Part shown: piece by piece, positions 1 through 64,000 of the stretch
Position numbering within the stretch: the first letter of the stretch is position 1
How the letters are laid out: each line of letters begins with the position of its first letter
NCBI GenBank assembly: GCA_964563615.1
Contig: CAZLWF010000001.1
Coordinates: 8,206-72,205 of the forward strand
Reading direction: 5' to 3'
DNA: 64,000 bases
DNA from: an uncultured Candidatus Saccharibacteria bacterium
GTDB lineage: Bacteria; Patescibacteriota; Minisyncoccia; Phycocordibacterales; UBA9973
The notes under the pieces: generated by a model
Database searches by the model: none
The model's input: only the letters and a program-made list of their open reading frames with translations
What the model was told of the DNA's origin: nothing
Position numbers and translations under genes: made by a program

Positions 1-363
1 AAGTGCAGTAGCTAAATATTTTACCCGAAGAAAATGAAACATGCTTGTGACTAAAATTATTGAAGCAGTTGCATGTATTCGCTGATATTCTTCTACGTAT
101 TTTATTTGTCCAAATGTTTCGTATGTTTCGCGAACGATAGTCAGATTTTTTATACCAAGCATTTTACATACTTTATAATATATATCTGCTTCATGCTGGC
201 CATTTCTAGGCTTCATTGCAGTGACAATAATAACTTTTGCCTCCTGGTGGGTAACTTGTAATTTTTTAGTTTCAAGTAAAATATTGTACCAATCCTGCCA
301 ATGATCCTTTCCAATTCTCCCTGTAAACGTTTTCGGGATCGGGAAAATAACTATATTTTTCAT
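1..363 (-). CDS. DUF218/YdcF-like protein, N-terminal part (C-terminus runs off the left edge)
   Basis: Hand translation of the minus strand from the ATG at 361-363 gives MKNIVIFPIPKTF...VIIVTAMKPRNGQHEADIYYKVCKMLGI...ILVTSMFHFLRVKYL. The pattern resembles DUF218. It is missing from the ORF track because no stop falls inside the window. Confidence 0.45.
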   Translation of the reverse strand, partial: MKNIVIFPIPKTFTGRIGKDHWQDWYNILLETKKLQVTHQEAKVIIVTAMKPRNGQHEADIYYKVCKMLGIKNLTIVRETYETFGQIKYVEEYQRIHATASIILVTSMFHFLRVKYLATAL

Positions 364-433
364 GTCACTTTTTATTTACTATACCATATCTACAAAATTT
401 TTCAAGACACATCCTATAGACAAGTATCTTCCA

Positions 434-462
434 TTGACTTTTTGTAAGTTACAAGCTATATT
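434..462 (+). promoter_or_regulatory. Sigma70-like promoter for infC operon (TTGACT-17-TATATT)
   Basis: The hexamers are read directly from the sequence, about 50 nt upstream of the infC start. Confidence 0.4.
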
Positions 463-514
463 TAAGCCTAGGTATTCGTATCTATTTATTGCTATTTTTG
501 TTACCTGATATCAC

Positions 515-1027
515 TTGCGAGAGAGAATCAACAATCAAATACGAGCCAAAGAGCTACGTGTCATTGATGCCGATGGTGCTAATTTAGGCGTTTTATCCTT
601 TGAAGATGCATTCGCCAAAGCAAATGCCCTGGGTGTCGATCTTATTGAAATTGCTCCGAATTCCAATCCCCCAATTGCTAAGCTCATGGATTTCGGCAAA
701 TATCTCTACGAGCAGAACAAAAAACAAAAGAAAGCAAAAGCAGGTGCAAAACCAACAGAAACAAAAGCAATCCAAGTCAAAGTTGGCACCGGAGAACACG
801 ACTTATTGCTCAAAGCCAAGCAAGCATCTATTTGGCTTAAGGAAGGACACCGGATCAAAGTTGAACTTTTCTTATCAGGCAGATCGAAATATATGGATGA
901 GAAATTTCATCGTGAACGTCTCGATCGAATCCTGCATTTAATAACAGAAGACTACAAAATCGCTGATGCGTACAAGCGAGGACCGAAAGGCCTCATGATC
1001 ACCATCGAGCGCGATACTAAAAAATAA
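515..1027 (+). CDS. infC: Translation initiation factor IF-3
   Basis: INNQIRAKELRVIDADGANLGVL and the C-terminal domain are typical of IF-3. It has a TTG start with a stop codon two codons upstream, and sits in the infC-rpmI-rplT arrangement. Confidence 0.9.
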   Translation: MRERINNQIRAKELRVIDADGANLGVLSFEDAFAKANALGVDLIEIAPNSNPPIAKLMDFGKYLYEQNKKQKKAKAGAKPTETKAIQVKVGTGEHDLLLKAKQASIWLKEGHRIKVELFLSGRSKYMDEKFHRERLDRILHLITEDYKIADAYKRGPKGLMITIERDTKK

Positions 1028-1096
1028 TTCTATTGAATCATACCAAGATGTATGCTAGGGTAATGAAAGCTCTAGTTTACACAATCAATTAAATCC

Positions 1097-1282
1097 ATGA
1101 AAACAAATAAATCCTACACAAAAAGACTCAAGATCACGAAGACTGGCAAGCTGATGGCACGCAAGCCTGGCTTTAATCATTTCAATGCTAAACAAAGCCG
1201 CACGACGCAGCTCGCTGGCAGAAAAATGAAGGTTTTCGTTATGAAAAATAAAGTCAAAAGCCATTTGTTGCCAAATGTATAG
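1097..1282 (+). CDS. rpmI: Ribosomal protein bL35
   Basis: MKTNKSYTKRLKITKTGKLMARKPG matches L35, and the gene lies between infC and rplT. Confidence 0.9.
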   Translation: MKTNKSYTKRLKITKTGKLMARKPGFNHFNAKQSRTTQLAGRKMKVFVMKNKVKSHLLPNV

Positions 1283-1332
1283 AAACTGGCATCTCCCCTT
1301 TTCACTAATTACTATTTACTAATCACTATTTT

Positions 1333-1674
1333 ATGACCCGAGTTAAACGAGGTATTATCAAAAATAAACGCCGAAAAAATACCCTAGCGAAAACTAAAGG
1401 CTACCGATTCGGCCGTAGTACAAAAGAAGCTCAAGCGAAAGAAGCTATCGCACACGCAGGCGCCTATGCATTTGCTCACCGCAGAGACAAGAAAGGCACA
1501 CGAAGACGCGAATGGAATACCGACATCAACGCAAGCGTCCGCACACTCGGCATGTCATATAGTGTTTTCATCGACAAGCTCAAGAAAAAAAATATTGAAG
1601 TTGACCGTAAGATTTTAGCTTCACTAGCTGGCGAACATCCTGAAACCCTCAAACGACTCGTAGAAACTCTCTAA
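1333..1674 (+). CDS. rplT: Ribosomal protein bL20
   Basis: MTRVKRGIIKNKRRKNTLAKTKGYRFGRS is the L20 signature. Confidence 0.93.
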   Translation: MTRVKRGIIKNKRRKNTLAKTKGYRFGRSTKEAQAKEAIAHAGAYAFAHRRDKKGTRRREWNTDINASVRTLGMSYSVFIDKLKKKNIEVDRKILASLAGEHPETLKRLVETL

Positions 1675-1675
1675 T

Positions 1676-1704
1676 AAAAATCCCCGCTCAAGCGGGGATT
1701 TTTA
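1676..1704. terminator. Bidirectional rho-independent terminator
   Basis: aaaaATCCCCGCtcaaGCGGGGATtttt lies between the convergent rplT and LOG-like genes. Confidence 0.7.
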
Positions 1705-2358
1705 TTAGAGTAATGTTTTCAGTGCTGGTGCACCAACCTTAAATTCTGCAACTTTATCTTTAGCAACAAGGGCCATCACTTTTTCAACCAATCGTTTAGG
1801 GTCGCTATCAAAAACAATTTTTGGATTAGGTCGATGTCCTTCCTCGAGTATCATTCTAATTTCTTTGTCCATATCCCACGGCCCATCTAAGACTCCAATC
1901 GGCTTGCCATCTTCAAATGCAATAGTAAATTCGTGGATTGTACCTATTCGTCCACAGCCTATGAACATAGCATCAGTACTCCTCGTAAATAAGAGGTCTC
2001 GCCCAGGGAAACCGAACCCAGTGTAAATAATGAGATCAGTGTAATCTAGAGGCAAGCGAAAAGTTTCAACATGCTCTCTCTCATTTGCAGCTGGCGAAAG
2101 TCCAATAACAAGTCCATGCTCTTCTTTGGCTCCTATTGATGACCAGAATGGAAATCCTGTGGTAGCTCCAGTGACCAAGACTCCTCCTTGGCGGATAATT
2201 TCACGCCCAAGCTCCTTTGCAATATCAAGTGCTCCAAGTCCGCAATGTCCTGTTTCTGCTGCACCCGAAACGCCAAGTTTTACTTTTAAATGGTTGTGTT
2301 TTTCACCATTACCTATCGGCCCGTTGTAACAAATATATTTTTGATCATCCATATACAC
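1705..2358 (-). CDS. LOG/TIGR00725-like (SLOG superfamily) Rossmann-fold protein
   Basis: LGREIIRQGGVLVTGATTGFPFWSSIGAKEEHGLVIGLSP follows the pattern of LOG/TIGR00725 proteins. Confidence 0.55.
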   Translation of the reverse strand: MYMDDQKYICYNGPIGNGEKHNHLKVKLGVSGAAETGHCGLGALDIAKELGREIIRQGGVLVTGATTGFPFWSSIGAKEEHGLVIGLSPAANEREHVETFRLPLDYTDLIIYTGFGFPGRDLLFTRSTDAMFIGCGRIGTIHEFTIAFEDGKPIGVLDGPWDMDKEIRMILEEGHRPNPKIVFDSDPKRLVEKVMALVAKDKVAEFKVGAPALKTLL

Positions 2359-2362
2359 TAGT

Positions 2363-3730
2363 TTACCATGAGATCGTGATTGTTTCTCCTCCTTCGGGTG
2401 CTACCGCATCAATGCCGAGCATGTCGCGAAGCTTTTGAACTAAAAAGAAAGAAGATTTTGGCTCGCCCATGACGACGAATACTTTTTGTACTCGTTCACT
2501 CATAGCTTCGACAAAACCTACCAGATGATCAGAATCTTTATGCCCAGAGTAGCCACTAATTTTCACTATGTGCGCTCGAACAGGAACATCTTCACCAAAA
2601 ATTCTCACGGTTTTAGCACCGTCTTCGATTTGCCTCCCCATCGTGCCTGCAGATTGATAACCAGTTAAAAGAAGTGTGTTATTTTCATTTGGCAAATAAT
2701 TTTTCTCATGATGAATAATCCTGCCACCATTCGACATACCAGAGCCTGCAATAATGATCTTTGGGTTTGGAGTCTCGAGGATATGTTTTGATTCCTTGGT
2801 TTCAAGCGTAGACATAAGGCCCGGAAAAATAAATATATCATCACCATGCGTAATATGTTCCCTAGCAGTATCATTGTATAAGTGCTCGTAGTTGCGATAA
2901 ATCTTTGTAAGTTTGATTGCAAGTGGTGAATCAAGAAATATCGGCATCTGCGGAATCCGTTTGTTTTCTACGAGTGTATTAATCTCGAACAAAAGCTCTT
3001 GAGTTCGCTCCAAGGAAAATGTTGGGATAATCAGCGTGCCTTTACGCTTATAGTTATCCTCTATAACTTCTTCGAGCTTCTTGCGGCGTTCGTCGCGGGA
3101 CTCATGATTGCGATCACCATAGACAGATTCCATAATAAGATAATCTGCATCATCGACGAGTTCAGTATTTTTTAGTATTGGCGATGGCGAATTGCCTAGA
3201 TCCCCAGTAAAGACAAAGTGCTTGCCACCATAGATAATACTGAGCATACCAGAGCCTAAGATGTGACCTGCATCGCGATAATATATTTCAAAATCTGGAC
3301 CAATGTCTATCTTTTCATGATATTCAAACCCATTCCATAGAGCTAAAATCTTTGGGACAATCGGTGCGGCATATATTTTCTCCAAGTCACCTTCACCTTG
3401 ATGACCCAATATAGCAATCGTGTCCTCAAGCATAGGAACAACGAGATCTTGTGTTGCTCGAGTCGAGAAAATTTTACCTTTGAAGCCGTCATAGACTAAC
3501 TTGGGAATTTTACCAATATGATCAACATGAGCATGAGTAATAAAGAGGTAATCAATGCTTGCCGGATCATACGCGAAGTCTTGCCAGTTGCTATCATCAG
3601 CAGCCTTTGTTGATTGAATAAGTCCGCAATCAATTAAAATTTTCTTGCCACCAATCTCAAAAAGAAAATTGGCACCGGTTACTGTACCTGCGCCAGCACA
3701 AAATGTAATACGTGCAGAATTTTTTTCCAT
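2363..3730 (-). CDS. MBL-fold beta-CASP family RNA-metabolising hydrolase
   Basis: It has the HAHVDHIG metallo-beta-lactamase motif. Its 455-aa length and a C-terminal GYSGHKD motif are typical of beta-CASP RNases. Confidence 0.75.
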   Translation of the reverse strand: MEKNSARITFCAGAGTVTGANFLFEIGGKKILIDCGLIQSTKAADDSNWQDFAYDPASIDYLFITHAHVDHIGKIPKLVYDGFKGKIFSTRATQDLVVPMLEDTIAILGHQGEGDLEKIYAAPIVPKILALWNGFEYHEKIDIGPDFEIYYRDAGHILGSGMLSIIYGGKHFVFTGDLGNSPSPILKNTELVDDADYLIMESVYGDRNHESRDERRKKLEEVIEDNYKRKGTLIIPTFSLERTQELLFEINTLVENKRIPQMPIFLDSPLAIKLTKIYRNYEHLYNDTAREHITHGDDIFIFPGLMSTLETKESKHILETPNPKIIIAGSGMSNGGRIIHHEKNYLPNENNTLLLTGYQSAGTMGRQIEDGAKTVRIFGEDVPVRAHIVKISGYSGHKDSDHLVGFVEAMSERVQKVFVVMGEPKSSFFLVQKLRDMLGIDAVAPEGGETITISW

Positions 3731-3786
3731 AAAATTAGTATACCCCAGCCTTGTATGTATCTCAAATGCCTATGAGACTTTCGTTT

Positions 3787-4233
3787 TTACTGTATTGATT
3801 GCGTTGGAGTGACATTTTCTTTAAAGCTCGCACTCGCGGATTTAAGGTACAGCAATCCCACCAATCCTCCCGCAAGATCAAAACAGATGTCACTCAAGGA
3901 ATCTATAGTGTTACCCAACATCGCACCAGTACTATGGCTCACGACAAATTCAAAAAGTTCCCACAATATGCCTACAATAAAAACAAACAACATAAGACGC
4001 ATAGTAGGAATACTTCTAGTCTCTGAAATAGCCAAATGCTTTCGTTCTAAAATAAAAATTAACAACCAATATCCAAATAAAGCGAGCCATACTCCCCCTA
4101 AGAAATGCATTGGCATATCAAACCACCACATGCTTATATACCAGTAGAAAACACTCGCAATAAGGTTTGTTAGGAAAATAAAGGCTATAAATCCAAGTAA
4201 TATAAAGCCGAGTTCTCGTCGCATAAGTCTCAT
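3787..4233 (-). CDS. Small polytopic membrane protein (VanZ-like features)
   Basis: There are four hydrophobic segments. The FDMPMHFLGG and SDICFDLAGGLVG motifs are reminiscent of the VanZ family. Confidence 0.45.
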   Translation of the reverse strand: MRLMRRELGFILLGFIAFIFLTNLIASVFYWYISMWWFDMPMHFLGGVWLALFGYWLLIFILERKHLAISETRSIPTMRLMLFVFIVGILWELFEFVVSHSTGAMLGNTIDSLSDICFDLAGGLVGLLYLKSASASFKENVTPTQSIQ

Positions 4234-4261
4234 GGCATTAGTCTACACTATTGTATTGGAA

Positions 4262-4444
4262 TAAAAAAATCCCTGCGATGCAGAGGTCTTTTTTAGGATT
4301 ATTCTTTAGTGATTACCATAGCCATAGTAGCTACGTGGGTGTTCGAAAGTAAATATTTCAGTCATCCGAAGATAACATCCATACCTACAAATCAGAAATT
4401 CCCATAAAAAAATTGTTCTAAGTAATACACTAAAAAATAATCCT
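4262..4444 (-). ncRNA. Candidate structured sRNA (~180 nt, rod-like, 6S-like architecture), including its terminator
   Basis: The predicted +1 base starts AGGAUUAUU, which pairs with AAUAAUCCU at 4303-4295. The stem extends to at least 22 bp. A UUCG hairpin lies at 4361-4376, and a short hairpin plus U7 lies at 4262-4290. Confidence 0.45.
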
Positions 4445-4450
4445 ACTTGG

Positions 4451-4479
4451 AGTATAGACTTTTGCTCATACCTTGGCAA
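4451..4479 (-). promoter_or_regulatory. Sigma70-like promoter TTGCCA-17-TATACT for the candidate sRNA
   Basis: The reverse complement of tggcaa (4474-4479) and agtata (4451-4456) gives the two hexamers, with a 17-nt spacer. Confidence 0.45.
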
Positions 4480-4509
4480 TCTAGACTTTCATAATAATTG
4501 TTTCCAAAC

Positions 4510-4537
4510 AAAAATTGCCCCACATGGGGCAATTTTT
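4510..4537. terminator. Rho-independent terminator downstream of ndk
   Basis: The sequence is aaaaATTGCCCCacatGGGGCAATtttt. Confidence 0.7.
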
Positions 4538-4550
4538 CAACTTATTTGTG

Positions 4551-5072
4551 TTAAGATTTCTTTTTTGTCTGAGTATGCTGCTCGTGCGAGACCTGATAAT
4601 CAAAAAGTTCAGCCTCACTGAACCAGTGAGCAATTTCTTGTTTTGCTTCTTCCAAATCGCCAGATGCATGGATAATATTTGGTATGCCGATCTCATTTAA
4701 GTCCGCATGTGCAAAATTCATATGCGAGTAATCTCCACGGATTGTACCAGGAAGTGCAGCCTTTGGCTCAGTTGCCCCTGCCAATTTGCGGACAAGCCCA
4801 ACCGCTTCGATGCCTTGGAAGACAAAGGCGATGACTGGACTTGCTTTCATCATGTCGACTGTTACATCAAATGCTTTCTGTCCACGACGAGAAATCATCT
4901 TCCCTATAGTTTCATAGTGATGAAAGTAGTGATCTGTGGCTGGATTGATCATTTTGACACCAACGATTTTGAGTCCAACTTTTTCAAATCTAGAAAGTAT
5001 TTCTCCGACAATACCGCGTCCGATAGCATCAGGTTTCATGATAACGAGTGTTCTTTCTTGTGTTGATTGCAT
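4551..5072 (-). CDS. ndk: Nucleoside diphosphate kinase
   Basis: ERTLVIMKPDAIGRGIVGEILSRFEK and NIIHASGD match NDK. There is a short C-terminal tail. Confidence 0.9.
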   Translation of the reverse strand: MQSTQERTLVIMKPDAIGRGIVGEILSRFEKVGLKIVGVKMINPATDHYFHHYETIGKMISRRGQKAFDVTVDMMKASPVIAFVFQGIEAVGLVRKLAGATEPKAALPGTIRGDYSHMNFAHADLNEIGIPNIIHASGDLEEAKQEIAHWFSEAELFDYQVSHEQHTQTKKKS

Positions 5073-5100
5073 TATATTTATTTTTTACTAATAAAAGTGC

Positions 5101-5130
5101 CCTCATCATACATGAAAATGCATGATGAGG
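5101..5130. terminator. Hairpin between Nudix gene and ndk
   Basis: The 9-bp stem CCTCATCAT/ATGATGAGG is followed on the minus strand by a T-rich run. Confidence 0.5.
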
Positions 5131-5145
5131 CAATATAATTTTATA

Positions 5146-5631
5146 TTATGCTCGTTCCCATTCTTTCTGTATTCCCTTCCTCTTCGCATCTGCCATCACG
5201 AGCTCGTCATAGATACCATCAACCAGGTTATACTCTTTGGCCTCTTCAAGGCTCACCCATGCAAAATCTTGCGTCTCGCCTTCTTGAAGGATGACATCAC
5301 CACTCACATATTCGGCCATAGCGGAAATCACGAGCGATGGAGCACCATCAACATGCACAGTTCCTAAAGACGTCACATATTCGACATCTCCTATTGCAAT
5401 ACCTACTTCTTCTTTGACTTCTCGGCGAAGAGTTTGCTCGAGCACATTGTACCAATAGTGTTCTGTGTCTTTCGGAAATTTAAGAAAATCACTTGGCTCC
5501 AAATGCCCGCCTGGCACCGTCCACATTTCCGAGAAGCGCTTCTTTTCTTTAGAACGCTGAGTAATCAAATATTTGCCATCTTTGACAACGATAGCAGTAA
5601 TGACAACTTCAAATGCTGTATAGTTTGACAT
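5146..5631 (-). CDS. NUDIX hydrolase
   Basis: A Nudix box-like GGHLEPSD...LRREVKEEVGI is present. I prefer the ATG at 5631 (MSNYTAF...) over the TTG start at 5652 given in the track. Confidence 0.8.
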   Translation of the reverse strand: MSNYTAFEVVITAIVVKDGKYLITQRSKEKKRFSEMWTVPGGHLEPSDFLKFPKDTEHYWYNVLEQTLRREVKEEVGIAIGDVEYVTSLGTVHVDGAPSLVISAMAEYVSGDVILQEGETQDFAWVSLEEAKEYNLVDGIYDELVMADAKRKGIQKEWERA

Positions 5632-5654
5632 GAAGAAAGTATACCAGAACAAAT

Positions 5655-5738
5655 AAAGAAATCAGAAAGATTTTTTGTAGTGAGGACTTGTTTGAGCGAA
5701 GCGAGTCCCGCAACAAGAAAAATTTTTCTGATTTCTTT
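5655..5738. repeat. Long inverted repeat forming an 84-nt hairpin with 21-bp outer stem
   Basis: aaagaaatcagaaaGattttt (5655-5675) is complementary to aaaaaTttttctgatttcttt (5718-5738) with one G.T position. An inner CTTGTT/AACAAG stem is also present. Confidence 0.55.
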
Positions 5739-5742
5739 ATAC

Positions 5743-8466
5743 TTACCTGGACTGATCAAACTTCGCAAATACCGCTGCTTCTACTTCTTCCCTATCGCTG
5801 CCATATTTCAAATATGAAAGTTCTTTAAGTTTATCAACCATAGAGAAATCCGCTTTAGGAAAATCAGCCGTAACGATGTTGAATGGCTTAAGTGATGGTG
5901 CACCATTGATAATCATACTCATGTACGCATTACGGTTATCGAGTTTAGTGATGTCCTGAGCAGTAAATGTCGGTGCAAACTTGGACTCGAGAAATCCTGC
6001 ATCCTCAGGAGAGACTCTAAACACTGCCATCGAGCCAACGTTACCGAAAACTGCACCTTTGATATCTTCTGGGAGCTGTGCGATATATTGGTGTGCCATG
6101 TTAAGTGATAGACGATATTTACGCGCCTCAGAGAGAATGGAAGCGATTGCAGGCGTTGTCACGTTTTGAAACTCATCGATGTAGAGGTAGAAATCAGCTA
6201 ACGTTTTACCGTATGAATCCACCCGAGATAGTGCTGCCATTTGAAGCTTCATAACGATGAGCATGCCGATAAGGTTTGCATTAAGTTCTCCGAGTCGGCC
6301 TTTGGAAAGATTAACCAGAAGGATTTTCTTATTATCCATAATATCCCGGAAATTAAGCACAGATTTCTCTTGGAGAACAACTGGGCGCATGAATTCGTTC
6401 GATATAAAGACATCGAATTTTGACGTCACATATGGTACAAAGTTCGCAAGTCCTTGATCACCAGTCGTTGCTTCAGCGCCAGCCCAGAATTGCTTGACGA
6501 TTGGATTCTTGCAATGCGAGAGCTTCATATCACGAAATGATTTGTCTGCCAAGACACGAGTAATTTCAAGAAGAGTACTACCACTTTCTAGGTGGTCCAT
6601 AACGAGGTAGGCACTATTTTTGAAATATTGTTCGAACATCGGCCCACCGCCTGTCTTCATATCGAAAAGCTGATTGAATATGAGCATGAGGGTGTCGATC
6701 ACCATTGTCTTTTGTTCAGGGAAACGAGGATCATACTCGAGCATGTTAAGCGCCATTGGGCGCGGAATGTATGCTGGATCAAAGTAGATCACATCGTCAA
6801 TACGCTCTTTAGGAACATACGAGAGAATATCTTGCACGTCATTGCCGTGAGGATCTATGAAACAACAACCTTCACCATTTCGTATATCTTGAGCAATCAT
6901 AGATTTTAAGATACCAGTCTTACCAGTACCGGTCTGACCGATAACATAGAAATGCCGCATGCGATCTTCTCGCTTCATGTGTACTTCGGTCTTCATGCCT
7001 CGATACTCGTTATAGCCCAATAGTATGCCATCCGTACTCATGTCGACTGGTGCAGGCGCAATACCAGCCTTGGCTTCTTTTAACTGCGGATTGCCGACAC
7101 CCATTGGGAAATGAAAAACAGTTGATAACTCAGTAAAGTTAAGCGGCATCATAATACTCTCTTCATACAATCGATATGAATACGCATGGAAAAGTTCTGC
7201 CAACTTTCTATCATTTATTTTATTAAATATAAATTTGTTACTATTCGGCTCTGCAAATTGGTTGAATGCCGATTCAAGCTCAGATAAAATATTATTTGCC
7301 CTTTCTTTGGTTTCTGCAGAGGCAATAATACGAATACCGCTTGCCACAATCGTACTTTTGATTTTCTCTCCAACTTTCGTAACTGCATTATCATCGATTT
7401 TCTTTTCTTTCTCTTTTTTAGTTCCACCAAAAATCAAATCTTTAGAAGCATTGAGGAATGCTGCGCCAATATTGTTCTTATCGATAGATTCCTTAATCGT
7501 CATACCATCTTTTAGATCAGCAAGCATGGTCGTAAAGCGTTTGATAAATTTATCGCCAGCAGGTGCAATGATAAACTGTATCGCCGCTCCCTCGCCAACA
7601 CGCTTCATTTTCGTAAAGACATTCAAGATCGAATTCATCGGATCATGATCGAGCGTGTCGTGCATTTTTATTGGTAATGCTTCACTCTCCGCAAGCGAGG
7701 CAAATGCCCCCGCAGCACTACCGTTTGCATTGAAAATATTGTAATCATCAGTAATTTCTCGGATCTTGGCATCGGTATAGAAAGCAAATACTTGCTTCTC
7801 GAAAAGCGGACCTTTGCCAGCAGGTATGGCAGCATAGATAATCACCTCATCACTTGCGCTTGAGAGTGCGATTTCTATCGTGTAATACTCTTTGGTTTTA
7901 TTGGTTGTGTCGCTTGCGACAGATTGCATGCCTGCATAGAACTGCTCCATTGCACCGAGAAGTTCCTTGAAGCCACGTTCTTTGCCGGCAGCTACAGGGG
8001 GTAACGTAATCTCAAATAATGACATATTAAGTCCCTTGAAAATCGGCGTACCTTCTTTGAGTCCTGGGACAGCATGCGTTGTGATTAGATATTGTGCCAA
8101 AAAACGATGAAAGTCATCATCAATATGAGGATTATGAAATCCATTTGCCATCTCAAGTGCTACCTTTACGCCGCGCGATAAAAGTACCCCTAAAAGCTCT
8201 TCCATTTTTGTATCATGAGGTTCAGGTGCAAGCGGGAGCGCAAAACCTTCGACTTCTTTTTTTGTTACTTGAGTGGAAATAGGTAATACTTGCTCTTGCG
8301 GAATTTCTTTGTAAGAAGCGATCGCTTCTTTGGCAATACTTTCTGTGGAAGCTGGAGTTCCTTGCTCTTTTAGTTCCTGTTCACGCCTCGCAACGTGTTC
8401 TCGCAAGTAAGTTAGCTCCTCTTCAGGAGTTTGGAATTTAGGAAGTTCATTAAATGTCGGCTGCAT
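5743..8466 (-). CDS. TraD/VirD4/HerA-like P-loop ATPase with a long uncharacterised N-terminal region
   Basis: It has Walker A GQTGTGKTG and Walker B YLYIDEFQN. ARKYRLSLNMAHQ is typical of coupling-protein and DUF87-type ATPases. About 500 aa of the N-terminus is unassigned. Confidence 0.65.
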   Translation of the reverse strand: MQPTFNELPKFQTPEEELTYLREHVARREQELKEQGTPASTESIAKEAIASYKEIPQEQVLPISTQVTKKEVEGFALPLAPEPHDTKMEELLGVLLSRGVKVALEMANGFHNPHIDDDFHRFLAQYLITTHAVPGLKEGTPIFKGLNMSLFEITLPPVAAGKERGFKELLGAMEQFYAGMQSVASDTTNKTKEYYTIEIALSSASDEVIIYAAIPAGKGPLFEKQVFAFYTDAKIREITDDYNIFNANGSAAGAFASLAESEALPIKMHDTLDHDPMNSILNVFTKMKRVGEGAAIQFIIAPAGDKFIKRFTTMLADLKDGMTIKESIDKNNIGAAFLNASKDLIFGGTKKEKEKKIDDNAVTKVGEKIKSTIVASGIRIIASAETKERANNILSELESAFNQFAEPNSNKFIFNKINDRKLAELFHAYSYRLYEESIMMPLNFTELSTVFHFPMGVGNPQLKEAKAGIAPAPVDMSTDGILLGYNEYRGMKTEVHMKREDRMRHFYVIGQTGTGKTGILKSMIAQDIRNGEGCCFIDPHGNDVQDILSYVPKERIDDVIYFDPAYIPRPMALNMLEYDPRFPEQKTMVIDTLMLIFNQLFDMKTGGGPMFEQYFKNSAYLVMDHLESGSTLLEITRVLADKSFRDMKLSHCKNPIVKQFWAGAEATTGDQGLANFVPYVTSKFDVFISNEFMRPVVLQEKSVLNFRDIMDNKKILLVNLSKGRLGELNANLIGMLIVMKLQMAALSRVDSYGKTLADFYLYIDEFQNVTTPAIASILSEARKYRLSLNMAHQYIAQLPEDIKGAVFGNVGSMAVFRVSPEDAGFLESKFAPTFTAQDITKLDNRNAYMSMIINGAPSLKPFNIVTADFPKADFSMVDKLKELSYLKYGSDREEVEAAVFAKFDQSR

Positions 8467-8525
8467 TGTTTGTATTATACGAATACTTTCAAAAATAACC
8501 TATACAAACTCGCATTGTATAAGTA

Positions 8526-8554
8526 TTGACAAAAGAGTATAAATAGTATATAAT
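8526..8554 (+). promoter_or_regulatory. Perfect consensus sigma70 promoter TTGACA-17-TATAAT
   Basis: TTGACA is at 8526-8531 and TATAAT at 8549-8554. Confidence 0.6.
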
Positions 8555-8570
8555 TTAAAAAAATCAAAAC

Positions 8571-8738
8571 ATGAATATACTCACAGCAATATTTAAGAAA
8601 GTGCTCTTTAATAACTGCAGCTATGTTGCAGCTAAAAGAGCAGGACGGATCAAAATTATCCGTAATCAAAAAGTGACTGGAACTTCTCTTGTCATAGAGA
8701 AAGTTGCAGGCACAAAGCATGCAATAAAAAACAATTAA
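8571..8738 (+). CDS. 55-aa hypothetical small protein (or non-coding transcript)
   Basis: Hand translation gives MNILTAIFKKVLFNNCSYVAAKRAGRIKIIRNQKVTGTSLVIEKVAGTKHAIKNN. It is below the track's size cutoff and lies between a consensus promoter and a strong terminator. Confidence 0.3.
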   Translation: MNILTAIFKKVLFNNCSYVAAKRAGRIKIIRNQKVTGTSLVIEKVAGTKHAIKNN

Positions 8739-8740
8739 GA

Positions 8741-8776
8741 ATCCCCTCCGCACCCATTTTGTGCGGAGGGGATTTT
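8741..8776 (+). terminator. Rho-independent terminator (13-bp stem)
   Basis: The sequence is ATCCCCTCCGCACccattttGTGCGGAGGGGATttt. Confidence 0.75.
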
Positions 8777-8780
8777 ATCT

Positions 8781-8808
8781 TTGACATCCCACCCTTCCCC
8801 GCTATAAT
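8781..8808 (+). promoter_or_regulatory. Consensus sigma70 promoter TTGACA-16-TATAAT
   Basis: TTGACA is at 8781-8786 and TATAAT at 8803-8808, about 30 nt upstream of the ATG at 8839. Confidence 0.55.
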
Positions 8809-8838
8809 AGAGATAATCATTATTAATCACCCACTACT

Positions 8839-8985
8839 ATGACTGACGAAGAAATCACACAATTAGCACAAAAAATCAAGGACGGTTTAGCATCTGAGGA
8901 AGAAAAAACACTCTTTTTTAAAGAGTTTAATTCTCTCATTGATTCACTAAATGGAGATTTAGAGAAAATACAGAAAAGCGAATAA
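8839..8985 (+). CDS. 48-aa hypothetical helical protein
   Basis: Hand translation gives MTDEEITQLAQKIKDGLASEEEKTLFFKEFNSLIDSLNGDLEKIQKSE. It lies directly upstream of the 157-aa ORF on the same strand. Confidence 0.4.
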   Translation: MTDEEITQLAQKIKDGLASEEEKTLFFKEFNSLIDSLNGDLEKIQKSE

Positions 8986-9008
8986 ATTATAAGTTTAAAT
9001 AAAAAATT

Positions 9009-9482
9009 ATGGAAATGATGCCAGGTATCGGAAAGCGTGCTGAAACAGAAACAAATATAAACACAAACCAAGCACCAGAAATTGCTCAAGATGCACTTAT
9101 GGATGAGTTCGACAGTGAAATTGAAAATTCTGCTGGCACAATGGAACTAGTAACACTTGGAGAAAACGTAGAGAAATTAAAAAGTACACTTAGTAATACT
9201 TCTGAAACAGTACTAACAGAAACATTTACGTCTTCAAAATATGCTCCCGTAGTACTTAGAGGCGCAGCTATACTATCAGGTGTTAGTACAGCTACTTCCG
9301 CGTTTATGAAATTTGCTTCTGCTACCAATATGGTTGATGGTGATATTCAAGGACCCGCAGAAAACTTCTGGTCAAAAGCTCTCGTGATTAGTGTTTTAAC
9401 AGGATTAGCAACATGGATAGCTTCTGAGGTAACTAGGAGTGACACCCAAAAAACTGAGGCCAAAATGAAAAGAAGTGTTTAA
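9009..9482 (+). CDS. Hypothetical protein with two C-terminal hydrophobic helices
   Basis: This is a track ORF. It has an acidic N-terminal half followed by AAILSGVSTATSAFMKFA and ALVISVLTGLATWIA segments. Confidence 0.5.
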   Translation: MEMMPGIGKRAETETNINTNQAPEIAQDALMDEFDSEIENSAGTMELVTLGENVEKLKSTLSNTSETVLTETFTSSKYAPVVLRGAAILSGVSTATSAFMKFASATNMVDGDIQGPAENFWSKALVISVLTGLATWIASEVTRSDTQKTEAKMKRSV

Positions 9483-9516
9483 ACTAAAATTCCGCCAGGT
9501 GGCGGAATTTTAGTTT
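9481..9516. terminator. Bidirectional terminator (16-bp palindrome arms)
   Basis: The sequence is AAACTAAAATTCCGCCaggtGGCGGAATTTTAGTTT. It overlaps the map stop codon. Confidence 0.7.
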
Positions 9517-10277
9517 AAACTTGTTAAGATTTCAGGTTCACCATCGGTGATTAGAATCGTATGTTCAAAGTGTGCACTTGGTTTGCCATCTCTTGTTTTG
9601 ACTGTGTAGCCATCATCTTCAAATACAACCTCTTTGCTTCCTAGATTTAGCATAGGTTCTATCGCAATAACCATACCAGGCACCAATCGTTCACCTTTGC
9701 CGGCCTTACCAAAATTCGGTACATAGGGATCTTCGTGGATTGCCCGACCAACACCATGCCCTGCAAGCTCACGCACGATACCGTAGCCGTATGACTTCAC
9801 ATAGGCCTCAATTGCAGCACCTATGTCACCTACCGTGTTTCCACCCCTGGCAGCTTGTATACCTATCATGAGAGCTTCTTCGGTTGTCGAAAGTAATTTT
9901 TGGAGTTGCTTGATTGGTTTACCGACAGCAATCGTCCTCGCATGATCGGTAAACATACCAGCATGCTTAAGTCCTAAATCAATCGAAACAATATCGCCTT
10001 TTTTGAGTTTGCGATTCTTGGGTATACCATGCACTACCTCATCATTGACTGATGTACAAAGGGCCGCAGGATATGGGTAATTCGCGCCATCAGGTGTATA
10101 GCCTAAAAATGCTGCGGCATCACCTCCTTCTACTATTAATTGGCGCGCGTAGCTATCGAGTTCGCCTGTAGTAATTCCTGGAGCAATTTTCTTGGCTACC
10201 ATATCTAAAATCCAAGCGAGCCTTTTGCCACCTTCACGAAGTATCGCTATTTCTTTGTCAGTTTTAATGATGACCAT
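9510..10277 (-). CDS. map: Methionine aminopeptidase type I
   Basis: The VHGIP, DIVSIDLG, GHGVGRAIHE and IEPML metal-ligand motifs are present. Confidence 0.93.
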   Translation of the reverse strand: MVIIKTDKEIAILREGGKRLAWILDMVAKKIAPGITTGELDSYARQLIVEGGDAAAFLGYTPDGANYPYPAALCTSVNDEVVHGIPKNRKLKKGDIVSIDLGLKHAGMFTDHARTIAVGKPIKQLQKLLSTTEEALMIGIQAARGGNTVGDIGAAIEAYVKSYGYGIVRELAGHGVGRAIHEDPYVPNFGKAGKGERLVPGMVIAIEPMLNLGSKEVVFEDDGYTVKTRDGKPSAHFEHTILITDGEPEILTSLN

Positions 10278-10365
10278 AATAAAAGGCTACGTGTAAGAGT
10301 AATTTTTTGGTCCTCGGATCTCCTCACTTCGTTCGGCCAGACTGAAAATTTTCTTATGAGACTTT

Positions 10366-10962
10366 TTACAACATTCCTATTTTCTCCTGCAGTTCTGCCC
10401 AAACTGCTTCTATAGATTGTTCGCCGTTTACTTCCACAAAGTTGTACCATGACTCGTTACGGAAATAATCAACTGCAGGCATGACATCTTTATCAAACCA
10501 AGCGAGACGCTTGGTTACCTCATCTTCACTGCGATCATCCGAACGCTTACGGTCACGCAATCTTTCCTGCGACCAAGTATTGCTTACGTTCATATACACT
10601 ATAGTTGGCTTTACTCGCTGATAGAAGCGAAGTGCTCCATCGAGGATCATTGCTTCACCGAGTCCCCGAGGCGTGCCATCGAGCACCATGTGCTGTCTGC
10701 CATTTAAGCCAGCGATAAATTCGTGTGACCATACATGGATAGCAAGAAATGAAGGCTGTAATTCACCAGACTTATAAATATCATATGCAAGCGAACTCGT
10801 GAATGTCGGCTTTTTTATTAATTCACGAAATTGTGCGCCAGTTTCCAAATAGAAAACATCACGATCATGATCGCGAGCTTTGAGCATATCTATCAATAAC
10901 TTGGCTTGGGTACCCTTCCCACAGCCTGATCGGCCAATGAAGATAAAGGTTTCTGGAGACAT
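10366..10962 (-). CDS. adk: Adenylate kinase-like nucleoside monophosphate kinase
   Basis: It has the P-loop GRSGCGKGTQ and lies between secY and map. Confidence 0.75.
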   Translation of the reverse strand: MSPETFIFIGRSGCGKGTQAKLLIDMLKARDHDRDVFYLETGAQFRELIKKPTFTSSLAYDIYKSGELQPSFLAIHVWSHEFIAGLNGRQHMVLDGTPRGLGEAMILDGALRFYQRVKPTIVYMNVSNTWSQERLRDRKRSDDRSEDEVTKRLAWFDKDVMPAVDYFRNESWYNFVEVNGEQSIEAVWAELQEKIGML

Positions 10963-11019
10963 ATTTGTAGTATAAATGAAAACAACAAAATAGCGAGTAT
11001 GTTGCCATACTCGCTATTT

Positions 11020-12291
11020 CTAGTATTCCCTCATTGACACCTGCGCGTCTACTTTCTTCAAGAGGTCGATGATAACTGAAACAACAATAAGGAGTGCTGT
11101 ACCGCCGATAGCGATCGTCGTAATACCAGTAATCTTTTGCATGATGAGCGGCAACACTGCCACAAAGCCCAAGAAGAGAGCGCCTAATAGCGTAATACGA
11201 GTCACAATAGATCCCACGTATTCTTCAGTCGCTTGTCCGGGACGAATACCTGGGATAAATGCACCGCCTTTCTGCAAATTTTCTGCCATCGTATGTGGGT
11301 CAAAGGTCACCGCCGTGTAGAAGTACGTAAAGAGGAAAACTAAGATGAAGTATGCTATACCGTACGCAACTGAGCCTTGGGTAAATGACAACAGCACACC
11401 AGATGCTTGATGAAGGAATCCGTTAGTAGAGGTTGCAAGCAAGTTACCTAATAGCTGCGGGAATAGCAAGATGGACAATGCAAAGATAATTGGAATAACA
11501 CCAGCTTGGTTGATACGAAGTGGAATATATGTCGATGTACCACCCGATACTCGTGTACCGCGAACTTGTTTAGCATAGGTGACCGGGATCGGCCGTTCTG
11601 CTTCGGTGACCATAACGACACCAGCAATCATAATAAAGCCCACAATCGCAAATAGTATATAGATAGGAATTTGGGATGGATCGTAACTAAAGAGCAACTG
11701 ACTAATCTCGCGCGGCGTTTGAGAGACAATACCAGCAAAAATGATAAGTGAGACACCATTACCAATACCATATTCTGAAATAAGCTCACCGATCCACATA
11801 AGGAGTATCGATCCGGCAATAATAACGATCAAGTTAACTGCAATCGCAAACGGTGTAAATGATTCAATAATACCTTGGCGGTTAAGAACAATAAGGAGCG
11901 TGAAGCCCTGAAGTGCTGCAAGTGGTACCGTCAAAAGACGAGAATACTGCGTAAAGCGCTTGCGACCAGCTTCGCCTTCTTCTTGATAGAGGGACTTGAG
12001 CCTTGGAACCATAAGGGTCAAAAGCTGCATGATAATAGACGCTGTGATGAAAGGCCCTACCCCAAGCATTATGATAGACAGGTTTGAAAGTCCGCCGCCA
12101 GAAAAAATATTGAGGATACCGAAAAATTGATTTGTTGACAGAAACTGTGCAAGTCGTGCCGCATCAATGCCAGGAATTGGAATTGCTGCAAGCAATCTAA
12201 ATGCTGCCAACATTAAAATGACAAAACCGATCCGCTTCAAGAGCCGTTTGTCATGAAGAATAATTTTTATTTTATTTTTTAACTTTTCCAT
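11020..12291 (-). CDS. secY: Preprotein translocase subunit SecY
   Basis: The protein is 423 aa and polytopic. It carries the IPGIDA and GIGNGVSLIIFAGI motifs and follows rplO. Confidence 0.95.
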   Translation of the reverse strand: MEKLKNKIKIILHDKRLLKRIGFVILMLAAFRLLAAIPIPGIDAARLAQFLSTNQFFGILNIFSGGGLSNLSIIMLGVGPFITASIIMQLLTLMVPRLKSLYQEEGEAGRKRFTQYSRLLTVPLAALQGFTLLIVLNRQGIIESFTPFAIAVNLIVIIAGSILLMWIGELISEYGIGNGVSLIIFAGIVSQTPREISQLLFSYDPSQIPIYILFAIVGFIMIAGVVMVTEAERPIPVTYAKQVRGTRVSGGTSTYIPLRINQAGVIPIIFALSILLFPQLLGNLLATSTNGFLHQASGVLLSFTQGSVAYGIAYFILVFLFTYFYTAVTFDPHTMAENLQKGGAFIPGIRPGQATEEYVGSIVTRITLLGALFLGFVAVLPLIMQKITGITTIAIGGTALLIVVSVIIDLLKKVDAQVSMREY

Positions 12292-12296
12292 TTGTT

Positions 12297-12737
12297 TTAT
12301 AAAATAGTACTACCCCCTGCAGTAAGCTTTTCACGAGTTACTACTGAGACGAGGCAGTCTTTGATAGTGAGCTTCTTAGTAAGTTCGCCGTCACTTAATA
12401 TTTTTACACGAGGAGTAACACCCTTGGTCCTGGTAATAAGACCTTTGGCAAGCAAGCTGCTTGGCGTAACCACTTCGCCAGTAGTGAAATGCTTTTCAAG
12501 TACTGCAAGATTGACTGTCTTTGGCTTATACGCAAAACTTTTGAAACTATTCTTACCGCGACCGCGTCGTTTTGGAAGCTTCTTTATGATATCACGAATC
12601 ATTGGGCGAATCTTGTGCCCTGCTCGCGCTTTCTGACCTTTCGTACCTCGACCAGAAGTTTTACCACGACGACCACCTCGGCCGACAGTAATCTTTTTTG
12701 GATTTTTATTTTTGCGTTGTAGGGTATGGAATTGCAT
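12297..12737 (-). CDS. rplO: Ribosomal protein uL15
   Basis: GRGGRRGKTSGRGTKGQKARAG is the L15 signature. Confidence 0.9.
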   Translation of the reverse strand: MQFHTLQRKNKNPKKITVGRGGRRGKTSGRGTKGQKARAGHKIRPMIRDIIKKLPKRRGRGKNSFKSFAYKPKTVNLAVLEKHFTTGEVVTPSSLLAKGLITRTKGVTPRVKILSDGELTKKLTIKDCLVSVVTREKLTAGGSTIL

Positions 12738-12743
12738 ATAATT

Positions 12744-13358
12744 TTATTGAGTGAATGCTTGAGCCTCTTCAACTACAGATACACGTCGCTTCTTGGCAAT
12801 ACTACTTAATGCTTTGATTGTTGCTTGTGCATTATTGAGACCATTTTTACTTCGTGAATAAATCTTGGTTGTGACGTCTTTAAGACCAAGAAGTATGACG
12901 ATATCACGAACGGTACTGCCTGCTACGATTCCCTTGCCACGGTTTGGCATAAGCATAACGCGTGAGCTTGCGAATTTGGCAGATATGTCATATGGGATTG
13001 ATCCAGTCTTTGTCATTGAGACCGTAATCATATTTTTTCGAGCATGTTTGAGAGCTTTGGCGATAGCGAGCGCTGTATCTGATGCCTTGCCAGTACCAAA
13101 TCCTACTGAACCCTTTTTGTCCCCTATAATCATAGCAACTGAGAAACTCATACGGCGACCACCGGAGACAACACGAGTCACACGTCGTATTGAAACTATC
13201 TTCTGGTCAAATTCAGGTTTTGGTCTTGCGAAAGATCCGCCGCGACCTCCCCGACCACTACCTCCACCACCGCGAGTACCTCGTCGTGGACGATCAAACG
13301 CAGGTGCCTCAGCAGGTGTATTCTCTGGTATTTTAGTTGTTGCTTGTTCTGGTTCCAT
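12744..13358 (-). CDS. rpsE: Ribosomal protein uS5 with RGG-rich N-terminal extension
   Basis: The S5 core is IVSIRRVTRVVSGGRRMSFSVAMIIGD. About 50 extra aa containing RGGGGSGRGGRGG precede it. Confidence 0.93.
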   Translation of the reverse strand: MEPEQATTKIPENTPAEAPAFDRPRRGTRGGGGSGRGGRGGSFARPKPEFDQKIVSIRRVTRVVSGGRRMSFSVAMIIGDKKGSVGFGTGKASDTALAIAKALKHARKNMITVSMTKTGSIPYDISAKFASSRVMLMPNRGKGIVAGSTVRDIVILLGLKDVTTKIYSRSKNGLNNAQATIKALSSIAKKRRVSVVEEAQAFTQ

Positions 13359-13366
13359 AATAATAG

Positions 13367-13717
13367 TTAAAATAATAGTCCGCCACTGCGTGCTTCATCA
13401 GCCAATAATTTTACTCTACCAGTATACTTGAATCCATTGCGATCAAACACAACGTTCGTGATCCCTTTGTCGATACCAGCCTTGGCGATTGCTTTACCGA
13501 TTTCTTTTGCGCGCTCATTTTTTGTACCTTTAGTAATCTTACTATCAGAAGCCTGTGCAAGTGTTACCATTTTGACATCATCAATAAGCTGAGCGTAGAT
13601 GAATTTATTTGATCGAAATACAGTAAGTCGTGGACGCTCTGAAGTACCAGATATCTTCATCTTGATTTTTCGCTTGATGCGAAATCGCTTTTCAGTTTTT
13701 TTGTTTTTCATTTTCAT
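13367..13717 (-). CDS. rplR: Ribosomal protein uL18
   Basis: [20 protein letters not shown] is the L18 signature. Confidence 0.9.
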
Positions 13718-13726
13718 ACAAGTGTA

Positions 13727-14260
13727 CTATGCTGCTTTCTTGCCTTGCTTACGACGAATAACTTCTCCATCATATCGGAATCCTTTACCTTTATATGGCT
13801 CTGGCTTCTTCAAGGATCGTACTGTTGCAGTAAATTGTCCAACGGATTCAGTATCAATACCAGAAACGGTGATCTGGTTTTTCTCTGCAGTAACCGTAAG
13901 ACCTTCTGGTATTGGCATTGAAACTGGATGTGAGAAACCAAGCGCTAATACAAGATTTTTGCCAGAGACTTCTGACTTATAGCCAACACCTTCTAAAATA
14001 AGTTTCTTGGAAAATGGTGTCGTCACGCCTGCAATCATATTTTTCAAATGTGATGCATATGTCCCCCAAAGTGCGCGTGTTGCTGGAGTATCATTTTGAG
14101 GTACCAAGACGAGTTCATTTGATTCTGCTGTAATAGCAATAGTTGGTAAAAATGTTCTAGTGAGTGTGCCTTTCGGACCGGTAACCGTAATAACACTGCC
14201 ATCAACTTTGATGGTGATGCCTGAAGGAATTGCTATTGGTTTTTTTGCTATTCGTGACAT
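13727..14260 (-). CDS. rplF: Ribosomal protein uL6
   Basis: MSRIAKKPIAIPSGITIKVDG matches L6. I chose the ATG at 14260 so the gene does not overlap rpsH. Confidence 0.9.
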   Translation of the reverse strand: MSRIAKKPIAIPSGITIKVDGSVITVTGPKGTLTRTFLPTIAITAESNELVLVPQNDTPATRALWGTYASHLKNMIAGVTTPFSKKLILEGVGYKSEVSGKNLVLALGFSHPVSMPIPEGLTVTAEKNQITVSGIDTESVGQFTATVRSLKKPEPYKGKGFRYDGEVIRRKQGKKAA

Positions 14261-14276
14261 ATAGGTTGTATAAGTA

Positions 14277-14663
14277 TTACCAAATTTTACATATTGCTTC
14301 ACCGCCGACTAATTCTTTGCGTGCCTCACTGTTAGAAAGAATGCCTTTTGATGTTGAGACGACAAGAATACCGTGACCATTTTTGACAGGCTTCATTTCT
14401 TTGACTTGCATATACATTCGGCGTGATGGCTTGGAGACCCGGACAACATCAGTAATGCGCGGCTTGCCATCTTTGTAGAGGAGTTCGATTTCAAATACTG
14501 GATGATTCTTAAGTGTTTTCTCTGTAAACCCAGCAATATAACCTGCGCGCTTTAGACATTCCAAAAGGGATCGCTTCATATTTGATGCAGGAGTAAGCAC
14601 TACTTCATGTGAAGCAATACTAGCGTTCTTGATTTTTATGAGCATGTCTGCAATAGGATCCAT
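14277..14663 (-). CDS. rpsH: Ribosomal protein uS8
   Basis: DPIADMLIKIKNA is the S8 signature. Confidence 0.93.
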   Translation of the reverse strand: MDPIADMLIKIKNASIASHEVVLTPASNMKRSLLECLKRAGYIAGFTEKTLKNHPVFEIELLYKDGKPRITDVVRVSKPSRRMYMQVKEMKPVKNGHGILVVSTSKGILSNSEARKELVGGEAICKIW

Positions 14664-14688
14664 AAAATAGTGTTAGTCGAAAATAATA

Positions 14689-14874
14689 TTACCAAGATGA
14701 TTTGCGGATACCAGGAATCTTGCCTTCATTGGCAAGCTCACGAAAGCAAATACGACAAAGTCCGAAATCCCCCATGAAACCTCTCGTACGACCACAGCGA
14801 AAACACCGATTGACTTTGCGGGTGCTAAATTTTGGTTTTCGTAATGACCGTGCAACGGTTGATTTTTTTGCCAT
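14689..14874 (-). CDS. rpsN: Ribosomal protein uS14, zinc-binding type (61 aa)
   Basis: The sequence is [46 protein letters not shown]. The start is the ATG at 14874. Confidence 0.9.
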
Positions 14875-14998
14875 AAATAAATTGCTTATTTTCTCTGGCA
14901 ATGTCACGTGTTATTTCTTGAATTGGCACGTATGTAGTGCTTGCTCAAGGAGTAAAACGGATTAACCAAACAAAAAAGGTCCGTATGAACCTAAAGAC

Positions 14999-15027
14999 AC
15001 AATAGCAAAATAAGGTTTCGTTGTCAA
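14999..15027 (-). promoter_or_regulatory. Sigma70-like promoter TTGACA-17-TATTGT restarting transcription at rpsN
   Basis: The hexamers are the reverse complement of tgtcaa (15022-15027) and acaata (14999-15004). Confidence 0.45.
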
Positions 15028-15035
15028 ATGAGCAT

Positions 15036-15266
15036 CTAAGCTGCAATAGGCTGGTCTGATTCAGGAGGATGACGCAAGCTCGCATTTCTTTGGGCAGTGA
15101 CTTTGGCATACTCCTTATCATATGCAGCATCAATAATAGCCTGCACTTCATCGAGCATTGAAGGCGTCACTGCACGCGACGTCAATAATGCAATAGCCTT
15201 TGCTTTGTCACCTTCTGCCAAATCAGGGCTCGCTTTTATCTCATTAATGTAATCATCGAATGTCAT
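15036..15266 (-). CDS. 76-aa hypothetical protein (second gene of the cassette inserted in the spc operon)
   Basis: The sequence is MTFDDYINEIKASPDLAEGDKAKAIALLTSRAVTPSMLDEVQAIIDAAYDKEYAKV... The ATG at 15266 lies 4 nt after the upstream ORF's stop. Confidence 0.45.
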   Translation of the reverse strand: MTFDDYINEIKASPDLAEGDKAKAIALLTSRAVTPSMLDEVQAIIDAAYDKEYAKVTAQRNASLRHPPESDQPIAA

Positions 15267-15270
15267 AATA

Positions 15271-15435
15271 TTACTCGCGAGACAACAATGAAACATCTTG
15301 GCGAAGCTTATAGAGACGCTCGAGTGGAGCGTAAGATTCTGGGGAGATTTCACCGTTTGCAAGCCACGCTTCTACCTCAGTTTGCGCCGAATGTACGTCA
15401 ATTGTATCTTTCTTTTCGAAACTAAATTTTTCCAT
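15271..15435 (-). CDS. 54-aa hypothetical protein (first gene of the inserted cassette)
   Basis: The sequence is MEKFSFEKKDTIDVHSAQTEVEAWLANGEISPESYAPLERLYKLRQDVSLLSRE. The ATG at 15435 lies 6 nt after a TACAAT box. Confidence 0.45.
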   Translation of the reverse strand: MEKFSFEKKDTIDVHSAQTEVEAWLANGEISPESYAPLERLYKLRQDVSLLSRE

Positions 15436-15441
15436 AGGTAC

Positions 15442-15470
15442 ATTGTATAGATGAATCACTCATAAAGCAA
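15442..15470 (-). promoter_or_regulatory. Putative promoter TTGCTT-17-TACAAT giving a leaderless mRNA
   Basis: The -10 box is at 15447-15442 and the -35 box at 15470-15465, overlapping the terminator arm. The ATG is 6 nt downstream of the -10 box. Confidence 0.35.
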
Positions 15471-15506
15471 TAAAAAAATCTTCACGTGTGAAGATTTTTT
15501 TATTGC
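15467..15506. terminator. 40-nt near-perfect palindrome / bidirectional terminator right after rplE
   Basis: The sequence is GCAATAAAAAAATCTTCACgtGTGAAGATTTTTTTATTGC. Confidence 0.65.
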
Positions 15507-15508
15507 TT

Positions 15509-16048
15509 TTATTTTTTAAATGGGATACCGATGTGTTTGAAAAATTCTAATGCTTCATCGCGAGATTTGGCAGTCGTCACGATCGTAATCGCAAGACCGA
15601 AGACATCCTTGAGCTCTTCGTCTGCTGTCTCAGGGAAAATAGTATGTTCTTTGATAGGCATAGTGAGGTTACCGATTGAATCAACAATTTTCTGATCGAT
15701 ACCACGAAAGTCCTTGGTTCGAGGCAATGCAACATTGATAAGCTTATCGAGGAATGCCTGCATTCGTGTACCACGGAGTGTCACCATCACACCGATAGGA
15801 TCGCCTTGGCGAACCTTAAAGCTTGCAACGGATTTCTTAGCCTGCTTCGTCGAAGGTTTTTGACCTGAGATTTTACCGATTCGCTCCATGATAAAGGTAT
15901 TGCGATTCTTATCGCGTTTGATACCACTACCTGTGCCTGAAGCAATAATAATCTTTGTGACCTTAGGAGATGACATCACATTGGTGTAGCCAAATTGCTT
16001 TTTCATGACATCGTACGCTTTTTCAGTTTTTTGTTTGACAGTTTCCAT
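15509..16048 (-). CDS. rplE: Ribosomal protein uL5
   Basis: The L5 core is present (FGYTNVMSSPKVTKIIIASGTG, MQAFLDKLINVALPRTKDFRG). Confidence 0.93.
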   Translation of the reverse strand: METVKQKTEKAYDVMKKQFGYTNVMSSPKVTKIIIASGTGSGIKRDKNRNTFIMERIGKISGQKPSTKQAKKSVASFKVRQGDPIGVMVTLRGTRMQAFLDKLINVALPRTKDFRGIDQKIVDSIGNLTMPIKEHTIFPETADEELKDVFGLAITIVTTAKSRDEALEFFKHIGIPFKK

Positions 16049-16053
16049 AGTAT

Positions 16054-16311
16054 TTATGCTTTCTTTTTAGCTGCTTTTTGCTTTTTCGGCGCTTTCTCAC
16101 TTGCAAGTTTTACATTTGAAATATGAAGTGGGAATGCGAGCTCGGTAGTCTGACCTTTTGTAGTTCGAGTTGGCTTCTTGTGCTTTTTCTTCATGTTGAT
16201 GCCTTCAATAATCACCATGTTCTTTTGGGGCATAGCTTTTACCACTTGGCCACGCTTGCCTTTATCTTTGCCGGTTAGCACTATGACATTGTCTCCTTTT
16301 TTGACGTGCAT
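16054..16311 (-). CDS. rplX: Ribosomal protein uL24
   Basis: MHVKKGDNVIVLTGKDKGKRGQV is the KOW motif. The C-terminal tail is Lys-rich. Confidence 0.9.
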   Translation of the reverse strand: MHVKKGDNVIVLTGKDKGKRGQVVKAMPQKNMVIIEGINMKKKHKKPTRTTKGQTTELAFPLHISNVKLASEKAPKKQKAAKKKA

Positions 16312-16315
16312 ATAG

Positions 16316-16693
16316 TTATATAACTTCTGGTGCTAGTGAAATAATTTTTTGATAGCCTCGCTCACCAAGTTCTCGAGGAATCGGTCCGAAAACACGTCCT
16401 GCGATAGGCTCAAAGCGCTGCTTGTTTTTGCCGATAATGACAACTGCATTGTCATCAAATCGAATGTAGGAACCATCTTTTCGACGAAACGCATTTGTTG
16501 TACGAACAACAACAGCATGGTGAACATCCTTTTTCTTAACACCTTTGCGGGGTTGAGCGATTTTGACTGAAATAACAACGACATCGCCAATACCAGCATA
16601 ACGACGTTTGGAACTACCAAGTACTTTGAAAACTTTGCCGAGTGTGCCTCCTGCATTGTCTGTGATTTTTACCATTGAGCCGTCTTGTACCAT
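16316..16693 (-). CDS. rplN: Ribosomal protein uL14
   Basis: ADNAGG-like TDNAGG, AVVVRT and IRFDDNA motifs are present. Confidence 0.93.
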   Translation of the reverse strand: MVQDGSMVKITDNAGGTLGKVFKVLGSSKRRYAGIGDVVVISVKIAQPRKGVKKKDVHHAVVVRTTNAFRRKDGSYIRFDDNAVVIIGKNKQRFEPIAGRVFGPIPRELGERGYQKIISLAPEVI

Positions 16694-16698
16694 AAAAT

Positions 16699-16944
16699 TT
16701 ATTTAACAACGATAAAATGCTTATCTTTTGATAGTGGCCGACATTCTTCTATCATGACTTTCGTGCCAACTGGAATTTTGTCACCATCGACATGTGCCTT
16801 ATATTTCTTAGACATTTTGACGTATTTCTGATACTTCGGGTGCTTCTCAAAACGATTGACAAGTACAACCACAGTCTTATCCATGCTGTTTGAAGTCACA
16901 ACGCCTTGTAAAGTCTTTTTAATTTTTGATGCTTTGGTTTCCAT
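16699..16944 (-). CDS. rpsQ: Ribosomal protein uS17
   Basis: LQGVVTSNSMDKTVVVLV and HPKYQKY are S17 signatures. Confidence 0.9.
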   Translation of the reverse strand: METKASKIKKTLQGVVTSNSMDKTVVVLVNRFEKHPKYQKYVKMSKKYKAHVDGDKIPVGTKVMIEECRPLSKDKHFIVVK

Positions 16945-16948
16945 AGAA

Positions 16949-17137
16949 TTATTTTGTGCGCATTCGAAGCTCAGTTAATAGTTGGGCAACTGCTTTCTTG
17001 TGTGCTTTACCTTCGCGGATATTCTTTGTCTTAGCACCAGAAAGGGTGAAACGAAATGACCGCAAACTCTCCCGAGTAGCTTCTAGCTTGGTTGCCAATG
17101 CGTCAGTTGTCATTTGATGTATATCTTTCATGTTCAA
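16949..17137 (-). CDS. rpmC: Ribosomal protein uL29
   Basis: It is 62 aa, contains the LRSFRF pattern, and lies between rplP and rpsQ. Confidence 0.85.
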   Translation of the reverse strand: MNMKDIHQMTTDALATKLEATRESLRSFRFTLSGAKTKNIREGKAHKKAVAQLLTELRMRTK

Positions 17138-17174
17138 TCACTATACTTATTTTTTGATGTTTGTCGAGCTTGGA

Positions 17175-17591
17175 CTAGCGAGCAATAACTTTCGTCTTTA
17201 CTGGTAGCTTGGTTCCAGCTTTGCGGAGGGCCTCTTTAGCAACAACCGCATCAACACCATCAATTTCGAAAATAATTCTTCCAGGGCGAACTTCGAAACA
17301 ATATCCCTGTAAATCCCCCTTACCTTTACCCATGCCCACTTCAGCAGGCTTGGCAGTAATTGGTCGGTCAGGAAAGATTCGGATCCACACTCGCCCACCC
17401 TTACCGAGCGCTCTTGTCATAGCTTTTCTAGCAGATTCAAGCTGGTTTGATTTGATCTGAGCTGCTGCAAGTGCCTTGAGTCCAAAAGAACCGAACGAGA
17501 GCGTAATACCTCGCGTATCAGGCGTCAGAGAATCCATATCCTTTCTCGCGCGCTGCCACTTTCTGTATTTAACTTTCTTTGGTAGTAACAT
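17175..17591 (-). CDS. rplP: Ribosomal protein uL16
   Basis: The sequence contains MLLPKKVKYRKWQR and GKGKGDLQGY. Confidence 0.93.
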   Translation of the reverse strand: MLLPKKVKYRKWQRARKDMDSLTPDTRGITLSFGSFGLKALAAAQIKSNQLESARKAMTRALGKGGRVWIRIFPDRPITAKPAEVGMGKGKGDLQGYCFEVRPGRIIFEIDGVDAVVAKEALRKAGTKLPVKTKVIAR

Positions 17592-17604
17592 AGGAGTTTA
17601 ATTA

Positions 17605-18300
17605 TTATGAAAAGTTTTTAGTTGTTCCGCCTGGTGCAGCACGTTTATCAGCAAAGATTTCTCCCCGGTAAATCCAAACTTTAATACCAACATCACCATA
17701 TGGTAAATGTGCTTTCTCGCGAGCAAAATCGATATCAGCTCTAAATGTCTGCAGTGGAATCGAACCGCGTTTGATTTCTTCGCTTCGAGCAATTTCAGCG
17801 CCTCCGAGTCGTCCACCCAAAACGATACGAGCTCCGAGAACACCACGAACTGCCATGACTTTCTCGATTGTCTGTTTGAGCACTCGACGATAGGTCAATC
17901 GTTTCTCCAGACCTTCTGCAATCATGTAGGCAACGATACCTGCATCAGCTTCTGGATTTTGAATTTCAACAATATCAAGACGAAGCTCGGATGGAACAGC
18001 AATACCATTTTTCTTGAGCTCTTTCAAAATATCAGCCTTTAGTTTGATTGAACCTTCACCAGAGCGACCTATGATCATGCCTGGTCGAGATGTTCGGATA
18101 ATCATACGGAACATTTTTTGATTGCGTTCAACTTCGATTGAAGAAACGTATGAACCACGAAGACGCTTCTCGAGGAATTCTCTTATCAAAACATCAGCAC
18201 GTAGAAAGTCTTTATACTTTTGGTCCGTAGCAAACCAGCGAGATTTCCAATCTCGGAGGATGACTAACCTATGGGCATATGGATGGACGATTTTTGACAT
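17605..18300 (-). CDS. rpsC: Ribosomal protein uS3
   Basis: The KH domain GMIIGRSGEG and the motif RLGGAEIAR are present. Confidence 0.93.
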   Translation of the reverse strand: MSKIVHPYAHRLVILRDWKSRWFATDQKYKDFLRADVLIREFLEKRLRGSYVSSIEVERNQKMFRMIIRTSRPGMIIGRSGEGSIKLKADILKELKKNGIAVPSELRLDIVEIQNPEADAGIVAYMIAEGLEKRLTYRRVLKQTIEKVMAVRGVLGARIVLGGRLGGAEIARSEEIKRGSIPLQTFRADIDFAREKAHLPYGDVGIKVWIYRGEIFADKRAAPGGTTKNFS

Positions 18301-18305
18301 ACAAA

Positions 18306-18680
18306 TTATTTAGAAACTTTTTTAGTAACAGCTTTTTTGACTGGTTTTACCTTTTCGACTTTTTGAGCTAACGTCATCAAAATATGACTTGAGCGTTTGT
18401 TGATGCGATAGGCACTACCTCGAGCACGAGGCATCATGCGCTTAAGGGTTACTCCTTTGTCAACACGCACTTCTTTGACCATAAGAGTTTCTTTCGGAAC
18501 TCCAGCTGTTACAGCATTTGCTACTGCTGATTTTAACAGTGTCATAAACGGCAATGCTGCGCGCTTCGTGAGAAATGCAAGCTCAAGCTCAGCAGTAGCA
18601 ACAGGCATGCCTTTGATAAGACTTGCCACGAGGCGGACCTTGCGAGGAGATTGGCGTAAATTGGAAATAGAAGCTTTCAT
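18306..18680 (-). CDS. rplV: Ribosomal protein uL22
   Basis: The sequence contains RQSPRKVRLVASLIKG and RMMPRARG. Confidence 0.9.
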   Translation of the reverse strand: MKASISNLRQSPRKVRLVASLIKGMPVATAELELAFLTKRAALPFMTLLKSAVANAVTAGVPKETLMVKEVRVDKGVTLKRMMPRARGSAYRINKRSSHILMTLAQKVEKVKPVKKAVTKKVSK

Positions 18681-18681
18681 A

Positions 18682-19032
18682 TTATTTCTTTGTTGCTTTA
18701 GTATCAGTTGCAGCTTTAGCGGCCTTTGCTTGTGCTATTTCAGACTCTTTTGCTTTAGCTTCAAGCTCTTTCTGCATCTTACCGCCGTGACGAGTAAATT
18801 TACGAGTAAGTGAAAATTCGCCCAATCGGTGCCCTACCATGTCTTCGGTCACCAAGACTTCAACGTGCGTCTTGCCATTGTGAACTCCGAACATGAATCC
18901 TACCATTTCAGGGGCGATTTGAGATGCTCGTGACCATGTACGAATAGCCCCAGTCTTTAGGGGGTCTTTGCCTTCGATTTTCTTGAGCAATTTTGGGTCA
19001 ACGTAAGGACCTTTTTTGATGGATCGTGTCAT
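18682..19032 (-). CDS. rpsS: Ribosomal protein uS19 with Lys/Ala-rich C-terminal tail
   Basis: [12 protein letters not shown] and GHRLGEF match S19. The start is the ATG at 19032. The track's longer start would lie upstream of the predicted promoter. Confidence 0.9.
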
Positions 19033-19069
19033 GTATGAAATAAAATAGCTCCTCTGAGCTAGTTCTCCC

Positions 19070-19097
19070 ATACTAACAAATTGCTGTACAAAGTCAA
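19070..19097 (-). promoter_or_regulatory. Putative promoter TTGACT-16-TAGTAT restarting transcription at rpsS
   Basis: The hexamers are the reverse complement of agtcaa (19092-19097) and atacta (19070-19075). Confidence 0.35.
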
Positions 19098-19132
19098 ATC
19101 CTACAAGAGTAAGATCTACATAGGCAAAATAA

Positions 19133-19158
19133 AAACCCAGGGATAATCTCCTGGGTTT
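19133..19158 (-). terminator. Rho-independent terminator after the 456-aa gene
   Basis: The stem is AAACCCAGG...CCTGGGTTT. On the minus strand it is followed by TTTTTATTTT. Confidence 0.65.
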
Positions 19159-19174
19159 ACTGCAATTGTTTTTA

Positions 19175-20545
19175 TTAAGCAGTTACTGTTTCTTCTTTTT
19201 CCACCGGCTGTGTCAAATCATTTTCTGCACTTACAATTTCACTACCATTAGTATTTGCAAGCGATTCCTGCTGTGAGGAATCAGATAGAGTTATCTGTCC
19301 GGAAGTAGACTCCTCAATTCCATTACCGCCATTTTTTTTCACCTTCCTGCGTACTGATTTATTGTTTTCAGGTTTTGTCATTTTAGTACTGCCGGACGTT
19401 TCGGCTACAGATTTTTCTATGTCGATAAATTCAGAAAAGTCTTTCTTTCTCAAAATACTGAGATTTTTTGCCACGTCATAGGCAGTGGGTTCATCACCTT
19501 TTTTTATTAATTCAATTGAATTTAACAAGCACGGGTAGAATTCCACTTTCAGATCTTCAACACTGTCTACTGAAAGCAGTTTGCGACTTAAAACGCTGAC
19601 CGCAGAATCAACAAGTGTTTTTACTTTCTTTATTGATTCCTCTGTCTCCTGTTCATTTGTCGGATGTTCAGCGCGCAATCTGCCAAGTTCTTCTATGGTA
19701 GCATTAATAGAGTTAGTAATTTCCTTTATTCCTTGGCATGAAATTACTTTCACGCGGTTCCCAAGGGCCAGCCTCACCTGATCCATGCAATTATAGGGAT
19801 ATGTATTCCTTAATTTCCTTTCCATGATTTCAATCTCAGGATAGGTAAAAATTCCCTCCAAAGCATTTTCCAAAAAGCCTAGTGCAGTGTTTTGAACATC
19901 TATAGCTTTAGCATCATACCCGGGAGACATCTGCGGCAAAACAAATCCTTCAAATGTATCCATGATGATTTTAAAGCCATTCTCATTCAACCCAGAGAAA
20001 AATTCCGGCAATAACGCTTCATACATTTTTGAATACATTCCATTAGCTCTCTTCTTATGGTCTTCATCAGAGAATTTTATCTGCGGAATTTTCTTATATG
20101 CTGTATTCACAGAATAAAGATCATTCGCATCTTGCGGTAAAATAGCACTGACGGGCAGCAACTCTTGCTCAGGTGCAACATAAACAAAATTTGCATCTGT
20201 AGTTTCGTCTACTGACTCTTTTACTGACTCTTTTTTATTTTCATCTTCAGGTAGAGTCACAGGAAGTTCTTCTTTTAATGTTTTTTCTTTTGAAGCACTA
20301 ACTGGATGCACTCTGGGATCATTAGTGGCCACAATAACCGCTTTCCCGTTTTCAAATTTTGATCTGTTCGTATTATCCTCGATTGGATCCTTCAGGCCAA
20401 TTGTTTTATCAGGTTTAGTGTTTCTAAATTTGGCAAAAATCTTTTTGCGATTGTAAATTACGATCCCTAAAAGAAGCAATCCTCCGAGTATCCATTTCCC
20501 GAATGGTATCTCCAATAGATTAGTGAAAATGTTCAAGTACAGCAT
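19175..20545 (-). CDS. Hypothetical single-pass membrane protein (456 aa) inserted in the S10 operon
   Basis: An N-terminal TM segment ([14 protein letters not shown]) is followed by an acidic linker and a helical region. I recognise no motif. Confidence 0.6.
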
Positions 20546-20610
20546 AGCTTATTTGTTTTGTTTTTGGTTTTAAATGTTCAATTTGTCGACACTATACCAT
20601 AACTACAGAA

Positions 20611-20635
20611 AAATGCAAGGATTTCTCTTGCATTT
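20611..20635 (-). terminator. Rho-independent terminator after dgkA
   Basis: AAATGCAAG...CTTGCATTT is followed on the minus strand by a TTTTT run. Confidence 0.6.
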
Positions 20636-20670
20636 GCGTATATCTAAAAAAGCCCAAACTATTAGTCTTT

Positions 20671-21066
20671 TTATTTAAAACACCAGAGTATTTTAGGGAG
20701 AAATATGATAAGGCCGATGAGAAGTGCAGCGAGCGAGGTGATGAGCACAGCGCCAGCAGCTATATCTTTGGTGTCACGGGCTTTGGGGTTAAATTCTGGA
20801 CTCGTCAGGTTCATATCGATCTCTAATGCTGTGTTAAAGGCTTCAGCGACAAAGACGATACTGACAGCTAGGATTATAAACAACCATTCGATAGACGAGA
20901 TAGAGAAAAACACACCAAGTATTACGACAGCAATAAGTGCCACCATATGCAACCAAGCATTGTGTTCATTTTTTATAAAAATCAGTAATCCTCGACACGC
21001 ATGCCGCATACTTCGAATACGCCCAGAGATAGTAAAAGCTTCTTTATCTTTTTCGTATGATTCCAT
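20671..21066 (-). CDS. dgkA: Diacylglycerol/undecaprenol kinase family membrane protein
   Basis: It has the prokaryotic DAGK motifs EAFNTALEIDMNL and KDIAAGAVLI, and three TM helices. Confidence 0.8.
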   Translation of the reverse strand: MESYEKDKEAFTISGRIRSMRHACRGLLIFIKNEHNAWLHMVALIAVVILGVFFSISSIEWLFIILAVSIVFVAEAFNTALEIDMNLTSPEFNPKARDTKDIAAGAVLITSLAALLIGLIIFLPKILWCFK

Positions 21067-21117
21067 ATCATAATCTTACCAAATGCAAAACAACTCCGCG
21101 AGGAGTTGTTTTTAGAT

Positions 21118-21966
21118 TTATTGAGACTTCCTTGATTTGCCTGTTTTGCGTCGTGAGACGATGAAAGTGTTTGAGTATTTCTTTGGGGTGCGTGTCTTGC
21201 GTCCACCGGTAACTTTACCCCACATAGTCTTAGGTCTTCGAGTACCACGGCCTTGTCGTCCTTCACCTCCACCGTATGGATGGTCAACCGGATTCATGAC
21301 AGAGCCTCGAACGGTTGGACGAATGCCCTTCCAACGAGAACGGCCAGCTTTGCCGAAATTCTGCAATTTGTATTCTTCATTTGATACTTCACCAATTGTT
21401 GCCCAGCAATTCTCGGATACCGTGCGCACTTCAGTCGAAGGCATTTTGATATGAGTCTTACCATCAGTGTTTGCAATAACTTGCGCAAAAATACCTGCAG
21501 ATCGAGCGATCTTAGCACCGCCTTTTGGTTTGACTTCAATGTTATAGACAAAGGTTCCAACTGGGATCAGTCGCAGTGGCAAACGATTACCAGGCGTAAG
21601 TGGTGCTTTTTCTGAAACGATGAAACTCGTTCCTGCTGTCATAGCTTTTGATGCCAAGACATATCGCTTTTCACCATCTCGATATACTGCAAGAGCAATA
21701 AAACCACTTCGGTTCGGATCATATTCAATACTCGTGATCTTGGCTGGAATATCAATTTTGTTATATAGAAAATCAACATCACGATAGAGTCGTTTGTGGC
21801 CACCACCTTTGTGTCTCGTAGTAATGCGACCTTGGTTGTTGTGACCAGAATGTCGCTTGAAGCCACTCGTTAAAGCCTTGTGAGGCTTAACGCCTGTTAA
21901 AACACCTCTGAAGGATACATTGGTCATGTGACGTCGTGATGGAGTTGTAGGTTTATAGTGCTTCAT
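21118..21966 (-). CDS. rplB: Ribosomal protein uL2
   Basis: The motifs GRNNQGRITTRHKGGGHKR and VMNPVDHPYGGGEG are present. Confidence 0.95.
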   Translation of the reverse strand: MKHYKPTTPSRRHMTNVSFRGVLTGVKPHKALTSGFKRHSGHNNQGRITTRHKGGGHKRLYRDVDFLYNKIDIPAKITSIEYDPNRSGFIALAVYRDGEKRYVLASKAMTAGTSFIVSEKAPLTPGNRLPLRLIPVGTFVYNIEVKPKGGAKIARSAGIFAQVIANTDGKTHIKMPSTEVRTVSENCWATIGEVSNEEYKLQNFGKAGRSRWKGIRPTVRGSVMNPVDHPYGGGEGRQGRGTRRPKTMWGKVTGGRKTRTPKKYSNTFIVSRRKTGKSRKSQ

Positions 21967-21976
21967 GTCAGTACGA

Positions 21977-22273
21977 TTAAATTAATTCTATTTTGTCACC
22001 TTTTTTAAGTGATACATAGGCTTTCTTGCCACCGCTTTGTACACCAGTCTTGCCGCGTCGTATTACATTTCTTCGTGGAATAGTAACTACTCGGATAGCA
22101 ACTGGAGTGACTTTGTAGAGAGCCTTTATTGCTTTCATAATTTCATTCTTAGTTGTCGTCTTTGCAATATCAAATGTGTATACATTCTTTGTACTTACTT
22201 GAGCTGCCTTCTCAGTTATGCGAGGGCGTCTTAGGACATGTGCGTATAGATTTTTAGTCGTTGTAGTAGCCAT
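21977..22273 (-). CDS. rplW: Ribosomal protein uL23
   Basis: The pattern ITEKA...YTFDIAKTTTKNEIMKAIKALYKV and the gene's position support the call. Confidence 0.9.
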   Translation of the reverse strand: MATTTTKNLYAHVLRRPRITEKAAQVSTKNVYTFDIAKTTTKNEIMKAIKALYKVTPVAIRVVTIPRRNVIRRGKTGVQSGGKKAYVSLKKGDKIELI

Positions 22274-22278
22274 AAAAT

Positions 22279-23004
22279 TTATGCAAATTTCTTCGCGAAT
22301 AATGCAAAGGTTGCTTTCGGATCAACAAAAATAATTGTTTTGTATTCGAGAATATTGACGACATTGAGCTCTTTGGTCGCAACAAGCTCAACAGAAGAAA
22401 GATTTCTAAACGAGCGATCCATTAGAGAAGTTAAGTCAGGTAAGATGATGGCAATTTGGCGTTTTGTATTTTTTGCTGCTCGCTCAAATCCTTTGATAGT
22501 ACCAACTGCATCGATAATCTTCACTGCATCTTTAGTTTTGGTGTTGTCGAGTTTTAGTGCGTCAATGAAAAGAATATCCCCTGCCTTAGCCTTTGCTGAC
22601 AGTGCAGTAAAGAGAGCTTTCACTTTCATCTTTTTATTTATTTTCTGTTTGTAGTTTTTCTCAGCGAGCGGTCCATGAGTCACACCTCCACCTTTCCAAA
22701 TTGGGGAACGACTTGATCCGTGTCGAGCCCGTCCTGTACCTTTTTGGCGCCAAGGCTTCTTGCCACCACCACGAACTTCACCACGACTTTTTGTATCAGC
22801 AGTACCTGCCCGCTTATTAAGAAGCATGGCATTTGCTACATAGTGCACCAAATCAGCTTTCCATGGCAAGCCAAAATATTCAGGCGGGAGCGGGAGCATG
22901 CTGTCAGATTTACCAGCTTGTGTATACAAAGGCACTTCCAAAGACTTGAGTACTGGTTTGTCAGTCTTTGCTTTGGTATTCTTTTGTTTCTTTATTGCTT
23001 CCAT
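22279..23004 (-). CDS. rplD: Ribosomal protein uL4
   Basis: [24 protein letters not shown] is the L4 signature. Confidence 0.9.
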
Positions 23005-23005
23005 A

Positions 23006-23617
23006 TTATTTTGCCTTGATTTCTAATAGCGTGCCTCGTCTTCCAGGAAGCGCACCTTTGATAAGCATTGTGCCAGTTTCAGATTCAACAGAAATAACTT
23101 CGAGATTAGTGACCGTGATCATATCAGTTCCCATACGGCCTGGCATGCGCATGCCTTTCGGTACGCGTGAGCGCAAACCTCCACCGATTGATCCACCTTC
23201 ACGTTCAGAATGCTTTTGACCGTGACTTCTACGTCCACCAGCAAAGCCGTGCCTCTTGACGACACCTTGAAATCCCTTACCTTTTGAAATACCTGAAACA
23301 CTAACGACATCTCCTGGAGTAAATAATGAAACATCAGCTGTATCACCACGTTTGACATCAGCTGGTATATCGAGACGAACTTCACGGAGAATGTTGGTCT
23401 TCTGTAATTCTTTGAGGTGGCCAATTTCTGCTTTCGTCATGCGTGATTCTTTCTGTGTGCCTGAACCATACTGAATAGCATCATAGCCATCGAGCTCTTG
23501 AGTTTTAACTTGGGTTACTGTAATAGGGCCTGCGTGAACAACCGTAACCGGAATAGCTCTGCCATCCGGTGCAAAATAGGTTGTCATATATTCCTTTGTA
23601 GCTAGAATAAATTTCAT
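23006..23617 (-). CDS. rplC: Ribosomal protein uL3
   Basis: The motif GISKGKGFQGVVKRHGF is present. Confidence 0.93.
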   Translation of the reverse strand: MKFILATKEYMTTYFAPDGRAIPVTVVHAGPITVTQVKTQELDGYDAIQYGSGTQKESRMTKAEIGHLKELQKTNILREVRLDIPADVKRGDTADVSLFTPGDVVSVSGISKGKGFQGVVKRHGFAGGRRSHGQKHSEREGGSIGGGLRSRVPKGMRMPGRMGTDMITVTNLEVISVESETGTMLIKGALPGRRGTLLEIKAK

Positions 23618-23662
23618 ATAGTAGAGGTCGGGCGAACCGACATGCTCGGTTAGAGATATACC

Positions 23663-24028
23663 TTACATCATCTTGACATCAATATCAACCCCTGACGGCA
23701 AACTCAAGTTTGTCAGTGCTTCGATCGTTTTCTGATTAGGATTAAGTATGTCAATCACTCGCTTGTGAACTCGCATCTCAAATTGTTCGCGAGTATTCTT
23801 GTAGACAAACGATGCGCGGTTGACCGTGTACTTTTTGATCTCAGTAGGAAGCGGGATCGGACCTACAACAACTGCATCGTACCTTCGAGCTGTATCAATA
23901 ATCTGCTTCACGGAAGCATCGAGAATTTTATTCTCATACGCTCTGACGCGAATGCGGAGTTTGACACTTGTCTCTTCTTTCGTGACTTTCTTGCGAGTCG
24001 TCTTTGGTTTTGTTGTTTGTGTTGTCAT
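23663..24028 (-). CDS. rpsJ: Ribosomal protein uS10 with basic N-terminal extension
   Basis: The S10 core is LRIRVRAYENKILD, preceded by about 18 extra residues. Confidence 0.9.
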   Translation of the reverse strand: MTTQTTKPKTTRKKVTKEETSVKLRIRVRAYENKILDASVKQIIDTARRYDAVVVGPIPLPTEIKKYTVNRASFVYKNTREQFEMRVHKRVIDILNPNQKTIEALTNLSLPSGVDIDVKMM

Positions 24029-24056
24029 GAATGAACAATAATCTCGGGTAGTAAGC

Positions 24057-25247
24057 TTACTTGATGATCTTCGTTACAACTCCGGCGCCAACTGTCTTGC
24101 CACCTTCACGGATTGCAAAGCGTGTCTGATCTTCGAGGGCAACTGGGGTAACCAATTTAACCACGAGCTTGATCGTATCACCTGGCATAACCATTTCAGT
24201 ACCTTCTGGAAGCGTAACATCACCAGTCACGTCAGTTGTTCGGATGTAGAATTGTGGTTTGTAACCTGCGAAAAATGGTGTGTGACGACCGCCTTCTTCC
24301 TTCTTCAAGATATAGACTTCACATTCGAAGTTATCATGAGGTGTTACTGATCCTGGCTTTGCGAGAACTTGTCCGCGAGTGATTTCTTCTTTCTTTGTTC
24401 CACGGAGAAGTATACCTGCATTGTCTCCAGCCATACCTTCATTTAACTGTTTGTTGAACATTTCGATACCAGTAACGGTTGTTTTAAGTGTTGGTTTGAT
24501 ACCGACGATTTCGACGTCTTCACCAACCTTAACGATTCCGCGTTCGATTTTACCAGTAACCACAGTACCTCGGCCTTCGATAGAAAAGATATCTTCGATT
24601 GGCATAAGGAAAGGTTTTGTTACATCACGTTCTGGAACTGGAATATATGTATCGAGAGCAGTAACGAGTTCCATAACTTTTTGTGCCCATGGATCATCCA
24701 TAGATGTTGACTCTAGGGCCTTAAGACCTGAGCCACGGATAATTGGACAATCTTTATCAAAGCCTTGTTTTGCAAGAATTTCTCGGATTTCCTCTTCGAC
24801 GAGATCAACCAAGTCATTATCATCAACCATATCTACTTTGTTTAAGAAGACGATGATTTTTGGAACACCAACTTGCTTAGCAAGAAGCACGTGTTCACGA
24901 GTTTGTGGCATCGCGCCGTCAGTAGCAGCAACAACGAGGATAGCACCATCCATCTGAGCTGCACCGGTAATCATGTTTTTGATGTAGTCAGCGTGCCCAG
25001 GAGCGTCAATATGCGCATAGTGACGTGAATCTGTTGCGTATTCATTGTGAGAGATGTTAATCGTGATACCACGCGCCTTTTCTTCAGGTGCGTTATCGAT
25101 ATCGCCAACTCCCTTCATTTTAACCTCTTTACCAGCCATCTGTAACACATGGAGGATAGCTGCTGTTAGAGTTGTTTTACCATGGTCAACGTGACCTATG
25201 GTGCCCACATTGATGTGTGGCTTGTCTCGCTTAAATTGTTCTGCCAT
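24057..25247 (-). CDS. tuf: Elongation factor Tu
   Basis: [18 protein letters not shown] and NKVD G-motifs are present. The protein is 396 aa. Confidence 0.97.
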
Positions 25248-25401
25248 AGAAATAAAAATTACTAGTAATAAATAAAAAGACTAAATAAAAACGGCGCAAA
25301 ATTGCGATTGCATCTAATCCTAGCAAATCCAAAATATTTGTCAATAAGTCCTTTACCAGGAAGCTTCTTACATCCGTAATTTTTATAAAACAGATTAAAT
25401 C

Positions 25402-25429
25402 TTGCTATAAACGCATATTGTGGTAAAGT
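25402..25429 (+). promoter_or_regulatory. Putative promoter TTGCTA-16-TAAAGT (TG-extended)
   Basis: The hexamers are read directly from the sequence upstream of the phosphoribosyltransferase gene. Confidence 0.3.
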
Positions 25430-25462
25430 TTAAAAAATTTCAAAAAATACAAACCAGACCTT

Positions 25463-26248
25463 ATGTCACTAGAAAAACCGATTATGCAGATCGTTAACGA
25501 TCAGAAAAATGACCCGATTAGCATCATGCACGCAATCAATGGGTTCTATGAATGTCCCAAGAGCCCTGATGGCAAACGATTAGGTCCATTAGTCACGTAT
25601 GCGGGTAAATACCCCCTTCCCGATCAAACAGAAAAAGCATATGTTGGCGACATTTACATAAACTTCGCCAAGGCAGAAGAACATCCAACATTGGTACATT
25701 ACTTTGCCACACAGCTAAAGCGCGAGATTAGCCCGACATTACTCGAAAAAATAACCACATTGGTTGGCCCTCAAATGGGCGGTATTGCACTGGCACAGAT
25801 GCTTGCTCTGGTATGCACAAAAAGGTATGCATGCGCTGAAAAGAAGGTGAGAAAGGCTGGGTCCGAAAAGGAGCGCGAAGAAACAAATCTGGCTTTTGCA
25901 CGGCATTCAATTCGAAAGGGTGATGTAACAGTTATAGTCGAAGATGTATTGAATAATTTTAGCACCACTGAAAAAACCATTGCTGAAATTGAAAAAAATG
26001 GGGGTACAGTTGTCGCCATCGTTGGTGCATTTAATAGATCTCCATCAGTAAAGACAGAATTCAAGCATGGTGAACAAACTATCCCTGTATATTCTTTATG
26101 GCAAAAGCCATTTAAAGAATATACGCAAGAAGATCCTGTAGTTTCTGCAGACGTCAAAGAAGGAAATATTGTAACCCAGACAAAAGATGAATGGCCACGA
26201 CTCATGCAGGCAATGCACAATGCTCACAATGCTAAAGTGCTGGTATAA
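25463..26248 (+). CDS. Type I phosphoribosyltransferase, orotate PRTase-like
   Basis: LVGPQMGGIALA and the PRPP-loop-like VTVIVEDVLNNFSTT parallel PyrE (LFGPAYKGIPIA, VMLVDDVITAGTA). The N-terminal part is atypical. Confidence 0.6.
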   Translation: MSLEKPIMQIVNDQKNDPISIMHAINGFYECPKSPDGKRLGPLVTYAGKYPLPDQTEKAYVGDIYINFAKAEEHPTLVHYFATQLKREISPTLLEKITTLVGPQMGGIALAQMLALVCTKRYACAEKKVRKAGSEKEREETNLAFARHSIRKGDVTVIVEDVLNNFSTTEKTIAEIEKNGGTVVAIVGAFNRSPSVKTEFKHGEQTIPVYSLWQKPFKEYTQEDPVVSADVKEGNIVTQTKDEWPRLMQAMHNAHNAKVLV

Positions 26249-26251
26249 AAT

Positions 26252-26283
26252 AATCCCCCAAAGTAATTCACTTGGGGGATTTT
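26252..26283. terminator. Bidirectional terminator between convergent PRTase and pyrF
   Basis: The sequence is AATCCCCCAaAGTaattcACTTGGGGGATTtt. Confidence 0.65.
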
Positions 26284-26299
26284 AATTTCTTGATGTCTA

Positions 26300-27073
26300 T
26301 CATTCAGTATTCATCTCGTTTAATGCTTGAGCAATTTCTTCAGTAATGAGTTCAATTGCTTTGAGAGAATCACCTTGGATATAGTCGTGATCTTTAGGTG
26401 GTTGACTGATAGCTCTTCCGATCACTAAATAGTCAGCACCGGCCTTGATCGCTTCGTAGGGTGTCATAACTCTCTGTTGGTCATTTTTTTGCATCCATTC
26501 AGGCTGAATACCAGGAGTCACTTTGATCAACGAACGTGTTTCTTCATCCGCCATAAGCACAGGTAGTTCTTTCGCTGAAGATACAACACCATGTGCACCG
26601 TTTGCCTTACCCTTTCGAGCAAACTGCAATACTTTATTTTCTGGGGTGTCACCAAACATTTCCATGCACTCCTCAGGGCCAATTGAAGTAAGTACTGTTA
26701 CAACAAGAACAGTACAACCTACACTTTCACATGCTTTTACTGCAGCTTTAATTGCTTCACTACCACTCGTGGCATGAATATTAAACATTCCCACTCCACG
26801 TCTTGAAAGAGGTTTTGTTGCACCAGTAATTGTATGAGGAATGTCATTAAATTTTCCATCATAGAACACATTAGTATCCTCCTTTTCTGTTAGATCAAGC
26901 ATAATAGGACCACCAAAAGCTGTTTGAGTTTCCAAGCCAATCTTTATACCTCCGACATAGGGGCCTAAATCATTAATCGTGTTTTTAGCTTTTTTAAGAT
27001 CATCCACATCGAGTGCAAAAATGATTTTCTTTCTGGCAGCATCTAACTGCTCTGGGCTAAATTTTGATTCCAT
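26300..27073 (-). CDS. pyrF: Orotidine 5'-phosphate decarboxylase
   Basis: The motifs IFALDVDD, KFNDIPHT, TPGIQ and VIGRAI are present. Confidence 0.85.
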   Translation of the reverse strand: MESKFSPEQLDAARKKIIFALDVDDLKKAKNTINDLGPYVGGIKIGLETQTAFGGPIMLDLTEKEDTNVFYDGKFNDIPHTITGATKPLSRRGVGMFNIHATSGSEAIKAAVKACESVGCTVLVVTVLTSIGPEECMEMFGDTPENKVLQFARKGKANGAHGVVSSAKELPVLMADEETRSLIKVTPGIQPEWMQKNDQQRVMTPYEAIKAGADYLVIGRAISQPPKDHDYIQGDSLKAIELITEEIAQALNEMNTE

Positions 27074-27175
27074 TGGAATTGGTTTTACTATGAAGAATTT
27101 TTAACTCAGTCTAATCAAATAAGTCTTTTTGTCAAATAAAAAATACCCCGAGGTTTTCGAGGCATTTTGTTTCAA

Positions 27176-27898
27176 TTATTTTTGTTCAGCTACATTCCAT
27201 ATTTCTTTGGCAAGAGCTGCAGGCTTTTGAGCATCAACTTCCCACTTGATATGCATCACTGGTCGACGACCTTCAGAATCATCTTTCATGTTTTCCCGCA
27301 TTTTGGGCGTATCAATGAGTTTGGGTTCTATTAAGCGATACCTAAACGTATCAGTTGGCTTACTCTGTTTCTGTAATTCTAAATTTCTTGCAGAAACAGC
27401 ACGCATTGAGAATATATATCCCCATTCGGGCCAGGTAATTAAATCCAGCAACGGAAACTTTGCAGCCCAAGACGACACATCTATGATATTCACTTTCTGT
27501 CCGCAATAGAGCGGTTCGAAATATCTCATGAGCCGAACTTTTGATGTATAGTTTTGCTCCATCAAATCTTCTATTGCCGCAAGCCTGTTCTCGTCGACAG
27601 TTGGCTTCCCATATTCATAATCCCAACGAAAGAGTCCAGCACCATTGATAAGTACATCAACCTTAGGATACTTTTGATATATATCCTTGAGTGTTTTTTC
27701 AACATGGGACTCATCAGAAAGATCAAGTGACACTGTTTCTATGGCGTCTTGATATTTATCTTTAAGCGCTAACAATTTATTTTGATTTCGTCCAAACGCT
27801 ACTATGAAATATCCTCGGGAAATGCCTTCTGCGACCACTTCCCATCCGATATCTCCAGTAGCGCCAGTGATCAGAGCAATTCCTTTAAATTTTTTCAT
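27176..27898 (-). CDS. SDR-family NAD(P)-binding protein with atypical catalytic region
   Basis: MKKFKGIALITGATGDIGWEV is a TGxxGxxG Rossmann motif. The start is uncertain (27898 or 27910). I saw no clear YxxxK motif. Confidence 0.6.
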   Translation of the reverse strand: MKKFKGIALITGATGDIGWEVVAEGISRGYFIVAFGRNQNKLLALKDKYQDAIETVSLDLSDESHVEKTLKDIYQKYPKVDVLINGAGLFRWDYEYGKPTVDENRLAAIEDLMEQNYTSKVRLMRYFEPLYCGQKVNIIDVSSWAAKFPLLDLITWPEWGYIFSMRAVSARNLELQKQSKPTDTFRYRLIEPKLIDTPKMRENMKDDSEGRRPVMHIKWEVDAQKPAALAKEIWNVAEQK

Positions 27899-27942
27899 AT
27901 CGTTTTCCATTTGGTTCAGTGTACAGATTTTCCATAAAAAAG

Positions 27943-27968
27943 AAATACCCCCGAAAGAGGGGGTATTT
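27943..27968 (-). terminator. Rho-independent terminator
   Basis: AAATACCCCCgaaagaGGGGGTATTT is followed on the minus strand by a T-run. Confidence 0.7.
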
Positions 27969-27974
27969 GTGTAA

Positions 27975-28400
27975 TCAGAGCAATACTTTTTGTTTCTCAT
28001 AAAGAATAGCTTTTACTTTTTCCATCATAACAAGCAAATCACCTGTGTATTCTTGAGCATTATTGTTTGTATGCGGATGACTAAGTTTGCAACGTATACT
28101 TTCAATGTAGATATCTTTCTTTGAATCTACTGAGAAAATTTCGCTCATTGCTGTTGAAAGTTCCAATGACCCAAACCCCGGAAGACAATCTCCCAATGAA
28201 AATACTTTGATCAAGGCACTTTTTAAAATTTCTTCTTCCGATCTTTTTTCTTCTTGCGCTAATTCAATCGTTGTGCAAGCAATCAAGATAAGATCTTCTG
28301 TATCTTGAGGTACACGCTTGATTTCACCATTGAGAAAGCGACAGAACATTTTGGATGCAGTATACGCTTTATCGTATCTGGATTGTTCATTAGTTTTCAT
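27975..28400 (-). CDS. Hypothetical helical protein, paralog C of a tandem triplet
   Basis: The sequence begins MKTNEQSRYDKAYTASKMFCRFLNGEIKRVPQDTEDLILIACTTIELAQEE. This resembles the upstream paralog, which has TADKVQYIARMLRDFIIKNGKPLYKDQKAIILQALKFVETEDQE. An alternative start lies at 28457. Confidence 0.5.
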   Translation of the reverse strand: MKTNEQSRYDKAYTASKMFCRFLNGEIKRVPQDTEDLILIACTTIELAQEEKRSEEEILKSALIKVFSLGDCLPGFGSLELSTAMSEIFSVDSKKDIYIESIRCKLSHPHTNNNAQEYTGDLLVMMEKVKAILYEKQKVLL

Positions 28401-28472
28401 AGTTTTTCTTTTTATTTTGGAACGAAGTGTAGCAGAAGCTTTTGTGTACTGTAGCATATCGCCCTTTTTTTT

Positions 28473-28502
28473 AAATAAAAATGCACAGATTACTCTGTGC
28501 AT
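28473..28502 (-). terminator. Rho-independent terminator overlapping the stop of paralog B
   Basis: ATGCACAGattactCTGTGCAT is followed on the minus strand by TTTTATTT. Confidence 0.6.
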
Positions 28503-28891
28503 TACTTTGTGATTTGCATTTGTTTATACAGCTCCACATACGTTTTCTTGAGGACCTCAAAAAACCGATCTTTATCAGTATTCGAAAGCGATCTGCTATT
28601 CAATTTAGCCTCCACATACTCTGCAAATAATTTACGACTATTCACCTCTGGCAAAAATTCAATCATCCATTCAGCCATTTCTTTTGCACCAGTTTTATTT
28701 ACAACATTTTTAATGGTTTCTTGATCTTCAGTTTCAACAAATTTCAAAGCTTGGAGAATTATCGCTTTCTGATCTTTATATAACGGCTTTCCATTTTTAA
28801 TAATGAAATCACGAAGCATTCGAGCAATATATTGCACTTTATCTGCTGTTTGAAAGGCAGTTGATGTATCATTTTCTTTCATGTATCCCAT
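28502..28891 (-). CDS. Hypothetical helical protein, paralog B
   Basis: The sequence begins MGYMKENDTSTAFQTADKVQYIARMLRDF... The ATG lies 4 nt after the stop of paralog A. Confidence 0.5.
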   Translation of the reverse strand: MGYMKENDTSTAFQTADKVQYIARMLRDFIIKNGKPLYKDQKAIILQALKFVETEDQETIKNVVNKTGAKEMAEWMIEFLPEVNSRKLFAEYVEAKLNSRSLSNTDKDRFFEVLKKTYVELYKQMQITK

Positions 28892-28895
28892 CTTT

Positions 28896-29300
28896 TTATT
28901 TTTTGAGTTTTCGTTTTTCTTCATCCGCCGCATCCCGCATTTGCTGACTCCATGAGAGAAGCACACTGGCTTTGAAAGTTTTAGATTCACATATCTTCCT
29001 CAATTCATCCACGATTGAATCAAGCGAATCTTTTGGAGTTTGAGACGCAATCAAAAAATAAGTTTCATTGGTGCCAATATAATCAGGATCACCTTTGATG
29101 CTCAGTAGGAAAGATTGTTTCGCCACCTCTACGTTATTTTCGGTAGGTTTAGATCTCATTAAATTTACTACAGAACTAAGTTTCTTATAGTTTGTCTTTG
29201 ATAATTTTTTACTCTCACCTTTTATTAGTCTACGCAGTGCCTTAAATAGATTGAGTGCTGCTACATCTGCCTCTTTGTTTGCTTTTGTCTTTATTGGCAT
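28896..29300 (-). CDS. Hypothetical helical protein, paralog A (most divergent)
   Basis: The sequence begins MPIKTKANKEADVAALNLFKALRRLIKGESKKL... The start is the ATG at 29300, downstream of the predicted -10 box. Confidence 0.5.
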   Translation of the reverse strand: MPIKTKANKEADVAALNLFKALRRLIKGESKKLSKTNYKKLSSVVNLMRSKPTENNVEVAKQSFLLSIKGDPDYIGTNETYFLIASQTPKDSLDSIVDELRKICESKTFKASVLLSWSQQMRDAADEEKRKLKK

Positions 29301-29318
29301 GTTAAATAATTTTCTTTT

Positions 29319-29346
29319 ATTATAACACAAAAATTTTATTTTGCAA
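29319..29346 (-). promoter_or_regulatory. Promoter TTGCAA-16-TATAAT (TG-extended) for paralogs A-B
   Basis: The -35 box is at 29346-29341 and the -10 box at 29324-29319. Confidence 0.45.
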
Positions 29347-29446
29347 TAAAAAACAACCCAACTGAGTTCTTTACGTAGACAACATTATTTTGTTCATCAA
29401 GGAGCATGCGAGCTTTATTCTAAAGACATGTGCAACATCAATGTGA

Positions 29447-29475
29447 TTGACCGCTGGTATATGCCGCTATACAAT
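29447..29475 (+). promoter_or_regulatory. Promoter TTGACC-17-TACAAT giving a leaderless mRNA
   Basis: The hexamers are read directly from the sequence. The ATG at 29482 is 6 nt after the -10 box. Confidence 0.45.
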
Positions 29476-29481
29476 ATATAC

Positions 29482-29661
29482 ATGGACAAAAGAGAAATTT
29501 TTAATTACGAAAAAGGTAAATTTACCAAAGGCAAACCACTCACATCAGAAGCCTTAGGTGAGATGTTGGCCAAAGATTTTATGTCTCCAGAAAAACGAAA
29601 GGAACTCGAGGAACAAGGCGTATTACCTAAAAAAGACGCAAAAGAAAACCCACCAAACTAA
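29482..29661 (+). CDS. 59-aa hypothetical protein
   Basis: The sequence is MDKREIFNYEKGKFTKGKPLTSEALGEMLAKDFMSPEKRKELEEQGVLPKKDAKENPPN. The track's longer start precedes the predicted promoter. Confidence 0.45.
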   Translation: MDKREIFNYEKGKFTKGKPLTSEALGEMLAKDFMSPEKRKELEEQGVLPKKDAKENPPN

Positions 29662-29674
29662 TTGGTGGGTTTTG
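29647..29674 (+). terminator. Rho-independent terminator
   Basis: The sequence is CCCACCAAactaaTTGGTGGGtttt. Confidence 0.6.
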
Positions 29675-29692
29675 CCATTTTAAATGGCAAAT

Positions 29693-30433
29693 TTATTTTA
29701 CAGGGGGGCGACCATTAAAAGTCATATTACCAAGATCAACAACATCACCCGGATTGACTTCAACAGTAACGGGGATGTCTCCAAGCCTGGGCTCAAGCGC
29801 AAGTGCCTGTACAGGAGTAATGACATTATCATCTCTCCATTGTTTTCCCTTATGTAGCCGGAGACCCCATTTATCTGCTATCCAGACGGAAGTCTTATAA
29901 TCTACATAAGTATTAAGACCGTGATTCTTCTCAATCGTAAAAACAGGTTTATAAGTACCAATCGTCTGTACATTACGATCACCTACAATACTGAAAGTGC
30001 CGTTGAAACACTCGACAAAAATCATAAGTGAATCCCTAAAACATGCTCCTCCTTTGACGACTGCATATAACTGGTCGGCAAATGGAAGATCATAGGTATT
30101 CCCATCCCCAGATTTAATTTCGGAGGCATCCCCAGAACCAAATTTATAGGTGATGGATCCAATGTTGCATGTGTAGCCTGACCTCTGTAGAAAAGCAACC
30201 AACTGAGAATTAAGCCTCGGCGCGAATTTATCAACCTCCTCTTTTCTTTCTGTCGGTGACATTGATTTCAATTCATCAATGAAACTTCGTTTCCACTCGA
30301 GGTCATTGGTGGACACAGGCTGGATACCACGGACGGCATCAAGTTCGGTCTTGCTACATGAGGCAGCAAAAAAAATAATTGCACCAATGGCAGCTAGCGC
30401 CAAGATGATAAAAGGAAGTCTTTTATTTTTCAT
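29693..30433 (-). CDS. Putative lipoprotein (246 aa)
   Basis: The signal peptide has a lipobox (IIFFAASC|SK). I recognise no domain in the mature part. Confidence 0.6.
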   Translation of the reverse strand: MKNKRLPFIILALAAIGAIIFFAASCSKTELDAVRGIQPVSTNDLEWKRSFIDELKSMSPTERKEEVDKFAPRLNSQLVAFLQRSGYTCNIGSITYKFGSGDASEIKSGDGNTYDLPFADQLYAVVKGGACFRDSLMIFVECFNGTFSIVGDRNVQTIGTYKPVFTIEKNHGLNTYVDYKTSVWIADKWGLRLHKGKQWRDDNVITPVQALALEPRLGDIPVTVEVNPGDVVDLGNMTFNGRPPVK

Positions 30434-30451
30434 TGTTTATGAGTTTTGCCT

Positions 30452-30480
30452 AGATTATCACAAAATATCATAAATGTCAA
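30452..30480 (-). promoter_or_regulatory. Promoter TTGACA-17-TAATCT for the lipoprotein gene
   Basis: The hexamers are the reverse complement of tgtcaa (30475-30480) and agatta (30452-30457). Confidence 0.5.
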
Positions 30481-30481
30481 T

Positions 30482-30517
30482 AAACAAAAATCTCCCCTGT
30501 TTGGGGAGATTTTTGTT
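30482..30517 (-). terminator. Rho-independent terminator after fusA
   Basis: The sequence is AAACAAAAATCTCCCCtgttGGGGAGATTTTTGTTT. Confidence 0.75.
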
Positions 30518-30527
30518 TATGTAAATT

Positions 30528-32678
30528 TTATTTCCTTGCTGCAATGATCGTCTCAGCCACGTTTTGCGGCACGATATCATACCGAATAAATTCCATCGTA
30601 AAGCCGGCGCGACCTTCGGTCATTGAGCGGAGGTTGGTCATGTAGCCGAACATTTCAGACAGTGGCACGATCGCGCGAACAACTTTATTCATACCTCGAT
30701 CTTCCATGCCTTCGATAAGACCCCGCTTGGCAGAGAGTGATCCCGTTACATCACCCATGAATTTCTCAGGTGTGACGACTTCGACATTCATCATAGGCTC
30801 TAGTATTACGGGCTTGGCAGATTTCGCAGCATCTTGAATAGCCATAGACGCGGCGATCTTGAATGCCATTTCGTTGGAGTCAACTTCATGGAAACTACCA
30901 TCCCAGAGATCAACAGAGACATCTACCATCTTAAAGCCAGCAAGAATTCCCCGATCAAGTCCTTCACGGAAACCTTTTTCAACTGGTGGAATATATTCCT
31001 GTGGAATCGCGCCACCTTTGATATTGTTGATGAATTCGAAATGCGGTTCACGCTTGGTGTTTTTTGGTAAGTCTTCGATATCTTCTTTAGTGAGTGTCAT
31101 ATCCATAGGCTTGATCTTGATCTTGACGTGGCCATAGTTACCGCGACCACCAGACTGCTTGATGTACTTACCTTCAGCTGATGCTTCTGAGGTAATCGTT
31201 TCTCGGTAGGCAACTTGCGGCTTGCCAACATTGGTCTCCACAGCAAACTCACGTTTCATACGATCAACAATGATTTCAAGATGTAGTTCTCCCATACCAG
31301 CAATAATCGTTTCGCCTGTTTCTTGATCAGTGGATACACGGAATGTCGGATCTTCTTGAGCAAGACGGTTAAGTGCCATACCCATTTTCTCTTGGTCAGC
31401 TTTGGTCTTTGGCTCTACACGAAGTGAGATAACTGGCTCAGGGAAGACGATACGGTTAAGCTCAACAGGCTTTTCTTGATCACAGAGTGTGTCTGAGGTA
31501 ATCGTATCTTTGAGCCCAACAGCTGCTGCAATTTCTCCGGCGTAGACTTTCTTTACTTCTTCTCGATCGTTGGCATGCATACGGAGAATTCGGCCAATAC
31601 GCTCTTTATTGCGAGTACGTGGGTTATAGACATATGAGCCAGCTTCCAGAGTACCTGAGTACACGCGGAAGAAAATAATCTGTCCGACGAATGGATCAGT
31701 AGCAACTTTAAATGCGAGCGCTGCAAATGGCTCACTATCAGAAGCCTTACGCTCAGTGACTTCATCATTGTCAGGATTGATGCCGGGAATCGGTGGAATA
31801 TCGGTTGGTGCTGGGAGATAGTCAACAACAGCATCGAGAACGAGCTGAACACCTTTGTTCTTAAGCGCACTTCCAGCAAAAACTGGGAATACATTGTTAG
31901 CAATCACGCCTTTGCGAAGTAATTTCTTAAGCGTATCAAAATCAGGAATTTTACCTTCGAGATATTCGTTCATGACTGCATCATCTTGCTCGACGATTTT
32001 CTCGATAAGCTCACTGTGGTATTTCTCCGCATCAGCTTTGTATTCTTCAGGAATATCTTTTTCGATAACTTTATTACCCATCTCACCTTCGAAGTAGTAA
32101 GCCTTCATACGAAGGAGGTCAATCACGCCTTCATGTTTCTCCTCAAGTCCTATTGGGATTTGTGCGCGAACAGCTTTCTTGGAAAGTCGATCGAGAATTG
32201 TTGCGTAGGAATGTTCAAATGATGCACCAGTTCGATCGAGCTTGTTGATGAAACAGATTCGAGGGACATTTGCTTCATCGGCGTAGCGCCAGTTGGTTTC
32301 TGACTGTGGCTCAACGCCAGCAACACCATCGAACACAACGACAGCTCCATCGAGTACACGAAGTGAGCGCTTTACTTCAACTGTAAAGTCGATATGCCCT
32401 GGGGTATCAATAATATTGAAGCGATGCTTTTTATTTTTGTCAGTCAATGCATAGGTCGGCGTCCAGAAACAAGTCACTGCAGCAGACGTGATCGTGATAC
32501 CGCGCTCGCGCTCTTGTTCCATCCAGTCAGTTGTCGTCTCACCATCATGCACCTCGCCGATCTTGTGTGACACACCGGTATAGTAAAGGACACGCTCAGT
32601 CGTCGTCGTCTTGCCCGCATCAATGTGGGCGATAATACCAAAATTTCTTACTTTCTCTAGCGGATAATCTCGTTCCAT
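30528..32678 (-). CDS. fusA: Elongation factor G
   Basis: [25 protein letters not shown] and NKLD motifs are present. The protein is 716 aa. Confidence 0.97.
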
Positions 32679-32731
32679 AGTTCGTTATGTGTATAAAATA
32701 AATAAAAAAGAGACTTGCGTCTTGTGCCAAT

Positions 32732-32760
32732 ACTATACGGTATACGATAAGTTTATGCAA
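32732..32760 (-). promoter_or_regulatory. Promoter TTGCAT-17-TATAGT upstream of fusA
   Basis: The hexamers are the reverse complement of atgcaa (32755-32760) and actata (32732-32737). Confidence 0.5.
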
Positions 32761-32794
32761 ATAACAAAAGCTCCCATTTGGGAGCTTTTGTTAT
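32761..32794 (-). terminator. Rho-independent terminator after rpsG
   Basis: The sequence is ATAACAAAAGCTCCCatttGGGAGCTTTTGTTAT. Confidence 0.75.
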
Positions 32795-32810
32795 TTGAGA
32801 TTATTTACAA

Positions 32811-33281
32811 TTACCAAGCAAAATGGGCAAAGGCTTTGTTGGCTTCAGCCATACGGTGTGTATCATCACGCTTCTTGATAGCAGAACCTTCATTCTTAGC
32901 AGCAAGCATAAGTTCATCTGCGAGACGGTTGGCCATTGGTGAGCCCTTCTTTGCACGAGCAGCATCAATGATCCAACGAAATGCGAGTGCTTGTCGGCGT
33001 TCAGGACGAACTTCACGAGGGACTTGATAGTTAGCACCACCGATTCGGCGTGAGCGAACTTCAGTTGCAGGAGAAGCATTTCTAATAGCAGTATCGAATA
33101 CTTCAAGTGGCTCTTCAGTTGCAGCTTTTTCTTTGATTATCGTGAGTGCATCGTAGACAACTTGGCGCGCAGTTTCTTTCTTACCATCGAACATGATGGC
33201 ATTGATGAACTTACCTAGACGAGCTGAGTTGTAGGTTAGATCTGGCTCTGCAGTATTACGATTTTTGACTTTTCTTCGCAT
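32811..33281 (-). CDS. rpsG: Ribosomal protein uS7
   Basis: The motifs LGKFINAIMFDGKK and VRSRRIGGANYQVP are present. Confidence 0.95.
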   Translation of the reverse strand: MRRKVKNRNTAEPDLTYNSARLGKFINAIMFDGKKETARQVVYDALTIIKEKAATEEPLEVFDTAIRNASPATEVRSRRIGGANYQVPREVRPERRQALAFRWIIDAARAKKGSPMANRLADELMLAAKNEGSAIKKRDDTHRMAEANKAFAHFAW

Positions 33282-33296
33282 GAATATAAATTAAAA

Positions 33297-33722
33297 TTAT
33301 TTCTTATCGCCTTTTTTAGGGAGTTTTGCACCATAACGACTGCGACTTTGCATGCGCTTGTCGACTCCTGATGCATCGAGCATACCGCGAACAATGTGGT
33401 ATCGCACTCCGATCAAGTCCTTCACACGGCCACCACGGAGCATAACGACTGAGTGTTCCTGGAGATTGTGGCCAATACCTGGAATGTAGGCAGTCACTTC
33501 GAGACCATTAGTGAGACGAACACGAGCAATTTTACGAAGCGCAGAGTTAGGCTTCTTTGGTGTTGTTGTTGAAACTTTCGTGCAAACTCCTCGCTTAAAT
33601 GGTGCAGGGTAGTAGACTGGTCGGTTCTTAAGCGAATTAAACCCTCTCGCGAGTGCGACAGTTTTTGATTTCTTAATAACCTTCTTTCTTTTATTTTTGA
33701 TTAATTGGTTGATTGTCGGCAT
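33297..33722 (-). CDS. rpsL: Ribosomal protein uS12
   Basis: MPTINQLI and [10 protein letters not shown] match S12. The start is the ATG at 33722. Confidence 0.95.
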
Positions 33723-33801
33723 ATGTCTAAACAAAAATAGCTCAAAAAGCTAGTGCGATAACTCTACTATAGCCCCAAGGAAAACGCAAGTCTGCCATGA
33801 C

Positions 33802-34449
33802 CTAACTTAATCCTGTTACTGCATTGAACAAAATATATATATACGGTGCAATATATCTCCAGAGGAATATAACAAAGAAAAGAAGTACAACGAGGGAGTA
33901 TTGTTCCATATAATATTCAATACGACGAGCGCTTGATGGCAAAAAAGCAAAGAGAATTTTAGAACCATCAAGCGGTGGGATCGGAATAAGATTAAAAATC
34001 ATAAGCACAATATTGACCAAGACGATAATAGCAAGGATACTCATAAGCGCAGGCGAAGTAACACCAACAACTGGCAAGAGACGCAACATGAGTGAAAAAA
34101 TAACGACCATACCAGCATTTGCAATAATTCCTGCAGAAGCTACAATCACTGTTCCCCATTTCTTATCCCGTAAATTATTCGGATTGTACGGCACTGGGCG
34201 GGCCCAACCGAAGACAAAGCCTGCTTTGGAAATAATAAGGAGGAGTGGCAAAAGAAACGACCCAATGAAATCGAGGTGTTTGAGTGGGTTAAGTGTCAAC
34301 CTGCCAGCCATGACTGCGGTTTGATCCCCCAAGCGCGATGCCGCATAGCCATGAGCCACTTCGTGGACAACGACCGACATAATAAGCACAGCAACGTAAA
34401 AAATTGATTCAGTAACTTGCATATAGGTATATAGCATGATAGCATGCAA
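33802..34449 (-). CDS. Site-2 protease (M50) family membrane metalloprotease
   Basis: It has the HEVAHGYAA HExxH motif and is polytopic. The start may be an internal Met at 34422. Confidence 0.75.
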   Translation of the reverse strand: MHAIMLYTYMQVTESIFYVAVLIMSVVVHEVAHGYAASRLGDQTAVMAGRLTLNPLKHLDFIGSFLLPLLLIISKAGFVFGWARPVPYNPNNLRDKKWGTVIVASAGIIANAGMVVIFSLMLRLLPVVGVTSPALMSILAIIVLVNIVLMIFNLIPIPPLDGSKILFAFLPSSARRIEYYMEQYSLVVLLFFVIFLWRYIAPYIYILFNAVTGLS

Positions 34450-34454
34450 ACACT

Positions 34455-34700
34455 ATGGCTAAAACATGTATAGTCACAAAACGAAGCTCTACGACTGCTG
34501 GCAAGTATGCGAACCGCACACGTGCTACTATTTTCACCCCAACTGGTAAAACTCGCCGATATATCAATATTCAGAAGAAAAGAATCTACGTACCAGAGCT
34601 CAAGAAAACAGTCACTGTCCAAATCTCAACTCGAGGACTACGAACACTAAACAAAAACGGCGTCTACGCCACTCTCAAAAAAGCCGGAGCAGTAAAATAA
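34455..34700 (+). CDS. rpmB: Ribosomal protein bL28
   Basis: MAKTCIVTKRSSTTAGKYANR matches the L28 pattern. Confidence 0.88.
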   Translation: MAKTCIVTKRSSTTAGKYANRTRATIFTPTGKTRRYINIQKKRIYVPELKKTVTVQISTRGLRTLNKNGVYATLKKAGAVK

Positions 34701-34731
34701 AACATCACGCATATATGCGTGATGTTTTATT

Positions 34732-35592
34732 TTACTGACAGAGAACATACATACCATCGCTTTCACAAATAATTGTTCCCTCTTTAAATGTTTCGAGGTA
34801 AGGAATATGTAAAGCAAGCAATCGATCAATGACTTCTTGATGCGGATGGCCATATTTGTTGTTAAGTCCCGCAGAAATAATCGCAACGTCAGGTGTCGTC
34901 GCAGTAAGAATCGGACTGCCTGATGAGGTACGAGACCCATGGTGGCCGAGCTTGAGTACATCAATATCGTCTAAGGTATTTTTATTTTCAGCAACGACAA
35001 TACCTTCGGTCAGTATGGTGGCATCCCCCATAAGAAGAAACGATGTATCTCCGTAGGTGAGTTTGCCGACGATTGATCCGTCATTTGTCTCCCACGTAGA
35101 CACATCACGATCCGGGAAAAGGACCTTATAAGAAATATGTTTCTCACTATCAAGTACAATCTCCATCCCGCGCGTCGCTAGCACATGAGGCGTATCTTCT
35201 TTACCAATATGCTCTTCGAGTGTTTGATAGAGTGATGTTTCTGAACGCGTCCCAGGTTCGACAACTGAAGCAATAGCATAGTGTTCAAATAAAGGAATGA
35301 GACCTGAATAATGATCTGCATCTGGATTGGTAATAACAACCGTATCGATAGTTTTGTCACCCCATGGCAACACCTCGGGTAATTTATTCATGAGTGCAGT
35401 CCCCGGTCCGCCATCGATAATCATTTGGCTGCCATTCGGCGCCTCGATATATATTGCATCTCCTTGTCCAACATCTAAAAAAGCAACTTTGAGTTTGCCT
35501 GAATCCTGAGGCAAACTTTGCAAAATAAAAAACCAAATAATGAAAAGTAATGTTCCAAATCCTATAGATATGTATACGTACCTATGTGACAT
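34732..35592 (-). CDS. ComEC C-terminal-type metallo-beta-lactamase domain protein (stand-alone)
   Basis: VAFLDVGQGDAIYIEAPNGSQMIIDGG, NPDADH and LKLGHHGS motifs are present, with an N-terminal TM anchor. Confidence 0.8.
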   Translation of the reverse strand: MSHRYVYISIGFGTLLFIIWFFILQSLPQDSGKLKVAFLDVGQGDAIYIEAPNGSQMIIDGGPGTALMNKLPEVLPWGDKTIDTVVITNPDADHYSGLIPLFEHYAIASVVEPGTRSETSLYQTLEEHIGKEDTPHVLATRGMEIVLDSEKHISYKVLFPDRDVSTWETNDGSIVGKLTYGDTSFLLMGDATILTEGIVVAENKNTLDDIDVLKLGHHGSRTSSGSPILTATTPDVAIISAGLNNKYGHPHQEVIDRLLALHIPYLETFKEGTIICESDGMYVLCQ

Positions 35593-35669
35593 ATATAAAG
35601 TATACCTCTCCTTACAAAAAATTCCCGTGGTATACTTTAGGCATTACTTATAACTATCTAATATAATTT

Positions 35670-36266
35670 ATGACACCATTTACCGCTAAAGCATTCGTAA
35701 TTCCTGAACTTACAGGCATATCAGTAAAAACAATTGAAGAACACTTGAAGCTCTACCAGGGGTATGTTAAAAATGCCAACCTTATCCTTGAACATATTGA
35801 TGAACTGGCTGGAAATACTGAGAAATATGCCTATGAACTCGGCGAACTACAGCGCAGATTTGCATTTGAATTCGACGGCATGCGAAACCATGAATATTAC
35901 TTTGATGCGCTTGAAGGTGGCGCTAGTTCATTCCCGGCAGATAGTGTACTACAGACAAATATTGAGAAAGAATGGGGCTCATATGAGGCGTGGCTTGCGC
36001 GATTTAAGGCAATTGCACTTACTCGAGGTATCGGCTGGGCAATGCTTTACTATGACAGAAAAACAACAAGACTTATTATGCAATGGGTAGACGAGCAACA
36101 CTTGGGGCAACTGACTGGACTCTCCCCAATCATTGCTCTAGATATGTGGGAACATTCGTATCTTTTTGACTATACACCAGCAGACAAGAAAAAATATGTT
36201 GATGCCTTTTTTGAGAATCTCAATTGGAATAACATTGAAGATAACTTCGAGGAAGCGTTGGAATAA
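35670..36266 (+). CDS. Fe/Mn superoxide dismutase family protein
   Basis: Ligand-region motifs IEEHLKLYQGYV, NHEYYF and LDMWEHSYLFDY are present. Confidence 0.82.
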   Translation: MTPFTAKAFVIPELTGISVKTIEEHLKLYQGYVKNANLILEHIDELAGNTEKYAYELGELQRRFAFEFDGMRNHEYYFDALEGGASSFPADSVLQTNIEKEWGSYEAWLARFKAIALTRGIGWAMLYYDRKTTRLIMQWVDEQHLGQLTGLSPIIALDMWEHSYLFDYTPADKKKYVDAFFENLNWNNIEDNFEEALE

Positions 36267-36275
36267 AGAACAGAA

Positions 36276-37766
36276 TCAAAATGCAGTATCTGTCATTTCA
36301 CTATCTCTACTTCGGTGCATCCGATAGAGCCAATACAAAAGTACGAGATAGAGAATCAATGCGAGCATGAGTGGAAAATGTGACACAACAATCATTGCAA
36401 AAGGAATATGACTCGCAGCAACGACGATAAAAAGTATGCTATGCAGTAATAGATACAATAAGTACCCAAATGGCATAGCAAGCACCGGGCTCGCAAGCCC
36501 AATCACGCCAATAAAAAATCCTAAGAGCATCGCAATAGGTATAAATGGCAAGATAATAATATTCACCGGAAGCGCAATCAAAGAAAAGGTACCCATTTTA
36601 TACAGTATGAGTGGCGCAACGGCAATTTGCGCACCTATTGTTGTTGCAATCATGTCTTTGAGCCACAAAATGCGGATCCATGAAAGTTTCTGCAGAAGTG
36701 TAGGTGTTATCCAAATGATCCCCGCTGTTGCAATAAAAGAAAGCTGGAATGATACATCGAATGCAAGTAATTTTGGATTCCAAAGAAGCATTAATGCCCC
36801 AGCGATAAAAAGTGCACGGGTAATCATGTATGTCCGTCCAGTACGCTTGGCAATAATTGCCAAGAGCGCCATTACGCCTGCCCTGATTGCCGTTGCTTGT
36901 GCACCAGTTGCGAGCACAAACAGTACAATGCCTACGGCCCCTAGACTAAGTGCGAATGTTTGAGAGAGAAAAGACGAAAAAATGTTTTCAATTGCGCGAG
37001 CAACTATTGATACATTGTAACCAGATAGCGCGACAATATGGATTGTACTTGTCGCAATAAATGCATTACGGAGCTCCTGTGATAATCCAGACTTTGCCCC
37101 CAAAAGAATACCTTGTTCAAATATACTTTCAGGTGATGGAACAGCATCACTAATAGCATCACTAAAACGGTCAGTAATTTTATATAACATCAGAAGCAAT
37201 GAGTGTGGGCGAGTGTCTATAACAGTTGCCTTTGCTTTCGGCACCATGAGATACACATCGTCTTTACCGAGATAGGAAACGTAATCAAATTCTTTGCCTT
37301 GATCGGTTTGGAAATTTTCTGGTATCTCGATTATACCTGTAACTTCAAGCGTATCTCCATAAGAAATATTTTCATAAGGACCAACGACGACAAGTACTCT
37401 AACTTTTTTATCTGGCACAAGACTAGCACTCTCAACCATTAACCGTGTGCTCGATTCTCTCACATCTGGTTTTGCAATTACATCTCCTGTAAACGAGACA
37501 TTATCGCCTACCAATTCCTCTAAATAAGGTGGTATACCCATAGTAGTAAACTGTGTACGAACTATGCCAATGGTAAACGAGAGCACAAGTATTGAAATAA
37601 GAAGGAAAACATTTTTGCGCTTTAGAAATACAAATTGCAAAAAGAAAAGGAATATACCAATACCTATGAGTATACAGAGGATAGCAATTTGTATCGAAAC
37701 ATAACTGGCTGTTAGTATCCCAATACCAAACGCAAGCATAACGATAAAAAGTAAATATCGTTGCAT
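36276..37766 (-). CDS. comEC: ComEC/Rec2 competence channel protein (membrane domains only)
   Basis: The 496-aa polytopic protein has an N-terminal OB/DUF4131-like region (GDVIAKPDVRESSTRLMVE) and a competence-domain-like TM bundle. Confidence 0.78.
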   Translation of the reverse strand: MQRYLLFIVMLAFGIGILTASYVSIQIAILCILIGIGIFLFFLQFVFLKRKNVFLLISILVLSFTIGIVRTQFTTMGIPPYLEELVGDNVSFTGDVIAKPDVRESSTRLMVESASLVPDKKVRVLVVVGPYENISYGDTLEVTGIIEIPENFQTDQGKEFDYVSYLGKDDVYLMVPKAKATVIDTRPHSLLLMLYKITDRFSDAISDAVPSPESIFEQGILLGAKSGLSQELRNAFIATSTIHIVALSGYNVSIVARAIENIFSSFLSQTFALSLGAVGIVLFVLATGAQATAIRAGVMALLAIIAKRTGRTYMITRALFIAGALMLLWNPKLLAFDVSFQLSFIATAGIIWITPTLLQKLSWIRILWLKDMIATTIGAQIAVAPLILYKMGTFSLIALPVNIIILPFIPIAMLLGFFIGVIGLASPVLAMPFGYLLYLLLHSILFIVVAASHIPFAMIVVSHFPLMLALILYLVLLYWLYRMHRSRDSEMTDTAF

Positions 37767-37822
37767 ATAAAAATTTTATCATACAATGGATCCTAAGATT
37801 CAAAATTGGGACACTAGCAATC

Positions 37823-38533
37823 TTACTTACTCCACAGTGCTACAAGCTCCTTCTCTTCTTCAAGAGAAAACACTTTTTTGAATTTTGCGCCTTTTTTCCC
37901 TTTGACTCGTTTCTCACATGCCTCCCATGTTTGATCCGAATAACATGCACCATCAACGAGCGAAATATATGCATAGGCTTCACCTTTACGTTTTGGTGCT
38001 TTTGTTTCACTTACTCCAGCTTTACCAAAGAGCCGCACATATTCATCAAACGAGCCTTTATAGAGAAGTGGCGGCGTACCAAGTGCATACGATGTTGCAA
38101 TAAAATCTGCGCGATCATTACCAAACACACCTCGATGGCCACTTACCTTTTGCCACGTTATTTTATTTTTTCGATTTAACCGATAGGTAAGCCCGAGCAA
38201 TGCTTCCCAAATGTCACGGTTTTCAACTCGCTCGCCTGTTTTGGTTTTCCAACCATTTTTCTCCCATGCAAATACCCAGCCAGTAATGCCATTAAGTAAA
38301 TACGTCGAGTCCGTACAGATAATAATTTCACGATCATATTTTTCTTGCTCAAGAAAATACAATGCTTCATGTGCAGCAGTAAGCTCCATACGATTATTTG
38401 TTGTATCAGCAGCATAACCGCCAAGCTCACGAACTATACCAGTTGCATAGAGCACGACAGTTCCCCACCCACCAGGACCAGGATTGCCGCGCGATGATCC
38501 ATCGGTAAATACTGTCGTTATGTCTTGTTTCAT
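37823..38533 (-). CDS. rnhA: Ribonuclease HI fused to a C-terminal hybrid-binding (HBD/viroplasmin-like) domain
   Basis: The RNase H motifs are DGSSRGNPGPGGWG, NNRMELTA, CTDSTY and NDRADFIA. The C-terminal sequence YAYISLVDGACYSDQTWEACEKRVKGKKGAKFKKVFSLEEEKELVALW resembles the RNase H1 HBD. Confidence 0.85.
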   Translation of the reverse strand: MKQDITTVFTDGSSRGNPGPGGWGTVVLYATGIVRELGGYAADTTNNRMELTAAHEALYFLEQEKYDREIIICTDSTYLLNGITGWVFAWEKNGWKTKTGERVENRDIWEALLGLTYRLNRKNKITWQKVSGHRGVFGNDRADFIATSYALGTPPLLYKGSFDEYVRLFGKAGVSETKAPKRKGEAYAYISLVDGACYSDQTWEACEKRVKGKKGAKFKKVFSLEEEKELVALWSK

Positions 38534-38720
38534 TTTTCAAGTATAGCTTTTTATTATAAAAGGAGCATGTGCAAAAACACATTGTGCTATGTGCATACAT
38601 GCTATACTTAACTAAATATAGAGTGATTGATCGTTGTCACAATATATATATTCATTCGTTATTACAGCAGATAAAAATTCTCGATAGAATTTTTACTTAT
38701 TACTAATAAAATACATATTT

Positions 38721-39149
38721 ATGAAAAATAAAATCCTTGTAGGTGCTTTGGCACTTACTATCATGTTTGCAGGAACACAGACATTTGCAGCAACAATTAC
38801 CCCAGCAGATCTTAGTAATCGCATTGAGTCTATGTACGGCCGCATGGCAACTGTCATGGACCGCTTTGACGATCTTATTACAAGAGCGCAAGCAAGTGGA
38901 CGAGATGTTTCCCAAGCACAAAATCTCTTACAGACAGCAGTCGCAAAGCGAGCAACACTTAAAGCTGATATCGATGCACTTAAAGCAATGTTTGGTACAG
39001 CAACTGCGTTTACACCAGAAATGAGAACCCAGGTGACAAAAGTTAAAAACGATTTTATTGATTTGAAACAAACAGTAGCGACCGTTCGAGATTATTTAAA
39101 AACAGCTTTGGAAGCATATCGAGCTAGTCATCCTGTCACTGTAGAATAA
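38721..39149 (+). CDS. Secreted helical protein (paralog 1)
   Basis: A signal peptide (ALALTIMFAGTQTFAAT) is followed by about 110 aa of helical sequence. Confidence 0.55.
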   Translation: MKNKILVGALALTIMFAGTQTFAATITPADLSNRIESMYGRMATVMDRFDDLITRAQASGRDVSQAQNLLQTAVAKRATLKADIDALKAMFGTATAFTPEMRTQVTKVKNDFIDLKQTVATVRDYLKTALEAYRASHPVTVE

Positions 39150-39220
39150 TAAAAAAGTAGCAATTATTAATATATTAATTTCTGATATATATTCTTAAAA
39201 TGTATATATCATCACAACTT

Positions 39221-39481
39221 ATGTCACAAGCAAATCGTTCACAGAAAGGCAATGCAATTATTTGGGTTTTAGTAGCTGTTGTTATTTTGATTGGTGTTTA
39301 CTTCATTGTTAAAAATACAAATCAAAACGCAGTTACTCCATATAATGCTGATATGACAAATACATATCCATCTGACACTTCAAACGGTGCAAGCACAGAT
39401 GCACAATTGGATGCAGATTTTAACAGTGCAAGTAATGATCTCAATAGTATTGATACAAACAATATTGATCAAGGACTCTAA
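39221..39481 (+). CDS. Small membrane-anchored protein
   Basis: The sequence begins MSQANRSQKGNAIIWVLVAVVILIGVYFIV and ends in a D/N/S-rich tail. An alternative start lies at 39200. Confidence 0.45.
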   Translation: MSQANRSQKGNAIIWVLVAVVILIGVYFIVKNTNQNAVTPYNADMTNTYPSDTSNGASTDAQLDADFNSASNDLNSIDTNNIDQGL

Positions 39482-39493
39482 TAAAAGCTAGTA

Positions 39494-39526
39494 CAATAAA
39501 ATCCAGGCATTGCCTGGATTTTATTG
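39494..39526 (+). terminator. Rho-independent terminator
   Basis: The sequence is CAATAAAATCCAGGcattgCCTGGATTTTATTG. Confidence 0.7.
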
Positions 39527-39634
39527 CTTTATATGGACATGTCACTATTTAGTTGGTGATACGTCATACTAGGTGAGAGGCTTAGAAAGCCCTCTGGCAG
39601 AGATCCTGTCACTTATTACCGTAATTATTACATT

Positions 39635-40195
39635 ATGAAAAACACCAAAAAAATTCTTATTAGCACTATCGCTTTATCAATGCTTATGTTTGCCGGTATT
39701 GCCCCAACATTTGCTGCTACAACAGTAGATACAAACGCACGAGCAACTATGAGTACTTCAGATAGAATTATGTCTATCCGAGAAAGATTTAGTGAGTACA
39801 TGACACGCATGGATAACGTTGTAAGTCGCCTTCGAGAAATCAATCAGAAACTCCAGGCTCGAGGTTATGATATGACCCGATACAATACTGAACTTAATCT
39901 TGTCATTGCAAAGCATGATGTTGCAAAAGCAAAAATCATGGCTTTCACAACTGCAGTAAGTGCATACCAAAATGGTCAATCTACAGAAAATGCAAAAGTT
40001 GCTCTTAAAGAAGCTATTGCTGCGATTAAAGATTTTCAAACTGCCGCAAAGGCCCTTCATGCAAATGAAAAAGCTTTCTTTGAAAGCATCAAGGCTAATG
40101 TAAAAGCAGATGCTGCAATTTCAGGAAATCCTGTAAATAGTATCCTCCCAAATTCACTTGAGCTTAACTCAAACATCCAATCTTCACTTCAATAA
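39635..40195 (+). CDS. Secreted helical protein (paralog 2)
   Basis: A signal peptide (ALSMLMFAGIAPTFAAT) is followed by a helical region with the same architecture as 38721-39149. Confidence 0.55.
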   Translation: MKNTKKILISTIALSMLMFAGIAPTFAATTVDTNARATMSTSDRIMSIRERFSEYMTRMDNVVSRLREINQKLQARGYDMTRYNTELNLVIAKHDVAKAKIMAFTTAVSAYQNGQSTENAKVALKEAIAAIKDFQTAAKALHANEKAFFESIKANVKADAAISGNPVNSILPNSLELNSNIQSSLQ

Positions 40196-40207
40196 AAACG
40201 AAGTAAA

Positions 40208-40239
40208 TAAAAAAACACTCCATATGGGGTGTTTTTTTA
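40208..40239. terminator. Bidirectional terminator
   Basis: The sequence is aaaaaACACTCCatatGGGGTGTttttttt. It overlaps the recJ stop codon. Confidence 0.7.
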
Positions 40240-41892
40240 TTGAATAGTCACGATTCGTAAGCGTAATTCTGACTGACCACCAAAATACGAAAGTTCAACA
40301 GTCGCCACCAGGTCAATACGCGAACCTTCTGTAAGACTAACATCAAAAGTATCTACTGTTGTAAAAAAAGCTATAGCTTTTATACTACGTTTACCGTCAC
40401 TAACATGCAGTTCTAAATGATTTTTTTCCTTACCAAATTGCCGTATGCGCTCTATTGTTACTCCAGAAAACAAGAAAGTAGGCTTACGGTTATCACAGCC
40501 AAACGGCGCAAGCTCTGCGAGTGTTGTATACATTTTTGATGTTATATCTGATACAGCCAATTGTGCGTCATACGTAACACTTGATTGCGCAGTATCTTTC
40601 GCAAGAGAGATATAACTTTTCGTTAAATGTTCTTCTAGAAAATGAATTCCTGCTTCTTCCAAAGAAAAGCCACCTGATGCTTCGTGACCACCAAAATGAA
40701 GGAAGAGCGACTCCTTTGCCTGCATGAGTTTAACTACACTGACACTACCGTCGCTTCGACATGAGCCTTTAAGTGTTGTCGATCCATCATGGCTTTCTCT
40801 TCCCCAGACAAAGACTGGTCGCTTATATACGTCACAGAGCTTGCCCGCGACAAGACCAAGCACACCAATACGCCATGCAGGATTCCCTATTACAATAACT
40901 TCTCCGAGCTCACGCTTTTCCAAATGCTTATATGCATCTTTCATGATTTGAGCAACTAACACTTTACGGTCATCATTAATTTTCGAAAGATGCAATGCAA
41001 GCATGTTGCCTTTGGTTTTATCAGTTTCAGACAGAAGCTCAAATGCCCGCATTGGCGAATCCATACGAGATGCGGCATTTAACCTCGGAGTAATCATAAA
41101 TGTAATATCGTCCTCGACCAGATGTCGCTGATCAATTTTAAGATGTGAGAAAAGCGCTCGCAGTCCCGGACGCATTGATTTACGCAAAACCATGAGACCA
41201 TAATATGCAATCACTCGATTTTCGCCCATAAGTGGCACCATATCAGCGAGTGTCGCAAGTCCCGCCATATCGAGTAGCCATTTCTCAAAACCATTTGGAA
41301 TCTTGTAGTACTCTCTATATTTAGAGAGAAACCCTTGGATGTATTTAAAAATAACTCCAGAACCAGCAAGCATAGGATACGGGTATGTATCGCCTTCTTG
41401 CTTTGGATTAAGGAGGGCAAATGCTTTCGGCAGGTCGCCATGCGGTAGATGATGATCTGTGATGATAACATCAATATCATTTGCCTGCGCTTCCGCTACT
41501 TCGACTACAGCGGTCGTCCCCAAATCAATCGTAATAAGTAAATTAACTTTCTCGACAATAAATTGCTTGATCGCATCCATATGAAGTCCATAACCTTCAT
41601 CTTGCCGATCAGGTATATACACTGAGAAATTTGTATAACCAATTTTAGTCAAGAGATCATGCATCATTACCGCACCTGGAATACCGTCACAATCGTAGTC
41701 AGCATAAATGACAATTTTTTGTTTTGCTTCAATAGCTTCATAGAGGCGTACTACCGCACGCTCCATGTTTTTCATACGCATAGGATCATGCATGCCTCGT
41801 TCATATGAAGGATGTAAGAACATTTCTTTATCCTGCATTTCAGTAATGCCCCGTTTTTCTAGTAGTAGATCAATTAGATCTGTAGTTTGCAT
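40237..41892 (-). CDS. recJ: Single-stranded-DNA-specific exonuclease RecJ
   Basis: DHH motifs ADYDCDG, ITIDLG and ITDHH, and the DHHA1 motif GGHEASGG, are present. Confidence 0.9.
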   Translation of the reverse strand: MQTTDLIDLLLEKRGITEMQDKEMFLHPSYERGMHDPMRMKNMERAVVRLYEAIEAKQKIVIYADYDCDGIPGAVMMHDLLTKIGYTNFSVYIPDRQDEGYGLHMDAIKQFIVEKVNLLITIDLGTTAVVEVAEAQANDIDVIITDHHLPHGDLPKAFALLNPKQEGDTYPYPMLAGSGVIFKYIQGFLSKYREYYKIPNGFEKWLLDMAGLATLADMVPLMGENRVIAYYGLMVLRKSMRPGLRALFSHLKIDQRHLVEDDITFMITPRLNAASRMDSPMRAFELLSETDKTKGNMLALHLSKINDDRKVLVAQIMKDAYKHLEKRELGEVIVIGNPAWRIGVLGLVAGKLCDVYKRPVFVWGRESHDGSTTLKGSCRSDGSVSVVKLMQAKESLFLHFGGHEASGGFSLEEAGIHFLEEHLTKSYISLAKDTAQSSVTYDAQLAVSDITSKMYTTLAELAPFGCDNRKPTFLFSGVTIERIRQFGKEKNHLELHVSDGKRSIKAIAFFTTVDTFDVSLTEGSRIDLVATVELSYFGGQSELRLRIVTIQ

Positions 41893-42061
41893 AGAGAAGA
41901 TTGTAGCATATGCAAAATAAAATTTTTTTGTTTTTCAATTTGGAAAATACACAAACAATAAGCTACACAGTCACATACTTGTCACCTATTGCATTTTCTG
42001 GAAAATATATTATAATAATTAGTATTAACCGATTAAGACTAGCCTCTATGGCAATCCATAT

Positions 42062-43780
42062 ATGCAAAAACGTTCAGTATTTTCTTTGTTTACGAAAACT
42101 TGTATCTCTATTTTAGCTGTTATTACTCTCGTAACTGGCAGTAACGCATATGCTATTAAAAATCCGATTAACCCGCCAGTACAAAATAACACTCCTAAAA
42201 ATGTCAGCGCAAGCATAGGCTCTTATATGTCTATGCCAACTACTAGTTTTAGTAACGTAATCAAAAACGATATATATGGAGGCGACAGCAACGAAGTGCA
42301 AGCCGATGCAGTTACTAAAACTCTTGCCGTTTTTCTCATTAACTACACGGACTCAACTCAAAATCCATTTACACCTTCAGAAGCAACTGAGAAAATATTT
42401 AACGGTAATTTCGCAAACTTTTTTAAGCAGGCATCGTATGGAGATGTAGTTTTCGGAGGTGATGTCTATGGCTGGATTACAGAACCAAAGGATTCAAATG
42501 AGTGTAATTTTAATACATCTGCAAGTATTATGCCTGGTTCAGCACTTGCGAATTTCATTGCGGAAAATAGCATCAACCTTGAAGCCTACGACTATACATT
42601 CCTTCTTCATAACTGTCCGGACTATCCTGGATTCAATGGACTTACACAACCAGGTACAAATATTGCAGCAGGTATGGGAAGCACTTGGTGGTACGAAAAT
42701 CTTTGGAGTACATTTACCCCAGAACAGACAGGCCTCGAACGTGTGATGATTCATGAAGTTGGTCATTTATTTGGACTCGATCATGCCAACGGCTATGATT
42801 GCGGCAACACAACAATCAAGGACAAAATTACAGACTGCACAAAAATTGAAACTGGAAACAATTTCGATATCATGGGCAATTCAAGCTATTCATTTGGTTT
42901 GAGTGCATTTGCAAGAAACGCTCTCGGGTGGTTGCCTGACGAAGATGTTGTCACTGTCACGTCTAGTGGAGTATATACTCTCAAACCAGTTGAATCTCGA
43001 ACTGGCACTCGGCTGATCAAAATTACAGCTACCGCACAAGATGGTACAACTATTCCTACTCCCTACACACTTGAATACCATGCTCCTGTAGGATTTGATA
43101 AATCCCTAAGTCAGTTCTCGCCCTTTGGACTTACTCTATCTCGAATCGATTACGGCCAAACATATATTCTCGACGCAAATCCAAGCGAGCTTTCATTTGA
43201 TGATGACATGAAAGACTACACACTCGGCAAAGACGCAAGTTTTTCTGATCCATTATATGGACTAACGATTAGTAATGTCCAAAAAGGAGGCGATGGATCA
43301 ATTTCATTTTCAGTTGATTTGGCAACTCCTACTTCATGCACTGCCTCAACAACCACATCACCAGTCATGTCCTCGTACTGGTCAGTCAAAGAGAATAACA
43401 GCCAAAAAGGTCCTAACACAGTAATATGGGACGACCTTTCACATATAACGATACCGAAATCAAAAGTTGATCTCGATCGACAAATGGTATATGTCCAATT
43501 TAATGAAACGAATAGCAATCCATATTTATGTGGAACGCAAGCCTTTACACTAACTATGACCTCCCCTTCACCGACACTTATTTATCAAAATTATACAGAA
43601 TATGCAGGATCATATTCAAAAGATCTTAATGTTCTTGCCAATAAATACGCCACCCAGTCATTTAATATAATTATTCCAAAAGGCACCACAGCCGGAACCT
43701 ACACTGCAGTTCTTACGGCAAAAAATACTAGTTCAAACGTTGTATCGGAACCTTTTATCTATACAGTTACAGTTGAATAA
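42062..43780 (+). CDS. Secreted metzincin-type zinc metalloprotease
   Basis: A signal peptide is present. HEVGHLFGLDH fits HExxHxxGxxH. The C-terminal region is beta-rich. Confidence 0.72.
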   Translation: MQKRSVFSLFTKTCISILAVITLVTGSNAYAIKNPINPPVQNNTPKNVSASIGSYMSMPTTSFSNVIKNDIYGGDSNEVQADAVTKTLAVFLINYTDSTQNPFTPSEATEKIFNGNFANFFKQASYGDVVFGGDVYGWITEPKDSNECNFNTSASIMPGSALANFIAENSINLEAYDYTFLLHNCPDYPGFNGLTQPGTNIAAGMGSTWWYENLWSTFTPEQTGLERVMIHEVGHLFGLDHANGYDCGNTTIKDKITDCTKIETGNNFDIMGNSSYSFGLSAFARNALGWLPDEDVVTVTSSGVYTLKPVESRTGTRLIKITATAQDGTTIPTPYTLEYHAPVGFDKSLSQFSPFGLTLSRIDYGQTYILDANPSELSFDDDMKDYTLGKDASFSDPLYGLTISNVQKGGDGSISFSVDLATPTSCTASTTTSPVMSSYWSVKENNSQKGPNTVIWDDLSHITIPKSKVDLDRQMVYVQFNETNSNPYLCGTQAFTLTMTSPSPTLIYQNYTEYAGSYSKDLNVLANKYATQSFNIIIPKGTTAGTYTAVLTAKNTSSNVVSEPFIYTVTVE

Positions 43781-43785
43781 ATTAG

Positions 43786-43829
43786 AACAAATCAAAAGCT
43801 CCCGCAGTTGCGGGAGTTTTTGATTTGTT
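43786..43829. terminator. Bidirectional terminator (20-bp stem)
   Basis: The sequence is AACAAATCAAAAGCTCCCGCagttGCGGGAGTTTTTGATTTGTT. Confidence 0.75.
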
Positions 43830-43835
43830 TCGAAA

Positions 43836-44186
43836 TTAGTGAACTTTTAAATCTGCAATTTCCTCTGGCGTCACACTTGGCGGCAGGATATTGTTCTTTA
43901 TTTTTGACACTACGAGATTAGCAACACTTTGCGCTTCGGCTTCAGTCGCAAAGCCAACATTGCCACCGACAGCAGGCTTGGTCGGTTGGTGGACATAGGT
44001 ATTGCCGTCGATCATGATATCGTAACCCCAGGTCTCGTCCTCGTTTTGATAGAGTTTGGCTTCGACAAGAGAATCAACATATGGATTCGACGTCTCTTCC
44101 TTTTTGTTTTTATCAAAATACAAAGCTCCTCCGACAATGACTGTAAGAAAAATGATGACAAGAATTATTTTGTACATAGTGTTCAT
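43836..44186 (-). CDS. Membrane-anchored small protein, DUF4907-like
   Basis: An N-terminal TM segment is followed by WGYDIMIDGNTYVHQPTKPAVGGNVGFATEAEAQSVANLV. From memory this resembles DUF4907, which is mostly found in Bacteroidota. Confidence 0.45.
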   Translation of the reverse strand: MNTMYKIILVIIFLTVIVGGALYFDKNKKEETSNPYVDSLVEAKLYQNEDETWGYDIMIDGNTYVHQPTKPAVGGNVGFATEAEAQSVANLVVSKIKNNILPPSVTPEEIADLKVH

Positions 44187-44313
44187 AATTACAAATTATA
44201 TATCACAAATGGGATTACCTGAAATGTTTAGATAGTCTTTTAAAAATTTGTGTGGGTATTTATTTAAATTTATACAATCTATACTTGGATATTTTGTATG
44301 CTACACTAACTCT

Positions 44314-44715
44314 ATGGAAAACTGTATCTTTTGTAAAATTGTAAGTGGAGAAATTCCTTCGGCAAAGATTCTTGAAGACGATAATTTCATTGCATTCCTA
44401 GGAGTATTCCCAAAATATCCTGGTATGACTGTCATTGCTACTAAAAAACATGTTTCGAGTTACCTGTATCAATCTTTAGATGACAACGAGCTTGCAAGTA
44501 TGCATCTTTTTACTAAACGTATAGCACGAGCGATTGATAGATCCCTTGGTTCAAGAAGATGCATGCAAGTCATGGAAGGTTTGGAAGTTGACCATGGTCA
44601 TTTAAAATTATTCCCATGCTACGAAGACAAAGATGACTGTATGGGTGAGGGCAAAGAAATGACATCTATCGAAGTACTACTACCAGTCGCAGAGAAAATA
44701 AAAAACGTCTTATAA
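44314..44715 (+). CDS. HIT-family protein with variant histidine triad
   Basis: The sequence begins MENCIFCKIVSGEIPSAKILEDDNFIAFL. The triad region is DHGHLKLFP, i.e. H-x-H-x-K instead of H-x-H-x-H. The start is the ATG at 44314. Confidence 0.78.
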   Translation: MENCIFCKIVSGEIPSAKILEDDNFIAFLGVFPKYPGMTVIATKKHVSSYLYQSLDDNELASMHLFTKRIARAIDRSLGSRRCMQVMEGLEVDHGHLKLFPCYEDKDDCMGEGKEMTSIEVLLPVAEKIKNVL

Positions 44716-44726
44716 GACGTTTTTTA
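44700..44726. terminator. Palindromic terminator
   Basis: The sequence AAAAACGTCTTATAAGACGTTTTT overlaps the HIT stop codon. Confidence 0.55.
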
Positions 44727-44737
44727 TTTTCTCTTAT

Positions 44738-46564
44738 TTATTCTAGATCAATGACGGTAATACTATTTTGACGTATTAAGATAGGACTGCCTAAATCAAT
44801 ATTGCCTTTTTCGGCTTGTGCTGAAATTGCTTGTAGATTTGGATTTGCTTCAATGTGATCATCATCTCTAAAGGTTGAGTATGCAGGAGAACTACCGATT
44901 GAACCGTATAATTTTTCACTCCAAAGCGCATTTCGATAATGTGAACCAGTAACCGGCGCACCATTAAATATCAGACCTGAAATTGTTTTCTCCGGACCAT
45001 TATTGTAAATATATAATCTGGTCTTATCACTTTTTACTGCTATTGCATCGAGTCCGGTGGCACGATTTGTAATTTCTACTTGTACGAACAAAGGGTTTGC
45101 GGAAGTGAAAACTGGCTTTAACATTTCATATGCAATACCCGGAACTCGTTTAACAAATGATTTTGAGCCACTTGTTTGAATAAAACTCGGATCAATAGTA
45201 AACGATCCATCTCCTGCGCCATATGGACTCACTGCAGTTTCATTTTCTAGAAAAATCGCTGAATTGACATAATTGTTGTGGACGCTGTTGAACTTAAGAA
45301 TCTCAAACAAGAAATTCCAAAGCATAACTCCGTGGAGCATTGTATGCGAACCGTACCCGCTTCTTTGTAAGCTCATGCCGTATTGCGCAAGATGCATTTT
45401 CAGATTCGGCATGTCCTCTTCATATTGCGCAAGCCGAGGAAGTACATCGTTGTTTAAGCTTGCTTGTAACAGTGTGTTTGATTCAGCAAAATAATCATCG
45501 ATATTTTTGAATTGACTGTCAGCTGTGGCTTGGATGCCATCAAGCCATAGGTACTGACTAAACTCTTCCACGCCATGAGCAAGTGCCCATTGATAGACAG
45601 CATTATTATCCCAACAATTGGTCTGATTAGTATTCGGACACGTTGTATGATCAGCCATATTTACTACTCGCTCTGGAAGCGATCCATAGTGACTATCGAG
45701 GTATGCATCAAATTCGTTGAGCTTTGCAATGTACTCATTTGAGGTAAGACTTCCCCCTTCACCACTCGATACTTCTTGACCATACCTAAGCTTATATTTG
45801 CTTATACCGTGCGCTCCGATCGAATCAATAAATGTTTTCATTTCCTCGGTCGTTCCACGAATGACATTAGCAGTAAACACCATTTTTTGACTATGGTTTT
45901 TGATGTAGTCAGCGGTCACGTCCCAAAAATCAATATTGGTTTCGTTGTTCTTTTTTTGTAGATTGTATGCACCTGTGGTCTTTTGTGTATGGTAAAAAAT
46001 TTCGTCAATATTTGCTCCCATGCCAACAGGAGATGGCAAAGGGGACAACGTCCTTCCGCTATCAAATCCACCTGTTGCTGACACTGGGTGTATCCATCGA
46101 TCTTCAGCACCGGCCGTATACGCCGCACTCGTAAATCCGATCTCATCGAGCATTGAATTCCAAAGGGGATTTGTTCCAAATTCAAGATAGTCACGTCCTA
46201 GATTATTCACAGCAACTCCATAGATATCTTTTGCAATTGGTGTCCCCTGTACAGTCGAAACATTAATCACAACATCATCAGTTGGGACATCTTCATCATC
46301 GGTAATTTGATATACAGTGTAGGTTTCTACATCACCACTATCATCAGTCGAAGGATCCCATGAGAGAACAACGGACGATGGAGTTGATGATTCTACTCTT
46401 AATCCTGTTGGAATTGAGGGTGCTATTGTATCACCTACAAGCGCACTATTAAAATTGTTTCTATTATTAATATTAAAAACTATAAAAACACCTAGTGCCA
46501 TAATGGCAACTATGAGAAAAAATAATTTAACAATATCGTATTGTGGGTTTCGTAAAAATGACAT
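44738..46564 (-). CDS. Membrane-anchored extracellular protein with FN3 domain and a large uncharacterised (possibly glycoside-hydrolase-like) domain
   Basis: An N-terminal TM segment is followed by the FN3-like sequence PTGLRVESSTPSSVVLSWDPSTDDSGDVETYTVYQ. The remaining 480 aa are unassigned. Confidence 0.55.
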   Translation of the reverse strand: MSFLRNPQYDIVKLFFLIVAIMALGVFIVFNINNRNNFNSALVGDTIAPSIPTGLRVESSTPSSVVLSWDPSTDDSGDVETYTVYQITDDEDVPTDDVVINVSTVQGTPIAKDIYGVAVNNLGRDYLEFGTNPLWNSMLDEIGFTSAAYTAGAEDRWIHPVSATGGFDSGRTLSPLPSPVGMGANIDEIFYHTQKTTGAYNLQKKNNETNIDFWDVTADYIKNHSQKMVFTANVIRGTTEEMKTFIDSIGAHGISKYKLRYGQEVSSGEGGSLTSNEYIAKLNEFDAYLDSHYGSLPERVVNMADHTTCPNTNQTNCWDNNAVYQWALAHGVEEFSQYLWLDGIQATADSQFKNIDDYFAESNTLLQASLNNDVLPRLAQYEEDMPNLKMHLAQYGMSLQRSGYGSHTMLHGVMLWNFLFEILKFNSVHNNYVNSAIFLENETAVSPYGAGDGSFTIDPSFIQTSGSKSFVKRVPGIAYEMLKPVFTSANPLFVQVEITNRATGLDAIAVKSDKTRLYIYNNGPEKTISGLIFNGAPVTGSHYRNALWSEKLYGSIGSSPAYSTFRDDDHIEANPNLQAISAQAEKGNIDLGSPILIRQNSITVIDLE

Positions 46565-46647
46565 ACTATGTCTTTCTTAGCTATAGTCTATGTATATGAT
46601 GTAACAAACTTATCTTACCACACATAGCTAATTCATGATTTATAATA

Positions 46648-47751
46648 TTATTTTAATGCTTTAAGCCCTGGCAAAGTACCCTTCGTCAAAAATGCCAACG
46701 TGGCCCCGCCTCCTGTTGAGACAAAAGTAAATTTCTTCTCTAGACGAAGTTTGTGAACTAATGCAACCGTATCTCCTCCACCAATTATAGTGGTTGCCTT
46801 TGATTTGACTAATAGCTCAAGTACACCACGCGTACCCCTATCAAACCCCTCTTCGTAGAGGCCAGTTGGACCATTCCAAACGACTAACTTAGCTTTTGCA
46901 ATAAGTAGTGCAACTTCTTGCACAGTGCGGCTACCAATATCAACAATAATATCTTTTGATGTAATTTCAGCAATCGACTTAGTTTGTTTGCCACCATCTT
47001 TTTGTGTTACGACCACATCAACAGGCAAGAGTAACTTGGGTGTTTTTAGAAGCTTTTGTAAATGGAAATTCTTCGGTTCGTATAATGACTTACCGATTTC
47101 AAACCCTGCATCTTTGAAAAAATTATTCATAAGCGCCCCAGTAATAAGCATGTGATCTGCAGATTGTATAAATTTGGTTATGAGAGGCATTTTCGTGTCA
47201 AACTTGGCGCCACCTAGGATAAAAAGAAATGGGTGTTTGGGTTGTAAAATAAGCGATAAATGTTCAACTTCCTCAATTACCTGAAGTCCAGCATAGCTTG
47301 GAAGCAACTTCGGCATAAGGACGAGTGATGCATGCTTTCTGTGAGAGACAGAGAAAGCATCGTTGACGTATACATCAGCCAGGCTGGCTAATTTTTTTGC
47401 AAATGCCATGTCATTGTTCATTTCACCACTATTGCGTCTAACATTTTCAAGCAATACTATTTTAGTAGTATCAAACTCAATTGCATTAGGTAATGGATCT
47501 TGGATGAATCGAATTTTCATTTTCTTTGAGAGCCATGTCGCAACTGACTGCAAAGAAACACTACCATCCTCACCAGCGTGTGAAACGATAATAATACGGG
47601 CGCCTTTTTTCTTGAGATACTCTATTGTTGGCAATGTTTTTTCAATACGAAATGCATCGCGAACTTTGCCATTTTCAATTGGCACATTAAAGTCAGCACG
47701 CAATAAGACAATCTTGCCTTGTAGAGTTTTAATACTCGTAATTGATTTCAT
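46648..47751 (-). CDS. pgk: Phosphoglycerate kinase
   Basis: The motifs LRADFNVP, VSHAG and GGGDT are present. Confidence 0.93.
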   Translation of the reverse strand: MKSITSIKTLQGKIVLLRADFNVPIENGKVRDAFRIEKTLPTIEYLKKKGARIIIVSHAGEDGSVSLQSVATWLSKKMKIRFIQDPLPNAIEFDTTKIVLLENVRRNSGEMNNDMAFAKKLASLADVYVNDAFSVSHRKHASLVLMPKLLPSYAGLQVIEEVEHLSLILQPKHPFLFILGGAKFDTKMPLITKFIQSADHMLITGALMNNFFKDAGFEIGKSLYEPKNFHLQKLLKTPKLLLPVDVVVTQKDGGKQTKSIAEITSKDIIVDIGSRTVQEVALLIAKAKLVVWNGPTGLYEEGFDRGTRGVLELLVKSKATTIIGGGDTVALVHKLRLEKKFTFVSTGGGATLAFLTKGTLPGLKALK

Positions 47752-47754
47752 ATA

Positions 47755-48522
47755 TTACATCTCATTCGCCATTGCAAGGATTTTTAAAAATTTCTTCGGC
47801 TCAAGACTAACACGACCCGGCAACAGTCCGTCAACACCACCATGATATAGGAAGCCTTGTGCATTCTGCTCGTCTACTGAACCGCCGTAAATAATACGCG
47901 GGAGTGCTGCATATCGTGCACCAAATAGATCAGTGAGCACTTTACGTATATATATAGCCATTTCTTCAGATTCAATAGGTGTTGCAACTCTTTTAGCATC
48001 TTTACCAATTGCCCATAGTGGTTCATACGCTATGACGAGCGACTTTAACTCTGATGCTTTTATATCTTTAAGACATTCTTCTAATTGTGATTTTACAGCA
48101 TGCAAATACCAGACATCATCTTCACGAGTGCTCTCGCCGATACAGAGAATTGGTAGAATATTTTTCTTAAGCGCAGCTTTTATTTTTTTATTTATAAGCT
48201 CGTTTGTTTCCCCCAGAGCACGACGTTCTGAATGACCTACAATAACTGCTGTCGCACCTGCTTCTTGCAACATACTCATTGCTATTTCTCCTGTATAGGG
48301 GCCATTGGCTTCATAAAATGCATTCTGTGCAGCCAAACTGAGACGTTTAGAGGCCAATGATTTCAAAACCGGTAAGTACAAATACGGAACTGCAACTATG
48401 ACATCGATATTCTTATACGAATGATGTTCCTTTTTAATTGCTTTAAATATTGCGAGAGCTTTCGAGAATCCCACTGGATTCATTTTCCAGTTGCCAACAA
48501 TAATTTTCCGCTTTGATTCCAT
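47755..48522 (-). CDS. tpiA: Triosephosphate isomerase
   Basis: The motifs GNWKMN, VGHSERR, YEPLWAIG and GGSV are present. Confidence 0.93.
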   Translation of the reverse strand: MESKRKIIVGNWKMNPVGFSKALAIFKAIKKEHHSYKNIDVIVAVPYLYLPVLKSLASKRLSLAAQNAFYEANGPYTGEIAMSMLQEAGATAVIVGHSERRALGETNELINKKIKAALKKNILPILCIGESTREDDVWYLHAVKSQLEECLKDIKASELKSLVIAYEPLWAIGKDAKRVATPIESEEMAIYIRKVLTDLFGARYAALPRIIYGGSVDEQNAQGFLYHGGVDGLLPGRVSLEPKKFLKILAMANEM

Positions 48523-48542
48523 ACACTAAGTATACCATGAGA

Positions 48543-50033
48543 TTACTGCAGCTCTTGCCAAAATATTGTTGAATATTTATCTGATGTCCTCGGGAATGAT
48601 GGCGGTGGGCTATAGAGCAAATTAGCATCGTACGTATAGATACGAGATAAAAATCCACTTGCATCATTACTATAGCTCAATACTCCCTGCAAATTACTAC
48701 CAATCATGCCGTATGAATTAAATGAACTGAGCACATCATTTGGCGAACATTGTGCTGAACCATTGCCATTACCGGGACCAGGATAGTTGTAACGTATTAA
48801 GTTCCCATTTTGCGCAATAAGCGCTGCATCAACTGTAAGCACATCATCAGCAAAAAGGCCAACAATGGCATTATTCTGTGCAATAAGTCCAACAACATCC
48901 TGACCATCAAAGTTAGTGTAATTAATGCTGTGATTTATAATTATATTTTTTCTTGTTGAGGGATTATCAGGGAATTTTGCCGCTGCAATAGTAAGACGAG
49001 CACTGTTGACGGTACCGTCAACCCAAACATCATCTTCAGTAAAGATCAGTCCATTGGTAGGATTGGGGAAATTCCCAATGAGCGTCTGACCGCCAGCAGA
49101 AGGATTAATGCTCCACGTTCCCCAGCCATTTTGGTTCGAAGTATTTTTGCATGAATTGCGCGGCACTGGCGCCAAGCTATTTACTCTATATATATCAAAC
49201 GTATCATTGGTTTTTAGAACAATATGGTATCCCAAGGCTCCAGATGCAGCAAAATAATTACCACTTGTTTGTGCATCTGTCTTAAATGTTGATAAATTAC
49301 TAGTTATACCTACGAAATCCACTTGAGGTACTGGGAATTGTCTACCGGCAATAAAAACATCAGGTCTATTCTGCATAACAGATGGTGGTGCCTCAGCAGC
49401 TACATAGTTACCCCCGTATATTCCATTTAGTGGCGGAGGTTTTACATGAGTATGAACACCAAATTCTTGAGTAGCTCCAGGATGACTCGTATCAATATAT
49501 GATGCTTTGCCGCTAGTTACTACGTTATGTGCCAAAGCATCAAATCGTATACCGCCATTTGAATGCACAGGTCCAAAAAACTCAGCACCTTCAATAAAGC
49601 GAGTGTCAGCATTCGTCACAAGCGCAAACCGTGCCCAGGAAGGTATGGCTAAGTGAGTAACAACTGTGCGCGATATATTTGGATCAGAAGCAAGTGTACC
49701 TTTTGATTCGATGATGACAAGCGTTGAGCCAATAGGCGGTGGTGTAATTGTAAGCGTAAAGGTTCCGATTTGATTGCCATCTTTATCATTAAATGCGTGC
49801 ACATAAGGACCAGGCTGACCTGTACCATCCTGATAATCATTTGTTGCATGCGCTAAATGCCATCGATAATAATCAATACCCGCTTCTGCGATTTCAAAAG
49901 CCTGCTCGCGCTTTACGAGATTTGCTGCTGATTTCAAGCTCGCACCTGCCCAGCCAACAAATGCCACAACAAGCGTAATCGCAATTGCTGAGAAAACAAT
50001 AGTATTAAGAAGTATAAATCCTTTTATTCTCAT
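48543..50033 (-). CDS. PilX-like large minor pilin / pilus-associated protein
   Basis: The N-terminal hydrophobic helix MRIKGFILLNTIVFSAIAITLVV is a degenerate prepilin-like leader. The gene overlaps the upstream pseudopilin by 4 nt. Confidence 0.5.
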   Translation of the reverse strand: MRIKGFILLNTIVFSAIAITLVVAFVGWAGASLKSAANLVKREQAFEIAEAGIDYYRWHLAHATNDYQDGTGQPGPYVHAFNDKDGNQIGTFTLTITPPPIGSTLVIIESKGTLASDPNISRTVVTHLAIPSWARFALVTNADTRFIEGAEFFGPVHSNGGIRFDALAHNVVTSGKASYIDTSHPGATQEFGVHTHVKPPPLNGIYGGNYVAAEAPPSVMQNRPDVFIAGRQFPVPQVDFVGITSNLSTFKTDAQTSGNYFAASGALGYHIVLKTNDTFDIYRVNSLAPVPRNSCKNTSNQNGWGTWSINPSAGGQTLIGNFPNPTNGLIFTEDDVWVDGTVNSARLTIAAAKFPDNPSTRKNIIINHSINYTNFDGQDVVGLIAQNNAIVGLFADDVLTVDAALIAQNGNLIRYNYPGPGNGNGSAQCSPNDVLSSFNSYGMIGSNLQGVLSYSNDASGFLSRIYTYDANLLYSPPPSFPRTSDKYSTIFWQELQ

Positions 50034-50626
50034 AAATTATCTTTTAGATTTCTCATTGATATTTGAGTCATGACTGTCATCGGACCCGGCGTTCGATTAA
50101 CATCTTCATCAATAATAAAAGTGACCTTCACTAGCCGTATAGTTGAAATAATAACTGGCTGCACCAATGGATTCGTTGTGCCATCATAATTAGTATCATA
50201 ATATTCAAAAATTGGACTCGTACCATTTTGTACACCCTCAACAACGTCTGTAATAATTTCAGAGCTAGGATCGTATATAAAATTATTACCTGTTGGCTTG
50301 ATGATACCTTTCTTTAATAGTGTACCACTTACGTAGTATCGCACACGCTCCTTGAGTCCATCGTTATCAATATCAGAGAAAAAAACAAATGCATTTGATG
50401 CAGCCTGCTCAATTGGATATGCACCAGCCGATGATGGCGATATTGATCTGATTTCATCTGCCATCGGCCTTAGAATACGACGCGCTTGGTCGGAAGTATT
50501 GAGTGAGTGTGAAAAGATATTTGAAAAATAAAATGTATCACCACTAAACCTTCCCACAATCGTAACCACGATGCCGATGACAGCAAGGGTTACGAGCAAT
50601 TCAATGAGTGTAAAGCCTTTTGACAT
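50030..50626 (-). CDS. Type IV pilin-like protein (prepilin N-terminal motif)
   Basis: MSKGFTLIELLVTLAVIGIV matches the G|FTLIE class III signal. Confidence 0.78.
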   Translation of the reverse strand: MSKGFTLIELLVTLAVIGIVVTIVGRFSGDTFYFSNIFSHSLNTSDQARRILRPMADEIRSISPSSAGAYPIEQAASNAFVFFSDIDNDGLKERVRYYVSGTLLKKGIIKPTGNNFIYDPSSEIITDVVEGVQNGTSPIFEYYDTNYDGTTNPLVQPVIISTIRLVKVTFIIDEDVNRTPGPMTVMTQISMRNLKDNL

Positions 50627-50630
50627 AGAA

Positions 50631-52445
50631 TTATGGTGTTATAGCAACCTCAAGCTTCTGCCAATTTGAATTAATAGTAACTGACCCAGAATACGTCTGG
50701 TATCCTGCTTTTACGACGGACACCGTATACTCTCCAGCCGAAAGTCCACTGAATGAAACTTGCCCTGGTGGTGTACATGAGGTTGTAAATGTAAATGAAA
50801 TATCTGATATCGATGGTGTGACAGAGGTATCCTCTGTCGTAAGAAACACCCGATAGCGAAAATATCGATTGCCATTGAGAAGTGCACTCAATGCATTATC
50901 TCCACTTGTATAGTAGGTGGCATTTGTACCATCACGGCCTCTAAAATCCCAGGTTGCATTATCATTGTTCGTTGCCACTTGAAACTTAACACTTTCACTA
51001 CCAGCTTGCGCTGGTTGCGGTGTAGGCGACCAATAAATCTGATGGAAATTATTTTCTCCATTCGTATCAAATGTTGAAGAGGTCAGATACCCACTCGACA
51101 CGTACGTACCAAATACATTTCGCAATTTTAATTCGCCTGTAGGACTTTTTGCATCAATATTACCATCTGAACTAGAATAAAGGGTCGGATCAACAAAATC
51201 TTCTTGATCGCTACCTCCTGACCAATCAGTCTGTGTCAAAAATCCTTCACCCGTTCGTTGGATGACATCATATGACAGATCTTCAGTTGCAACTTCAACA
51301 TTGGCATCTGTAATGGGCAATCCGGTTGATTGATCTCGGACAACAACGAGTAACCGATTTGGATTCTTTGGTGCAACAATGAGCTGCATATCTTGTAGCG
51401 AATCAGGCAAGAGCCCAAGTGATAAGAGCGGGTTGGTACCGATAAGATCATAGGTCGAATCAGCAAGTGCAATTGTGTAGGTATCCCATTCAAGGTTTGT
51501 TATCGTCTTTACACCAGAGCTATTTGTAGTTTCTGTAGATGTATACTTCAAAACATCAGGCGTTGTCCCAATTATTTTTGACCCTGAAAGTTCGTAGGTT
51601 ACCCCAGGTTTTGCCACGCACGTATCGCTCGTCGTGGTAGTCGTCAATGTACTTGTTTTATCAATACTAAAACTTACCTGAGTAATTTGTTGAACAACGA
51701 CCGTTGCATCAGGTGTTGTAGGATTTGGATTATCGATTGCATTTGGTGGATATGATTGGTCAGTAGAATAGCCATCTTTGGTTACGACAATGTGGTACGA
51801 GCCGACTGCAGGTGGAGCATCGACAATAGTAAGTGTGCCATCCACACCACTGACATCACTAATGTGAACGGCAGGAACGAGCGTTGGGTTATCAATAGTT
51901 ATTGTGGCATCAGGCAGTGCTACTCCATTTGCATCAAACACATTGATAATGAGTGCTCCATTCGTCGAGGCTGTCTCCAAATCTTTCGGTGCTATGTGGG
52001 TTGTATACATGAGTGGTACAAAATTTTGACACACCACACAAGTAATCTCGATCGTTACTAGCTTATTGTCAGCCGGAGAAAGATCATTGGGAGTGCCTCC
52101 GATAGTACCGTCGAACACTTCGTCAATATTTCGAATTGTTGTTGTCACACCAAATGAAATCCCATCACGTGTTAATGTCTGTATATGTGGAATAGAACCT
52201 GATGGGATACCACCTTGAGTTCCGACACTTGCATATGGCAGATTGCGTAAAATTTCAAACTCTTCATTTGCAAGAGAAGCTGCGACAACCCGAGCATTTA
52301 AAATCGTCGTCGTTTTTATAATTTTTACATACACTTCATATAATGCGACAGACACAACCATGAAAAATCCTATTGCAACGAGTGTCTCAATTAGCGTCAT
52401 ACCGCGATACCTGTTTGTTGTTTGTCGTTGCATATTATGAAACAC
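50631..52445 (-). CDS. Giant pseudopilin (604 aa) with repeated Ig/carboxypeptidase-regulatory-like beta domains
   Basis: RGMTLIETLVAIGFFMVV is a prepilin motif. Repeats such as INVFDANGVALPDATITI and VVVRDQSTGLPITDANVEV are present. Confidence 0.68.
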   Translation of the reverse strand: MFHNMQRQTTNRYRGMTLIETLVAIGFFMVVSVALYEVYVKIIKTTTILNARVVAASLANEEFEILRNLPYASVGTQGGIPSGSIPHIQTLTRDGISFGVTTTIRNIDEVFDGTIGGTPNDLSPADNKLVTIEITCVVCQNFVPLMYTTHIAPKDLETASTNGALIINVFDANGVALPDATITIDNPTLVPAVHISDVSGVDGTLTIVDAPPAVGSYHIVVTKDGYSTDQSYPPNAIDNPNPTTPDATVVVQQITQVSFSIDKTSTLTTTTTSDTCVAKPGVTYELSGSKIIGTTPDVLKYTSTETTNSSGVKTITNLEWDTYTIALADSTYDLIGTNPLLSLGLLPDSLQDMQLIVAPKNPNRLLVVVRDQSTGLPITDANVEVATEDLSYDVIQRTGEGFLTQTDWSGGSDQEDFVDPTLYSSSDGNIDAKSPTGELKLRNVFGTYVSSGYLTSSTFDTNGENNFHQIYWSPTPQPAQAGSESVKFQVATNNDNATWDFRGRDGTNATYYTSGDNALSALLNGNRYFRYRVFLTTEDTSVTPSISDISFTFTTSCTPPGQVSFSGLSAGEYTVSVVKAGYQTYSGSVTINSNWQKLEVAITP

Positions 52446-53652
52446 TATCCATTAAGGAATACATCGGTGAAATCATTGATATCGCAAAGAATCCCACAGC
52501 CCCACCAATAAAAATCATTAAAATTGGCTCAATAATAGTTGATAGGTCCTTTGTTTTTGTATCAACCTCACCTTCATAGAAAGTAGCAATATCCATAAGC
52601 ATGCTTGATAATTTGCCTGTTTCTTCTCCAACTTCCATCATCTCTCCAACCATGATTGGATAGAGCCGATCTGCTTCCTTAAATATTGAAGAAAGTGTGA
52701 TACCTTTTTGCACTGACACAATCGCCTTAGAGATAACTGCCTTGTAATACATATTCTGAACCACTTCTTCAGTAATCATTAATGCTTTCGTCATATCAAC
52801 ACCTGCATTTAAAAGTGACGATAATGTCCGGGCAGTACGTGCTGCATTTACTTCTTGCACAATGCCACCAATAACAGGTATGCGAATAATAATAAAATCA
52901 GTATATTTTTTAATACCCTTTATTTTTGAAATTCCAAACAATCCACCTCCAAATGCAAAGAGAACAAGGAAGGTAAGGACGGGGCTATGCGAGAGCGAGT
53001 CACTAATAAATATGATTAGTTGTGTACTTTTCGGTAATTCTACATTTAAGTCTTTAAATGTATTCGTCAGTGTCGGCACGACAAATATCATCATCAAAAT
53101 ACCAATAAGCACAATTGCGACCATGATAATAGACGGGTACATGAGAGCGCCTTTTATTTTCTTATTGAGTGCATATGTTTTCTCAAGCGTGCCACCAACT
53201 TCACTCAATGTTTGCGGCATACTTCCGGATTCCTCCCCAGCACGAACCATAGAGACAAACAGCGTAGAAAATACTTTTGGGAATTTCGTCATCCCTTCAG
53301 ATAGCGTGCCGCCACGGTCAATATCTTTGATAAGCATACTTAATATTTTCTTAAATTTCTCATTTATCGTTTGCTTCTCCAATACTGACAAAGCTCGGTA
53401 GAGTGACAGCCCAGCTGAGAGCATGCCGCTTAGATTTCTGGTAAAAATTATTTTTTCGTGTAGTTTAACACCACCGAAGAGTCCACTTAAAAAAGATAGT
53501 CCTCCAAGCGCTTTTACTTTTGTAAGTGTAAGCGCAAGCGGTATGAGACCTTGAGCACGAAGCGCTTTTGCTGCGACAAATTTATCTGACGCTTCAATAA
53601 CACCTTCAGTCTGCACACCCTCTTTATTTTTTGCTTTGTATGTGAATTGCAT
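52435..53652 (-). CDS. pilC: Type IV pilus assembly platform protein PilC (GspF family)
   Basis: The protein is 405 aa with two T2SSF repeats and three TM segments. It lies next to pilB. Confidence 0.9.
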   Translation of the reverse strand: MQFTYKAKNKEGVQTEGVIEASDKFVAAKALRAQGLIPLALTLTKVKALGGLSFLSGLFGGVKLHEKIIFTRNLSGMLSAGLSLYRALSVLEKQTINEKFKKILSMLIKDIDRGGTLSEGMTKFPKVFSTLFVSMVRAGEESGSMPQTLSEVGGTLEKTYALNKKIKGALMYPSIIMVAIVLIGILMMIFVVPTLTNTFKDLNVELPKSTQLIIFISDSLSHSPVLTFLVLFAFGGGLFGISKIKGIKKYTDFIIIRIPVIGGIVQEVNAARTARTLSSLLNAGVDMTKALMITEEVVQNMYYKAVISKAIVSVQKGITLSSIFKEADRLYPIMVGEMMEVGEETGKLSSMLMDIATFYEGEVDTKTKDLSTIIEPILMIFIGGAVGFFAISMISPMYSLMDSVS

Positions 53653-53664
53653 AATATATTTTGA

Positions 53665-55422
53665 CTATTCCGACACGACTCGAAGCACTTCCTCTGTTGT
53701 GGTTAACCCCGATACTGCCATATATAATCCATCTTCAAGCATCGTCATCATTCCCTCTTTTTTAGCCTGATCTGAGATAACGTCTTCTGAAGCACCCTTT
53801 AGTATGAGCTCCTTGATACTTGTCGTCACTTTTAATACTTCATGAATACCAAGTCGACCACTATAACCTGATTCCGATTCTTCTGAAGGTACAGCTTTAT
53901 AGAACGGTATCGTCTCCCAGGTCGCATCTTGTGGCACAATATTCTCAGTCTTGATCATAGTAAGCATCCGATCCAAATCTATAATTTTAGCTAATGCAGC
54001 TATTTCAGTTGGATTTAAAAAATACTTTTCTTTCGTATTGGTTAATTTTCTCACAAGACGTTGGCCGATAATCGTCTTTATAGTTGAGACCAAGAGAAAT
54101 GATTCAGCGCCCATGTCTATCATACGAGGAATAGCACCCGCGGCTGAATTCGTATGGATTGTCGAGAGCACCAAGTGACCAGTCAACGCAGCATTAATAG
54201 CAAGTGATGCCGTCTCCGTATCTCGGATCTCACCAACCATGATAATATCTGGGTCTTGTCGCAAGAGCGTGCGAAGTCCGTTAGCAAACGTAAGCCCGAT
54301 TTCTGATTTGACCTGAGTTTGGTTGATTCGCTGCATTTGATATTCGATCGGATCTTCGACAGTGGAAATATTAACGTCAGGTGTATTTAGAATATCGAGC
54401 ACAGTATAGAGTGTTGTGGTTTTACCTGAACCAGTCGGTCCAGTCGCCAAAATCATACCCGTTTTTTGCTTCATACCTTCATGAATGCGCTCCATCGCTT
54501 CTCCATGGAAGCCCAAACCTTCCAGAGTAAAACCTTTGGCATTTTCCTTCAATATTCTGATAACTGTTTTCTCGCCATAATAGGTAGGTAATGTTGAGAC
54601 ACGAAACGATACCTGATCACCAGCTTCAGTCGTGATTTTGAAGCGTCCGTCTTGTGGCAACCGTTTCTCGTCGAGTTTTAGATTCGACAGCACTTTAATA
54701 CGCGCTGTAATACCAGCTGCTGCATCTTTGGGCAGTACCATCGCATCATGGAGTATGCCGTCGATACGATAGCGAACAAGCAATTCATTTTCCTCAGGCT
54801 CAATATGGATATCAGATGTATTTTGGAGGATTGCATGGGATATAAGTGTATCGACAATCTTAACTACTGGCAGATCATCAGCCATGGCTTTGAGTTCTTT
54901 ACCAGAAAGTCCTGTTTCACCATTTTCTTCGGCGATCATCTTAAGTGACACAGATTCTTTTTTGATGATGTCATCAAAATCAGCCTTGAGACTTTTTTTG
55001 TACTGCGACAGTGCATGTTTGAGTGACTCAGTATCAGTCAAACGCGGCGAAATCTTAAGCTCAACTTTTTTCTTAATGAAGTCGATCACCGAGAGGTCTT
55101 CAATATCGAGCATCGCAACTTCGAGTTCATCAGCACGCTTGCGATACGCGATAATATTGTGATTGCGAGCAATAGGTTCAGGAATAAGTGAAAGTATTTC
55201 AAACGGAATTTTCTCTCCAAGCAGTGAAATAAACGGTATGCCTAATATATAGGCTTGCATTCGTTTGAGATCAGAATCGGTAATCTTACCAGCTGACAAG
55301 AGTACATCGCCGATCGATTGCTCTTTCTCTTTGGCTTCTTTTATTGCTGCTGTTAAATCCGCTTTCGAAACTAATCCCGCTTCTGCAATAAAAGTTTTTA
55401 ATTGTTCTTCTTTGATTTGCAT
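53665..55422 (-). CDS. pilB: Type IV pilus assembly ATPase PilB (GspE family)
   Basis: Walker A GPTGSGKTTT, Asp box and His box (TGHLVLSTIHTN) motifs are present. Confidence 0.93.
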   Translation of the reverse strand: MQIKEEQLKTFIAEAGLVSKADLTAAIKEAKEKEQSIGDVLLSAGKITDSDLKRMQAYILGIPFISLLGEKIPFEILSLIPEPIARNHNIIAYRKRADELEVAMLDIEDLSVIDFIKKKVELKISPRLTDTESLKHALSQYKKSLKADFDDIIKKESVSLKMIAEENGETGLSGKELKAMADDLPVVKIVDTLISHAILQNTSDIHIEPEENELLVRYRIDGILHDAMVLPKDAAAGITARIKVLSNLKLDEKRLPQDGRFKITTEAGDQVSFRVSTLPTYYGEKTVIRILKENAKGFTLEGLGFHGEAMERIHEGMKQKTGMILATGPTGSGKTTTLYTVLDILNTPDVNISTVEDPIEYQMQRINQTQVKSEIGLTFANGLRTLLRQDPDIIMVGEIRDTETASLAINAALTGHLVLSTIHTNSAAGAIPRMIDMGAESFLLVSTIKTIIGQRLVRKLTNTKEKYFLNPTEIAALAKIIDLDRMLTMIKTENIVPQDATWETIPFYKAVPSEESESGYSGRLGIHEVLKVTTSIKELILKGASEDVISDQAKKEGMMTMLEDGLYMAVSGLTTTEEVLRVVSE

Positions 55423-55470
55423 AAGAAATATACATGTTTATTATAGCAGAGAAGAAATAATTATTGGTAT

Positions 55471-55507
55471 AAAAAAACAAAATCGCCACAGGCGATTTTG
55501 TTTTTTA
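55471..55507 (-). terminator. Rho-independent terminator upstream of pilB
   Basis: The sequence is AAAAAAACAAAATCGCCacaGGCGATTTTGTTTTTTT. Confidence 0.75.
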
Positions 55508-55520
55508 TCTTAGGTTAGTT

Positions 55521-56801
55521 CTACCACTCAAATCGAACAGCACCACTTCCTCCATTTTGTGCTTGACCACCAGGATTTGCATTAGCTCCAATACCACCTG
55601 CACCGAGAGAGTATGTGTAGGCTCCTGAACTCCAGACTGATGTTGTTGACTGTGCACCACCAGCTCCTCCTTTGACACCAGTATTATAGGTACATCCTGC
55701 TGCACCACCTCCACCATAAACTATAGTCGTAGGACTTCCACAGTTTTGATTACTATTTTGGGTACCTAGATTAAATGCTGGGGCAGCGCCACTTGAACCA
55801 GTACCAGCAACACCGCTTTGTGGACCAAGTCCTGCTACAGTACTTGCACTTGATGGGTTAAAGGTTGCCCCGCCGCCACCGAGAGCTGTTAGAATAACCG
55901 AGCCTTTGGTAACTGTTGTTTGTGCACCATTAGTACCATTAGTACCATCATAGTCTCCGGTGACGCCACCATAGGTGACTCCGCCTCCGCCTCCGCCAAC
56001 TGCTTTGACGGTGAATGCAGCACCACTATTAAATTCAGTACTTGGAGGAGTAAATGATGAACCTGAAACAAACGTCTTGAGACCATTTGCTGTATAGGTA
56101 GCTGTATCAGTAAATGTACTTGCTCCTTGTGTACAAGTAAGTGAGAAAGTTGTTACGCCAAATTTCTCTATTGTCACTGTAGTATTTCCACTTGAGTTTA
56201 TAACAGATGCGCTCGGCCATCCTGTTGCATTACTTGCAGGACTCAATGTTTGACCTGCAATACTACAGCTAACACCGATTGGTACTGTCCATGATAGTGT
56301 AACTGGTCGAGATATAGCAGTATTTTCAGAGACTGTAAATTGACTTTCAGACAATGTAAGATCAATTCCTGTTGGAGCAGATACTGCACATGGAATAATT
56401 TTACCCGAAGATCGTTCAATACAAAGATGGTCTATATTACTGCTCCCTGATACTGCATATTTCTCAAAATATATATCCCCACCTTGCCCATATGCTGGTG
56501 ATTGTCCAGTATCTGGATTAAAAACTGGACCAAAAAAAACTCTATCCGCAAACGAAGCTGACCTCGCTGCATTGAATGTTCCAACAGCTATTCCACCGCA
56601 AACACCTGTTGGGCAAATACCCGTTGGTATTGTTTTTGCTTGGTTTGTTGAACTTTCATTAAATGGCGCCGCGACGTTATTACCTGGTGCATCAGCGGTT
56701 GGACCGACGAAGGCTGATACGTAACTCACGCCGACTGCAATGATGAGTCCAAGCAATATCACTTTTGCACTTTGCAATATATTATTTTTTTCTTGTTTCA
56801 T
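55521..56801 (-). CDS. Surface protein with N-terminal anchor/signal and C-terminal glycine-rich domain
   Basis: After the N-terminal helix comes NVAAPFNESSTNQAK. The C-terminal 170 aa contain GGGGGG, GGGG and GGAGG runs and end in GGSGAVRFEW, a pattern seen in glycine-rich fibre-like domains. Confidence 0.6.
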   Translation of the reverse strand: MKQEKNNILQSAKVILLGLIIAVGVSYVSAFVGPTADAPGNNVAAPFNESSTNQAKTIPTGICPTGVCGGIAVGTFNAARSASFADRVFFGPVFNPDTGQSPAYGQGGDIYFEKYAVSGSSNIDHLCIERSSGKIIPCAVSAPTGIDLTLSESQFTVSENTAISRPVTLSWTVPIGVSCSIAGQTLSPASNATGWPSASVINSSGNTTVTIEKFGVTTFSLTCTQGASTFTDTATYTANGLKTFVSGSSFTPPSTEFNSGAAFTVKAVGGGGGGVTYGGVTGDYDGTNGTNGAQTTVTKGSVILTALGGGGATFNPSSASTVAGLGPQSGVAGTGSSGAAPAFNLGTQNSNQNCGSPTTIVYGGGGAAGCTYNTGVKGGAGGAQSTTSVWSSGAYTYSLGAGGIGANANPGGQAQNGGSGAVRFEW

Positions 56802-56839
56802 ATTATCTAGAATACTAAATTATTGGTAAGTAAACAATG

Positions 56840-58255
56840 CTAATAATTTCTCGGCTCATTATATATCGGCACAATGCCTCCGCCTCCGCCAGTTGTTGGA
56901 TTTTGTCCATATTTACACGGCAGTGGTCCTCCATAGTTAGTTGCGGTTGGGTCTTGGCAAGTTGCCGTATATTTTGAAACAATGACAGTATTCGATGTTA
57001 TCCATGTACCATTGTTTGCTAAACATTTAACTTGAAAGTTTGTTGGATTTGTTGGCACACTAATACCTATTTTACTTATCGCATAATTATTTGCTGAGGT
57101 TAGTGTTCCGAGGTTTGTATTCCAGTCAGTACCGCCGCCCATACCAACGCAACTTGTCGTTGCGCTATAGTCAGGGTTCGAAGAGTCAAATCCAAGATCG
57201 ATAAGGTAAGTTGGTGGGAATGCTGTACCACTTGTTGCTGTTGATCCATTAATATGGAGTGACAATGTAGGCGTGATTGTTGCAGATGTGTTTACTGTTG
57301 CTGTAGCAACTGTTGCCTTGGTATTTGCTGGAGTTTTGTAGCAAGATAAAGTGTACTTCGTACCACTTGCAGGAACGAGCATATCAGAAATTGATTTAAA
57401 TATTGTAGGATTGGCCGGTGGTGGAGGAGGCAAATTAGCAGAACCAGCGGAGAAATCAAGCGTTGTCCATGCAGGCACTACCTGAGTAGATGTAGCAGCA
57501 CAGTGATCAAATACAGTACCATTTGGTGACCACCAATTGAGGTATACTTTATTTCCTGTCGGAATAGTGATTACCTTTGGAAGCCCTTGGAGATTAGTAG
57601 CGGACGTAGCTGTAGGTATAACTGCAAGACCATCAGTTGACTGTGCCTCAGTAACAACATTTATAAATTTTATCCACCCGGTCACTTCAGATCCCCAGGC
57701 AAATCCAGTGAGTGCCCCAGTTCCTGGATCATATGAAATACCATACGCAAACTCAGATAATTGTAACCCAACTGAGTCTGGATCTTGATCGTTGACAGCA
57801 TTTAAACTAATCCACCCATCCCAACCAGGAGGACCACTACCTGCCAATACTCTTGCGAAACCTACTAATTTGTTTGTTGTAAAGTTAAGCCGTGCATTGC
57901 ATTCTCCATTCGTTCCTGAAGGACATCCAGCATCAAACTGTACCCAACCATAATTGTCACTCCAAGCATTTCCTGTCATATAACCAGTTGTCATATCGAC
58001 ATTAACGCCGTACTTTGTGGAAATTGTTTGCATGCCATCATCAACATGTGAACAACCACCAGAACTTGGATTTGTACAATTAAACGAAAGCCAGCCCATA
58101 CCTCCTGCAGTACCATCTGGCATTTGTGCTTCTCCCCAAGCCCAGCCGGTAACATTATCGCCTGAACCAGCAAATGCTTTTGATGAATAGAGAAAAGTAC
58201 TCACAGCAAACAGTACTATAAGTAGATATATACCGAAAATAAAATGTCTCTTCAT
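56840..58255 (-). CDS. Secreted protein with four GWAW...GW(I/L)xF repeats
   Basis: A signal peptide is present. The four repeats are TGWAWGEAQ..GMGWLSFN, GNAWSDNYGWVQFD, GFARVLAG..GWDGWISLN and GFAWGSEVTGWIKF. Confidence 0.6.
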   Translation of the reverse strand: MKRHFIFGIYLLIVLFAVSTFLYSSKAFAGSGDNVTGWAWGEAQMPDGTAGGMGWLSFNCTNPSSGGCSHVDDGMQTISTKYGVNVDMTTGYMTGNAWSDNYGWVQFDAGCPSGTNGECNARLNFTTNKLVGFARVLAGSGPPGWDGWISLNAVNDQDPDSVGLQLSEFAYGISYDPGTGALTGFAWGSEVTGWIKFINVVTEAQSTDGLAVIPTATSATNLQGLPKVITIPTGNKVYLNWWSPNGTVFDHCAATSTQVVPAWTTLDFSAGSANLPPPPPANPTIFKSISDMLVPASGTKYTLSCYKTPANTKATVATATVNTSATITPTLSLHINGSTATSGTAFPPTYLIDLGFDSSNPDYSATTSCVGMGGGTDWNTNLGTLTSANNYAISKIGISVPTNPTNFQVKCLANNGTWITSNTVIVSKYTATCQDPTATNYGGPLPCKYGQNPTTGGGGGIVPIYNEPRNY

Positions 58256-58261
58256 ATTATT

Positions 58262-58582
58262 TTATTGACCACCTAAACTATTGAGGGCATTCATCTGATC
58301 TTCTGTCGTCACTGTAGTCCCTGAAGATGATTTTGCTAAATTATCTAATTCTTGCGTTTGTTGTTCTGAGGTAACAGGCTCTTTTGAGGAAGTTTCTCCT
58401 AATCGATTAAGTTCTTGTAGTCTTGCTTCAACTGAAGATGGATCAAGAGTTGGTTTTTTATGTTTTAGGTAGTATATGTAACCAGCTATAACGACTAGGA
58501 TGATGCCAAGTGTAAGCCACAAAATCCTCCTTTTTTTATGAGAAACAACTACTTGTGGCGATTGAGCTTGATTTGGTTCCAT
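58262..58582 (-). CDS. Small membrane-anchored protein with short tandem QELN-type repeats
   Basis: A TM segment (WLTLGIILVVIAGYIYY) is followed by LQELNRLG, TQELDNLA and QMNALNSLG. Confidence 0.5.
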   Translation of the reverse strand: MEPNQAQSPQVVVSHKKRRILWLTLGIILVVIAGYIYYLKHKKPTLDPSSVEARLQELNRLGETSSKEPVTSEQQTQELDNLAKSSSGTTVTTEDQMNALNSLGGQ

Positions 58583-58735
58583 AGAAAAATAAGTTATTAA
58601 AGAAAGTATACCATGTCCTTATAAAAAGGGCTCAAATTGGATATGGGTAAGGCTGTGGATAAAGCCCTTTACATTTGACAAAATATATGATTTAATGTAG
58701 AAAAGAATCATTCTTCATTTACAAAAATAAAAAAA

Positions 58736-60043
58736 ATGAAAAACATAGCCTTATTGCTCATAAGCATTCTTGTTGGAGCAATAACTGCTCCAGCACAAAC
58801 ACTGTTTTCCCAAAAATTTTCCTTGGGATTAGGTGAGCCCAATAATGCACCTACTATGCTTGCAGCTCATGGAGATAGCTTATTAATTCTTGGCGGAGTA
58901 GAAAAAGCCGTTTTCTGGGTAAATAACAGCATTATCCCAACCACAGGTCTTGAAGACTTGAATCTGGATGTCAATCAACAAAAATCGTGTGTGTATTTTA
59001 ACCATAAATGGTGGATAGGTATTGGCACAGTAAATGATGGGCAAAAATATCTCCTTAATACAACAGGAGGGGAAGCAAGTTGGACATCTCCTTTCGCGAT
59101 TGATAGTCCTGTAAATGATGTATTTGTCCATGATGGCCTACTGTATGTTGTCGGAGCATTTAATACAGTAGACGGTCAAGTCGTAAATCATATTTTTACT
59201 GTGGACAGTCTCAACAATGTCACCAAAGTGGGTAGTAACGGCCATCAACAAAAAATTGTAACCGGGTTAGTTTTAAATGATGATTTATACATCATTGACT
59301 ATGTTCCGTTTGCAATACCCGCCCAAAGAACATTATGGAAATTTCGCAATGAGTGGAGTCGGATTGATTTAGGTTTTAAGTATCAGTGCATTGGTACTGA
59401 TATGGCAGTCGATCAGTCAGGTAAATTACTTATCGGCGGTATTTTTTATGATGGCAATGCTGACTGGTACAATGGATTAATAAAATACGACATAGCTTTA
59501 GACAGTGTCATATTTGTTCTTGACGACTGTTTAGGAATCTTTTATGTAGATTCCTGGAATAATCTCGTATTTTTTTCGGGACCGGTTAGTGAGATAGAAG
59601 GACAGCCTGTTGCAGTATGTGACCTTAATTTTCTAGATGAACAAAATGTAAACCATTATTACAGTGATAATGGTTGCATCGGGTATCTGCCTGGTATTCC
59701 ATATTTAGGACACTACGCCACAATCGAAAGTATCGAGGGTAATGGCCTCTCTGATTTGTGTATAGTGGATACAGTTCCTTTTACTTTAACCGGTATTAAG
59801 GATATTGTTACTCATCAAGCAGTAAAAGTTTACCCAAATCCTGCTGTCGATATAGTTACCTTAGAGGGTACCAGCGGTGATATTAGTATCTTCAATATCG
59901 TTGGGCAGCAAATTAATGTTCCAAGTGAAAGCAGTGGTGCCAGGGTAAATCTTGATATCCGCAATTTGTCGACTGGAATTTACACGATAGTTGTGGTTTC
60001 GAAAGGTGACCGAAGTGTAGCCCGTTTTGAGAAGATTGAGTAA
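58736..60043 (+). CDS. Secreted beta-propeller-like protein with T9SS (Por) C-terminal sorting domain
   Basis: The signal peptide is MKNIALLLISILVGAITAPAQ. The C-terminus VKVYPNPAVDIVTLEGTSGDISIFNIVGQQI...LSTGIYTIVVVSKGDRSVARFEKIE matches the TIGR04183-type CTD pattern. Confidence 0.7.
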   Translation: MKNIALLLISILVGAITAPAQTLFSQKFSLGLGEPNNAPTMLAAHGDSLLILGGVEKAVFWVNNSIIPTTGLEDLNLDVNQQKSCVYFNHKWWIGIGTVNDGQKYLLNTTGGEASWTSPFAIDSPVNDVFVHDGLLYVVGAFNTVDGQVVNHIFTVDSLNNVTKVGSNGHQQKIVTGLVLNDDLYIIDYVPFAIPAQRTLWKFRNEWSRIDLGFKYQCIGTDMAVDQSGKLLIGGIFYDGNADWYNGLIKYDIALDSVIFVLDDCLGIFYVDSWNNLVFFSGPVSEIEGQPVAVCDLNFLDEQNVNHYYSDNGCIGYLPGIPYLGHYATIESIEGNGLSDLCIVDTVPFTLTGIKDIVTHQAVKVYPNPAVDIVTLEGTSGDISIFNIVGQQINVPSESSGARVNLDIRNLSTGIYTIVVVSKGDRSVARFEKIE

Positions 60044-60068
60044 GTTGAGTTTGTTTTTCATTTTAGTA

Positions 60069-60098
60069 AGCCTCTGTTAGCAAATGCTGACAGGGGCT
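60069..60098 (+). terminator. Rho-independent terminator
   Basis: The sequence is AGCCTCTGTtagcaaatgctgACAGGGGCTttttttat. Confidence 0.7.
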
Positions 60099-60130
60099 TT
60101 TTTATTTCTTAAATGCTATACTCACCACAT

Positions 60131-60487
60131 ATGAAATCACCAGAACAATCATTTGCTTCCCAACCAGAATCAAAAGAGAACTATATCAAACGTCTAACTT
60201 CTAAGGCTTATAGCAAGCTCAAAATCCCTGTACTCACCCTTTTACTATCAGCAAATACACTCTCAGCTGTAGCGACTGTGGACACTGTATCTGATGACAA
60301 AAAACCCAAGAAAACTACTGCCCAAAAAGCCGAAATTCGCAAAAAAATACTAGGCACAGCACTAATGATTGGCGATGTAGCGACAGCAAATGCAAGTGAT
60401 CAAACTCGTTCGACATACAATAAAGCTAAGCAGGGAGCTATAGCTGCCGAAGGGGTTATTACTACTATAGAAAACAACAAAAAATAG
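60131..60487 (+). CDS. Hypothetical protein with one hydrophobic segment
   Basis: This is a track ORF. The start is uncertain (60113 or 60131). I recognise no motif. Confidence 0.4.
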   Translation: MKSPEQSFASQPESKENYIKRLTSKAYSKLKIPVLTLLLSANTLSAVATVDTVSDDKKPKKTTAQKAEIRKKILGTALMIGDVATANASDQTRSTYNKAKQGAIAAEGVITTIENNKK

Positions 60488-60515
60488 TTGCGCATTTCTA
60501 CGAAAATGCTATAGT
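60488..60515 (+). promoter_or_regulatory. Promoter TTGCGC-16-TATAGT upstream of nusA
   Basis: The hexamers are read directly from the sequence. Confidence 0.45.
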
Positions 60516-60529
60516 ACGGAAGTAAGAGA

Positions 60530-60553
60530 AGTTCGCGGAAGCGGACTTTTTTT
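60530..60553 (+). terminator. Leader terminator/attenuator in the nusA 5' region
   Basis: The stem AGUUCGC-GGAA-GCGGACU has a GNRA loop and is followed by U7. It starts about 15 nt after the -10 box and ends 28 nt before the nusA ATG. Confidence 0.55.
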
Positions 60554-60580
60554 CTTAAAAATTAATAACAATACAATACT

Positions 60581-61906
60581 ATGTTAGACCTCAAAGTACT
60601 AAAATCAGCGCTCGAACAGCTCGAAGAAGAGCGCAAAATTCCAAAAGAGAAGATCATCGATGCTATCGAGCAATCACTCGCAGCCGCCTACAAAAAGGAG
60701 TACGGCAAACGCGGGCAAATTATTCGTGCCAAATTTGACCTCGAAGTCGGCACAACCGAATTTTACCAAGTCAAAAAAGTCGTCGACGATACAACCGTGC
60801 GTGTCGTTTCACCTGAAATACTCGATGAAGAAGACAAGCCCGAAGAAGGTGACGAACGAGTGCGCTACAACGAAGAGCATCATATCTTTATCGATGACGC
60901 ACGCAAGATCAAAAAAGGGATCGAACTTGATGAAGAAATCATATTCCCACTTGAAACCAAAGAAGACTTCGGTCGCATTGCCGCACAAACCGCCAAGCAA
61001 GTCATCATCCAACGTATCAGAGAAGCAGAGCGAAGTTCTATTATGGATGAATACGGCACAAAAGAAGGCGAGATCATCAACGGTGTCGTCCAGAAGATAG
61101 AGCGAGGTATTGTCTATATCGACTTCAATCGGGCAACAGGCATATTGCCATTTGAAGAACAGATTCCCGGGGAATCGTATCGCCGCGGCGAGCGTATTCG
61201 TGCGTATCTCTACCTCGTCGAAGAAACTCCTCGAGGCATCACACTCAAACTTTCACGCACTCATCCAAAATTCTTAGAGAAACTTTTCGAACTTGAAGCA
61301 CCAGAAATCGCATCCGGTGTTGTAGTCATCAAAGCGATCGCTCGTGAAGCAGGCTCTCGAAGCAAGATGGCAGTTATGTCAACCGATGATCATGTTGATC
61401 CAGTCGGTTCATGTGTAGGTCAACGTGGCGTTCGTGTTACAACAGTCATGAATGAGCTCGCTGGTGAGAAGATCGATATTATTCCTTGGTCAGAAAATAT
61501 TTCGACATTCGTTGCAAGTGCACTTTCGCCTGCTAAGGTGCTCGATATAGATATGGAAGAAAACGAGCACAAGGCCCTCATCGAAGTCGCAGATGATCAG
61601 CTCAGTCTTGCTATCGGTAAAGGCGGACAAAATGTTCGTTTGGCTGCCAAGCTAACAGGATGGCGCATCGACATTAAAGGTATCAAGGGTGAAGATGTTT
61701 CAGAGAAAATTGATGGCGACGATGAAGGCTATGTATCACTCGGCGACCTAACCAAAGAAAAACCTGCTGATGAAAATGCTGACACGAAGCCTAAAACTAA
61801 AAAGAAAAGCGCAACCAAAGATGTTCCCGCAGAAGCAAATGAAGATGTTTCTGATGAACCTACGGTTGCTATTCCTGAAGAATCAGATGAGCAAAAAAGC
61901 GAATAA
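60581..61906 (+). CDS. nusA: Transcription termination/antitermination factor NusA with acidic C-terminal tail
   Basis: The N-terminal domain, S1 domain ([20 protein letters not shown]) and KH domains ([24 protein letters not shown]) are present. Confidence 0.93.
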
Positions 61907-61937
61907 TATTTTATTTACTACTAACTAGTTACTATCC

Positions 61938-62525
61938 ATGGCTAACATAAACCACAAACCATCAAAATACATGCTCAATCTCCAGCATGTGCTCGATCCA
62001 TATGTGAACAAAGACGACAATACTATTAATGCCCTCATTGAGATTAATTCTGGCTCAATCAATAAGTATGAGCTTATTACTGAAACCGGCCATCTCAAGC
62101 TTGACCGTGTCGGTTACTCATCGCTCGCCTACCCTGTTGCCTATGGTGCGATTCCAAAGACCTGGGACCAAGATGGTGACCTCTTGGACATGATCGTTGT
62201 CGATGTCACCGAAGCATTAGTACCTGGTTCACTCGTCGAAGCTCGTGTTATCGGTATTATGAAATTCGAAGATGGCGGCGAGCGTGACGATAAAGTGATC
62301 ACCGTACTTTCTGACGACAAGCGTATGGATCATCTCACATCTCTCGAACAGCTCGGCGAGCATTGGAAAAAAGAAACTGAGTACTATTTTGAACATTACA
62401 AAGATCTCAAGAAACCTGGCACATGCAAAGTCTTGGGATTCTTTGACGCAGTCGAAGCCAAAAAGATTATCGATGAATGTAGTGAACGTTACCAAAGTGA
62501 CTACGCTCCAAAATTAGAAGAGTAG
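61938..62525 (+). CDS. ppa: Inorganic pyrophosphatase (family I)
   Basis: The motifs NKYELITETGHLKLDRV, YGAIPKTWDQDGDLLDMIVV and DDKVI are present. Confidence 0.9.
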   Translation: MANINHKPSKYMLNLQHVLDPYVNKDDNTINALIEINSGSINKYELITETGHLKLDRVGYSSLAYPVAYGAIPKTWDQDGDLLDMIVVDVTEALVPGSLVEARVIGIMKFEDGGERDDKVITVLSDDKRMDHLTSLEQLGEHWKKETEYYFEHYKDLKKPGTCKVLGFFDAVEAKKIIDECSERYQSDYAPKLEE

Positions 62526-62537
62526 CAACAGTTTTGT

Positions 62538-62566
62538 TTGATTGTATTTATTAAAAGTCAAATAAT
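62538..62566 (+). promoter_or_regulatory. Putative promoter TTGATT-17-AATAAT upstream of tig
   Basis: The hexamers are read directly from the sequence. Confidence 0.35.
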
Positions 62567-62678
62567 ACTTTTGAAAAGCCTTGCCAGGCCGTCGACAAGT
62601 GTCTATCAAGAACAATAGACCTGTCGAGCCGAGCAGAGCAATTCGCGACCACGCGAATATGTGTGCTTTTCAAAAGTA
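62566..62678 (+). promoter_or_regulatory. Structured 5' leader (three-way junction) upstream of tig
   Basis: The closing stem is uacuuuugaaaagc/gcuuuucaaaagua (14 bp). Hairpin 1 is at 62592-62627 (6+6 bp). Hairpin 2 is at 62641-62658 (AUUCGCG-acca-CGCGAAU). Confidence 0.4.
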
Positions 62679-62694
62679 TTATAAAAAAAAGAAA

Positions 62695-63744
62695 ATGTTT
62701 AAAATAACCAAACTAGAAAAAAGCAGAATTGAGATCGAAGGTGAGATCCCAGAAGTAGAATTCAAATCATTTGAAGCAAAAGCTGTCGAGCATTTGCTCG
62801 CAAATTTCGAAATGCCTGGGTTTCGTAAAGGCAAAGTCCCTGTTGATGTATTCCGCAAACAAATCGGTGACATGCCGATACTTGAGGAAATGGCAGAACT
62901 TGCCATGGCAAAGCACTATCCAGAAATTCTCAACAGTGAAAAGATCGATGCTATCGGCCGACCTGAAATCATGATCACCAAGCTTGCCAAAGATAATCCT
63001 TTAGGCTTCAAAATCCGCACCGCTGTGCTACCAGAACTCACCTTGCCTGACTATAAAAAAATAGCTGCGGAGGCTTTTAGCAAAGAAGTGAAGGTAGAAG
63101 TAACCGAGAAGGAAATCGACGATGCCATACTTGAATTCAGGAAAATGCGCGCCCATCAAGAGCTTCACAAAGGCGACGCTGGTGAATCCCATGACCACAA
63201 TCATCCTGAACTAACCGAAGAAGCATTGCCGCCGTTTGATGATACTTTTGCCCAAGCAGTCGGAAATTTCAAAACTGCCGATGAACTCAAAGAAAAAATT
63301 CGAGAAAATATCCTACTCGAGAAAAAGAACAAAGAAGAAGAGAAGAAACGCATCGCAGCAGTTGAGAAAATCATCGATGGCGTCAAAGTTGATGTACCAG
63401 AAATTTTAGTTGAAGCTGAGCTTAATAAAATGTTCCACCGCATGGAAAGCGACATTTCAAACATGGGACTTAATATGGATGATTACTTGAAGCATGTGAA
63501 GAAAACCAAAGAGTCGCTTCGCGAGGAATGGCACAAAGACGCTGAACGTCGTGCAATACTTGAGCTTACGCTTAACAAAATTGCGCAAGTCGAAAATATT
63601 ACCGTGCTGAAAGAAAACATTGATGCCGAAGTCAAGAAACTCATGGATATGTACAAAGATGCTGATCCGCTCCAGGCCGAGCTCTACGTTGAGAATATTC
63701 TCAGGAACGAAAAAGTATTTAAGTTTCTTGAAGACCAAAAGTAA
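62695..63744 (+). CDS. tig: Trigger factor (short form)
   Basis: MFKITKLEKSRIEIEGEIP is followed by the ribosome-binding signature GFRKGKVP. The start is the ATG at 62695. The track's TTG start at 62581 would translate the structured leader. Confidence 0.88.
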   Translation: MFKITKLEKSRIEIEGEIPEVEFKSFEAKAVEHLLANFEMPGFRKGKVPVDVFRKQIGDMPILEEMAELAMAKHYPEILNSEKIDAIGRPEIMITKLAKDNPLGFKIRTAVLPELTLPDYKKIAAEAFSKEVKVEVTEKEIDDAILEFRKMRAHQELHKGDAGESHDHNHPELTEEALPPFDDTFAQAVGNFKTADELKEKIRENILLEKKNKEEEKKRIAAVEKIIDGVKVDVPEILVEAELNKMFHRMESDISNMGLNMDDYLKHVKKTKESLREEWHKDAERRAILELTLNKIAQVENITVLKENIDAEVKKLMDMYKDADPLQAELYVENILRNEKVFKFLEDQK

Positions 63745-63774
63745 AAAACTTACCGCTGATTACTTTATGCAATA

Positions 63775-63803
63775 AAAAACGCCCTCTATAATGAGGGCGT
63801 TTT
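63775..63803 (+). terminator. Rho-independent terminator after tig
   Basis: The sequence is AAAACGCCCTCtataatGAGGGCGTTTT. Confidence 0.7.
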
Positions 63804-63822
63804 GCTTCACATAGTGAAGCAA
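63802..63822 (-). terminator. Short hairpin after the convergent right-edge gene
   Basis: The hairpin GCTTCAcatagTGAAGC lies directly downstream of the minus-strand stop at 63824-63826. Confidence 0.4.
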
Positions 63823-63823
63823 T

Positions 63824-64000
63824 CTATTGCGGCACGGGCACTGTCGCACCAGGCCTGGGTATTGAATCTGACTTTGGAATCAACTCAGTTTTAGGCGCAT
63901 TCTGGAGTCCTGACTGCGATCCTTGCGACTGAAAATGGATTTTTGTCCCGTCACTGAGTGTGACGTCAAATTCCGCTGAGCTCTCACACGGTTTTGTTAC
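63824..64000 (-). CDS. C-terminal end of an unidentified protein entering from the right edge
   Basis: Hand translation ends ...DVTLSDGTKIHFQSQGSQSGLQNAPKTELIPKSDSIPRPGATVPVPQ*. It is an open frame to the window edge with no recognisable motif. Confidence 0.3.
   Translation of the reverse strand, partial: VTKPCESSAEFDVTLSDGTKIHFQSQGSQSGLQNAPKTELIPKSDSIPRPGATVPVPQ

Follow-up and report, generated by a model that had tools for sequence, protein, structure and literature searches.

An apparently inherited break between rplE and rpsN in the spc cluster of a CPR bacterium, with a small two-gene cargo and a candidate S8-type leader

Few gene arrangements in bacteria are as rigid as the spc cluster. 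In the DNA analysed here (the window, 64,000 nt in full), it is opened at one point, between rplE (uL5; 15509..16048; Pfam Ribosomal_L5 and L5_C, E 3e-29) and rpsN (14689..14874; Pfam S14, E 4e-22), the latter encoding a type Z, zinc-binding uS14 of 61 aa and followed by rpsH (uS8; 14277..14663; Pfam Ribosomal_S8 in identical loci). The gap spans 14875..15508, 634 nt. All features of the locus, these three genes and every element of the gap included, lie on the minus strand, along which the order is rplE, a palindrome, TACAAT, ORF1, ORF2, TTGACA-17-TGnTATTGT, and rpsN. The initial annotation had set rplE and rpsN about 630 bp apart, and both this distance and the presence of the elements it listed are borne out.

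The palindrome occupies 15464..15509, its first base being the final A of the stop codon of rplE, and shows the A-tract, stem, and U-tract of a putative intrinsic terminator. It had been described as a near-perfect palindrome of 40 nt at 15467-15506; the element is where it was said to be, directly after rplE, but it is longer and perfect, with 46 nt made up of two 22-nt arms around a 2-nt centre. The RNA fold reaches -24.1 kcal/mol (z = -8.5 against shuffles), and the inner stem, AUCUUCAC/GUGAAGAU, runs into U7AUUGCUUU, which is the stem-loop plus U-tract of intrinsic terminators. In 4 strains the arms do not differ, and the centre reads AC, GA, or GT; such differences are ordinary loop variation and do not demonstrate inversion, so that a flip-flop of the palindrome was rejected. 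In 2 related lineages (L020 and L014), analogous terminators of different sequence stand at the same position. The palindrome would thus be a strong terminator closing the rpsS...rplE transcription unit, with an efficiency that we infer from its sequence.

Next comes P1, a putative promoter of the leaderless type (15442..15470), consisting of TTGCTT (15470..15465), 17 nt, TACAAT (15447..15442), GTACCT, and the ORF1 ATG at 15435. The -35 box matches at only 3/6 positions, which accounts for the absence of P1 from the promoter scan, and the -10 box at 5/6. Promoter-like hexamers are no more frequent in this AT-rich window than expected by chance (24 found, 25.1 expected), and hence the significance of the promoters discussed here derives from conservation at orthologous places and not from hexamer matches. 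For P1, neither the -10 box nor GTACCTATG differs among 5 strains, and TACAAT-N6/7-ATG recurs in L020 and L014, there before a different first gene. The promoter sequence proposed in the initial annotation is present, and its -10 box is the conserved part. There is no SD at the ORF1 start, and the same layout, in which 6 nt lie between the end of the -10 box and the ATG, is found at no fewer than 12 first genes in the window. Given this distance, the ORF1-ORF2 mRNA is probably leaderless.

ORF1 (15271..15435) encodes an acidic protein of 54 aa (pI 4.9) with a predicted two-helix fold (AF2 pLDDT 75); ORF2 (15036..15266) starts 4 nt further on, after the spacer TATT and in a different frame, and encodes an acidic three-helix protein of 76 aa (pI 4.6; AF2 pLDDT 73). 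Both frames carry the marks of translation. In 5 strains with nucleotide divergence of up to 6%, the frame and length of ORF1 are constant; its 15 substitutions against L008 fall 2/2/11 by codon position, and dN/dS is 0.135 against L024. A search among 5.8e9 proteins returned ORF1 itself and a single relative at 93% identity. ORF1 is, then, an orphan gene, real and under purifying selection. Among the same 5 strains, the ORF2 protein does not vary: its gene has 16-24 synonymous changes and a dN/dS of 0, and its substitutions, distributed 1/0/23 by codon position, keep to this synonymous-only pattern in the novel tail as well. Its constraint equals that of ribosomal proteins: dN/dS is 0 for rplE against L024 and 0-0.06 for the neighbouring ribosomal protein genes. 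The coding conservation on which the initial annotation had made its proposal depend is thus found in both ORFs, and its view of them as 2 real genes for small proteins, equipped with transcription signals of their own, agrees with the third-position changes and low dN/dS. Soluble, acidic, and helical, both products are maintained by purifying selection.

No known family had been recognised in either ORF. This stands for the orphan ORF1; ORF2, judged by homology, is a shortened member of a narrow family of 125-aa proteins (P0004-P0009). Its residues 1-62 are 58-65% identical to these proteins (E about 1e-22) and carry the family's N-terminal domain, MT[LF]D[DE]YINEIK...LDEVQA[LI]ID, to which ORF2 corresponds, while the C-terminal coiled-coil half (residues about 65-125) is absent. 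Relative to L014, L020, and L023, the locus is short by about 190 nt, comprising that C-terminal half and a terminator. Among the loci recovered, the family is known solely from the rplE-rpsN junction. In four sister lineages, the 125-aa protein occupies the same slot, 2-3 nt after a helical partner of 339-456 aa, and across the ORF2 locus and its relatives the spacing from the upstream partner is 2-4 nt. ORF2 is probably translationally coupled to ORF1. Since a large helical partner invariably precedes its family in the sister lineages, ORF1 and ORF2 most likely act as a heteromeric complex, by analogy with those pairs. Comparisons of ORF1 with the large partner gave no significant similarity by BLASTP (E 1.2), hhalign (probability 1.2%), or Smith-Waterman alignment against shuffles (p = 0.14; 0.05 for the N-terminal extension), nor did blastn and blastx find anything. 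A 456-aa ORF elsewhere in the window (19175..20545) was considered as the missing large partner and ruled out.

It might be argued from these comparisons that ORF1 and ORF2 are decaying, non-functional remnants of the larger two-gene module of the relatives. ORF2 has neither the C-terminal half of the 125-aa protein nor the module's terminator, and a 54-aa ORF without detectable homology replaces the 339-456-aa partner. Pseudogene remnants would be expected to have broken frames and a dN/dS near 1, whereas ORF2 shows 0 non-synonymous changes against its 16-24 synonymous ones, tail included, and ORF1 has held its frame and length at the low dN/dS given above. Decay is, in our judgement, a very improbable account of the pair.

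The same holds for the suggestion, made in the initial annotation, of a toxin-antitoxin or addiction-type cassette, in which one small protein would be toxic and the other would neutralise it. The layout is that of type II systems such as RelBE and YafQ-DinJ, with two short neighbouring genes, a short spacer, and a promoter of their own; moreover, a probable example, a YafQ/ParE-like protein paired with a RelB-like one, is found at the same junction in L004, indicating that such modules can land there. Beyond the layout, the resemblance ends. Neither ORF matched a toxin, antitoxin, or other family in Pfam, PADLOC, NCBIfam, or PHROGs, and neither gave a significant match to PDB sequences or a Foldseek hit to the PDB at E < 1. 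No antitoxin DNA-binding domain (RHH, HTH, AbrB, Phd/YefM) and no recognised toxin fold (RelE/ParE, MazF, PIN, HipA, Doc) was found in either, both proteins being acidic helical bundles. Matches below the cut-offs (DUF2267, best E 0.005; cytochrome b562; bS21m in the PDB, E 0.024; HlyD) were not used. Toxin-antitoxin modules would be patchy, mobile, and often multi-copy, whereas all copies found here sit at the rplE-rpsN junction of close relatives, a single fixed chromosomal locus inherited vertically, and phage and plasmid records hold none. Extreme constraint, with ORF2 evolving like a ribosomal protein, and homologues of quite different size and partnership (125 aa next to 339-456 aa) are equally unlike such systems. 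We consider a toxin-antitoxin function highly unlikely, and the proposal unsupported.

The comparison of the junction in related genomes bears on a second word in that proposal, namely that the two genes were inserted here. In every relative recovered (about 12 lineages with uL5 49-75% identical, the survey covering the relatives that could be retrieved), rplE and rpsN are 0.6-2.9 kb apart, and the gap is filled with genes. One set of lineages (L014, L017, L018-23, and L027) has a big protein followed by the 125-aa ORF2 homologue; in L001-L007 the cargo is unrelated and includes a kinase-like protein, membrane proteins, and the YafQ/RelB-like pair. Since the break is common to all these relatives and sister lineages already have the ORF2 family in the slot, the break and ORF2 appear to be inherited and not the product of a recent insertion, so that the notion of an inserted cassette is not sustained. 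In being placed between conserved genes and then inherited within a clade, the arrangement is like the foreign-gene insertions published among ribosomal genes and operons. The published cases considered, such as tusDCB and bfd-bfr, lie between operons, whereas the break here falls inside the spc operon, between rplE and rpsN; as against those cases, the cargo here varies by lineage, and the break comes with its own putative terminator, promoter, and regulatory leader.

At the downstream side of the gap, P2 (14999..15027; TTGACA-17-(TG)TATTGT) is the putative promoter of the rpsN-rpsH-rplF... unit. It matches at 10/12 positions with an extended TG, in the spacing of a sigma-70-type promoter, and is unchanged in all 5 strains. 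TTGACA-17-TAGTAT stands at the corresponding position in 8 further lineages (L014, L017, L020-23, L002, and L001), and the promoter that the initial annotation had pointed out before rpsN is thereby confirmed as a conserved feature.

Between P2 and rpsN lies a structured leader, a hairpin of about 80 nt (14892..14970) within a 5′ UTR of about 120 nt, 17-96 nt upstream of the rpsN ATG. It is supported by RNAalifold and pair counts and by matches to a search model, R1, and it consists of an extended hairpin in which a 3x3 internal loop (CUCCUU/AAG-AA) is conserved. P2 and the leader together are conserved in 9 lineages. In the alignment of 9 sequences, representing about 6 independent lineages, 16 of the 26 pairs show compensatory changes and 94.7% of cells are paired, a level reached by 0/500 shuffles and compared with 28-50% in slid controls. 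R1 scores 80.5 bits on the leader, its sole site in the 64-kb window, and elsewhere gives one match per locus, each upstream of rpsN; the leader is absent from L004-L007 by this model. The leader is thus conserved and structured. The window has no Rfam match at gathering thresholds, none of 4227 Rfam models hits the leader even at E <= 10, and the leader pattern has 0 matches in viral_contigs. A small 5′-terminal hairpin (14977..14992) is folded at about +1 of the predicted rpsN transcript. Together with the T-run that follows, the two spanning 14992..14967, it was considered as a terminator or attenuator after P2 and rejected as too weak (-6.3 kcal/mol, z = -1.2, not significant alone) and not conserved: relatives have small hairpins at the matching position without conserving the combination with a U-run. 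In the MFE fold, the U-run after the small hairpin builds the basal helix of the leader.

What the leader might bind is suggested by its core, in which 5′-R8 R9 U10 C11 is paired with G66 A67 [Y68 A69] Y70 Y71. The counterpart in E. coli 16S rRNA, helix 21 of that species having served as the reference for the comparison, is A596 G597 U598 C599 / G639 A640 [U641 A642] C643 U644. The minimal S8 site comprises U598-A640, the bulged N641-A642, G597-C643, A596-U644, and an unpaired 595 (PMC4176348). The equivalents of U598, C599, G639, A640, and A642 are invariant in 9/9 leaders, that is, U10-A67, C11-G66, and A69, with Y68 bulged; pairs 9-70 and 8-71, equivalent to 597-643 and 596-644, are R-Y and covary between A-U and G-C. 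The 597-643 equivalent is mostly A-U in the leaders, not G-C, and the A595 equivalent is not conserved among them. The leader also precedes both rpsN (start 14874) and rpsH (14663), and is thus placed in the predicted transcript that encodes S8.

In E. coli, S8 regulates this same gene set from an operator at the rplE start (PMC3616713). Likenesses to that operator are a helix that carries an asymmetric internal loop and resembles the S8 site of helix 21 (U-A, bulged YA with its A invariant, and two R-Y pairs), a location in the mRNA of the cluster encoding S8, and the feedback repression of rpsN, rpsH, and downstream genes to be expected here. The differences are equally clear. In E. coli the site overlaps the start of rplE, and it occurs in Gammaproteobacteria only (PMC3616713), whereas the leader described here sits in a separate rpsN 5′ UTR behind a putative promoter of its own, leaving rplE outside the proposed regulated unit; its hairpin is far longer and contains a further, invariant internal loop; and it is a candidate site, with no match in sequence or in Rfam. 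A second comparison is with the leaders of Eckert and Weinberg 2020 (PMC7247131; Rfam r-leader), which likewise have covarying structure before a ribosomal protein operon, a restricted clade, and presumed mimicry of rRNA; that paper reports no S14/rpsN leader, and neither Parcubacteria nor candidate phyla are named in it.

Conservation in the leader is strongest at the nucleotides around the CUCCUU/AAG-AA loop, which lie outside the minimal S8 site, and thus another ligand is possible. The leader could be real without being an S8 operator, binding S14, L6, L18, S5, L15, or some other factor, or acting in mRNA stability or attenuation; the variable A595 equivalent and, in the window's lineage, the hairpin and U-run behind the promoter would fit this. 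Against it, the helix, the 2-nt YA bulge, the R-Y geometry, and the U-A, C-G, and A found in every leader reproduce the helix 21 core, S8 is already the E. coli regulator of these genes (PMC3616713), and the hairpin with its U-run is, as noted, weak and peculiar to this lineage. We regard a role apart from S8 as the less likely but by no means negligible alternative; S8 probably controls rpsN through the leader, as the analogy with helix 21 indicates.

With moderate confidence, we read the locus as an inherited break of the spc cluster that serves as a cargo slot in CPR bacteria of the Paceibacteria/Nomurabacteria type, combined with a candidate new S8-type leader and a bicistronic ORF1-ORF2 operon. 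The left boundary would be the palindromic intrinsic terminator, ending the rpsS...rplE unit with rplE as its final gene. The right boundary would be the conserved sigma-70-type promoter and then the 5′ UTR with a hairpin imitating the S8 site of 16S helix 21, opening the rpsN-rpsH-rplF... unit with rpsN as its first gene. Surplus S8, the product of the second gene of that unit, may bind the leader and so repress the translation of rpsN together with that of its coupled genes. Between the boundaries, the cargo would be lineage-specific, here the small operon expressed from P1.

Another possibility is that ORF1, ORF2, and the 125-aa family are clade-specific proteins associated with the ribosome or translation and held in the cluster for co-expression. 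The ORF2 family keeps its place between rplE and rpsN even in lineages that share only about 75% identity in uL5, it is constrained as strongly as ribosomal proteins, and its promoter is of the common constitutive type; besides, the group has no L30, and hence its ribosome composition is already unusual. Yet vertical inheritance alone explains the position, unrelated genes fill the slot in other relatives, and the proteins are acidic, with a promoter and terminator of their own instead of co-transcription with ribosomal genes, and without similarity to ribosomal or ribosome-binding proteins (the best PDB sequence match, bS21m, is not significant). We consider such a role unlikely, and give as little credence to the fuller proposal that would combine it with the rest, in which the junction is a stable, regulated slot with a new S8-responsive leader and the ORF2 family, here with ORF1, is clade-specific and works with the ribosome or translation. 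Whatever its role, ORF2 is a good candidate for a missing function, because it is constrained like ribosomal proteins and has no described family, and its hosts are organisms not yet grown alone.

For the cargo-slot reading, the wider interest is that a cluster as rigid as spc would be routinely broken at one point, with terminator, promoter, leader, and changing cargo, and so would show how streamlined CPR genomes come to remodel the cluster. As for the leader, it is a candidate new ribosomal protein operator, and we know of no such regulators described in its phylum. Should its ligand be S8, an identical protein-RNA recognition would have been recruited independently, at rpsN rather than at rplE. 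For annotation, the lesson is that layout alone does not justify calling small ORFs in ribosomal clusters toxin-antitoxin.

A final point concerns rates of change across the interval. Third-position divergence of about 30% in the ORFs, against 3% in rpsN, had suggested a separate evolutionary history for the cassette; this was withdrawn, since dS is similar in rpsH, rplF, rplN, and rplO (0.26-0.43), and it is rpsN (dS 0.10) and its leader that are unusually conserved. At 90% clustering, rpsN has no companion in its cluster, which therefore supplied no further leaders. From the -35 box of P2 to the rpsN ATG, 2 substitutions and 1 indel are found in about 153 nt, as compared with dS of about 0.3-0.4. 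The rpsN leader, which the initial annotation did not mention, is the most conserved element of the interval.

Between rplE (uL5; 15509..16048) and rpsN (14689..14874, encoding a 61-aa zinc-type S14), both confirmed by Pfam, lies a gap of 634 nt. All genes in this part of the window are on the minus strand, as are all elements of the interval. Directly after the rplE stop stands a perfect palindrome of 46 nt with 22-nt arms (15464..15509; fold -24.1 kcal/mol, z = -8.5), and between it and ORF1 (54 aa; 15271..15435) is a TTGCTT-17-TACAAT sequence whose -10 box ends 6 nt before the ORF1 ATG. A four-base spacer, TATT, leads to ORF2 (76 aa; 15036..15266), which 8 nt separate from a TTGACA-17-(TG)TATTGT promoter (15027..14999); downstream of this come a small hairpin with a U-run (14992..14967) and 90 nt more before the rpsN ATG. 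The initial annotation, which took the interval for an inserted, toxin-antitoxin-like cassette of two ORFs with its own terminator and promoters, had these coordinates and elements right, apart from the palindrome, which it put at 40 nt. Its interpretation holds for two real genes with their own signals, and fails for a fresh insertion and for a toxin-antitoxin pair. Since promoter-like hexamers are no commoner than in shuffled sequence (24 seen versus 25.1), their weight must rest on conservation.

Evidence that the genes are real comes from strain comparisons. The window DNA is identical in several public assemblies (L009-L012 and L025), and diverged strains are 98.2% (L013), 96.2% (L016), 93.9% (L008), and 93.7% (L024) identical to it, the last being CP064958.1, an 808-kb genome labelled Candidatus Nomurabacteria bacterium. 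Against L008, ORF2 carries 24 substitutions, distributed 1/0/23 over the three codon positions, and ORF1 carries 15 (2/2/11); ORF2 has the same protein sequence throughout the 5 strains, and ORF1, with nine variable positions, keeps a constant length. By the Nei-Gojobori method, window versus L024, dS, dN, and dN/dS are 0.41, 0, and 0 for ORF2; 0.36, 0.049, and 0.135 for ORF1; and 0.10-0.43, 0-0.02, and 0-0.06 for the neighbouring ribosomal protein genes. The constraint on ORF2 equals that on rplE, and both ORFs are real genes. The third-position bias and low dN/dS therefore refute the idea of a noncoding spacer, and the same substitution pattern refutes that of a decaying remnant. Both products are hydrophilic and acidic (pI 4.9 for ORF1 and 4.6 for ORF2), with two helices predicted for ORF1 (pLDDT 75) and, for ORF2, three helices ending in a tail without order (pLDDT 73). 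In the window, L013, L016, and L024, the centre of the palindrome (15486..15487) reads AC, GT, GT, and GA, respectively, while the 22-nt arms are identical, which fits selection on the stem only.

Neither ORF had a match above noise in Pfam, PADLOC, PHROGs, or NCBIfam, nor any match to PDB sequence profiles, by Foldseek against the PDB, or by tblastn against 50,697 phage and 72,556 plasmid records; a word-indexed search of 5.8 billion proteins returned only the sequences themselves and near-identical ones. None of the defining features of type II toxin-antitoxin systems that were tested was found; ORF1 and ORF2 are very probably not such a pair. Searched exhaustively with HMMER, 1.84 billion representatives yielded one more protein, P0004 (125 aa), 60% identical to ORF2 residues 1-62 (E 8.5e-13), to which a profile search added P0005-P0009, each of 125 aa. 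In every contig containing both flanking genes, among them the complete 705-kb genome CP064973.1, the order is rplE, a family-less helical protein of 339-456 aa, 2-3 nt, the 125-aa gene, and rpsN, with one additional gene ahead of rpsN in L014 and L017; the fragments present on shorter contigs agree with this order. The window lacks ~190 nt relative to the 125-aa genes, namely, the coiled-coil half at the C-terminal end and the terminator behind it, and ORF1 does not significantly resemble the large partner, so the window holds a reduced form of a conserved module of two genes. Since the family-invariant domain and the tight upstream coupling are both retained, we infer that the ORF2 domain might dock onto the product of the upstream gene. 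The large partner (L014 3873..4997, L020 3979..4998, L021 89..1459, and L027 904..2274) is all-helical; its N-terminus varies, and the C-terminal ~250 aa are strongly conserved. With no family match in Pfam or NCBIfam, it is a second uncharacterised clade-specific family.

The notion of a fresh insertion does not survive comparison with relatives. Seven species-representative genomes, labelled Paceibacterota, Nomurabacteria, Kaiserbacteria, or "Saccharibacteria," were retrieved with uL5 (49-74% identical), and in all 6 whose contig reaches rpsN the two genes are 0.6-2.9 kb apart; the contig of the seventh, L003, stops within the cargo. The cargo is unrelated between genomes: a cytidylate-kinase-like gene on the opposite strand in L002, small membrane or secreted proteins in L001, L003, L005, and L007, and a YafQ/ParE-like and RelB-like pair with a peptidoglycan-binding protein in L004. 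Thus, the two ORFs did not land in an operon that was still whole; the break is ancestral, and they fill a slot common to the whole group. Such a break of the spc operon across the clade, with cargo that can be exchanged, is new. In L004 (4537..5073, minus strand), the toxin-like member (E 1e-6) narrowly misses the Pfam cut-off, the antitoxin-like member scores E 1e-3, and the pair adjoins the peptidoglycan-binding-domain protein in the same slot. The three paralogous small proteins of L005 (4968..6384), which have N-terminal hydrophobic segments and a C..DFG.GVYKF.C motif in common, look like a local tandem duplication of cargo. A second ribosomal-cluster break in the window, between rplB and rpsS (19070..21112, minus strand), holds a palindromic terminator (21087..21112), the diacylglycerol-kinase-like dagK (20671..21066; PF01219, E 3e-30), a 456-aa ORF without a family (19175..20545), a second terminator (19158..19133), and after it a TTGACT-16-TAGTAT promoter (19097..19070). 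The genes rpsE and rplO lie 6 nt apart without rpmD (L30) between them (12297..13358), the usual CPR signature.

It is the boundaries of the interval that form its conserved part. On the left, L020 has a different palindrome with 22-bp arms directly after rplE, and L014 has a classical GC-rich terminator in that place. A TACAAT box lies 6-7 nt ahead of the first cargo ATG in the window, L020, and L014, where the genes differ. The whole window is almost without Shine-Dalgarno motifs, and in at least a dozen of its first genes (for example, those starting at 8466, 41892, 44186, 3730, 48522, and 10962, minus strand) a -10-like hexamer ends 6-8 nt ahead of the ATG. A leaderless ORF1-ORF2 mRNA is thus plausible, and transcripts of this type seem to be commonplace in the genome. 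On the right, TTGACA-17-TAGTAT occurs at the homologous position in L001, L002, L014, L017, L020-L023, and the window strains (in the window the -10 is TATTGT), with a conserved leader downstream. The window and L024 differ by 2 substitutions and 1 indel in the ~153 nt that begin at the -35 box and run up to the ATG of rpsN, against a nearby synonymous divergence of 0.3-0.4. The best-supported mechanistic statement is one of architecture: a terminator, a putatively leaderless bicistronic cargo operon, and a promoter with a candidate rRNA-mimic leader.

Nine rpsN leaders align and fold as one long hairpin, with 94.7% of cells paired and compensatory changes in 16 of 26 pairs, values that none of 500 shuffles reached; when the partner strand was shifted by 1-3 columns, 28-50% of cells were paired and at most 5 pairs were compensatory. 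This shows that the leader RNA is structured. With a covariance model derived from the alignment, each locus gives a single site, in every case immediately upstream of rpsN (14892..14970, minus strand, 80.5 bits, in the window), and there is no second site over the 64 kb. No Rfam 15 family reached its gathering threshold in the window, the leader had no hit even with the cut-off relaxed to E <= 10, and an S14/rpsN leader is not among the 20 ribosomal leader candidates of one published set (PMC7247131); we regard it as new.

The base of the hairpin, 5'-R8 R9 U10 C11 ... G66 A67 [Y68 A69] Y70 Y71-3', recalls the S8 site in helix 21 of E. coli 16S rRNA, A596 G597 U598 C599 ... G639 A640 [U641 A642] C643 U644. 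That site is a helix broken by seven conserved nucleotides, with a (G597-C643)-U641 triple, an invariant A642, and an A595-(A596-U644) triple (PMC4176348). All nine leaders have the same nucleotides at the counterparts of U598-A640, C599-G639, and A642, and the counterparts of 596-644 and 597-643 are always purine-pyrimidine, alternating between A-U and G-C; the L002 leader, GGU/AUACC, matches E. coli at 597-643. Unlike the E. coli site, however, the A595 equivalent varies and the 597-643 equivalent is A-U in most leaders. Given this likeness, the position of the S8 gene as second of the rpsN unit, and the precedent of E. coli, where S8 represses the same gene set (PMC3616713), S8 feedback at rpsN through the leader can be proposed. 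The E. coli site overlaps the rplE start and is confined to Gammaproteobacteria (PMC3616713). The strongest conservation in the leader, CUCCUU/AAG-AA around a 3x3 loop, falls outside the minimal S8 site, and L004-L007 have a different element upstream of rpsN. Among possible ligands, S8 would stand at about even odds.

The more distant L004, L006, and L007 have in common an element ~160-300 nt ahead of rpsN, in which TTGAC(T/A)-17-TATATT precedes GCCTCGTAGGGGGC and TTTGTTTTT; L006 and L007 also share downstream blocks such as CUGUAA..GGAUGCAAG. The covariance model has no match to this element, possibly another kind of rpsN leader. Within rpsN itself (14689..14874), dS between strains is 0.10 versus 0.26-0.43 in its neighbours, which suggests extra constraint at the nucleotide level. 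An opposite-strand hairpin with a T-run lies inside the gene at 14845..14861, and L020 has one too.

Follow-up and report, generated by a model that had tools for sequence, protein, structure and literature searches.

An eight-gene interval separates the genes of the elongation factors G and Tu (fusA and tuf) in a tiny-genome bacterium of the Nomurabacteria (Patescibacteria), and its novelty is the localized replacement of cassettes inside an otherwise inherited gene block. This was not visible to the initial annotation of the 64,000-nt stretch of DNA analyzed here (the window), which had described an accessory island. The interval is probably a permissive slot within the ribosomal-protein/elongation-factor cluster and not a mobile island.

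The fusA–tuf interval and its genes

As initially annotated, fusA and tuf are split: their ORF coordinates lie 5,280 bp apart with genes on both strands within, and rpsJ begins 28 bp past tuf. Eight genes were counted between them instead of the nine first given, and public gene calls on identical contigs are eight as well. They encode a phosphoribosyltransferase (PRTase), PyrF, a short-chain dehydrogenase (SDR), three small proteins (helA, helB, helC), a further small protein on the plus strand and a lipoprotein-like protein. The identical interval sequence occurs in at least seven independent assemblies. The ribosomal cluster of the window has a second break between rplB and rpsS.

24057–25247, minus strand: tuf (EF-Tu), 396-aa ORF, downstream limit of the interval
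25463–26248, plus strand: pyrE-like protein of 261 aa, a divergent type-I phosphoribosyltransferase (PF00156, 27.9 bits, cutoff 26.3)
26300–27073, minus strand: pyrF, orotidine-5'-phosphate decarboxylase (PF00215, 4.9e-42; TIGR01740, 145.8 bits, cutoff 92.3)
27176–27910, minus strand: atypical short-chain dehydrogenase, 244 aa from MENDMKKF (adh_short, 9.8e-22)
27975–28400, minus strand: helA, 141-aa ORF from the start at 28400; longer starts possible up to 28502
28502–28882, minus strand: helB, hypervariable small helical protein, 126 aa
28896–29300, minus strand: helC, 134 aa, the same length as in public contig calls
29482–29661, plus strand: conserved small protein of 59 aa
29693–30433, minus strand: lipoprotein-like protein, 246 aa, with signal peptide and AASC lipobox
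30528–32678, minus strand: fusA (EF-G), 716-aa ORF, upstream limit of the interval; Pfam EF-G domains on identical contigs

The pyrF assignment holds, as does the phosphoribosyltransferase domain of the gene first called OPRTase-like. Its narrower label is putative: the top named models are indeed pyrE (TIGR01367 with 52 bits, TIGR00336 with 41 bits), but both scores are well under the cutoffs. Identity with the canonical pyrE of L003 is 24%, the IMG label is OPRTase, and the PDB yields only weak matches, to adenine PRTases. Neither pyrC nor pyrD was found within the 64-kb window. The PRTase and PyrF might together convert orotate to UMP, the OPRTase activity being putative. In the SDR, rightly called atypical, the adh_short match ends ahead of the Y motif; the motifs TGATGDIG and NGAG are present and the position of the catalytic YxxxK reads YIFSM. 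The counterpart in the complete genome CP064958.1 (86% identity) has YVFSM there, and the protein is predicted to have an SDR fold without the catalytic lysine.

That most interval genes lack an assigned function was confirmed, since searches of Pfam, NCBIfam, PADLOC and PHROG matched nothing for five of the eight. The three small minus-strand proteins had been taken for tandem helical paralogs. Pairwise BLASTP among them gives E values of 38, 0.11 and 0.86, and in profile comparison helB and helA match at E = 3e-3 and helC matches neither; these values do not establish paralogy. Helices are predicted for helB only, where a low-confidence AlphaFold2 (AF2) model (pLDDT 53) contains six of them. 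Family searches gave no match for helC, and only three alleles of helB occur among 5.8 billion clusters.

The lipoprotein belongs to a family of uncharacterized secreted proteins of ~250 aa (172 representatives at E <= 1e-3) without a Pfam match. Lipobox residues S25 and C26 are invariant, and the protein is presumably surface-exposed. Neither PDB nor BFVD yielded a fold matching its AF2 model (pLDDT 76), and a toxin domain was sought and not found. There is a single copy within the 64-kb window.

Expression signals

The terminators, promoters and leaderless start treated here are sequence predictions.

25317–25344, minus strand: promoter-like site ahead of tuf, TTGACA-16 nt-TG-TAGGAT, consensus match only
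26252–26281, no strand assigned: hairpin between the convergent PRTase and pyrF genes, 11 pairs
27140–27168, minus strand: terminator hairpin 3' of the SDR gene, 12 pairs then a T-run
27943–27968, minus strand: terminator hairpin 3' of helA, 10 pairs then a T-run
28480–28503, no strand assigned: hairpin between helB and helA, 10-pair stem, found on both strands
29447–29475, plus strand: promoter-like site of the 59-aa gene, TTGACC-17 nt-TACAAT, invariant in the four-lineage alignment
29645–29673, no strand assigned: bidirectional terminator hairpin common to the lipoprotein and 59-aa genes, 12-pair stem with A-run and T-run, conserved in four lineages
30472–30528, no strand assigned: long palindromic hairpin straight after the fusA stop, 18-pair stem, 26-nt arms 88% complementary; terminator hairpin placed at 30480–30520

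Nearly every gene had been credited with its own promoter and terminator. The terminators stand: hairpins lie at or near all five proposed sites and another at 27140–27168, and the interval holds six strong terminator hairpins. Terminator-like sites are enriched in 23.5–33.5 kb (18 vs 7.8 +/- 2.5 in shuffles) and not in 34–54 kb (19 vs 14.9 +/- 4.6), where only three hairpins are strong. Promoter-like sites do not exceed shuffled sequence (30 vs 24.8 +/- 4.9), and this half of the claim was not borne out. The long hairpin at 30472–30528 probably terminates fusA, with the lipoprotein promoter region coming next.

The 59-aa reading of the small plus-strand ORF is upheld by its pattern of change: against a sister genome its 59 codons show seven synonymous and one non-synonymous changes, and the 18 codons upstream of the start show none and three, respectively. 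The protein is 83–98% identical in four lineages and its homologues fill only two clusters among 5.8 billion. The ATG sits 6 nt beyond the -10 box, and the protein is probably made from a leaderless mRNA.

Inheritance and exchange in sister lineages

At least three sister lineages have the same gene order between fusA and tuf, as seen in CP064958.1/L099, L091, L088/89 and L093/94, with EF-G ~99% identical. They are known mainly from short contigs, CP064958 being a complete 808-kb genome with the same layout, and the picture of recombination comes from four lineages. Against CP064958.1 EF-G is 99.2% and EF-Tu 99.7% identical, and background non-ribosomal genes reach 95% (DAG kinase), 96% (M50 peptidase) and 92% (lactamase_B). 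A conserved tier of the interval comprises the PRTase (90%), pyrF (90%), the SDR, the 59-aa protein (93%) and helC (78%), and a divergent tier helA (70%), helB (36%) and the lipoprotein (33%). The PRTase, pyrF and SDR genes have been inherited vertically. Two segments of the divergent tier are replaced cassettes.

28170–28895, minus strand: replaced cassette V1, helB and the N-terminal half of helA
29697–30356, minus strand: replaced cassette V3, exactly the mature part of the lipoprotein

V1 has no DNA similarity to L091/L099 and lies between blocks of 86% (27126–28169) and 80% identity (28896–29391). The helA of L091/L099 is a remnant of 67–75 aa, and the 70% conservation extends only across the C-terminal 64 aa. 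HelB is 36–39% identical with the protein in the same slot of all sister lineages; helC reaches 90%, 78% and 55% in sister lineages, with a conserved C-terminus.

V3 lacks DNA similarity to L091/L099 or L088, and its flanks on both sides are 92–93% identical. One of them is a 216-bp block (30357–30572), conserved at this level across the sister genomes, which includes the hairpin after fusA. The conserved blocks stop sharply at lipoprotein codon ~26 and at the lipoprotein stop codon, and the signal peptide of 27 aa is identical in the sisters. The mature protein shares 33% and 30% identity with same-slot sister proteins and 39–57% with at least ten family members in other contexts, the same-slot sister protein falling in a different subfamily. 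Replacement rather than divergence in place follows from this closer relation to members elsewhere. As judged from these alignments, the breakpoints of replacement lie at module boundaries.

The lipoprotein of the window groups with that of L094, and L088 with L099; the helB proteins of L088 and L094 are 90% identical. On these sequences the allele groupings of helB and the lipoprotein conflict. Only L091 and L094 carry a 117-aa gene.

A variable junction in more distant relatives

More distant relatives were sampled as the 80 among the matches listed, with EF-G identities of 61–90%. In none of them do genes of the interval adjoin fusA, and the gene set shared by the sister lineages is not conserved lineage-wide. 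Among the matches listed the fusA–tuf gap exceeds 1 kb in 26 of the 55 loci with tuf found, and 16 further loci continue for more than 1.4 kb past fusA without tuf, so that of 71 informative loci at least 42 have the two genes separated by more than 1 kb. Gaps of this size occur between rpsG and fusA in 9/66 loci and between rpsJ and rplC in 10/48 (among the matches listed), and never at the remaining five junctions among the loci listed. The gap contents are nearly all singletons and functionally unrelated: one relative has pyrC-pyrD-pyrE-pyrF and another purD/purN, and HepT/MNT pairs, PG-binding proteins and a single IS200 transposase also occur. The comparison of this junction thus gave a site that varies across the lineage and a layout that is identical within the sisters.

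In seven relatives (6/80 and CP064958) the last ~14 codons of fusA occur once more downstream of the working stop, mostly adjoining a conserved hairpin with a GCCCCG...YGGGGT clamp that matches no Rfam family; one relative carries a tandem array of such copies. The units are tiny (114–127 nt) except one 3.2-kb case, and no integrase was found beside them. Changes between copies are overwhelmingly synonymous, as expected if both had served as real gene ends. The copies suggest that the 3' end of fusA has recombined repeatedly in these relatives.

Alternative explanations

The alternative closest to the initial annotation, to which we give a slight chance, is that a mobile genomic island, an integrative element or what is left of one, was inserted recently where fusA ends. 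The claim of an accessory island is right in that the genes are absent beside fusA in the 80 relatives and the site, which follows a conserved gene at its 3' end, is variable; a discrete, recently acquired island fails because the entire block is syntenic and inherited in sisters with ~99% EF-G identity, and the PRTase, pyrF and SDR genes diverge about as their neighbors do. The GC content of 0.379 is the lowest in the window, but a tetranucleotide deviation of z = 1.9 is exceeded elsewhere in the window (up to 3.4) and codon usage stays within |z| <= 1.3 for every gene, so that the composition of 25–31 kb is ordinary. The fusA-end duplications of relatives resemble att sites; the window has no such copy downstream of fusA. 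In agreement with the initial annotation, no integrase domain was found in the interval, nor any transposase or mobility gene, no direct repeat flanks it, and the whole 64-kb window lacks a tRNA. One lipoprotein homologue elsewhere adjoins a tyrosine recombinase, but this enzyme adjoins rpsO and resembles XerC/D. A polymorphic effector/immunity or defense locus, with the lipoprotein as effector or receptor and the small proteins as immunity proteins or antitoxins exchanged as cassettes, is unlikely. In its favor, fast-changing small proteins in tandem adjoin a secreted protein that is itself hypervariable, alleles occur in shuffled combinations, one gene is present in some lineages and missing from others, and HepT/MNT toxin–antitoxin pairs occupy the same slot in other species. 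Against it stand the five genes without a match in any of the four databases, PADLOC included, and a lipoprotein without toxin domain or fold match whose homologues elsewhere lack such arrays. Moreover, its alleles are not linked to those of helB, which is unexpected for a cognate pair.

It is very unlikely that the interval is an ordinary housekeeping insertion, conserved lineage-wide with nothing variable. The pyrF, pyrE-like and SDR genes are metabolic and the block is stable in the genus, but 5/8 genes belong to no known family and the lipoprotein and helB are 33–39% identical between genomes with 99% EF-G identity. A housekeeping set for the whole lineage is refuted by the variable junction and by its absence at this position in 80/80 relatives among the matches listed. 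That assembly or binning joined unrelated DNA between fusA and tuf is hardly credible, even for a metagenome-assembled genome of an uncultured group: both junctions are spanned by 100% identical sequence in independent assemblies from several samples, and these assemblies together with the complete genome refute an artefact.

Comparison with known systems

In Escherichia coli and most bacteria fusA and tuf are normally adjacent in the str operon (rpsL-rpsG-fusA-tufA), beside which the S10 operon can be compared. The window keeps the same genes, order and orientation, with rpsL-rpsG and tuf-rpsJ-rplC-rplD-rplW-rplB packed at gaps of 1–45 bp. In contrast, a strong hairpin stands on either side of its fusA, and unrelated genes on both strands occupy the 5.3 kb before tuf; the cluster is also broken between rplB and rpsS, and the separation is common in the lineage. 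Streamlined free-living bacteria possess hypervariable regions or flexible genomic islands, e.g. the SAR11 region within the rRNA gene cluster. These are likewise fixed slots inside a conserved translation-apparatus locus, with envelope-rich cargo that varies among close relatives and is recombined via conserved flanks without mobility genes. The present slot, however, is just 5 kb long, carries some stable metabolic genes and is exchanged at the scale of individual protein modules.

In mycoplasmas, variable surface lipoproteins keep their 5' region and signal peptide conserved while the mature part differs. The present lipoprotein likewise shares promoter, signal peptide and lipobox unchanged and continues into a mature region that is unrelated, and the bacterium, too, is host-dependent with a reduced genome; unlike those systems, the gene is single-copy in the 64-kb window without a repeat-driven phase switch, and the variation observed is between lineages. 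Integrative elements at the 3' end of translation genes carry a replacement gene end and can form tandem accretions and integrase-less remnants (streptococcal ICE/IME/CIME). The displaced fusA ends of relatives and their one tandem array are similar, but no integrase lies beside them, the units are far smaller bar the single 3.2-kb case and the window has no copy.

Proposed evolution of the slot

Under the permissive-slot reading, fusA in this branch of Patescibacteria ends in a strong predicted terminator hairpin and tuf would have a promoter of its own, whose use is suggested by the consensus match. DNA inserted between them would leave the expression of both unharmed. Across relatives the fusA–tuf junction, and less so rpsG–fusA and rpsJ–rplC, has come to contain genes that differ from one species to the next. 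Within this genus it holds a fixed eight-gene scaffold in at least six units bounded by predicted terminators. The scaffold has three parts: the PRTase gene with pyrF, the SDR gene, and a 2.5-kb module of the lipoprotein, the probably leaderless 59-aa protein and the three small proteins.

In the four lineages compared, this module is remodeled by recombination with conserved segments as homology arms: on one side the end of fusA together with the terminator, the promoter and the signal peptide, on the other the 3' end of helC, the C-terminal half of helA and the 59-aa gene plus terminator. Recombination between such arms exchanges whole modules. The signal peptide has stayed the same while the mature lipoprotein domain behind it was swapped for a member of another subfamily. 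The alleles of helB have been reassorted without regard to those of the lipoprotein, and a fourth small gene has been gained or lost. The likely driver would be selection for a diverse exposed envelope protein, acting via host attachment or phage pressure.

Layout of the fusA-tuf interval

The window belongs to the genome of a patescibacterium of Nomurabacteria/Paceibacteria type. Among the matches listed, the closest species representative shares 90% EF-G identity; the sister genome CP064958.1 is the complete 808-kb genome of a "Candidatus Nomurabacteria bacterium". On the minus strand the gene order is rpsL, rpsG, fusA (30528-32678), an interval of 5,280 bp, tuf (24057-25247), rpsJ, rplC, rplD, rplW and rplB. 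At least seven independent assemblies, drawn from several samples, contain an identical copy (100%) of this sequence, which excludes an assembly artefact. The population occurs in wastewater and other metagenomes (SRR23702517-19, SRR12487045, JGI 3300045372, 3300045333, 3300045332). The interval is a true break in the str cluster, of a sort common in this lineage. The initial annotation counted nine genes in it; we find eight open reading frames, as do public gene calls on identical contigs.

Genes of the fusA-tuf interval (position, strand, assignment)
25463-26248, plus strand: pyrE-like phosphoribosyltransferase (PRTase); PF00156 just over cutoff, top named models pyrE and far under cutoff
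26300-27073, minus strand: pyrF; TIGR01740 with 146 bits (cutoff 92)
27176-27910, minus strand: short-chain dehydrogenase (SDR); adh_short 1e-21, TGATGDIG present, YIFSM at the expected YxxxK
27975-28400, minus strand: small protein helA; no family match
28502-28882, minus strand: small protein helB; no family match
28896-29300, minus strand: small protein helC; no family match
29482-29661, plus strand: 59-aa open reading frame; no family match
29693-30433, minus strand: lipoprotein-like protein of 246 aa; signal peptide and AAS-C lipobox

Cassette replacement within the genus

Three sister lineages, L091/L099 (CP064958.1), L088/L089 and L093/L094, have the same architecture in the same place, and their EF-G is about 99% identical to that of the window in protein and 85-88% in DNA. 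Compared with CP064958.1, ribosomal proteins, EF-Tu and EF-G are 96-100% identical, and the non-ribosomal neighbours 92-96% (DAG kinase 95%, M50 peptidase 96%, lactamase_B 92%, SOD 96%). Within the interval a stable tier (PRTase 90%, pyrF 90%, SDR 86%, 59-aa protein 93%, helC 78%) can be separated from a replaced tier comprising helA (70%, in its C-terminal 64 aa only), helB (36%) and the lipoprotein (33%). At the DNA level the two tiers form sharply bounded blocks.

DNA identity of successive blocks between the window and the sister genome
25173-28169: 86%; tuf start, PRTase, pyrF, SDR, C-terminal part of helA
28170-28895: none; N-terminal half of helA, and helB
28896-29391: 80%; helC
29392-29443: indel; extra 117-aa gene in sister genomes
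29444-29696: 93%; 59-aa gene and terminator
29697-30356: none; mature lipoprotein
30357-30572: 93%; signal peptide, promoter, fusA terminator, last 45 nt of fusA

The breakpoints in the lipoprotein gene lie at its stop codon and around codon 26, which encodes the lipobox cysteine; there DNA identity drops from 92-93% to undetectable. An identical signal peptide precedes mature proteins that are only 30-33% identical between the lineages. The mature domain of the window shares 39-57% identity with at least 10 family members in other genomic contexts, and that of the sister genome falls in a different lipoprotein subfamily: the difference is a replacement and not divergence in place. Neighbouring genes also disagree about which lineages belong together. 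The helB proteins of L088 and L094 are 90% identical, yet their lipoproteins are of different types; helC of the window groups with L094; and the 117-aa gene, located between helC and the 59-aa gene (L091 3953-4306; L094 893-1246), occurs only in L091/L099 and L093/94 and is missing from the window and L088. Abrupt loss of identity, different subfamilies and conflicting allele groupings between genes are what a hypervariable cassette exchanged by recombination displays. The main result is a 2.5-kb module, made up of the lipoprotein and small proteins, that recombination through conserved arms has rebuilt.

The fusA-tuf junction across the lineage

We surveyed 80 loci with 61-90% EF-G identity among the matches listed. 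In none of them were island genes found near fusA, so that the interval is not a lineage-wide housekeeping set. For the 55 loci in which tuf was found, the gap between fusA and tuf has a median of 890 bp and is longer than 1 kb in 26 cases, and 16 further loci extend more than 1.4 kb beyond fusA without tuf being met; hence both genes are apart in at least 42 of 71 informative loci. Of the eight gene junctions compared along the rpsL-rplB stretch, rpsG-fusA (9 of 66 loci) and rpsJ-rplC (10 of 48) also exceed 1 kb, the remaining five never. The gap contents are nearly all singletons of mixed functions.

Cargo of the junction in relatives
L003, 5949-9964: pyrC-pyrD-pyrE-pyrF and a response regulator
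L001, 12324-15945: Big_7 protein, purD, purN
Two loci: HepT-like toxins, one with a nucleotidyltransferase
One locus: IS200 transposase
Several loci: large PG-binding proteins
Single loci: asparaginase, subtilase, ABC transporter and others

In distant relatives with a gap of about 0.4-0.6 kb, a homologous small open reading frame of about 75-135 aa fills the space (L065 4570-4959, L067 9837-10247, L070 8062-8418, L071 12112-12339, L073 12189-12599, L077 12107-12415). The ribosomal cluster of the window has a second break between rplB and rpsS (19175-21066), filled by the 131-aa DAG-kinase gene and a protein of 456 aa without Pfam match. The latter is 53% identical to its counterpart in the sister genome, compared with 95-100% for its neighbours, and represents a second fast-changing gene in the cluster; DAG kinase is also found 3' of rplB in L008 and L011. 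Searches of the literature for fusA/tuf, for synteny or for pyrimidine salvage in Patescibacteria gave nothing relevant, and scans for further island variants in a metagenome collection without the samples carrying the island found none.

Transcription signals

Strong hairpins are located at or near all five positions at which intrinsic terminators had been proposed, and an additional one at 27140-27168. The region 23.5-33.5 kb contains 18 terminator-like sites (7.8 +/- 2.5 in shuffled sequences), and in the next 20 kb such sites are not enriched and only three strong hairpins occur. Therefore, the observed layout of predicted independent transcription units is real and unusual for this genome. 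Transcripts are predicted to end at 30480-30520, 29645-29673, 28480-28503, 27943-27968, 27140-27168 and 26252-26281, and one to begin at the A of the ATG at 29482. The accompanying proposal of a promoter for nearly every gene is not confirmed: promoter-like sites are not enriched (30 compared with 24.8 +/- 4.9) and only individual ones are plausible, for instance the one preceding tuf and TTGACC-17-TACAAT, a perfectly conserved site whose end lies 6 nt from the start codon (ATG) of the 59-aa gene. A pair of long palindromic hairpins with similar sequences flanks fusA at 32758-32797 and 30472-30528 (…AACAAAAGCTCCCA… and …AACAAAAATCTCCCC…); this pair would make fusA a single-gene unit. No structured RNA scored above the Rfam gathering score in the island.

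Nucleotide-synthesis genes and the SDR

The assignment of pyrF is secure at the level of curated families (TIGR01740, 145.8 bits with a cutoff of 92.3; PF00215, 144.7 with a cutoff of 27, residues 16-224), and NF001273 scores 187.7, slightly below its cutoff of 193. The PRTase misses the cutoffs of both pyrE models (TIGR00336, 41.3 of 106.8; TIGR01367, 52.4 of 150.25). It passes only the general PRTase domain (27.9 with a cutoff of 26.3), and its top PDB matches are adenine PRTases (E about 0.007). It adjoins pyrF throughout the genus, and a canonical pyrE-pyrF pair occupies the same slot in L003; it is genomic context only that speaks for an orotate PRTase, forming OMP from orotate and PRPP. 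From this we infer that the scaffold holds an orotate-to-UMP pair. None of pyrC, pyrD, purD and purN is present within the 64-kb window. As no gene for the preceding pathway steps is visible, the pyrE-like/pyrF pair hints at a salvage route that leads from orotate to UMP. Nucleotide-synthesis genes recur in the slot (L003 and L001), but they are not the same inherited genes: pyrF of the window has no BLAST similarity to that of L003, and therefore the two pyr sets are of separate inheritance.

The SDR (adh_short, 9.8e-22) has the N-terminal cofactor motif TGxxxGxG in the form TGATGDIG. Its catalytic Ser...YxxxK is absent and reads VSS...GYIFSMR, with Met in place of Lys and Tyr 18 residues after Ser (about 13 in classical SDRs); the Pfam match ends before the Y motif, and the protein of a sister genome reads likewise (YVFSMR). 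The scaffold also contains an SDR-fold protein without the catalytic lysine.

Small proteins and lipoprotein

Paralogy of helA, helB and helC, described as three helical paralogs, is not demonstrated, with BLASTP among them giving E = 38, 0.11 and 0.86. Profile comparison on shallow alignments yields E = 3e-3 for helB-helA (probability 4-5%) and, as best but still weak match, E = 2e-4 for helB and the 117-aa protein of the sister genomes (probability 23-40%); these similarities are at best weak hints of a relationship. In the same kind of comparison helC matches none of the other small proteins. The narrowly distributed helB has only three alleles among 5.8 billion clusters, and its AF2 model (pLDDT 53) is too poor for a fold search. 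A weak PDB profile match to uS7 (E = 0.19) raised the idea that helB is a decayed rpsG copy, but against a profile of 61 S7 sequences all four small-protein families give E >= 0.14 and the idea was rejected. The 59-aa gene is real: compared with a sister lineage it contains seven synonymous and one non-synonymous changes, and the 18 in-frame codons upstream of it none and three, respectively. A defence system was also considered for the five genes without known family. PADLOC and PHROGs give nothing for them, the sole match in PADLOC-DB 2.0 being at chance level (Cas7_IIId, E = 0.01, 12.8 bits).

The lipoprotein starts with a signal peptide and lipobox, MKNKRLPFIILALAAIGAIIFFAAS-C. S25 and C26 are invariant in an alignment of five sequences, three of which are sister-lineage copies with the same signal peptide, and most of the family members displayed have a similar N-terminus. 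With a signal peptide and an invariant cysteine the protein has the features of a bacterial lipoprotein, and lipidation is predicted. The family is uncharacterised and comprises 172 representatives at 50% clustering; members elsewhere have typical Patescibacteria surroundings unrelated to fusA. The AF2 model (pLDDT 76) shows two helices, one long sheet of antiparallel strands and, at the C-terminus, an alpha/beta part predicted with confidence; it has no fold match in PDB or BFVD. A phage origin was rejected, as neither the lipoprotein nor helB has a relative in IMG/VR and no viral fold was matched.

Origin of the interval

The signs of mobility that the initial annotation reported as missing are indeed missing. 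Pfam, NCBIfam, PHROGs and PADLOC reveal no integrase, recombinase or transposase domain in the eight interval proteins, there is no flanking direct repeat in 23.5-33 kb, ARAGORN finds no tRNA gene across 1-64000, and no second copy of the fusA end lies within 10 kb downstream of fusA in the window. The interval has the lowest GC content of the window (0.379) and the tied second highest tetranucleotide deviation (z = 1.9). No island gene deviates by more than 1.3 SD from the window's genes in codon usage or GC3. Composition gives no hint of a foreign origin; donors from related genomes would escape this kind of comparison. The strongest compositional outlier of the window is 55001-60000 (z = 3.4), where a 426-aa open reading frame (55521-56801) has the lowest GC3 (z = -2.3) and several reading frames between 55521 and 60043 start with signal-peptide-like hydrophobic N-termini. 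A recent mobile island is contradicted by the sister lineages, in which the same architecture is in place with a stable tier 78-93% identical. The island is present in all four lineages at about 99% EF-G identity and absent, with other cargo instead, in relatives at 90% or less; none of the close relatives showed an empty site. What remains of the proposed "accessory island" is that the lineage as a whole does not keep these genes at this position; on the other side part of the cargo belongs to ordinary metabolism, and within the genus the block is passed on stably.

The least expected element was found in relatives. In seven of them (six of the 80 loci, and CP064958) the last ~14 fusA codons and the stop codon occur a second time on the forward strand. 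Such a displaced copy, or stub, lies 25-174 nt after the working fusA stop or, in L033, 3,178 nt after it. Best matches retain 9-14 of 14 residues, compared with a background of 5-6 and at most 7 on the reverse strand. A common hairpin occurs in the short spacers between fusA stop and displaced end; its GCCCCG...YGGGGT clamp is invariant, and its inner stem varies, with compensatory changes.

Displaced fusA ends (stubs) and hairpins in relatives
Stubs: L099 15243-15340; L089 290-420; L021 12095-12370
Stubs just after fusA: L020, L028, L046, L069
Stubs in L033: 12037-12137 and about 15260-15375
Hairpins: L021 12162-12220 and 12276-12334; L089 315-386; L099 15243-15314; weak match after rpsJ, L024 19716-19784
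Hairpins in L028, minus strand: 4515-4573 and 2269-2323; one copy 30 nt upstream of fusA

Nine stub-to-native comparisons give 60 synonymous and 17 non-synonymous codon differences, the latter concentrated in the first four codons. Differences being mostly synonymous, the stubs formerly functioned as ends of the gene and diverged under selection; they are not decaying local duplications. The CP064958.1 stub is 93% identical to the working fusA end of the window (3 of 45 positions differ); for the working end of CP064958.1 itself the differences number about 12 in 45. L021 has a tandem stub array with a 114-nt period, and in L033 a 101-nt repeat (98% identical) brackets a 3.2-kb PG-binding gene that is followed by a paralogous one. 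Rfam has no match to the hairpin, and stub-bearing loci give only tRNA and rRNA above gathering score. A covariance model run over 1.47 Mb recovers the eight training copies and, weakly, a site right after the rpsJ stop at the variable junction of L024 (E = 0.07); a match inside a small open reading frame of L067 is probably spurious. Neither hairpin nor stub was found in the window, and no integrase was seen beside any stub.

We take these data to indicate that recombination has recurred at the 3' end of fusA and may be site-specific. Att sites are direct repeats flanking an integrative element, often with a duplicated end of the target gene. It is conceivable, though we consider it rather unlikely, that the 3' end of fusA and perhaps that of rpsJ serves as attachment site of a miniature "gene-end-replacing" element in Paceibacteria, which would explain both the separation of fusA and tuf and the origin of the slot. 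The candidate unit of about 114-127 nt would have three parts: the last ~14 fusA codons and their stop as a working copy, then a short spacer, and the hairpin with its conserved GCCCCG...YGGGGT clamp and variable inner stem. Each insertion would push the resident gene end downstream, and repeated insertion, accretion and cargo capture may have moved fusA and tuf apart across the lineage; slots such as that of the window would arise in the same way.

Implications

Hypervariable slots in conserved loci are known from other streamlined bacteria, and by analogy the fusA-tuf interval is best placed among them. For annotation this means that the textbook adjacency of fusA and tuf fails in this large uncultured group and that three of eight junctions recurrently hold more than 1 kb of extra genes, which matters for users of the rpsL-rplB cluster in synteny or binning checks. 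Stubs and hairpin in the relatives provide an explanation of slot formation that can be tested. The locus itself is a compact and well-bounded case in which a putative surface lipoprotein is replaced at the level of modules, its promoter and signal peptide staying fixed. The group to which the bacterium belongs is thought to be host-dependent, and surface lipoproteins of this sort are candidates for host attachment or phage recognition.

What the first reader, a model, noticed from the sequence alone, without database searches (positions are those of the whole stretch)
48543..58582. Type IV pilus locus with giant pseudopilins but no obvious major pilin or prepilin peptidase
One minus-strand block of about 10 kb encodes:
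- a small repeat-bearing membrane protein
- a 471-aa GW-repeat protein
- a 426-aa glycine-rich protein
- PilB and PilC
- a 604-aa pseudopilin with Ig-like repeats
- a 198-aa pilin-like protein
- a 496-aa PilX-like protein

The block runs directly into tpiA-pgk. No short major pilin, PilD, PilM/N/O or PilT is present in the window. A terminator at 55471-55507 separates the two large surface proteins from pilB.

This looks like a Patescibacteria-style pilus, possibly carrying large tip or adhesin modules used for host attachment or DNA uptake.
Basis: partly seen in the sequence, partly recalled or inferred. Interest (0 to 1): 0.55.

Follow-up and report, generated by a model that had tools for sequence, protein, structure and literature searches.

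The report
Patescibacterial pilus operon plus surface-protein cassette
This is an ordinary, partial type IV pilus locus of an ultrasmall (Patescibacteria) bacterium, with motor, platform and three tip-type pilins; beside it lies a fast-evolving three-gene surface-protein cassette whose main family is large, unannotated and often found in pilus gene clusters.

Summary
All eight genes, the terminator and the run-on into tpiA-pgk are at the stated coordinates. No PilD, PilT, PilM/N/O or short major pilin is in the window.

The block is two transcription units.
- Unit 1 (55422-48543, probably on to pgk): pilB, pilC, a 600-aa modular prepilin, a 198-aa prepilin and a 496-aa PilX/GspK/ComZ-like protein lacking Glu5. 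This is a secretin-less pilus motor plus a minor-pilin (priming/tip) set. The "giant pseudopilin" is not rare: at least 1,839 protein clusters match it, mostly ~600 aa and 50-64% identical, many already named prepilin-type. A scattered pilus gene layout with large accessory pilins is published for Saccharibacteria.
- Unit 2 (58582-55521): a small membrane protein with three repeats, a secreted "GW-domain" protein and a secreted glycine-rich protein. This cassette recurs across Patescibacteria and evolves fast.

GW-domain genes lie near pilB in 21 of 75 loci. In a second pilus-cluster type they sit between pilD and prepilin genes. The cassette also occurs without adjacent pilB/pilC.

GW proteins and the PilX-like pilins share a specific C-terminal tag (aromatic-x-Glu-hydrophobic).

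Verdict: a known kind of pilus locus, with one interesting uncharacterised neighbour family.

The parts
58262..58582 (-). 106-aa bitopic membrane protein with three 'S/T-x-E-E/Q-x-x-x-L-N-x-L' repeats; first gene of the upstream cassette
   Evidence: ORF. No Pfam or NCBIfam family. A same-strand ORF of at most 140 aa lies directly upstream of the GW gene in 25 of 75 loci. About 18 of these show the helix-plus-repeats pattern on reading the sequences.
56840..58255 (-). 471-aa secreted GW-domain protein: Sec signal peptide (AFA|G), an all-beta domain of ~170 aa with five GW motifs, two Ig-like domains, a Gly-rich linker and the C-terminal tag PIYNEPRNY
   Evidence: Alignment. AlphaFold2 model with mean pLDDT 74.7 and a disordered tail at 438-471. 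No Pfam, NCBIfam or PHROG hit. 16,656 cluster representatives match the family profile. 505 relatives occur in GTDB species genomes; the 80 best, which were listed, are all Patescibacteria or unclassified MAGs.
55521..56801 (-). 426-aa secreted protein: Sec signal peptide, a conserved N-terminal module on the mature protein (…P-x-x-x-P-G-N-N-V-A-A-P-F-N-x-S-x-x-x-Q-x-K…), one Ig-like domain and a glycine-rich C-terminal domain
   Evidence: Alignment. The N-terminal module recurs in 49 proteins of the fetched loci. Positional orthologues hit Pfam Gly_rich_2 (8e-10 and 4e-5) and phage tail-fibre or minor-tail PHROGs. The window protein itself gives no hit, and its AlphaFold2 model is poor (mean pLDDT 45).
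55472..55506 (-). Intrinsic terminator ending the upstream cassette
   Evidence: -18.7 kcal/mol, z = -6.9, followed by a U-run.
55440..55448 (-). Extended -10 promoter-like element (TGCTATAAT), 18 nt upstream of the pilB start codon
   Evidence: Read directly from the sequence. It is a consensus match only.
53665..55422 (-). PilB-type extension ATPase, 585 aa, with an N-terminal MshEN domain and Walker A motif GPTGSGKTT
   Evidence: T2SSE 2e-122 and MshEN 3e-12. TIGR02538 scores 516 bits, below its equivalog cut-off of 675.65.
52435..53652 (-). PilC/GspF platform protein, 405 aa
   Evidence: T2SSF 7e-55, two stretches. GspF and PilC NCBIfam models score 311 and 270 bits, below their cut-offs.
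50631..52433 (-). 600-aa modular prepilin (G|MTLIE) carrying prealbumin/Ig-like domains
   Evidence: At least 1,839 homologous clusters exist, and many are named prepilin-type.
50030..50626 (-). 198-aa canonical prepilin (G|FTLIE); its start is 4 nt after the preceding gene's stop and its end overlaps the next gene by 4 nt
   Evidence: N_methyl 5e-7 and TIGR02532 8e-8. PDB matches cover only the pilin N-terminal helix.
48543..50033 (-). 496-aa PilX/GspK/ComZ-like pseudopilin: G|FILLN (no Glu5), QAFEIAEAG motif, repeats resembling a beta-solenoid, C-terminal tag …IFWQELQ
   Evidence: PilX_N 1e-3 for the window protein; 3 of 11 homologues hit it, best 4e-5. The family profile hits Thermus ComZ (PDB 6QVI) at E=0.0086. 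W492 is invariant and E494 nearly invariant.
46648..48522 (-). tpiA and pgk, probably co-transcribed with the pilus genes (gaps of 20 and 3 nt)
   Evidence: ORFs. TIM and PGK Pfam marks appear on the orthologues. The same order is kept in many relatives.
58736..60043 (+). Divergent neighbour: 435-aa secreted protein with a T9SS-type C-terminal sorting domain; hypervariable
   Evidence: Por_Secre_tail 1e-11 and TIGR04183 3e-8. It is only 43% identical to its counterpart in CP064958.1, whereas neighbouring genes are 94-99% identical.

Best explanation
The block is two adjacent but separately transcribed units in a Nomurabacteria-like Patescibacterium.

Unit 1 is pilB-pilC-600aa-198aa-496aa, probably continuing into tpiA-pgk. 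It encodes the extension ATPase, the membrane platform and a three-member minor-pilin set of a monoderm-type (secretin-less) type IV pilus.
- The two prepilins have canonical Gly-1/Glu+5 signal peptides.
- The 496-aa protein lacks Glu5, as GspK and PilX do, and weakly resembles Thermus ComZ.
- Inferred: the three proteins form the complex that primes assembly on PilC and ends up at the filament tip.
- Inferred: the major pilin, the prepilin peptidase, PilT and PilM/N/O are encoded elsewhere in the genome. This scattered layout is documented for Saccharibacteria TM7x, and related Paceibacteria carry a second, complete cluster.
- Inferred: the most likely job is DNA capture for uptake. The pilins are conserved about as well as PilC, and ComEC lies about 11 kb away. 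Adhesion is not excluded.

Unit 2 is the 106aa-471aa-426aa cassette. It encodes a membrane protein and two Sec-secreted surface proteins.
- The cassette is conserved as a unit across Patescibacteria and diverges fast.
- Orthologues of the 426-aa protein end in a glycine-rich domain related to phage tail-fibre modules.
- Inferred: it is a cell-surface recognition or adhesion module.
- Inferred, and not established: it cooperates with the pilus. The GW protein may dock on the pilus through its flexible C-terminal aromatic-x-Glu-hydrophobic tag, which the PilX-like pilin shares.
For: Shown for Unit 1:
- Domain identities of PilB and PilC.
- Class-III signal peptides, and Asn instead of Glu at +5 in the 496-aa protein.
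- PilX_N hits and the ComZ profile hit.
- Tight gene spacing.
- Terminator and promoter-like element between the two units.
- In relatives the same slot between pilC and tpiA holds four genes: prepilin-type genes of ~150, ~165 and ~170-185 aa, then a ~590-620-aa PilX-like gene. I read these as a GspH/I/J/K-type set, from gene order and N-terminal motifs. None is an obvious major pilin.
- ComEC, a separate metallo-beta-lactamase gene and RecJ are in the window.
- Published work describes pilus-plus-ComEC systems as widespread in this phylum, with ComEC rarely fused to the lactamase domain (PMC6744442).
- TM7x has four scattered pilus loci and large accessory pilins without canonical signal peptides (PMC11623550).
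- L085 shows a complete second-type cluster: PilM, PilO, PilB, PilT, PilC, PilD and prepilins.

Shown for Unit 2:
- Cassette synteny is kept in L001, L005, L006-L010 and many more distant loci.
- A protein with the 426-type N-terminal module lies within 3 kb on the same strand in 30 of 75 GW loci.
- pilB is present in 21 of 75 GW loci, and in 9 of 29 loci with full flanks. The binomial p is 3e-4 against an assumed 8% background.
- GW genes sit between pilD and prepilin genes in L085, and among the pilin genes of similar clusters in L075, L060 and L039.
- 9 of 15 loci of the GW subfamily ending W/F-x-E-[IV]-x-P carry pilus genes.
- The C-terminal tag occurs in 43 of 76 GW proteins against 4 of 1,029 other ORFs (Fisher p = 1e-51). 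Among non-GW ORFs, 10 of the 13 ending in W-x-E are the PilX-like pilins.
- The tag follows a disordered linker in the model.
- Identity to the near-identical genome CP064958.1 falls to 90% (GW protein), 80% (106-aa protein), 64% over only the first third (426-aa protein) and 43% (Por_Secre_tail protein). Pilus and housekeeping genes are 94-99% identical.
Against: - No major pilin, PilD or PilT could be located for this organism. The rest of its 88.9-kb contig and genome was out of reach, so a complete pilus is inferred, not shown.
- The PilX_N hit is below Pfam's cut-off, and the ComZ hit is marginal (E = 0.0086) and covers only the N-terminal quarter of the profile.
- PilB and PilC score below all NCBIfam equivalog cut-offs.
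- The cassette is separated from pilB by a strong terminator.
- The cassette occurs between nusA and tpiA with no pilB/pilC in L028, L042, L048 and L015. In L033 and L067 it sits downstream of nusA with no pilB within 7-8 kb.
- About 70% of GW loci show no pilus gene within reach.
- Much of the window-type synteny could be inherited gene order, because nusA and tpiA-pgk flank it too.
- The 8% background rate is my assumption.
- The window's own 426-aa protein gives no Pfam or PHROG hit, and its structure model is unusable (pLDDT 45).
- No structural analogue was found for the GW domain.
Confidence: 0.65

Rival explanations
1. One reading: the large pseudopilins are tip adhesin modules, and the pilus mainly attaches the cell to its bacterial host.
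For: - The 600-aa pilin carries several Ig/prealbumin-like domains.
- In TM7x a large accessory pilin, PilX2, is needed for efficient host binding (PMC11623550).
Against: - The three pilins are conserved about as well as PilC: 62-63% versus 71% at 87% PilB identity, and 94-96% versus 94% against CP064958.1.
- The 600-aa family keeps 50-64% identity over its full length in more than 100 clusters. Host-specific adhesins normally diverge fast.
- The fast-evolving proteins lie in the upstream cassette instead.
Confidence: 0.25
2. The upstream cassette (106, 471 and 426 aa) has no connection with pili. It is an independent surface-protein operon that sits next to pilB because gene order in this nusA…tpiA-pgk neighbourhood is inherited.
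For: - A strong terminator and a separate promoter-like element divide the two units.
- The cassette is present without pilB/pilC in L028, L042, L048, L015, L033, L067 and L002-L004.
- Most GW loci lack pilus genes within 10 kb.
- nusA and tpiA-pgk flank many of the syntenic loci.
Against: - GW-domain genes also occur inside a different, divergent pilus cluster type (PilB 35-42% identical), among pilD and prepilin genes and in unrelated genomic contexts.
- 9 of 15 loci of one GW subfamily carry pilus genes.
- The C-terminal tag is shared specifically with the PilX-like pilins.
Confidence: 0.35
3. The pilB-pilC-pilin unit is a type II secretion-like or Com-like pseudopilus. It stays short and either exports proteins or only opens the wall for DNA, rather than building an extended pilus.
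For: - The window has no PilT, PilM/N/O or major pilin.
- GspE and GspF models score nearly as well as the PilB and PilC models.
- The gene order ATPase-platform-pilins resembles comGA-comGB-comGC….
Against: - ComGA and ComGB equivalog scores are far below their cut-offs: 258 versus 300 bits and 144 versus 240 bits.
- A type II secretion system needs an outer-membrane secretin, which this phylum lacks (PMC6744442).
- Long pili have been imaged on a relative, TM7x (PMC11623550).
- The sequence alone cannot settle filament length.
Confidence: 0.15

Closest known systems
Saccharibacteria (Nanosynbacter lyticus TM7x) type IV pilus loci T4P-1 and T4P-2 (PMC11623550)
   Same: - Same phylum-level group and a secretin-less pilus.
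- Machinery and pilins are split over several loci, with major pilins away from pilB/pilC.
- Large accessory pilins carry extra C-terminal domains and lack a canonical PilD-type signal, as the 496-aa protein here lacks Glu5.
   Different: - The TM7x loci that carry pilB/pilC also carry pilM/N/O. This one does not.
- The accessory domains differ: a jelly-roll and a beta-propeller in TM7x, versus prealbumin/Ig-like and solenoid-like regions here.
- No GW-domain or glycine-rich cassette is described in the passages of that paper that I read.
Core minor pilins FimU/PilV/PilW/PilX and the type II secretion pseudopilins GspH/I/J/K
   Same: - A small set of pilin-like genes with tight gene spacing.
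- The last member is large, has a PilX_N-type N-terminus and lacks Glu5.
- Relatives carry a four-gene set in the same slot, which I read as GspH/I/J/K-like.
   Different: - There are three genes here, not four.
- One is a 600-aa modular pilin.
- Sequence matches beyond the N-terminal helix are absent or below threshold.
Thermus thermophilus ComZ (PDB 6QVI; PMC6561018), a tip-located competence pilin that binds DNA
   Same: - A large pilin-like protein with a QAF..AEAG N-terminal motif followed by a region resembling a beta-solenoid.
- The family profile matches ComZ at E = 0.0086.
- A DNA-uptake gene (comEC) lies nearby.
   Different: - The match is marginal and covers only about 115 profile positions.
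- DNA binding is untested.
- Thermus is diderm and has a secretin.
PilY1 (Pseudomonas, Myxococcus) and PilC (Neisseria): non-pilin, Sec-secreted pilus-tip proteins encoded in minor-pilin operons
   Same: In related genomes the GW protein is a Sec-secreted non-pilin encoded among minor-pilin genes (L085, L075).
   Different: - No PilY1/Neisseria_PilC domain, beta-propeller or vWA domain was detected.
- The fold is different: a GW all-beta domain plus Ig-like domains.
- The resemblance is in gene position only.
Phage tail-fibre tip proteins with glycine-rich domains (Pfam PF21722 Gly_rich_2; PHROGs 863, 356 and 754)
   Same: Positional orthologues of the 426-aa protein match these families in their glycine-rich C-terminal ~200 aa.
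   Different: - The window protein itself is below threshold.
- It is a cellular protein with a Sec signal peptide, not a phage gene.
- The structure could not be modelled.

Membership tests
Type IV filament system (type IV pilus) | PilB/GspE-family hexameric ATPase (T2SSE domain, Walker A) | tested here: met
   T2SSE E = 2e-122; the sequence reads GPTGSGKTT.
Type IV filament system (type IV pilus) | PilC/GspF platform protein with two T2SSF domains | tested here: met
   T2SSF E = 7e-55, two stretches.
Type IV filament system (type IV pilus) | Pilins with a class-III signal peptide (Gly-1, hydrophobic helix, Glu+5) | tested here: met
   The 198-aa protein reads G|FTLIE and the 600-aa protein G|MTLIE. 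N_methyl scores 5e-7 and 6e-3 respectively.
Type IV filament system (type IV pilus) | Prepilin peptidase (Peptidase_A24) | tested here: not met
   No A24 hit among the non-ribosomal ORFs of the 64-kb window. The rest of the genome could not be reached. A relative, L085, has one in a separate cluster.
Type IV filament system (type IV pilus) | A short, abundant major pilin | tested here: not met
   Only two class-III signal peptides occur in the window. Both belong to genes spaced a few bases from, or overlapping, their neighbours and look like minor pilins. The rest of the genome was not testable.
Type IVa pilus specifically | PilT retraction ATPase and the PilM/N/O alignment complex | tested here: not met
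   No second T2SSE protein and no PilM_2, PilN or PilO hit in the window.
GspK/PilX-type minor pilin | Hydrophobic pilin-like N-terminus without Glu5, plus the PilX_N motif | tested here: inconclusive
   Position +5 is Asn. PilX_N scores 19.4 bits against a cut-off of 25.5. Three of 11 homologues hit it, best 4e-5. The ComZ profile hit has E = 0.0086.
Competence (Com) pseudopilus: ComGA, ComGB, ComGC-GG | Equivalog-level matches to ComGA and ComGB, and a ComGC-like major pilin directly after ComGB | tested here: not met
   ComGA scores 258 bits (cut-off 300) and ComGB 144 bits (cut-off 240). The ComGC model matches the 198-aa protein only over the N-terminal helix, at 16 bits.
PilY1 / Neisseria PilC tip adhesin (considered for the 471-aa GW protein) | C-terminal PilY1 beta-propeller domain | tested here: not met
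   No Pfam hit for the window protein or its homologues. The model shows a GW beta-domain plus Ig-like domains.
T9SS cargo (considered for the 435-aa neighbour) | Type A C-terminal sorting domain | tested here: met
   Por_Secre_tail 1e-11 and TIGR04183 3e-8, both above their cut-offs.
T9SS cargo (considered for the 435-aa neighbour) | A type IX secretion machine in an outer membrane | not testable with these tools
   No whole genome was available. This phylum is reported to lack a Gram-negative envelope (PMC6744442), so the domain probably does something else here.

The most novel reading that the evidence does not exclude
The GW-domain family is a Patescibacteria-specific, non-pilin accessory or tip protein of type IV pili. 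The family has about 16,600 cluster representatives and no Pfam, NCBIfam or PHROG model. On this reading, the proteins are secreted by Sec and then dock on the minor-pilin complex through a flexible C-terminal aromatic-x-Glu-hydrophobic peptide, the tag that the PilX/ComZ-like pilin also carries. In this way they would couple fast-evolving recognition domains, and the neighbouring tail-fibre-like glycine-rich proteins, to a conserved pilus.
Probability: 0.22. Interest if true: 0.65.

Novelty: new member of a known kind. Interest (0 to 1): 0.38.

Why it matters
Type IV pili are among the few conserved surface machines of the ultrasmall, host-dependent Patescibacteria. They have been tied experimentally to host binding in Saccharibacteria (PMC11623550) and are proposed to serve DNA uptake in this phylum (PMC6744442).

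This locus adds nothing new about the pilus itself. It is a typical partial locus, and its large pilin belongs to a common family that databases already annotate.

What could matter is the neighbour. A three-gene cassette built around a very large, unannotated secreted-protein family recurs next to, or inside, pilus gene clusters of two different types. That family shares a specific C-terminal tag with the tip-type pilin.

If the tag is a docking or sorting signal, it would explain how these cells hang variable recognition proteins on a conserved machine. It would also give a sequence handle for finding such proteins across the phylum.

Tried and rejected
- **AlphaFold2 of the 426-aa protein** (7-sequence alignment): mean pLDDT 45. 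Only an Ig-like domain at about 145-245 is modestly confident, so no fold search was run.
- **Foldseek of the GW model against PDB and the viral library:** only generic tandem Ig-like matches, all with TM-scores of 0.23 or less. Nothing matched the GW domain itself.
- **phmmer of the three pilins against PDB:** nothing beyond the pilin N-terminal helix.
- **Reaching the rest of the organism's 88.9-kb contig to look for pilD, pilT and a major pilin:**
  - The NusA and trigger-factor sequences are not on record.
  - The RNase J and GW look-ups returned other, shorter contigs.
  - No pilus genes were found in the few extra kilobases.
- **First related-locus search with the full GW alignment:** it failed for lack of a conserved stretch. 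A trimmed alignment then worked.
- **The 426-type proteins as non-canonical pilins:** considered because of the N-terminal helix, the conserved module and the tandem paralogues of 100-870 aa. Rejected because the N-terminus reads as a standard Sec signal with an AxA cleavage site and has no G|F…E motif.
- **The 198-aa protein as the major pilin:** considered. Judged unlikely because of its tight spacing with its neighbours and its PilC-like conservation, but not excluded.
- **Literature searches for Patescibacteria with PilY1, and with T9SS sorting domains:** nothing relevant to the GW family or to Por_Secre_tail proteins in this phylum.

Full report

Yes.

- PilB: T2SSE E = 2e-122, with an N-terminal MshEN domain.
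- PilC: T2SSF E = 7e-55, two domains.
- The 198-aa protein begins MSKG|FTLIE. It hits N_methyl at 5e-7 and TIGR02532 at 8e-8.
- The 604-aa ORF contains …RG|MTLIE and has CarboxypepD_reg, PEGA and SpaA-type (prealbumin/Ig-like) hits. The protein on public record starts at Met5, giving 600 aa at 50631-52433.
- The 496-aa protein begins MRIKG|FILLN. It has a pilin-like helix but Asn instead of Glu at +5. Its PilX_N hit is below threshold (E = 1e-3, 19.4 bits against a cut-off of 25.5).

The terminator is genuine. The hairpin at 55506-55472 has a free energy of -18.7 kcal/mol and z = -6.9 against shuffles, and a U-run follows it. A TGnTATAAT element lies 18 nt before the pilB start codon.

Gaps between pilB, pilC, the three pilin genes, tpiA and pgk are 12, 1, 4, -4, 20 and 3 nt. 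These seven genes are therefore probably one transcript.

A six-frame motif scan finds only two class-III signal peptides in the 64 kb. Pfam scans of every non-ribosomal ORF find no prepilin peptidase, no second PilB/PilT-type ATPase and no PilM, PilN or PilO.

**2. Whose genome is it?**

Homologues are all from Patescibacteria. The closest is the closed genome Candidatus Nomurabacteria CP064958.1 (locus L008). Its PilB, PilC, the three pilins, TpiA, Pgk, NusA and the pyrophosphatase are 94-99% identical in protein sequence to the window's.

**3. The pilus unit**

*A minor-pilin set, not a major pilin.* In related genomes the slot between pilC and tpiA holds one of two sets:
- The same trio as here: ~600, ~200 and ~480 aa. 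This is seen complete in L005, L008-L010, L020 and L082; L001 and L018 are cut off by their contig ends. In L020 the trio is inverted.
- A four-gene set: a ~150-aa prepilin, a ~165-aa protein, a ~170-185-aa prepilin and a ~590-620-aa protein. I read this as a GspH/I/J/K-type core minor-pilin set, from gene order and N-terminal motifs.

The last, large protein of both sets is homologous (alignment A5). PilX_N is detected in 3 of 11 members, best 4e-5. The family profile hits Thermus ComZ (PDB 6QVI) at E = 0.0086. That match covers the QAF..AEAG motif and the start of the beta-solenoid. ComZ is a tip-located competence pilin that binds DNA (PMC6561018). The hit is marginal, and I treat it as a lead.

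So the locus encodes the motor, the platform and a priming/tip pilin set. No major pilin is evident in either version.

*Known precedent.* The scattered layout is documented in TM7x. There, four loci hold the pilus genes, major pilins lie away from pilB/pilC, and the largest accessory pilins lack a canonical PilD-type signal (PMC11623550).

A complete second-type cluster exists in related Paceibacteria. L085 carries PilM, PilO, PilB, a response regulator, PilT, PilC, a prepilin, PilD, a GW gene and three more prepilins. Whether this organism has such a cluster could not be checked.

*The "giant pseudopilin" is common.* The 600-aa protein has at least 1,839 homologous clusters. The best 120 are nearly all 580-653 aa and 50-64% identical over the full length. 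Several sources already name them [quoted passage not shown].

*Conservation argues for a conserved job.* All three pilins evolve about as slowly as PilC:

| Comparison | PilB | PilC | Three pilins |
|---|---|---|---|
| L001 / L010 | 87% | 71% | 62-66% |
| CP064958.1 (L008) | 99% | 94% | 94-96% |

This fits a conserved job better than host-specific adhesion. The window also carries ComEC (36276-37766), a separate metallo-beta-lactamase gene and RecJ. This matches the published picture of a pilus-plus-ComEC DNA-uptake system in this phylum (PMC6744442). I therefore favour DNA capture as the function. That is an inference.

**4. The upstream cassette**

The 106-, 471- and 426-aa genes form a separate unit, ended by the terminator.

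*The 471-aa (GW) protein.*
- It has a Sec signal peptide (…KAFA|GSG).
- An all-beta domain of ~170 aa carries five G[WY]AWS…GWISFN-type motifs, followed by two Ig-like domains.
- A Gly-rich tail is disordered in the model (mean pLDDT 74.7; the tail is below 50).
- No Pfam, NCBIfam or PHROG model covers the GW domain.
- Fold searches returned only generic Ig-like matches.
- The family is huge. A profile search finds 16,656 cluster representatives at E ≤ 1e-3 and 3,718 at E ≤ 1e-30, and many of the best matches have a minimal ~310-330-aa architecture. There are 505 relatives in GTDB species genomes. The 80 listed are Patescibacteria or unclassified MAGs.

*The 426-aa protein.*
- It has a Sec signal peptide.
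- The mature protein starts with a conserved module (consensus W-T-x-P-T-x-x-P-P-x-x-N-x-x-A-P-I-N-V-G-x-x-x-Q-x-K-x-G-x-L). This module recurs in 49 proteins of 100-1,043 aa in the fetched loci, often as tandem paralogues.
- Its glycine-rich C-terminus gives no hit itself. Positional orthologues hit Pfam Gly_rich_2 (8e-10 and 4e-5) and phage tail-fibre or minor-tail PHROGs (1.8e-6 and 2.5e-4).
- The AlphaFold2 model was unusable.

*The 106-aa protein.* A same-strand ORF of at most 140 aa lies directly upstream of the GW gene in 25 of 75 loci. About 18 of these show the helix-plus-three-repeats pattern on reading.

*Rate of change.* The cassette evolves fast. Against CP064958.1 the identities are:

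| Protein | Identity to CP064958.1 |
|---|---|
| Pilus and housekeeping genes | 94-99% |
| GW protein | 90% |
| 106-aa protein | 80% |
| 426-aa protein | 64%, over the first third only |
| Divergent Por_Secre_tail neighbour | 43% |

**5. Is the cassette linked to pili?**

*Evidence for a link.*
- Of 75 GW loci from different species, 21 carry pilB. Among 29 loci with at least 8 kb on both sides, 9 do. The binomial p is 3e-4 against a background that I assumed to be 8%.
- Sixteen of the 22 pilB-carrying loci in the raw table show the window's arrangement, often with nusA upstream and tpiA-pgk downstream. Part of this signal may therefore be inherited gene order.
- Six loci place a GW gene next to a divergent pilus cluster (PilB 35-42% identical) in unrelated contexts. 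In L085 the GW gene lies between pilD and three prepilin genes. In L075, L060 and L039 it lies among the pilin genes of a similar cluster.
- In the GW subfamily ending W/F-x-E-[IV]-x-P, 9 of 15 loci carry pilus genes, including 9 of the 10 loci that are at least 11 kb long.
- A C-terminal tag, P-x-aromatic-x-E-x(0-5), ends 43 of 76 GW proteins but only 4 of 1,029 other ORFs (Fisher p = 1e-51). Among non-GW ORFs, 13 end in W-x-E-x(0-2), and 10 of those are the PilX-like pilins. In that family W492 is invariant and E494 nearly so.

*Evidence against a link.*
- The terminator separates the cassette from pilB.
- The cassette sits between nusA and tpiA with no pilB/pilC in L028, L042, L048 and L015.
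- About 70% of GW loci show no pilus gene within reach.

My reading is that the family-level association with pili is real. For this particular cassette, a physical or functional link is only plausible.

**6. Comparison with known systems**

As a pilus, this locus is a new member of a known kind: secretin-less Patescibacteria pili with modular accessory pilins.

- It is not a Com operon. The ComGA and ComGB equivalog scores are well below their cut-offs.
- The window lacks the PilT and PilM/N/O components expected of a type IVa pilus cluster.
- The GW protein occupies the genomic position that PilY1 holds in Proteobacteria, but it shares none of PilY1's defining domains.

**7. Verdict**

The pilus locus is ordinary and its giant pilin is common.

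The more interesting result lies outside the title claim. A large, unannotated secreted-protein family and its cassette are statistically tied to pilus clusters and share a C-terminal tag with the tip-type pilin.

Overall interest is 0.38. If the docking hypothesis holds, interest would be about 0.65; I put its probability at about 0.2.

Noticed in passing
window 56840-56870 and 48543-48570 (C-termini of the 471-aa and 496-aa proteins); loci L001-L089: GW proteins and PilX-like pilins share a specific tag at the extreme C-terminus: aromatic-x-Glu-hydrophobic, for example PVFEEF, PDWQEILPW and …IFWQELQ. No membrane helix follows it, so it is not a sortase- or exosortase-type signal. It could be a docking or sorting peptide.
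   Followed up: partly
window 58736-60043 (+); also L001, L005, L006, L008 and L002-L004: A secreted protein with a type IX secretion (T9SS) C-terminal sorting domain occurs in a phylum thought to lack an outer membrane. It is kept beside the cassette in relatives. It is only 43% identical between two genomes whose other genes are 94-99% identical.
   Followed up: partly
window 46648-55422 (-): The pilus genes appear to be co-transcribed with the glycolytic genes tpiA and pgk (gaps of 20 and 3 nt, with no room for a terminator). This order recurs in many relatives.
   Followed up: partly
window 36276-37766 (-), 34732-35592 (-), 40237-41892 (-): ComEC (Competence domain plus DUF4131) is encoded without its usual fused metallo-beta-lactamase domain, which is a separate gene about 700 bp away. 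RecJ is nearby.
   Followed up: partly
window 5743-8466 (-): A 907-aa protein has weak TrwB/TraG-type coupling-protein hits and carries DUF8128 in the public record. It may be part of the Patescibacteria type IV secretion system.
   Followed up: no
loci L006, L065, L068, L079, L080 and L088 versus the window; L020: The slot between pilC and tpiA holds one of two alternative pilin gene sets in different relatives: a four-gene set or the 600/198/496 trio. In L020 the trio is inverted. This suggests whole-set replacement or rearrangement.
   Followed up: partly
window 44738-46564 (-) and 42062-43780 (+): Two more large secreted proteins flank the region: a 608-aa protein with an fn3 domain and a 572-aa protein with a zinc-metalloprotease motif. 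Both end in hydrophobic-x-hydrophobic-Glu.
   Followed up: no
window 38721-39149 (+) and 39635-40195 (+): Two small secreted proteins (142 and 186 aa) with similar N-terminal sequences look like paralogues. They have no informative family match.
   Followed up: no
L085 8335-9006 and 15385-16176: Genes resembling the IS200/Y1 transposase sit inside and beside the complete pilus cluster of a Yanofskybacteria genome.
   Followed up: no
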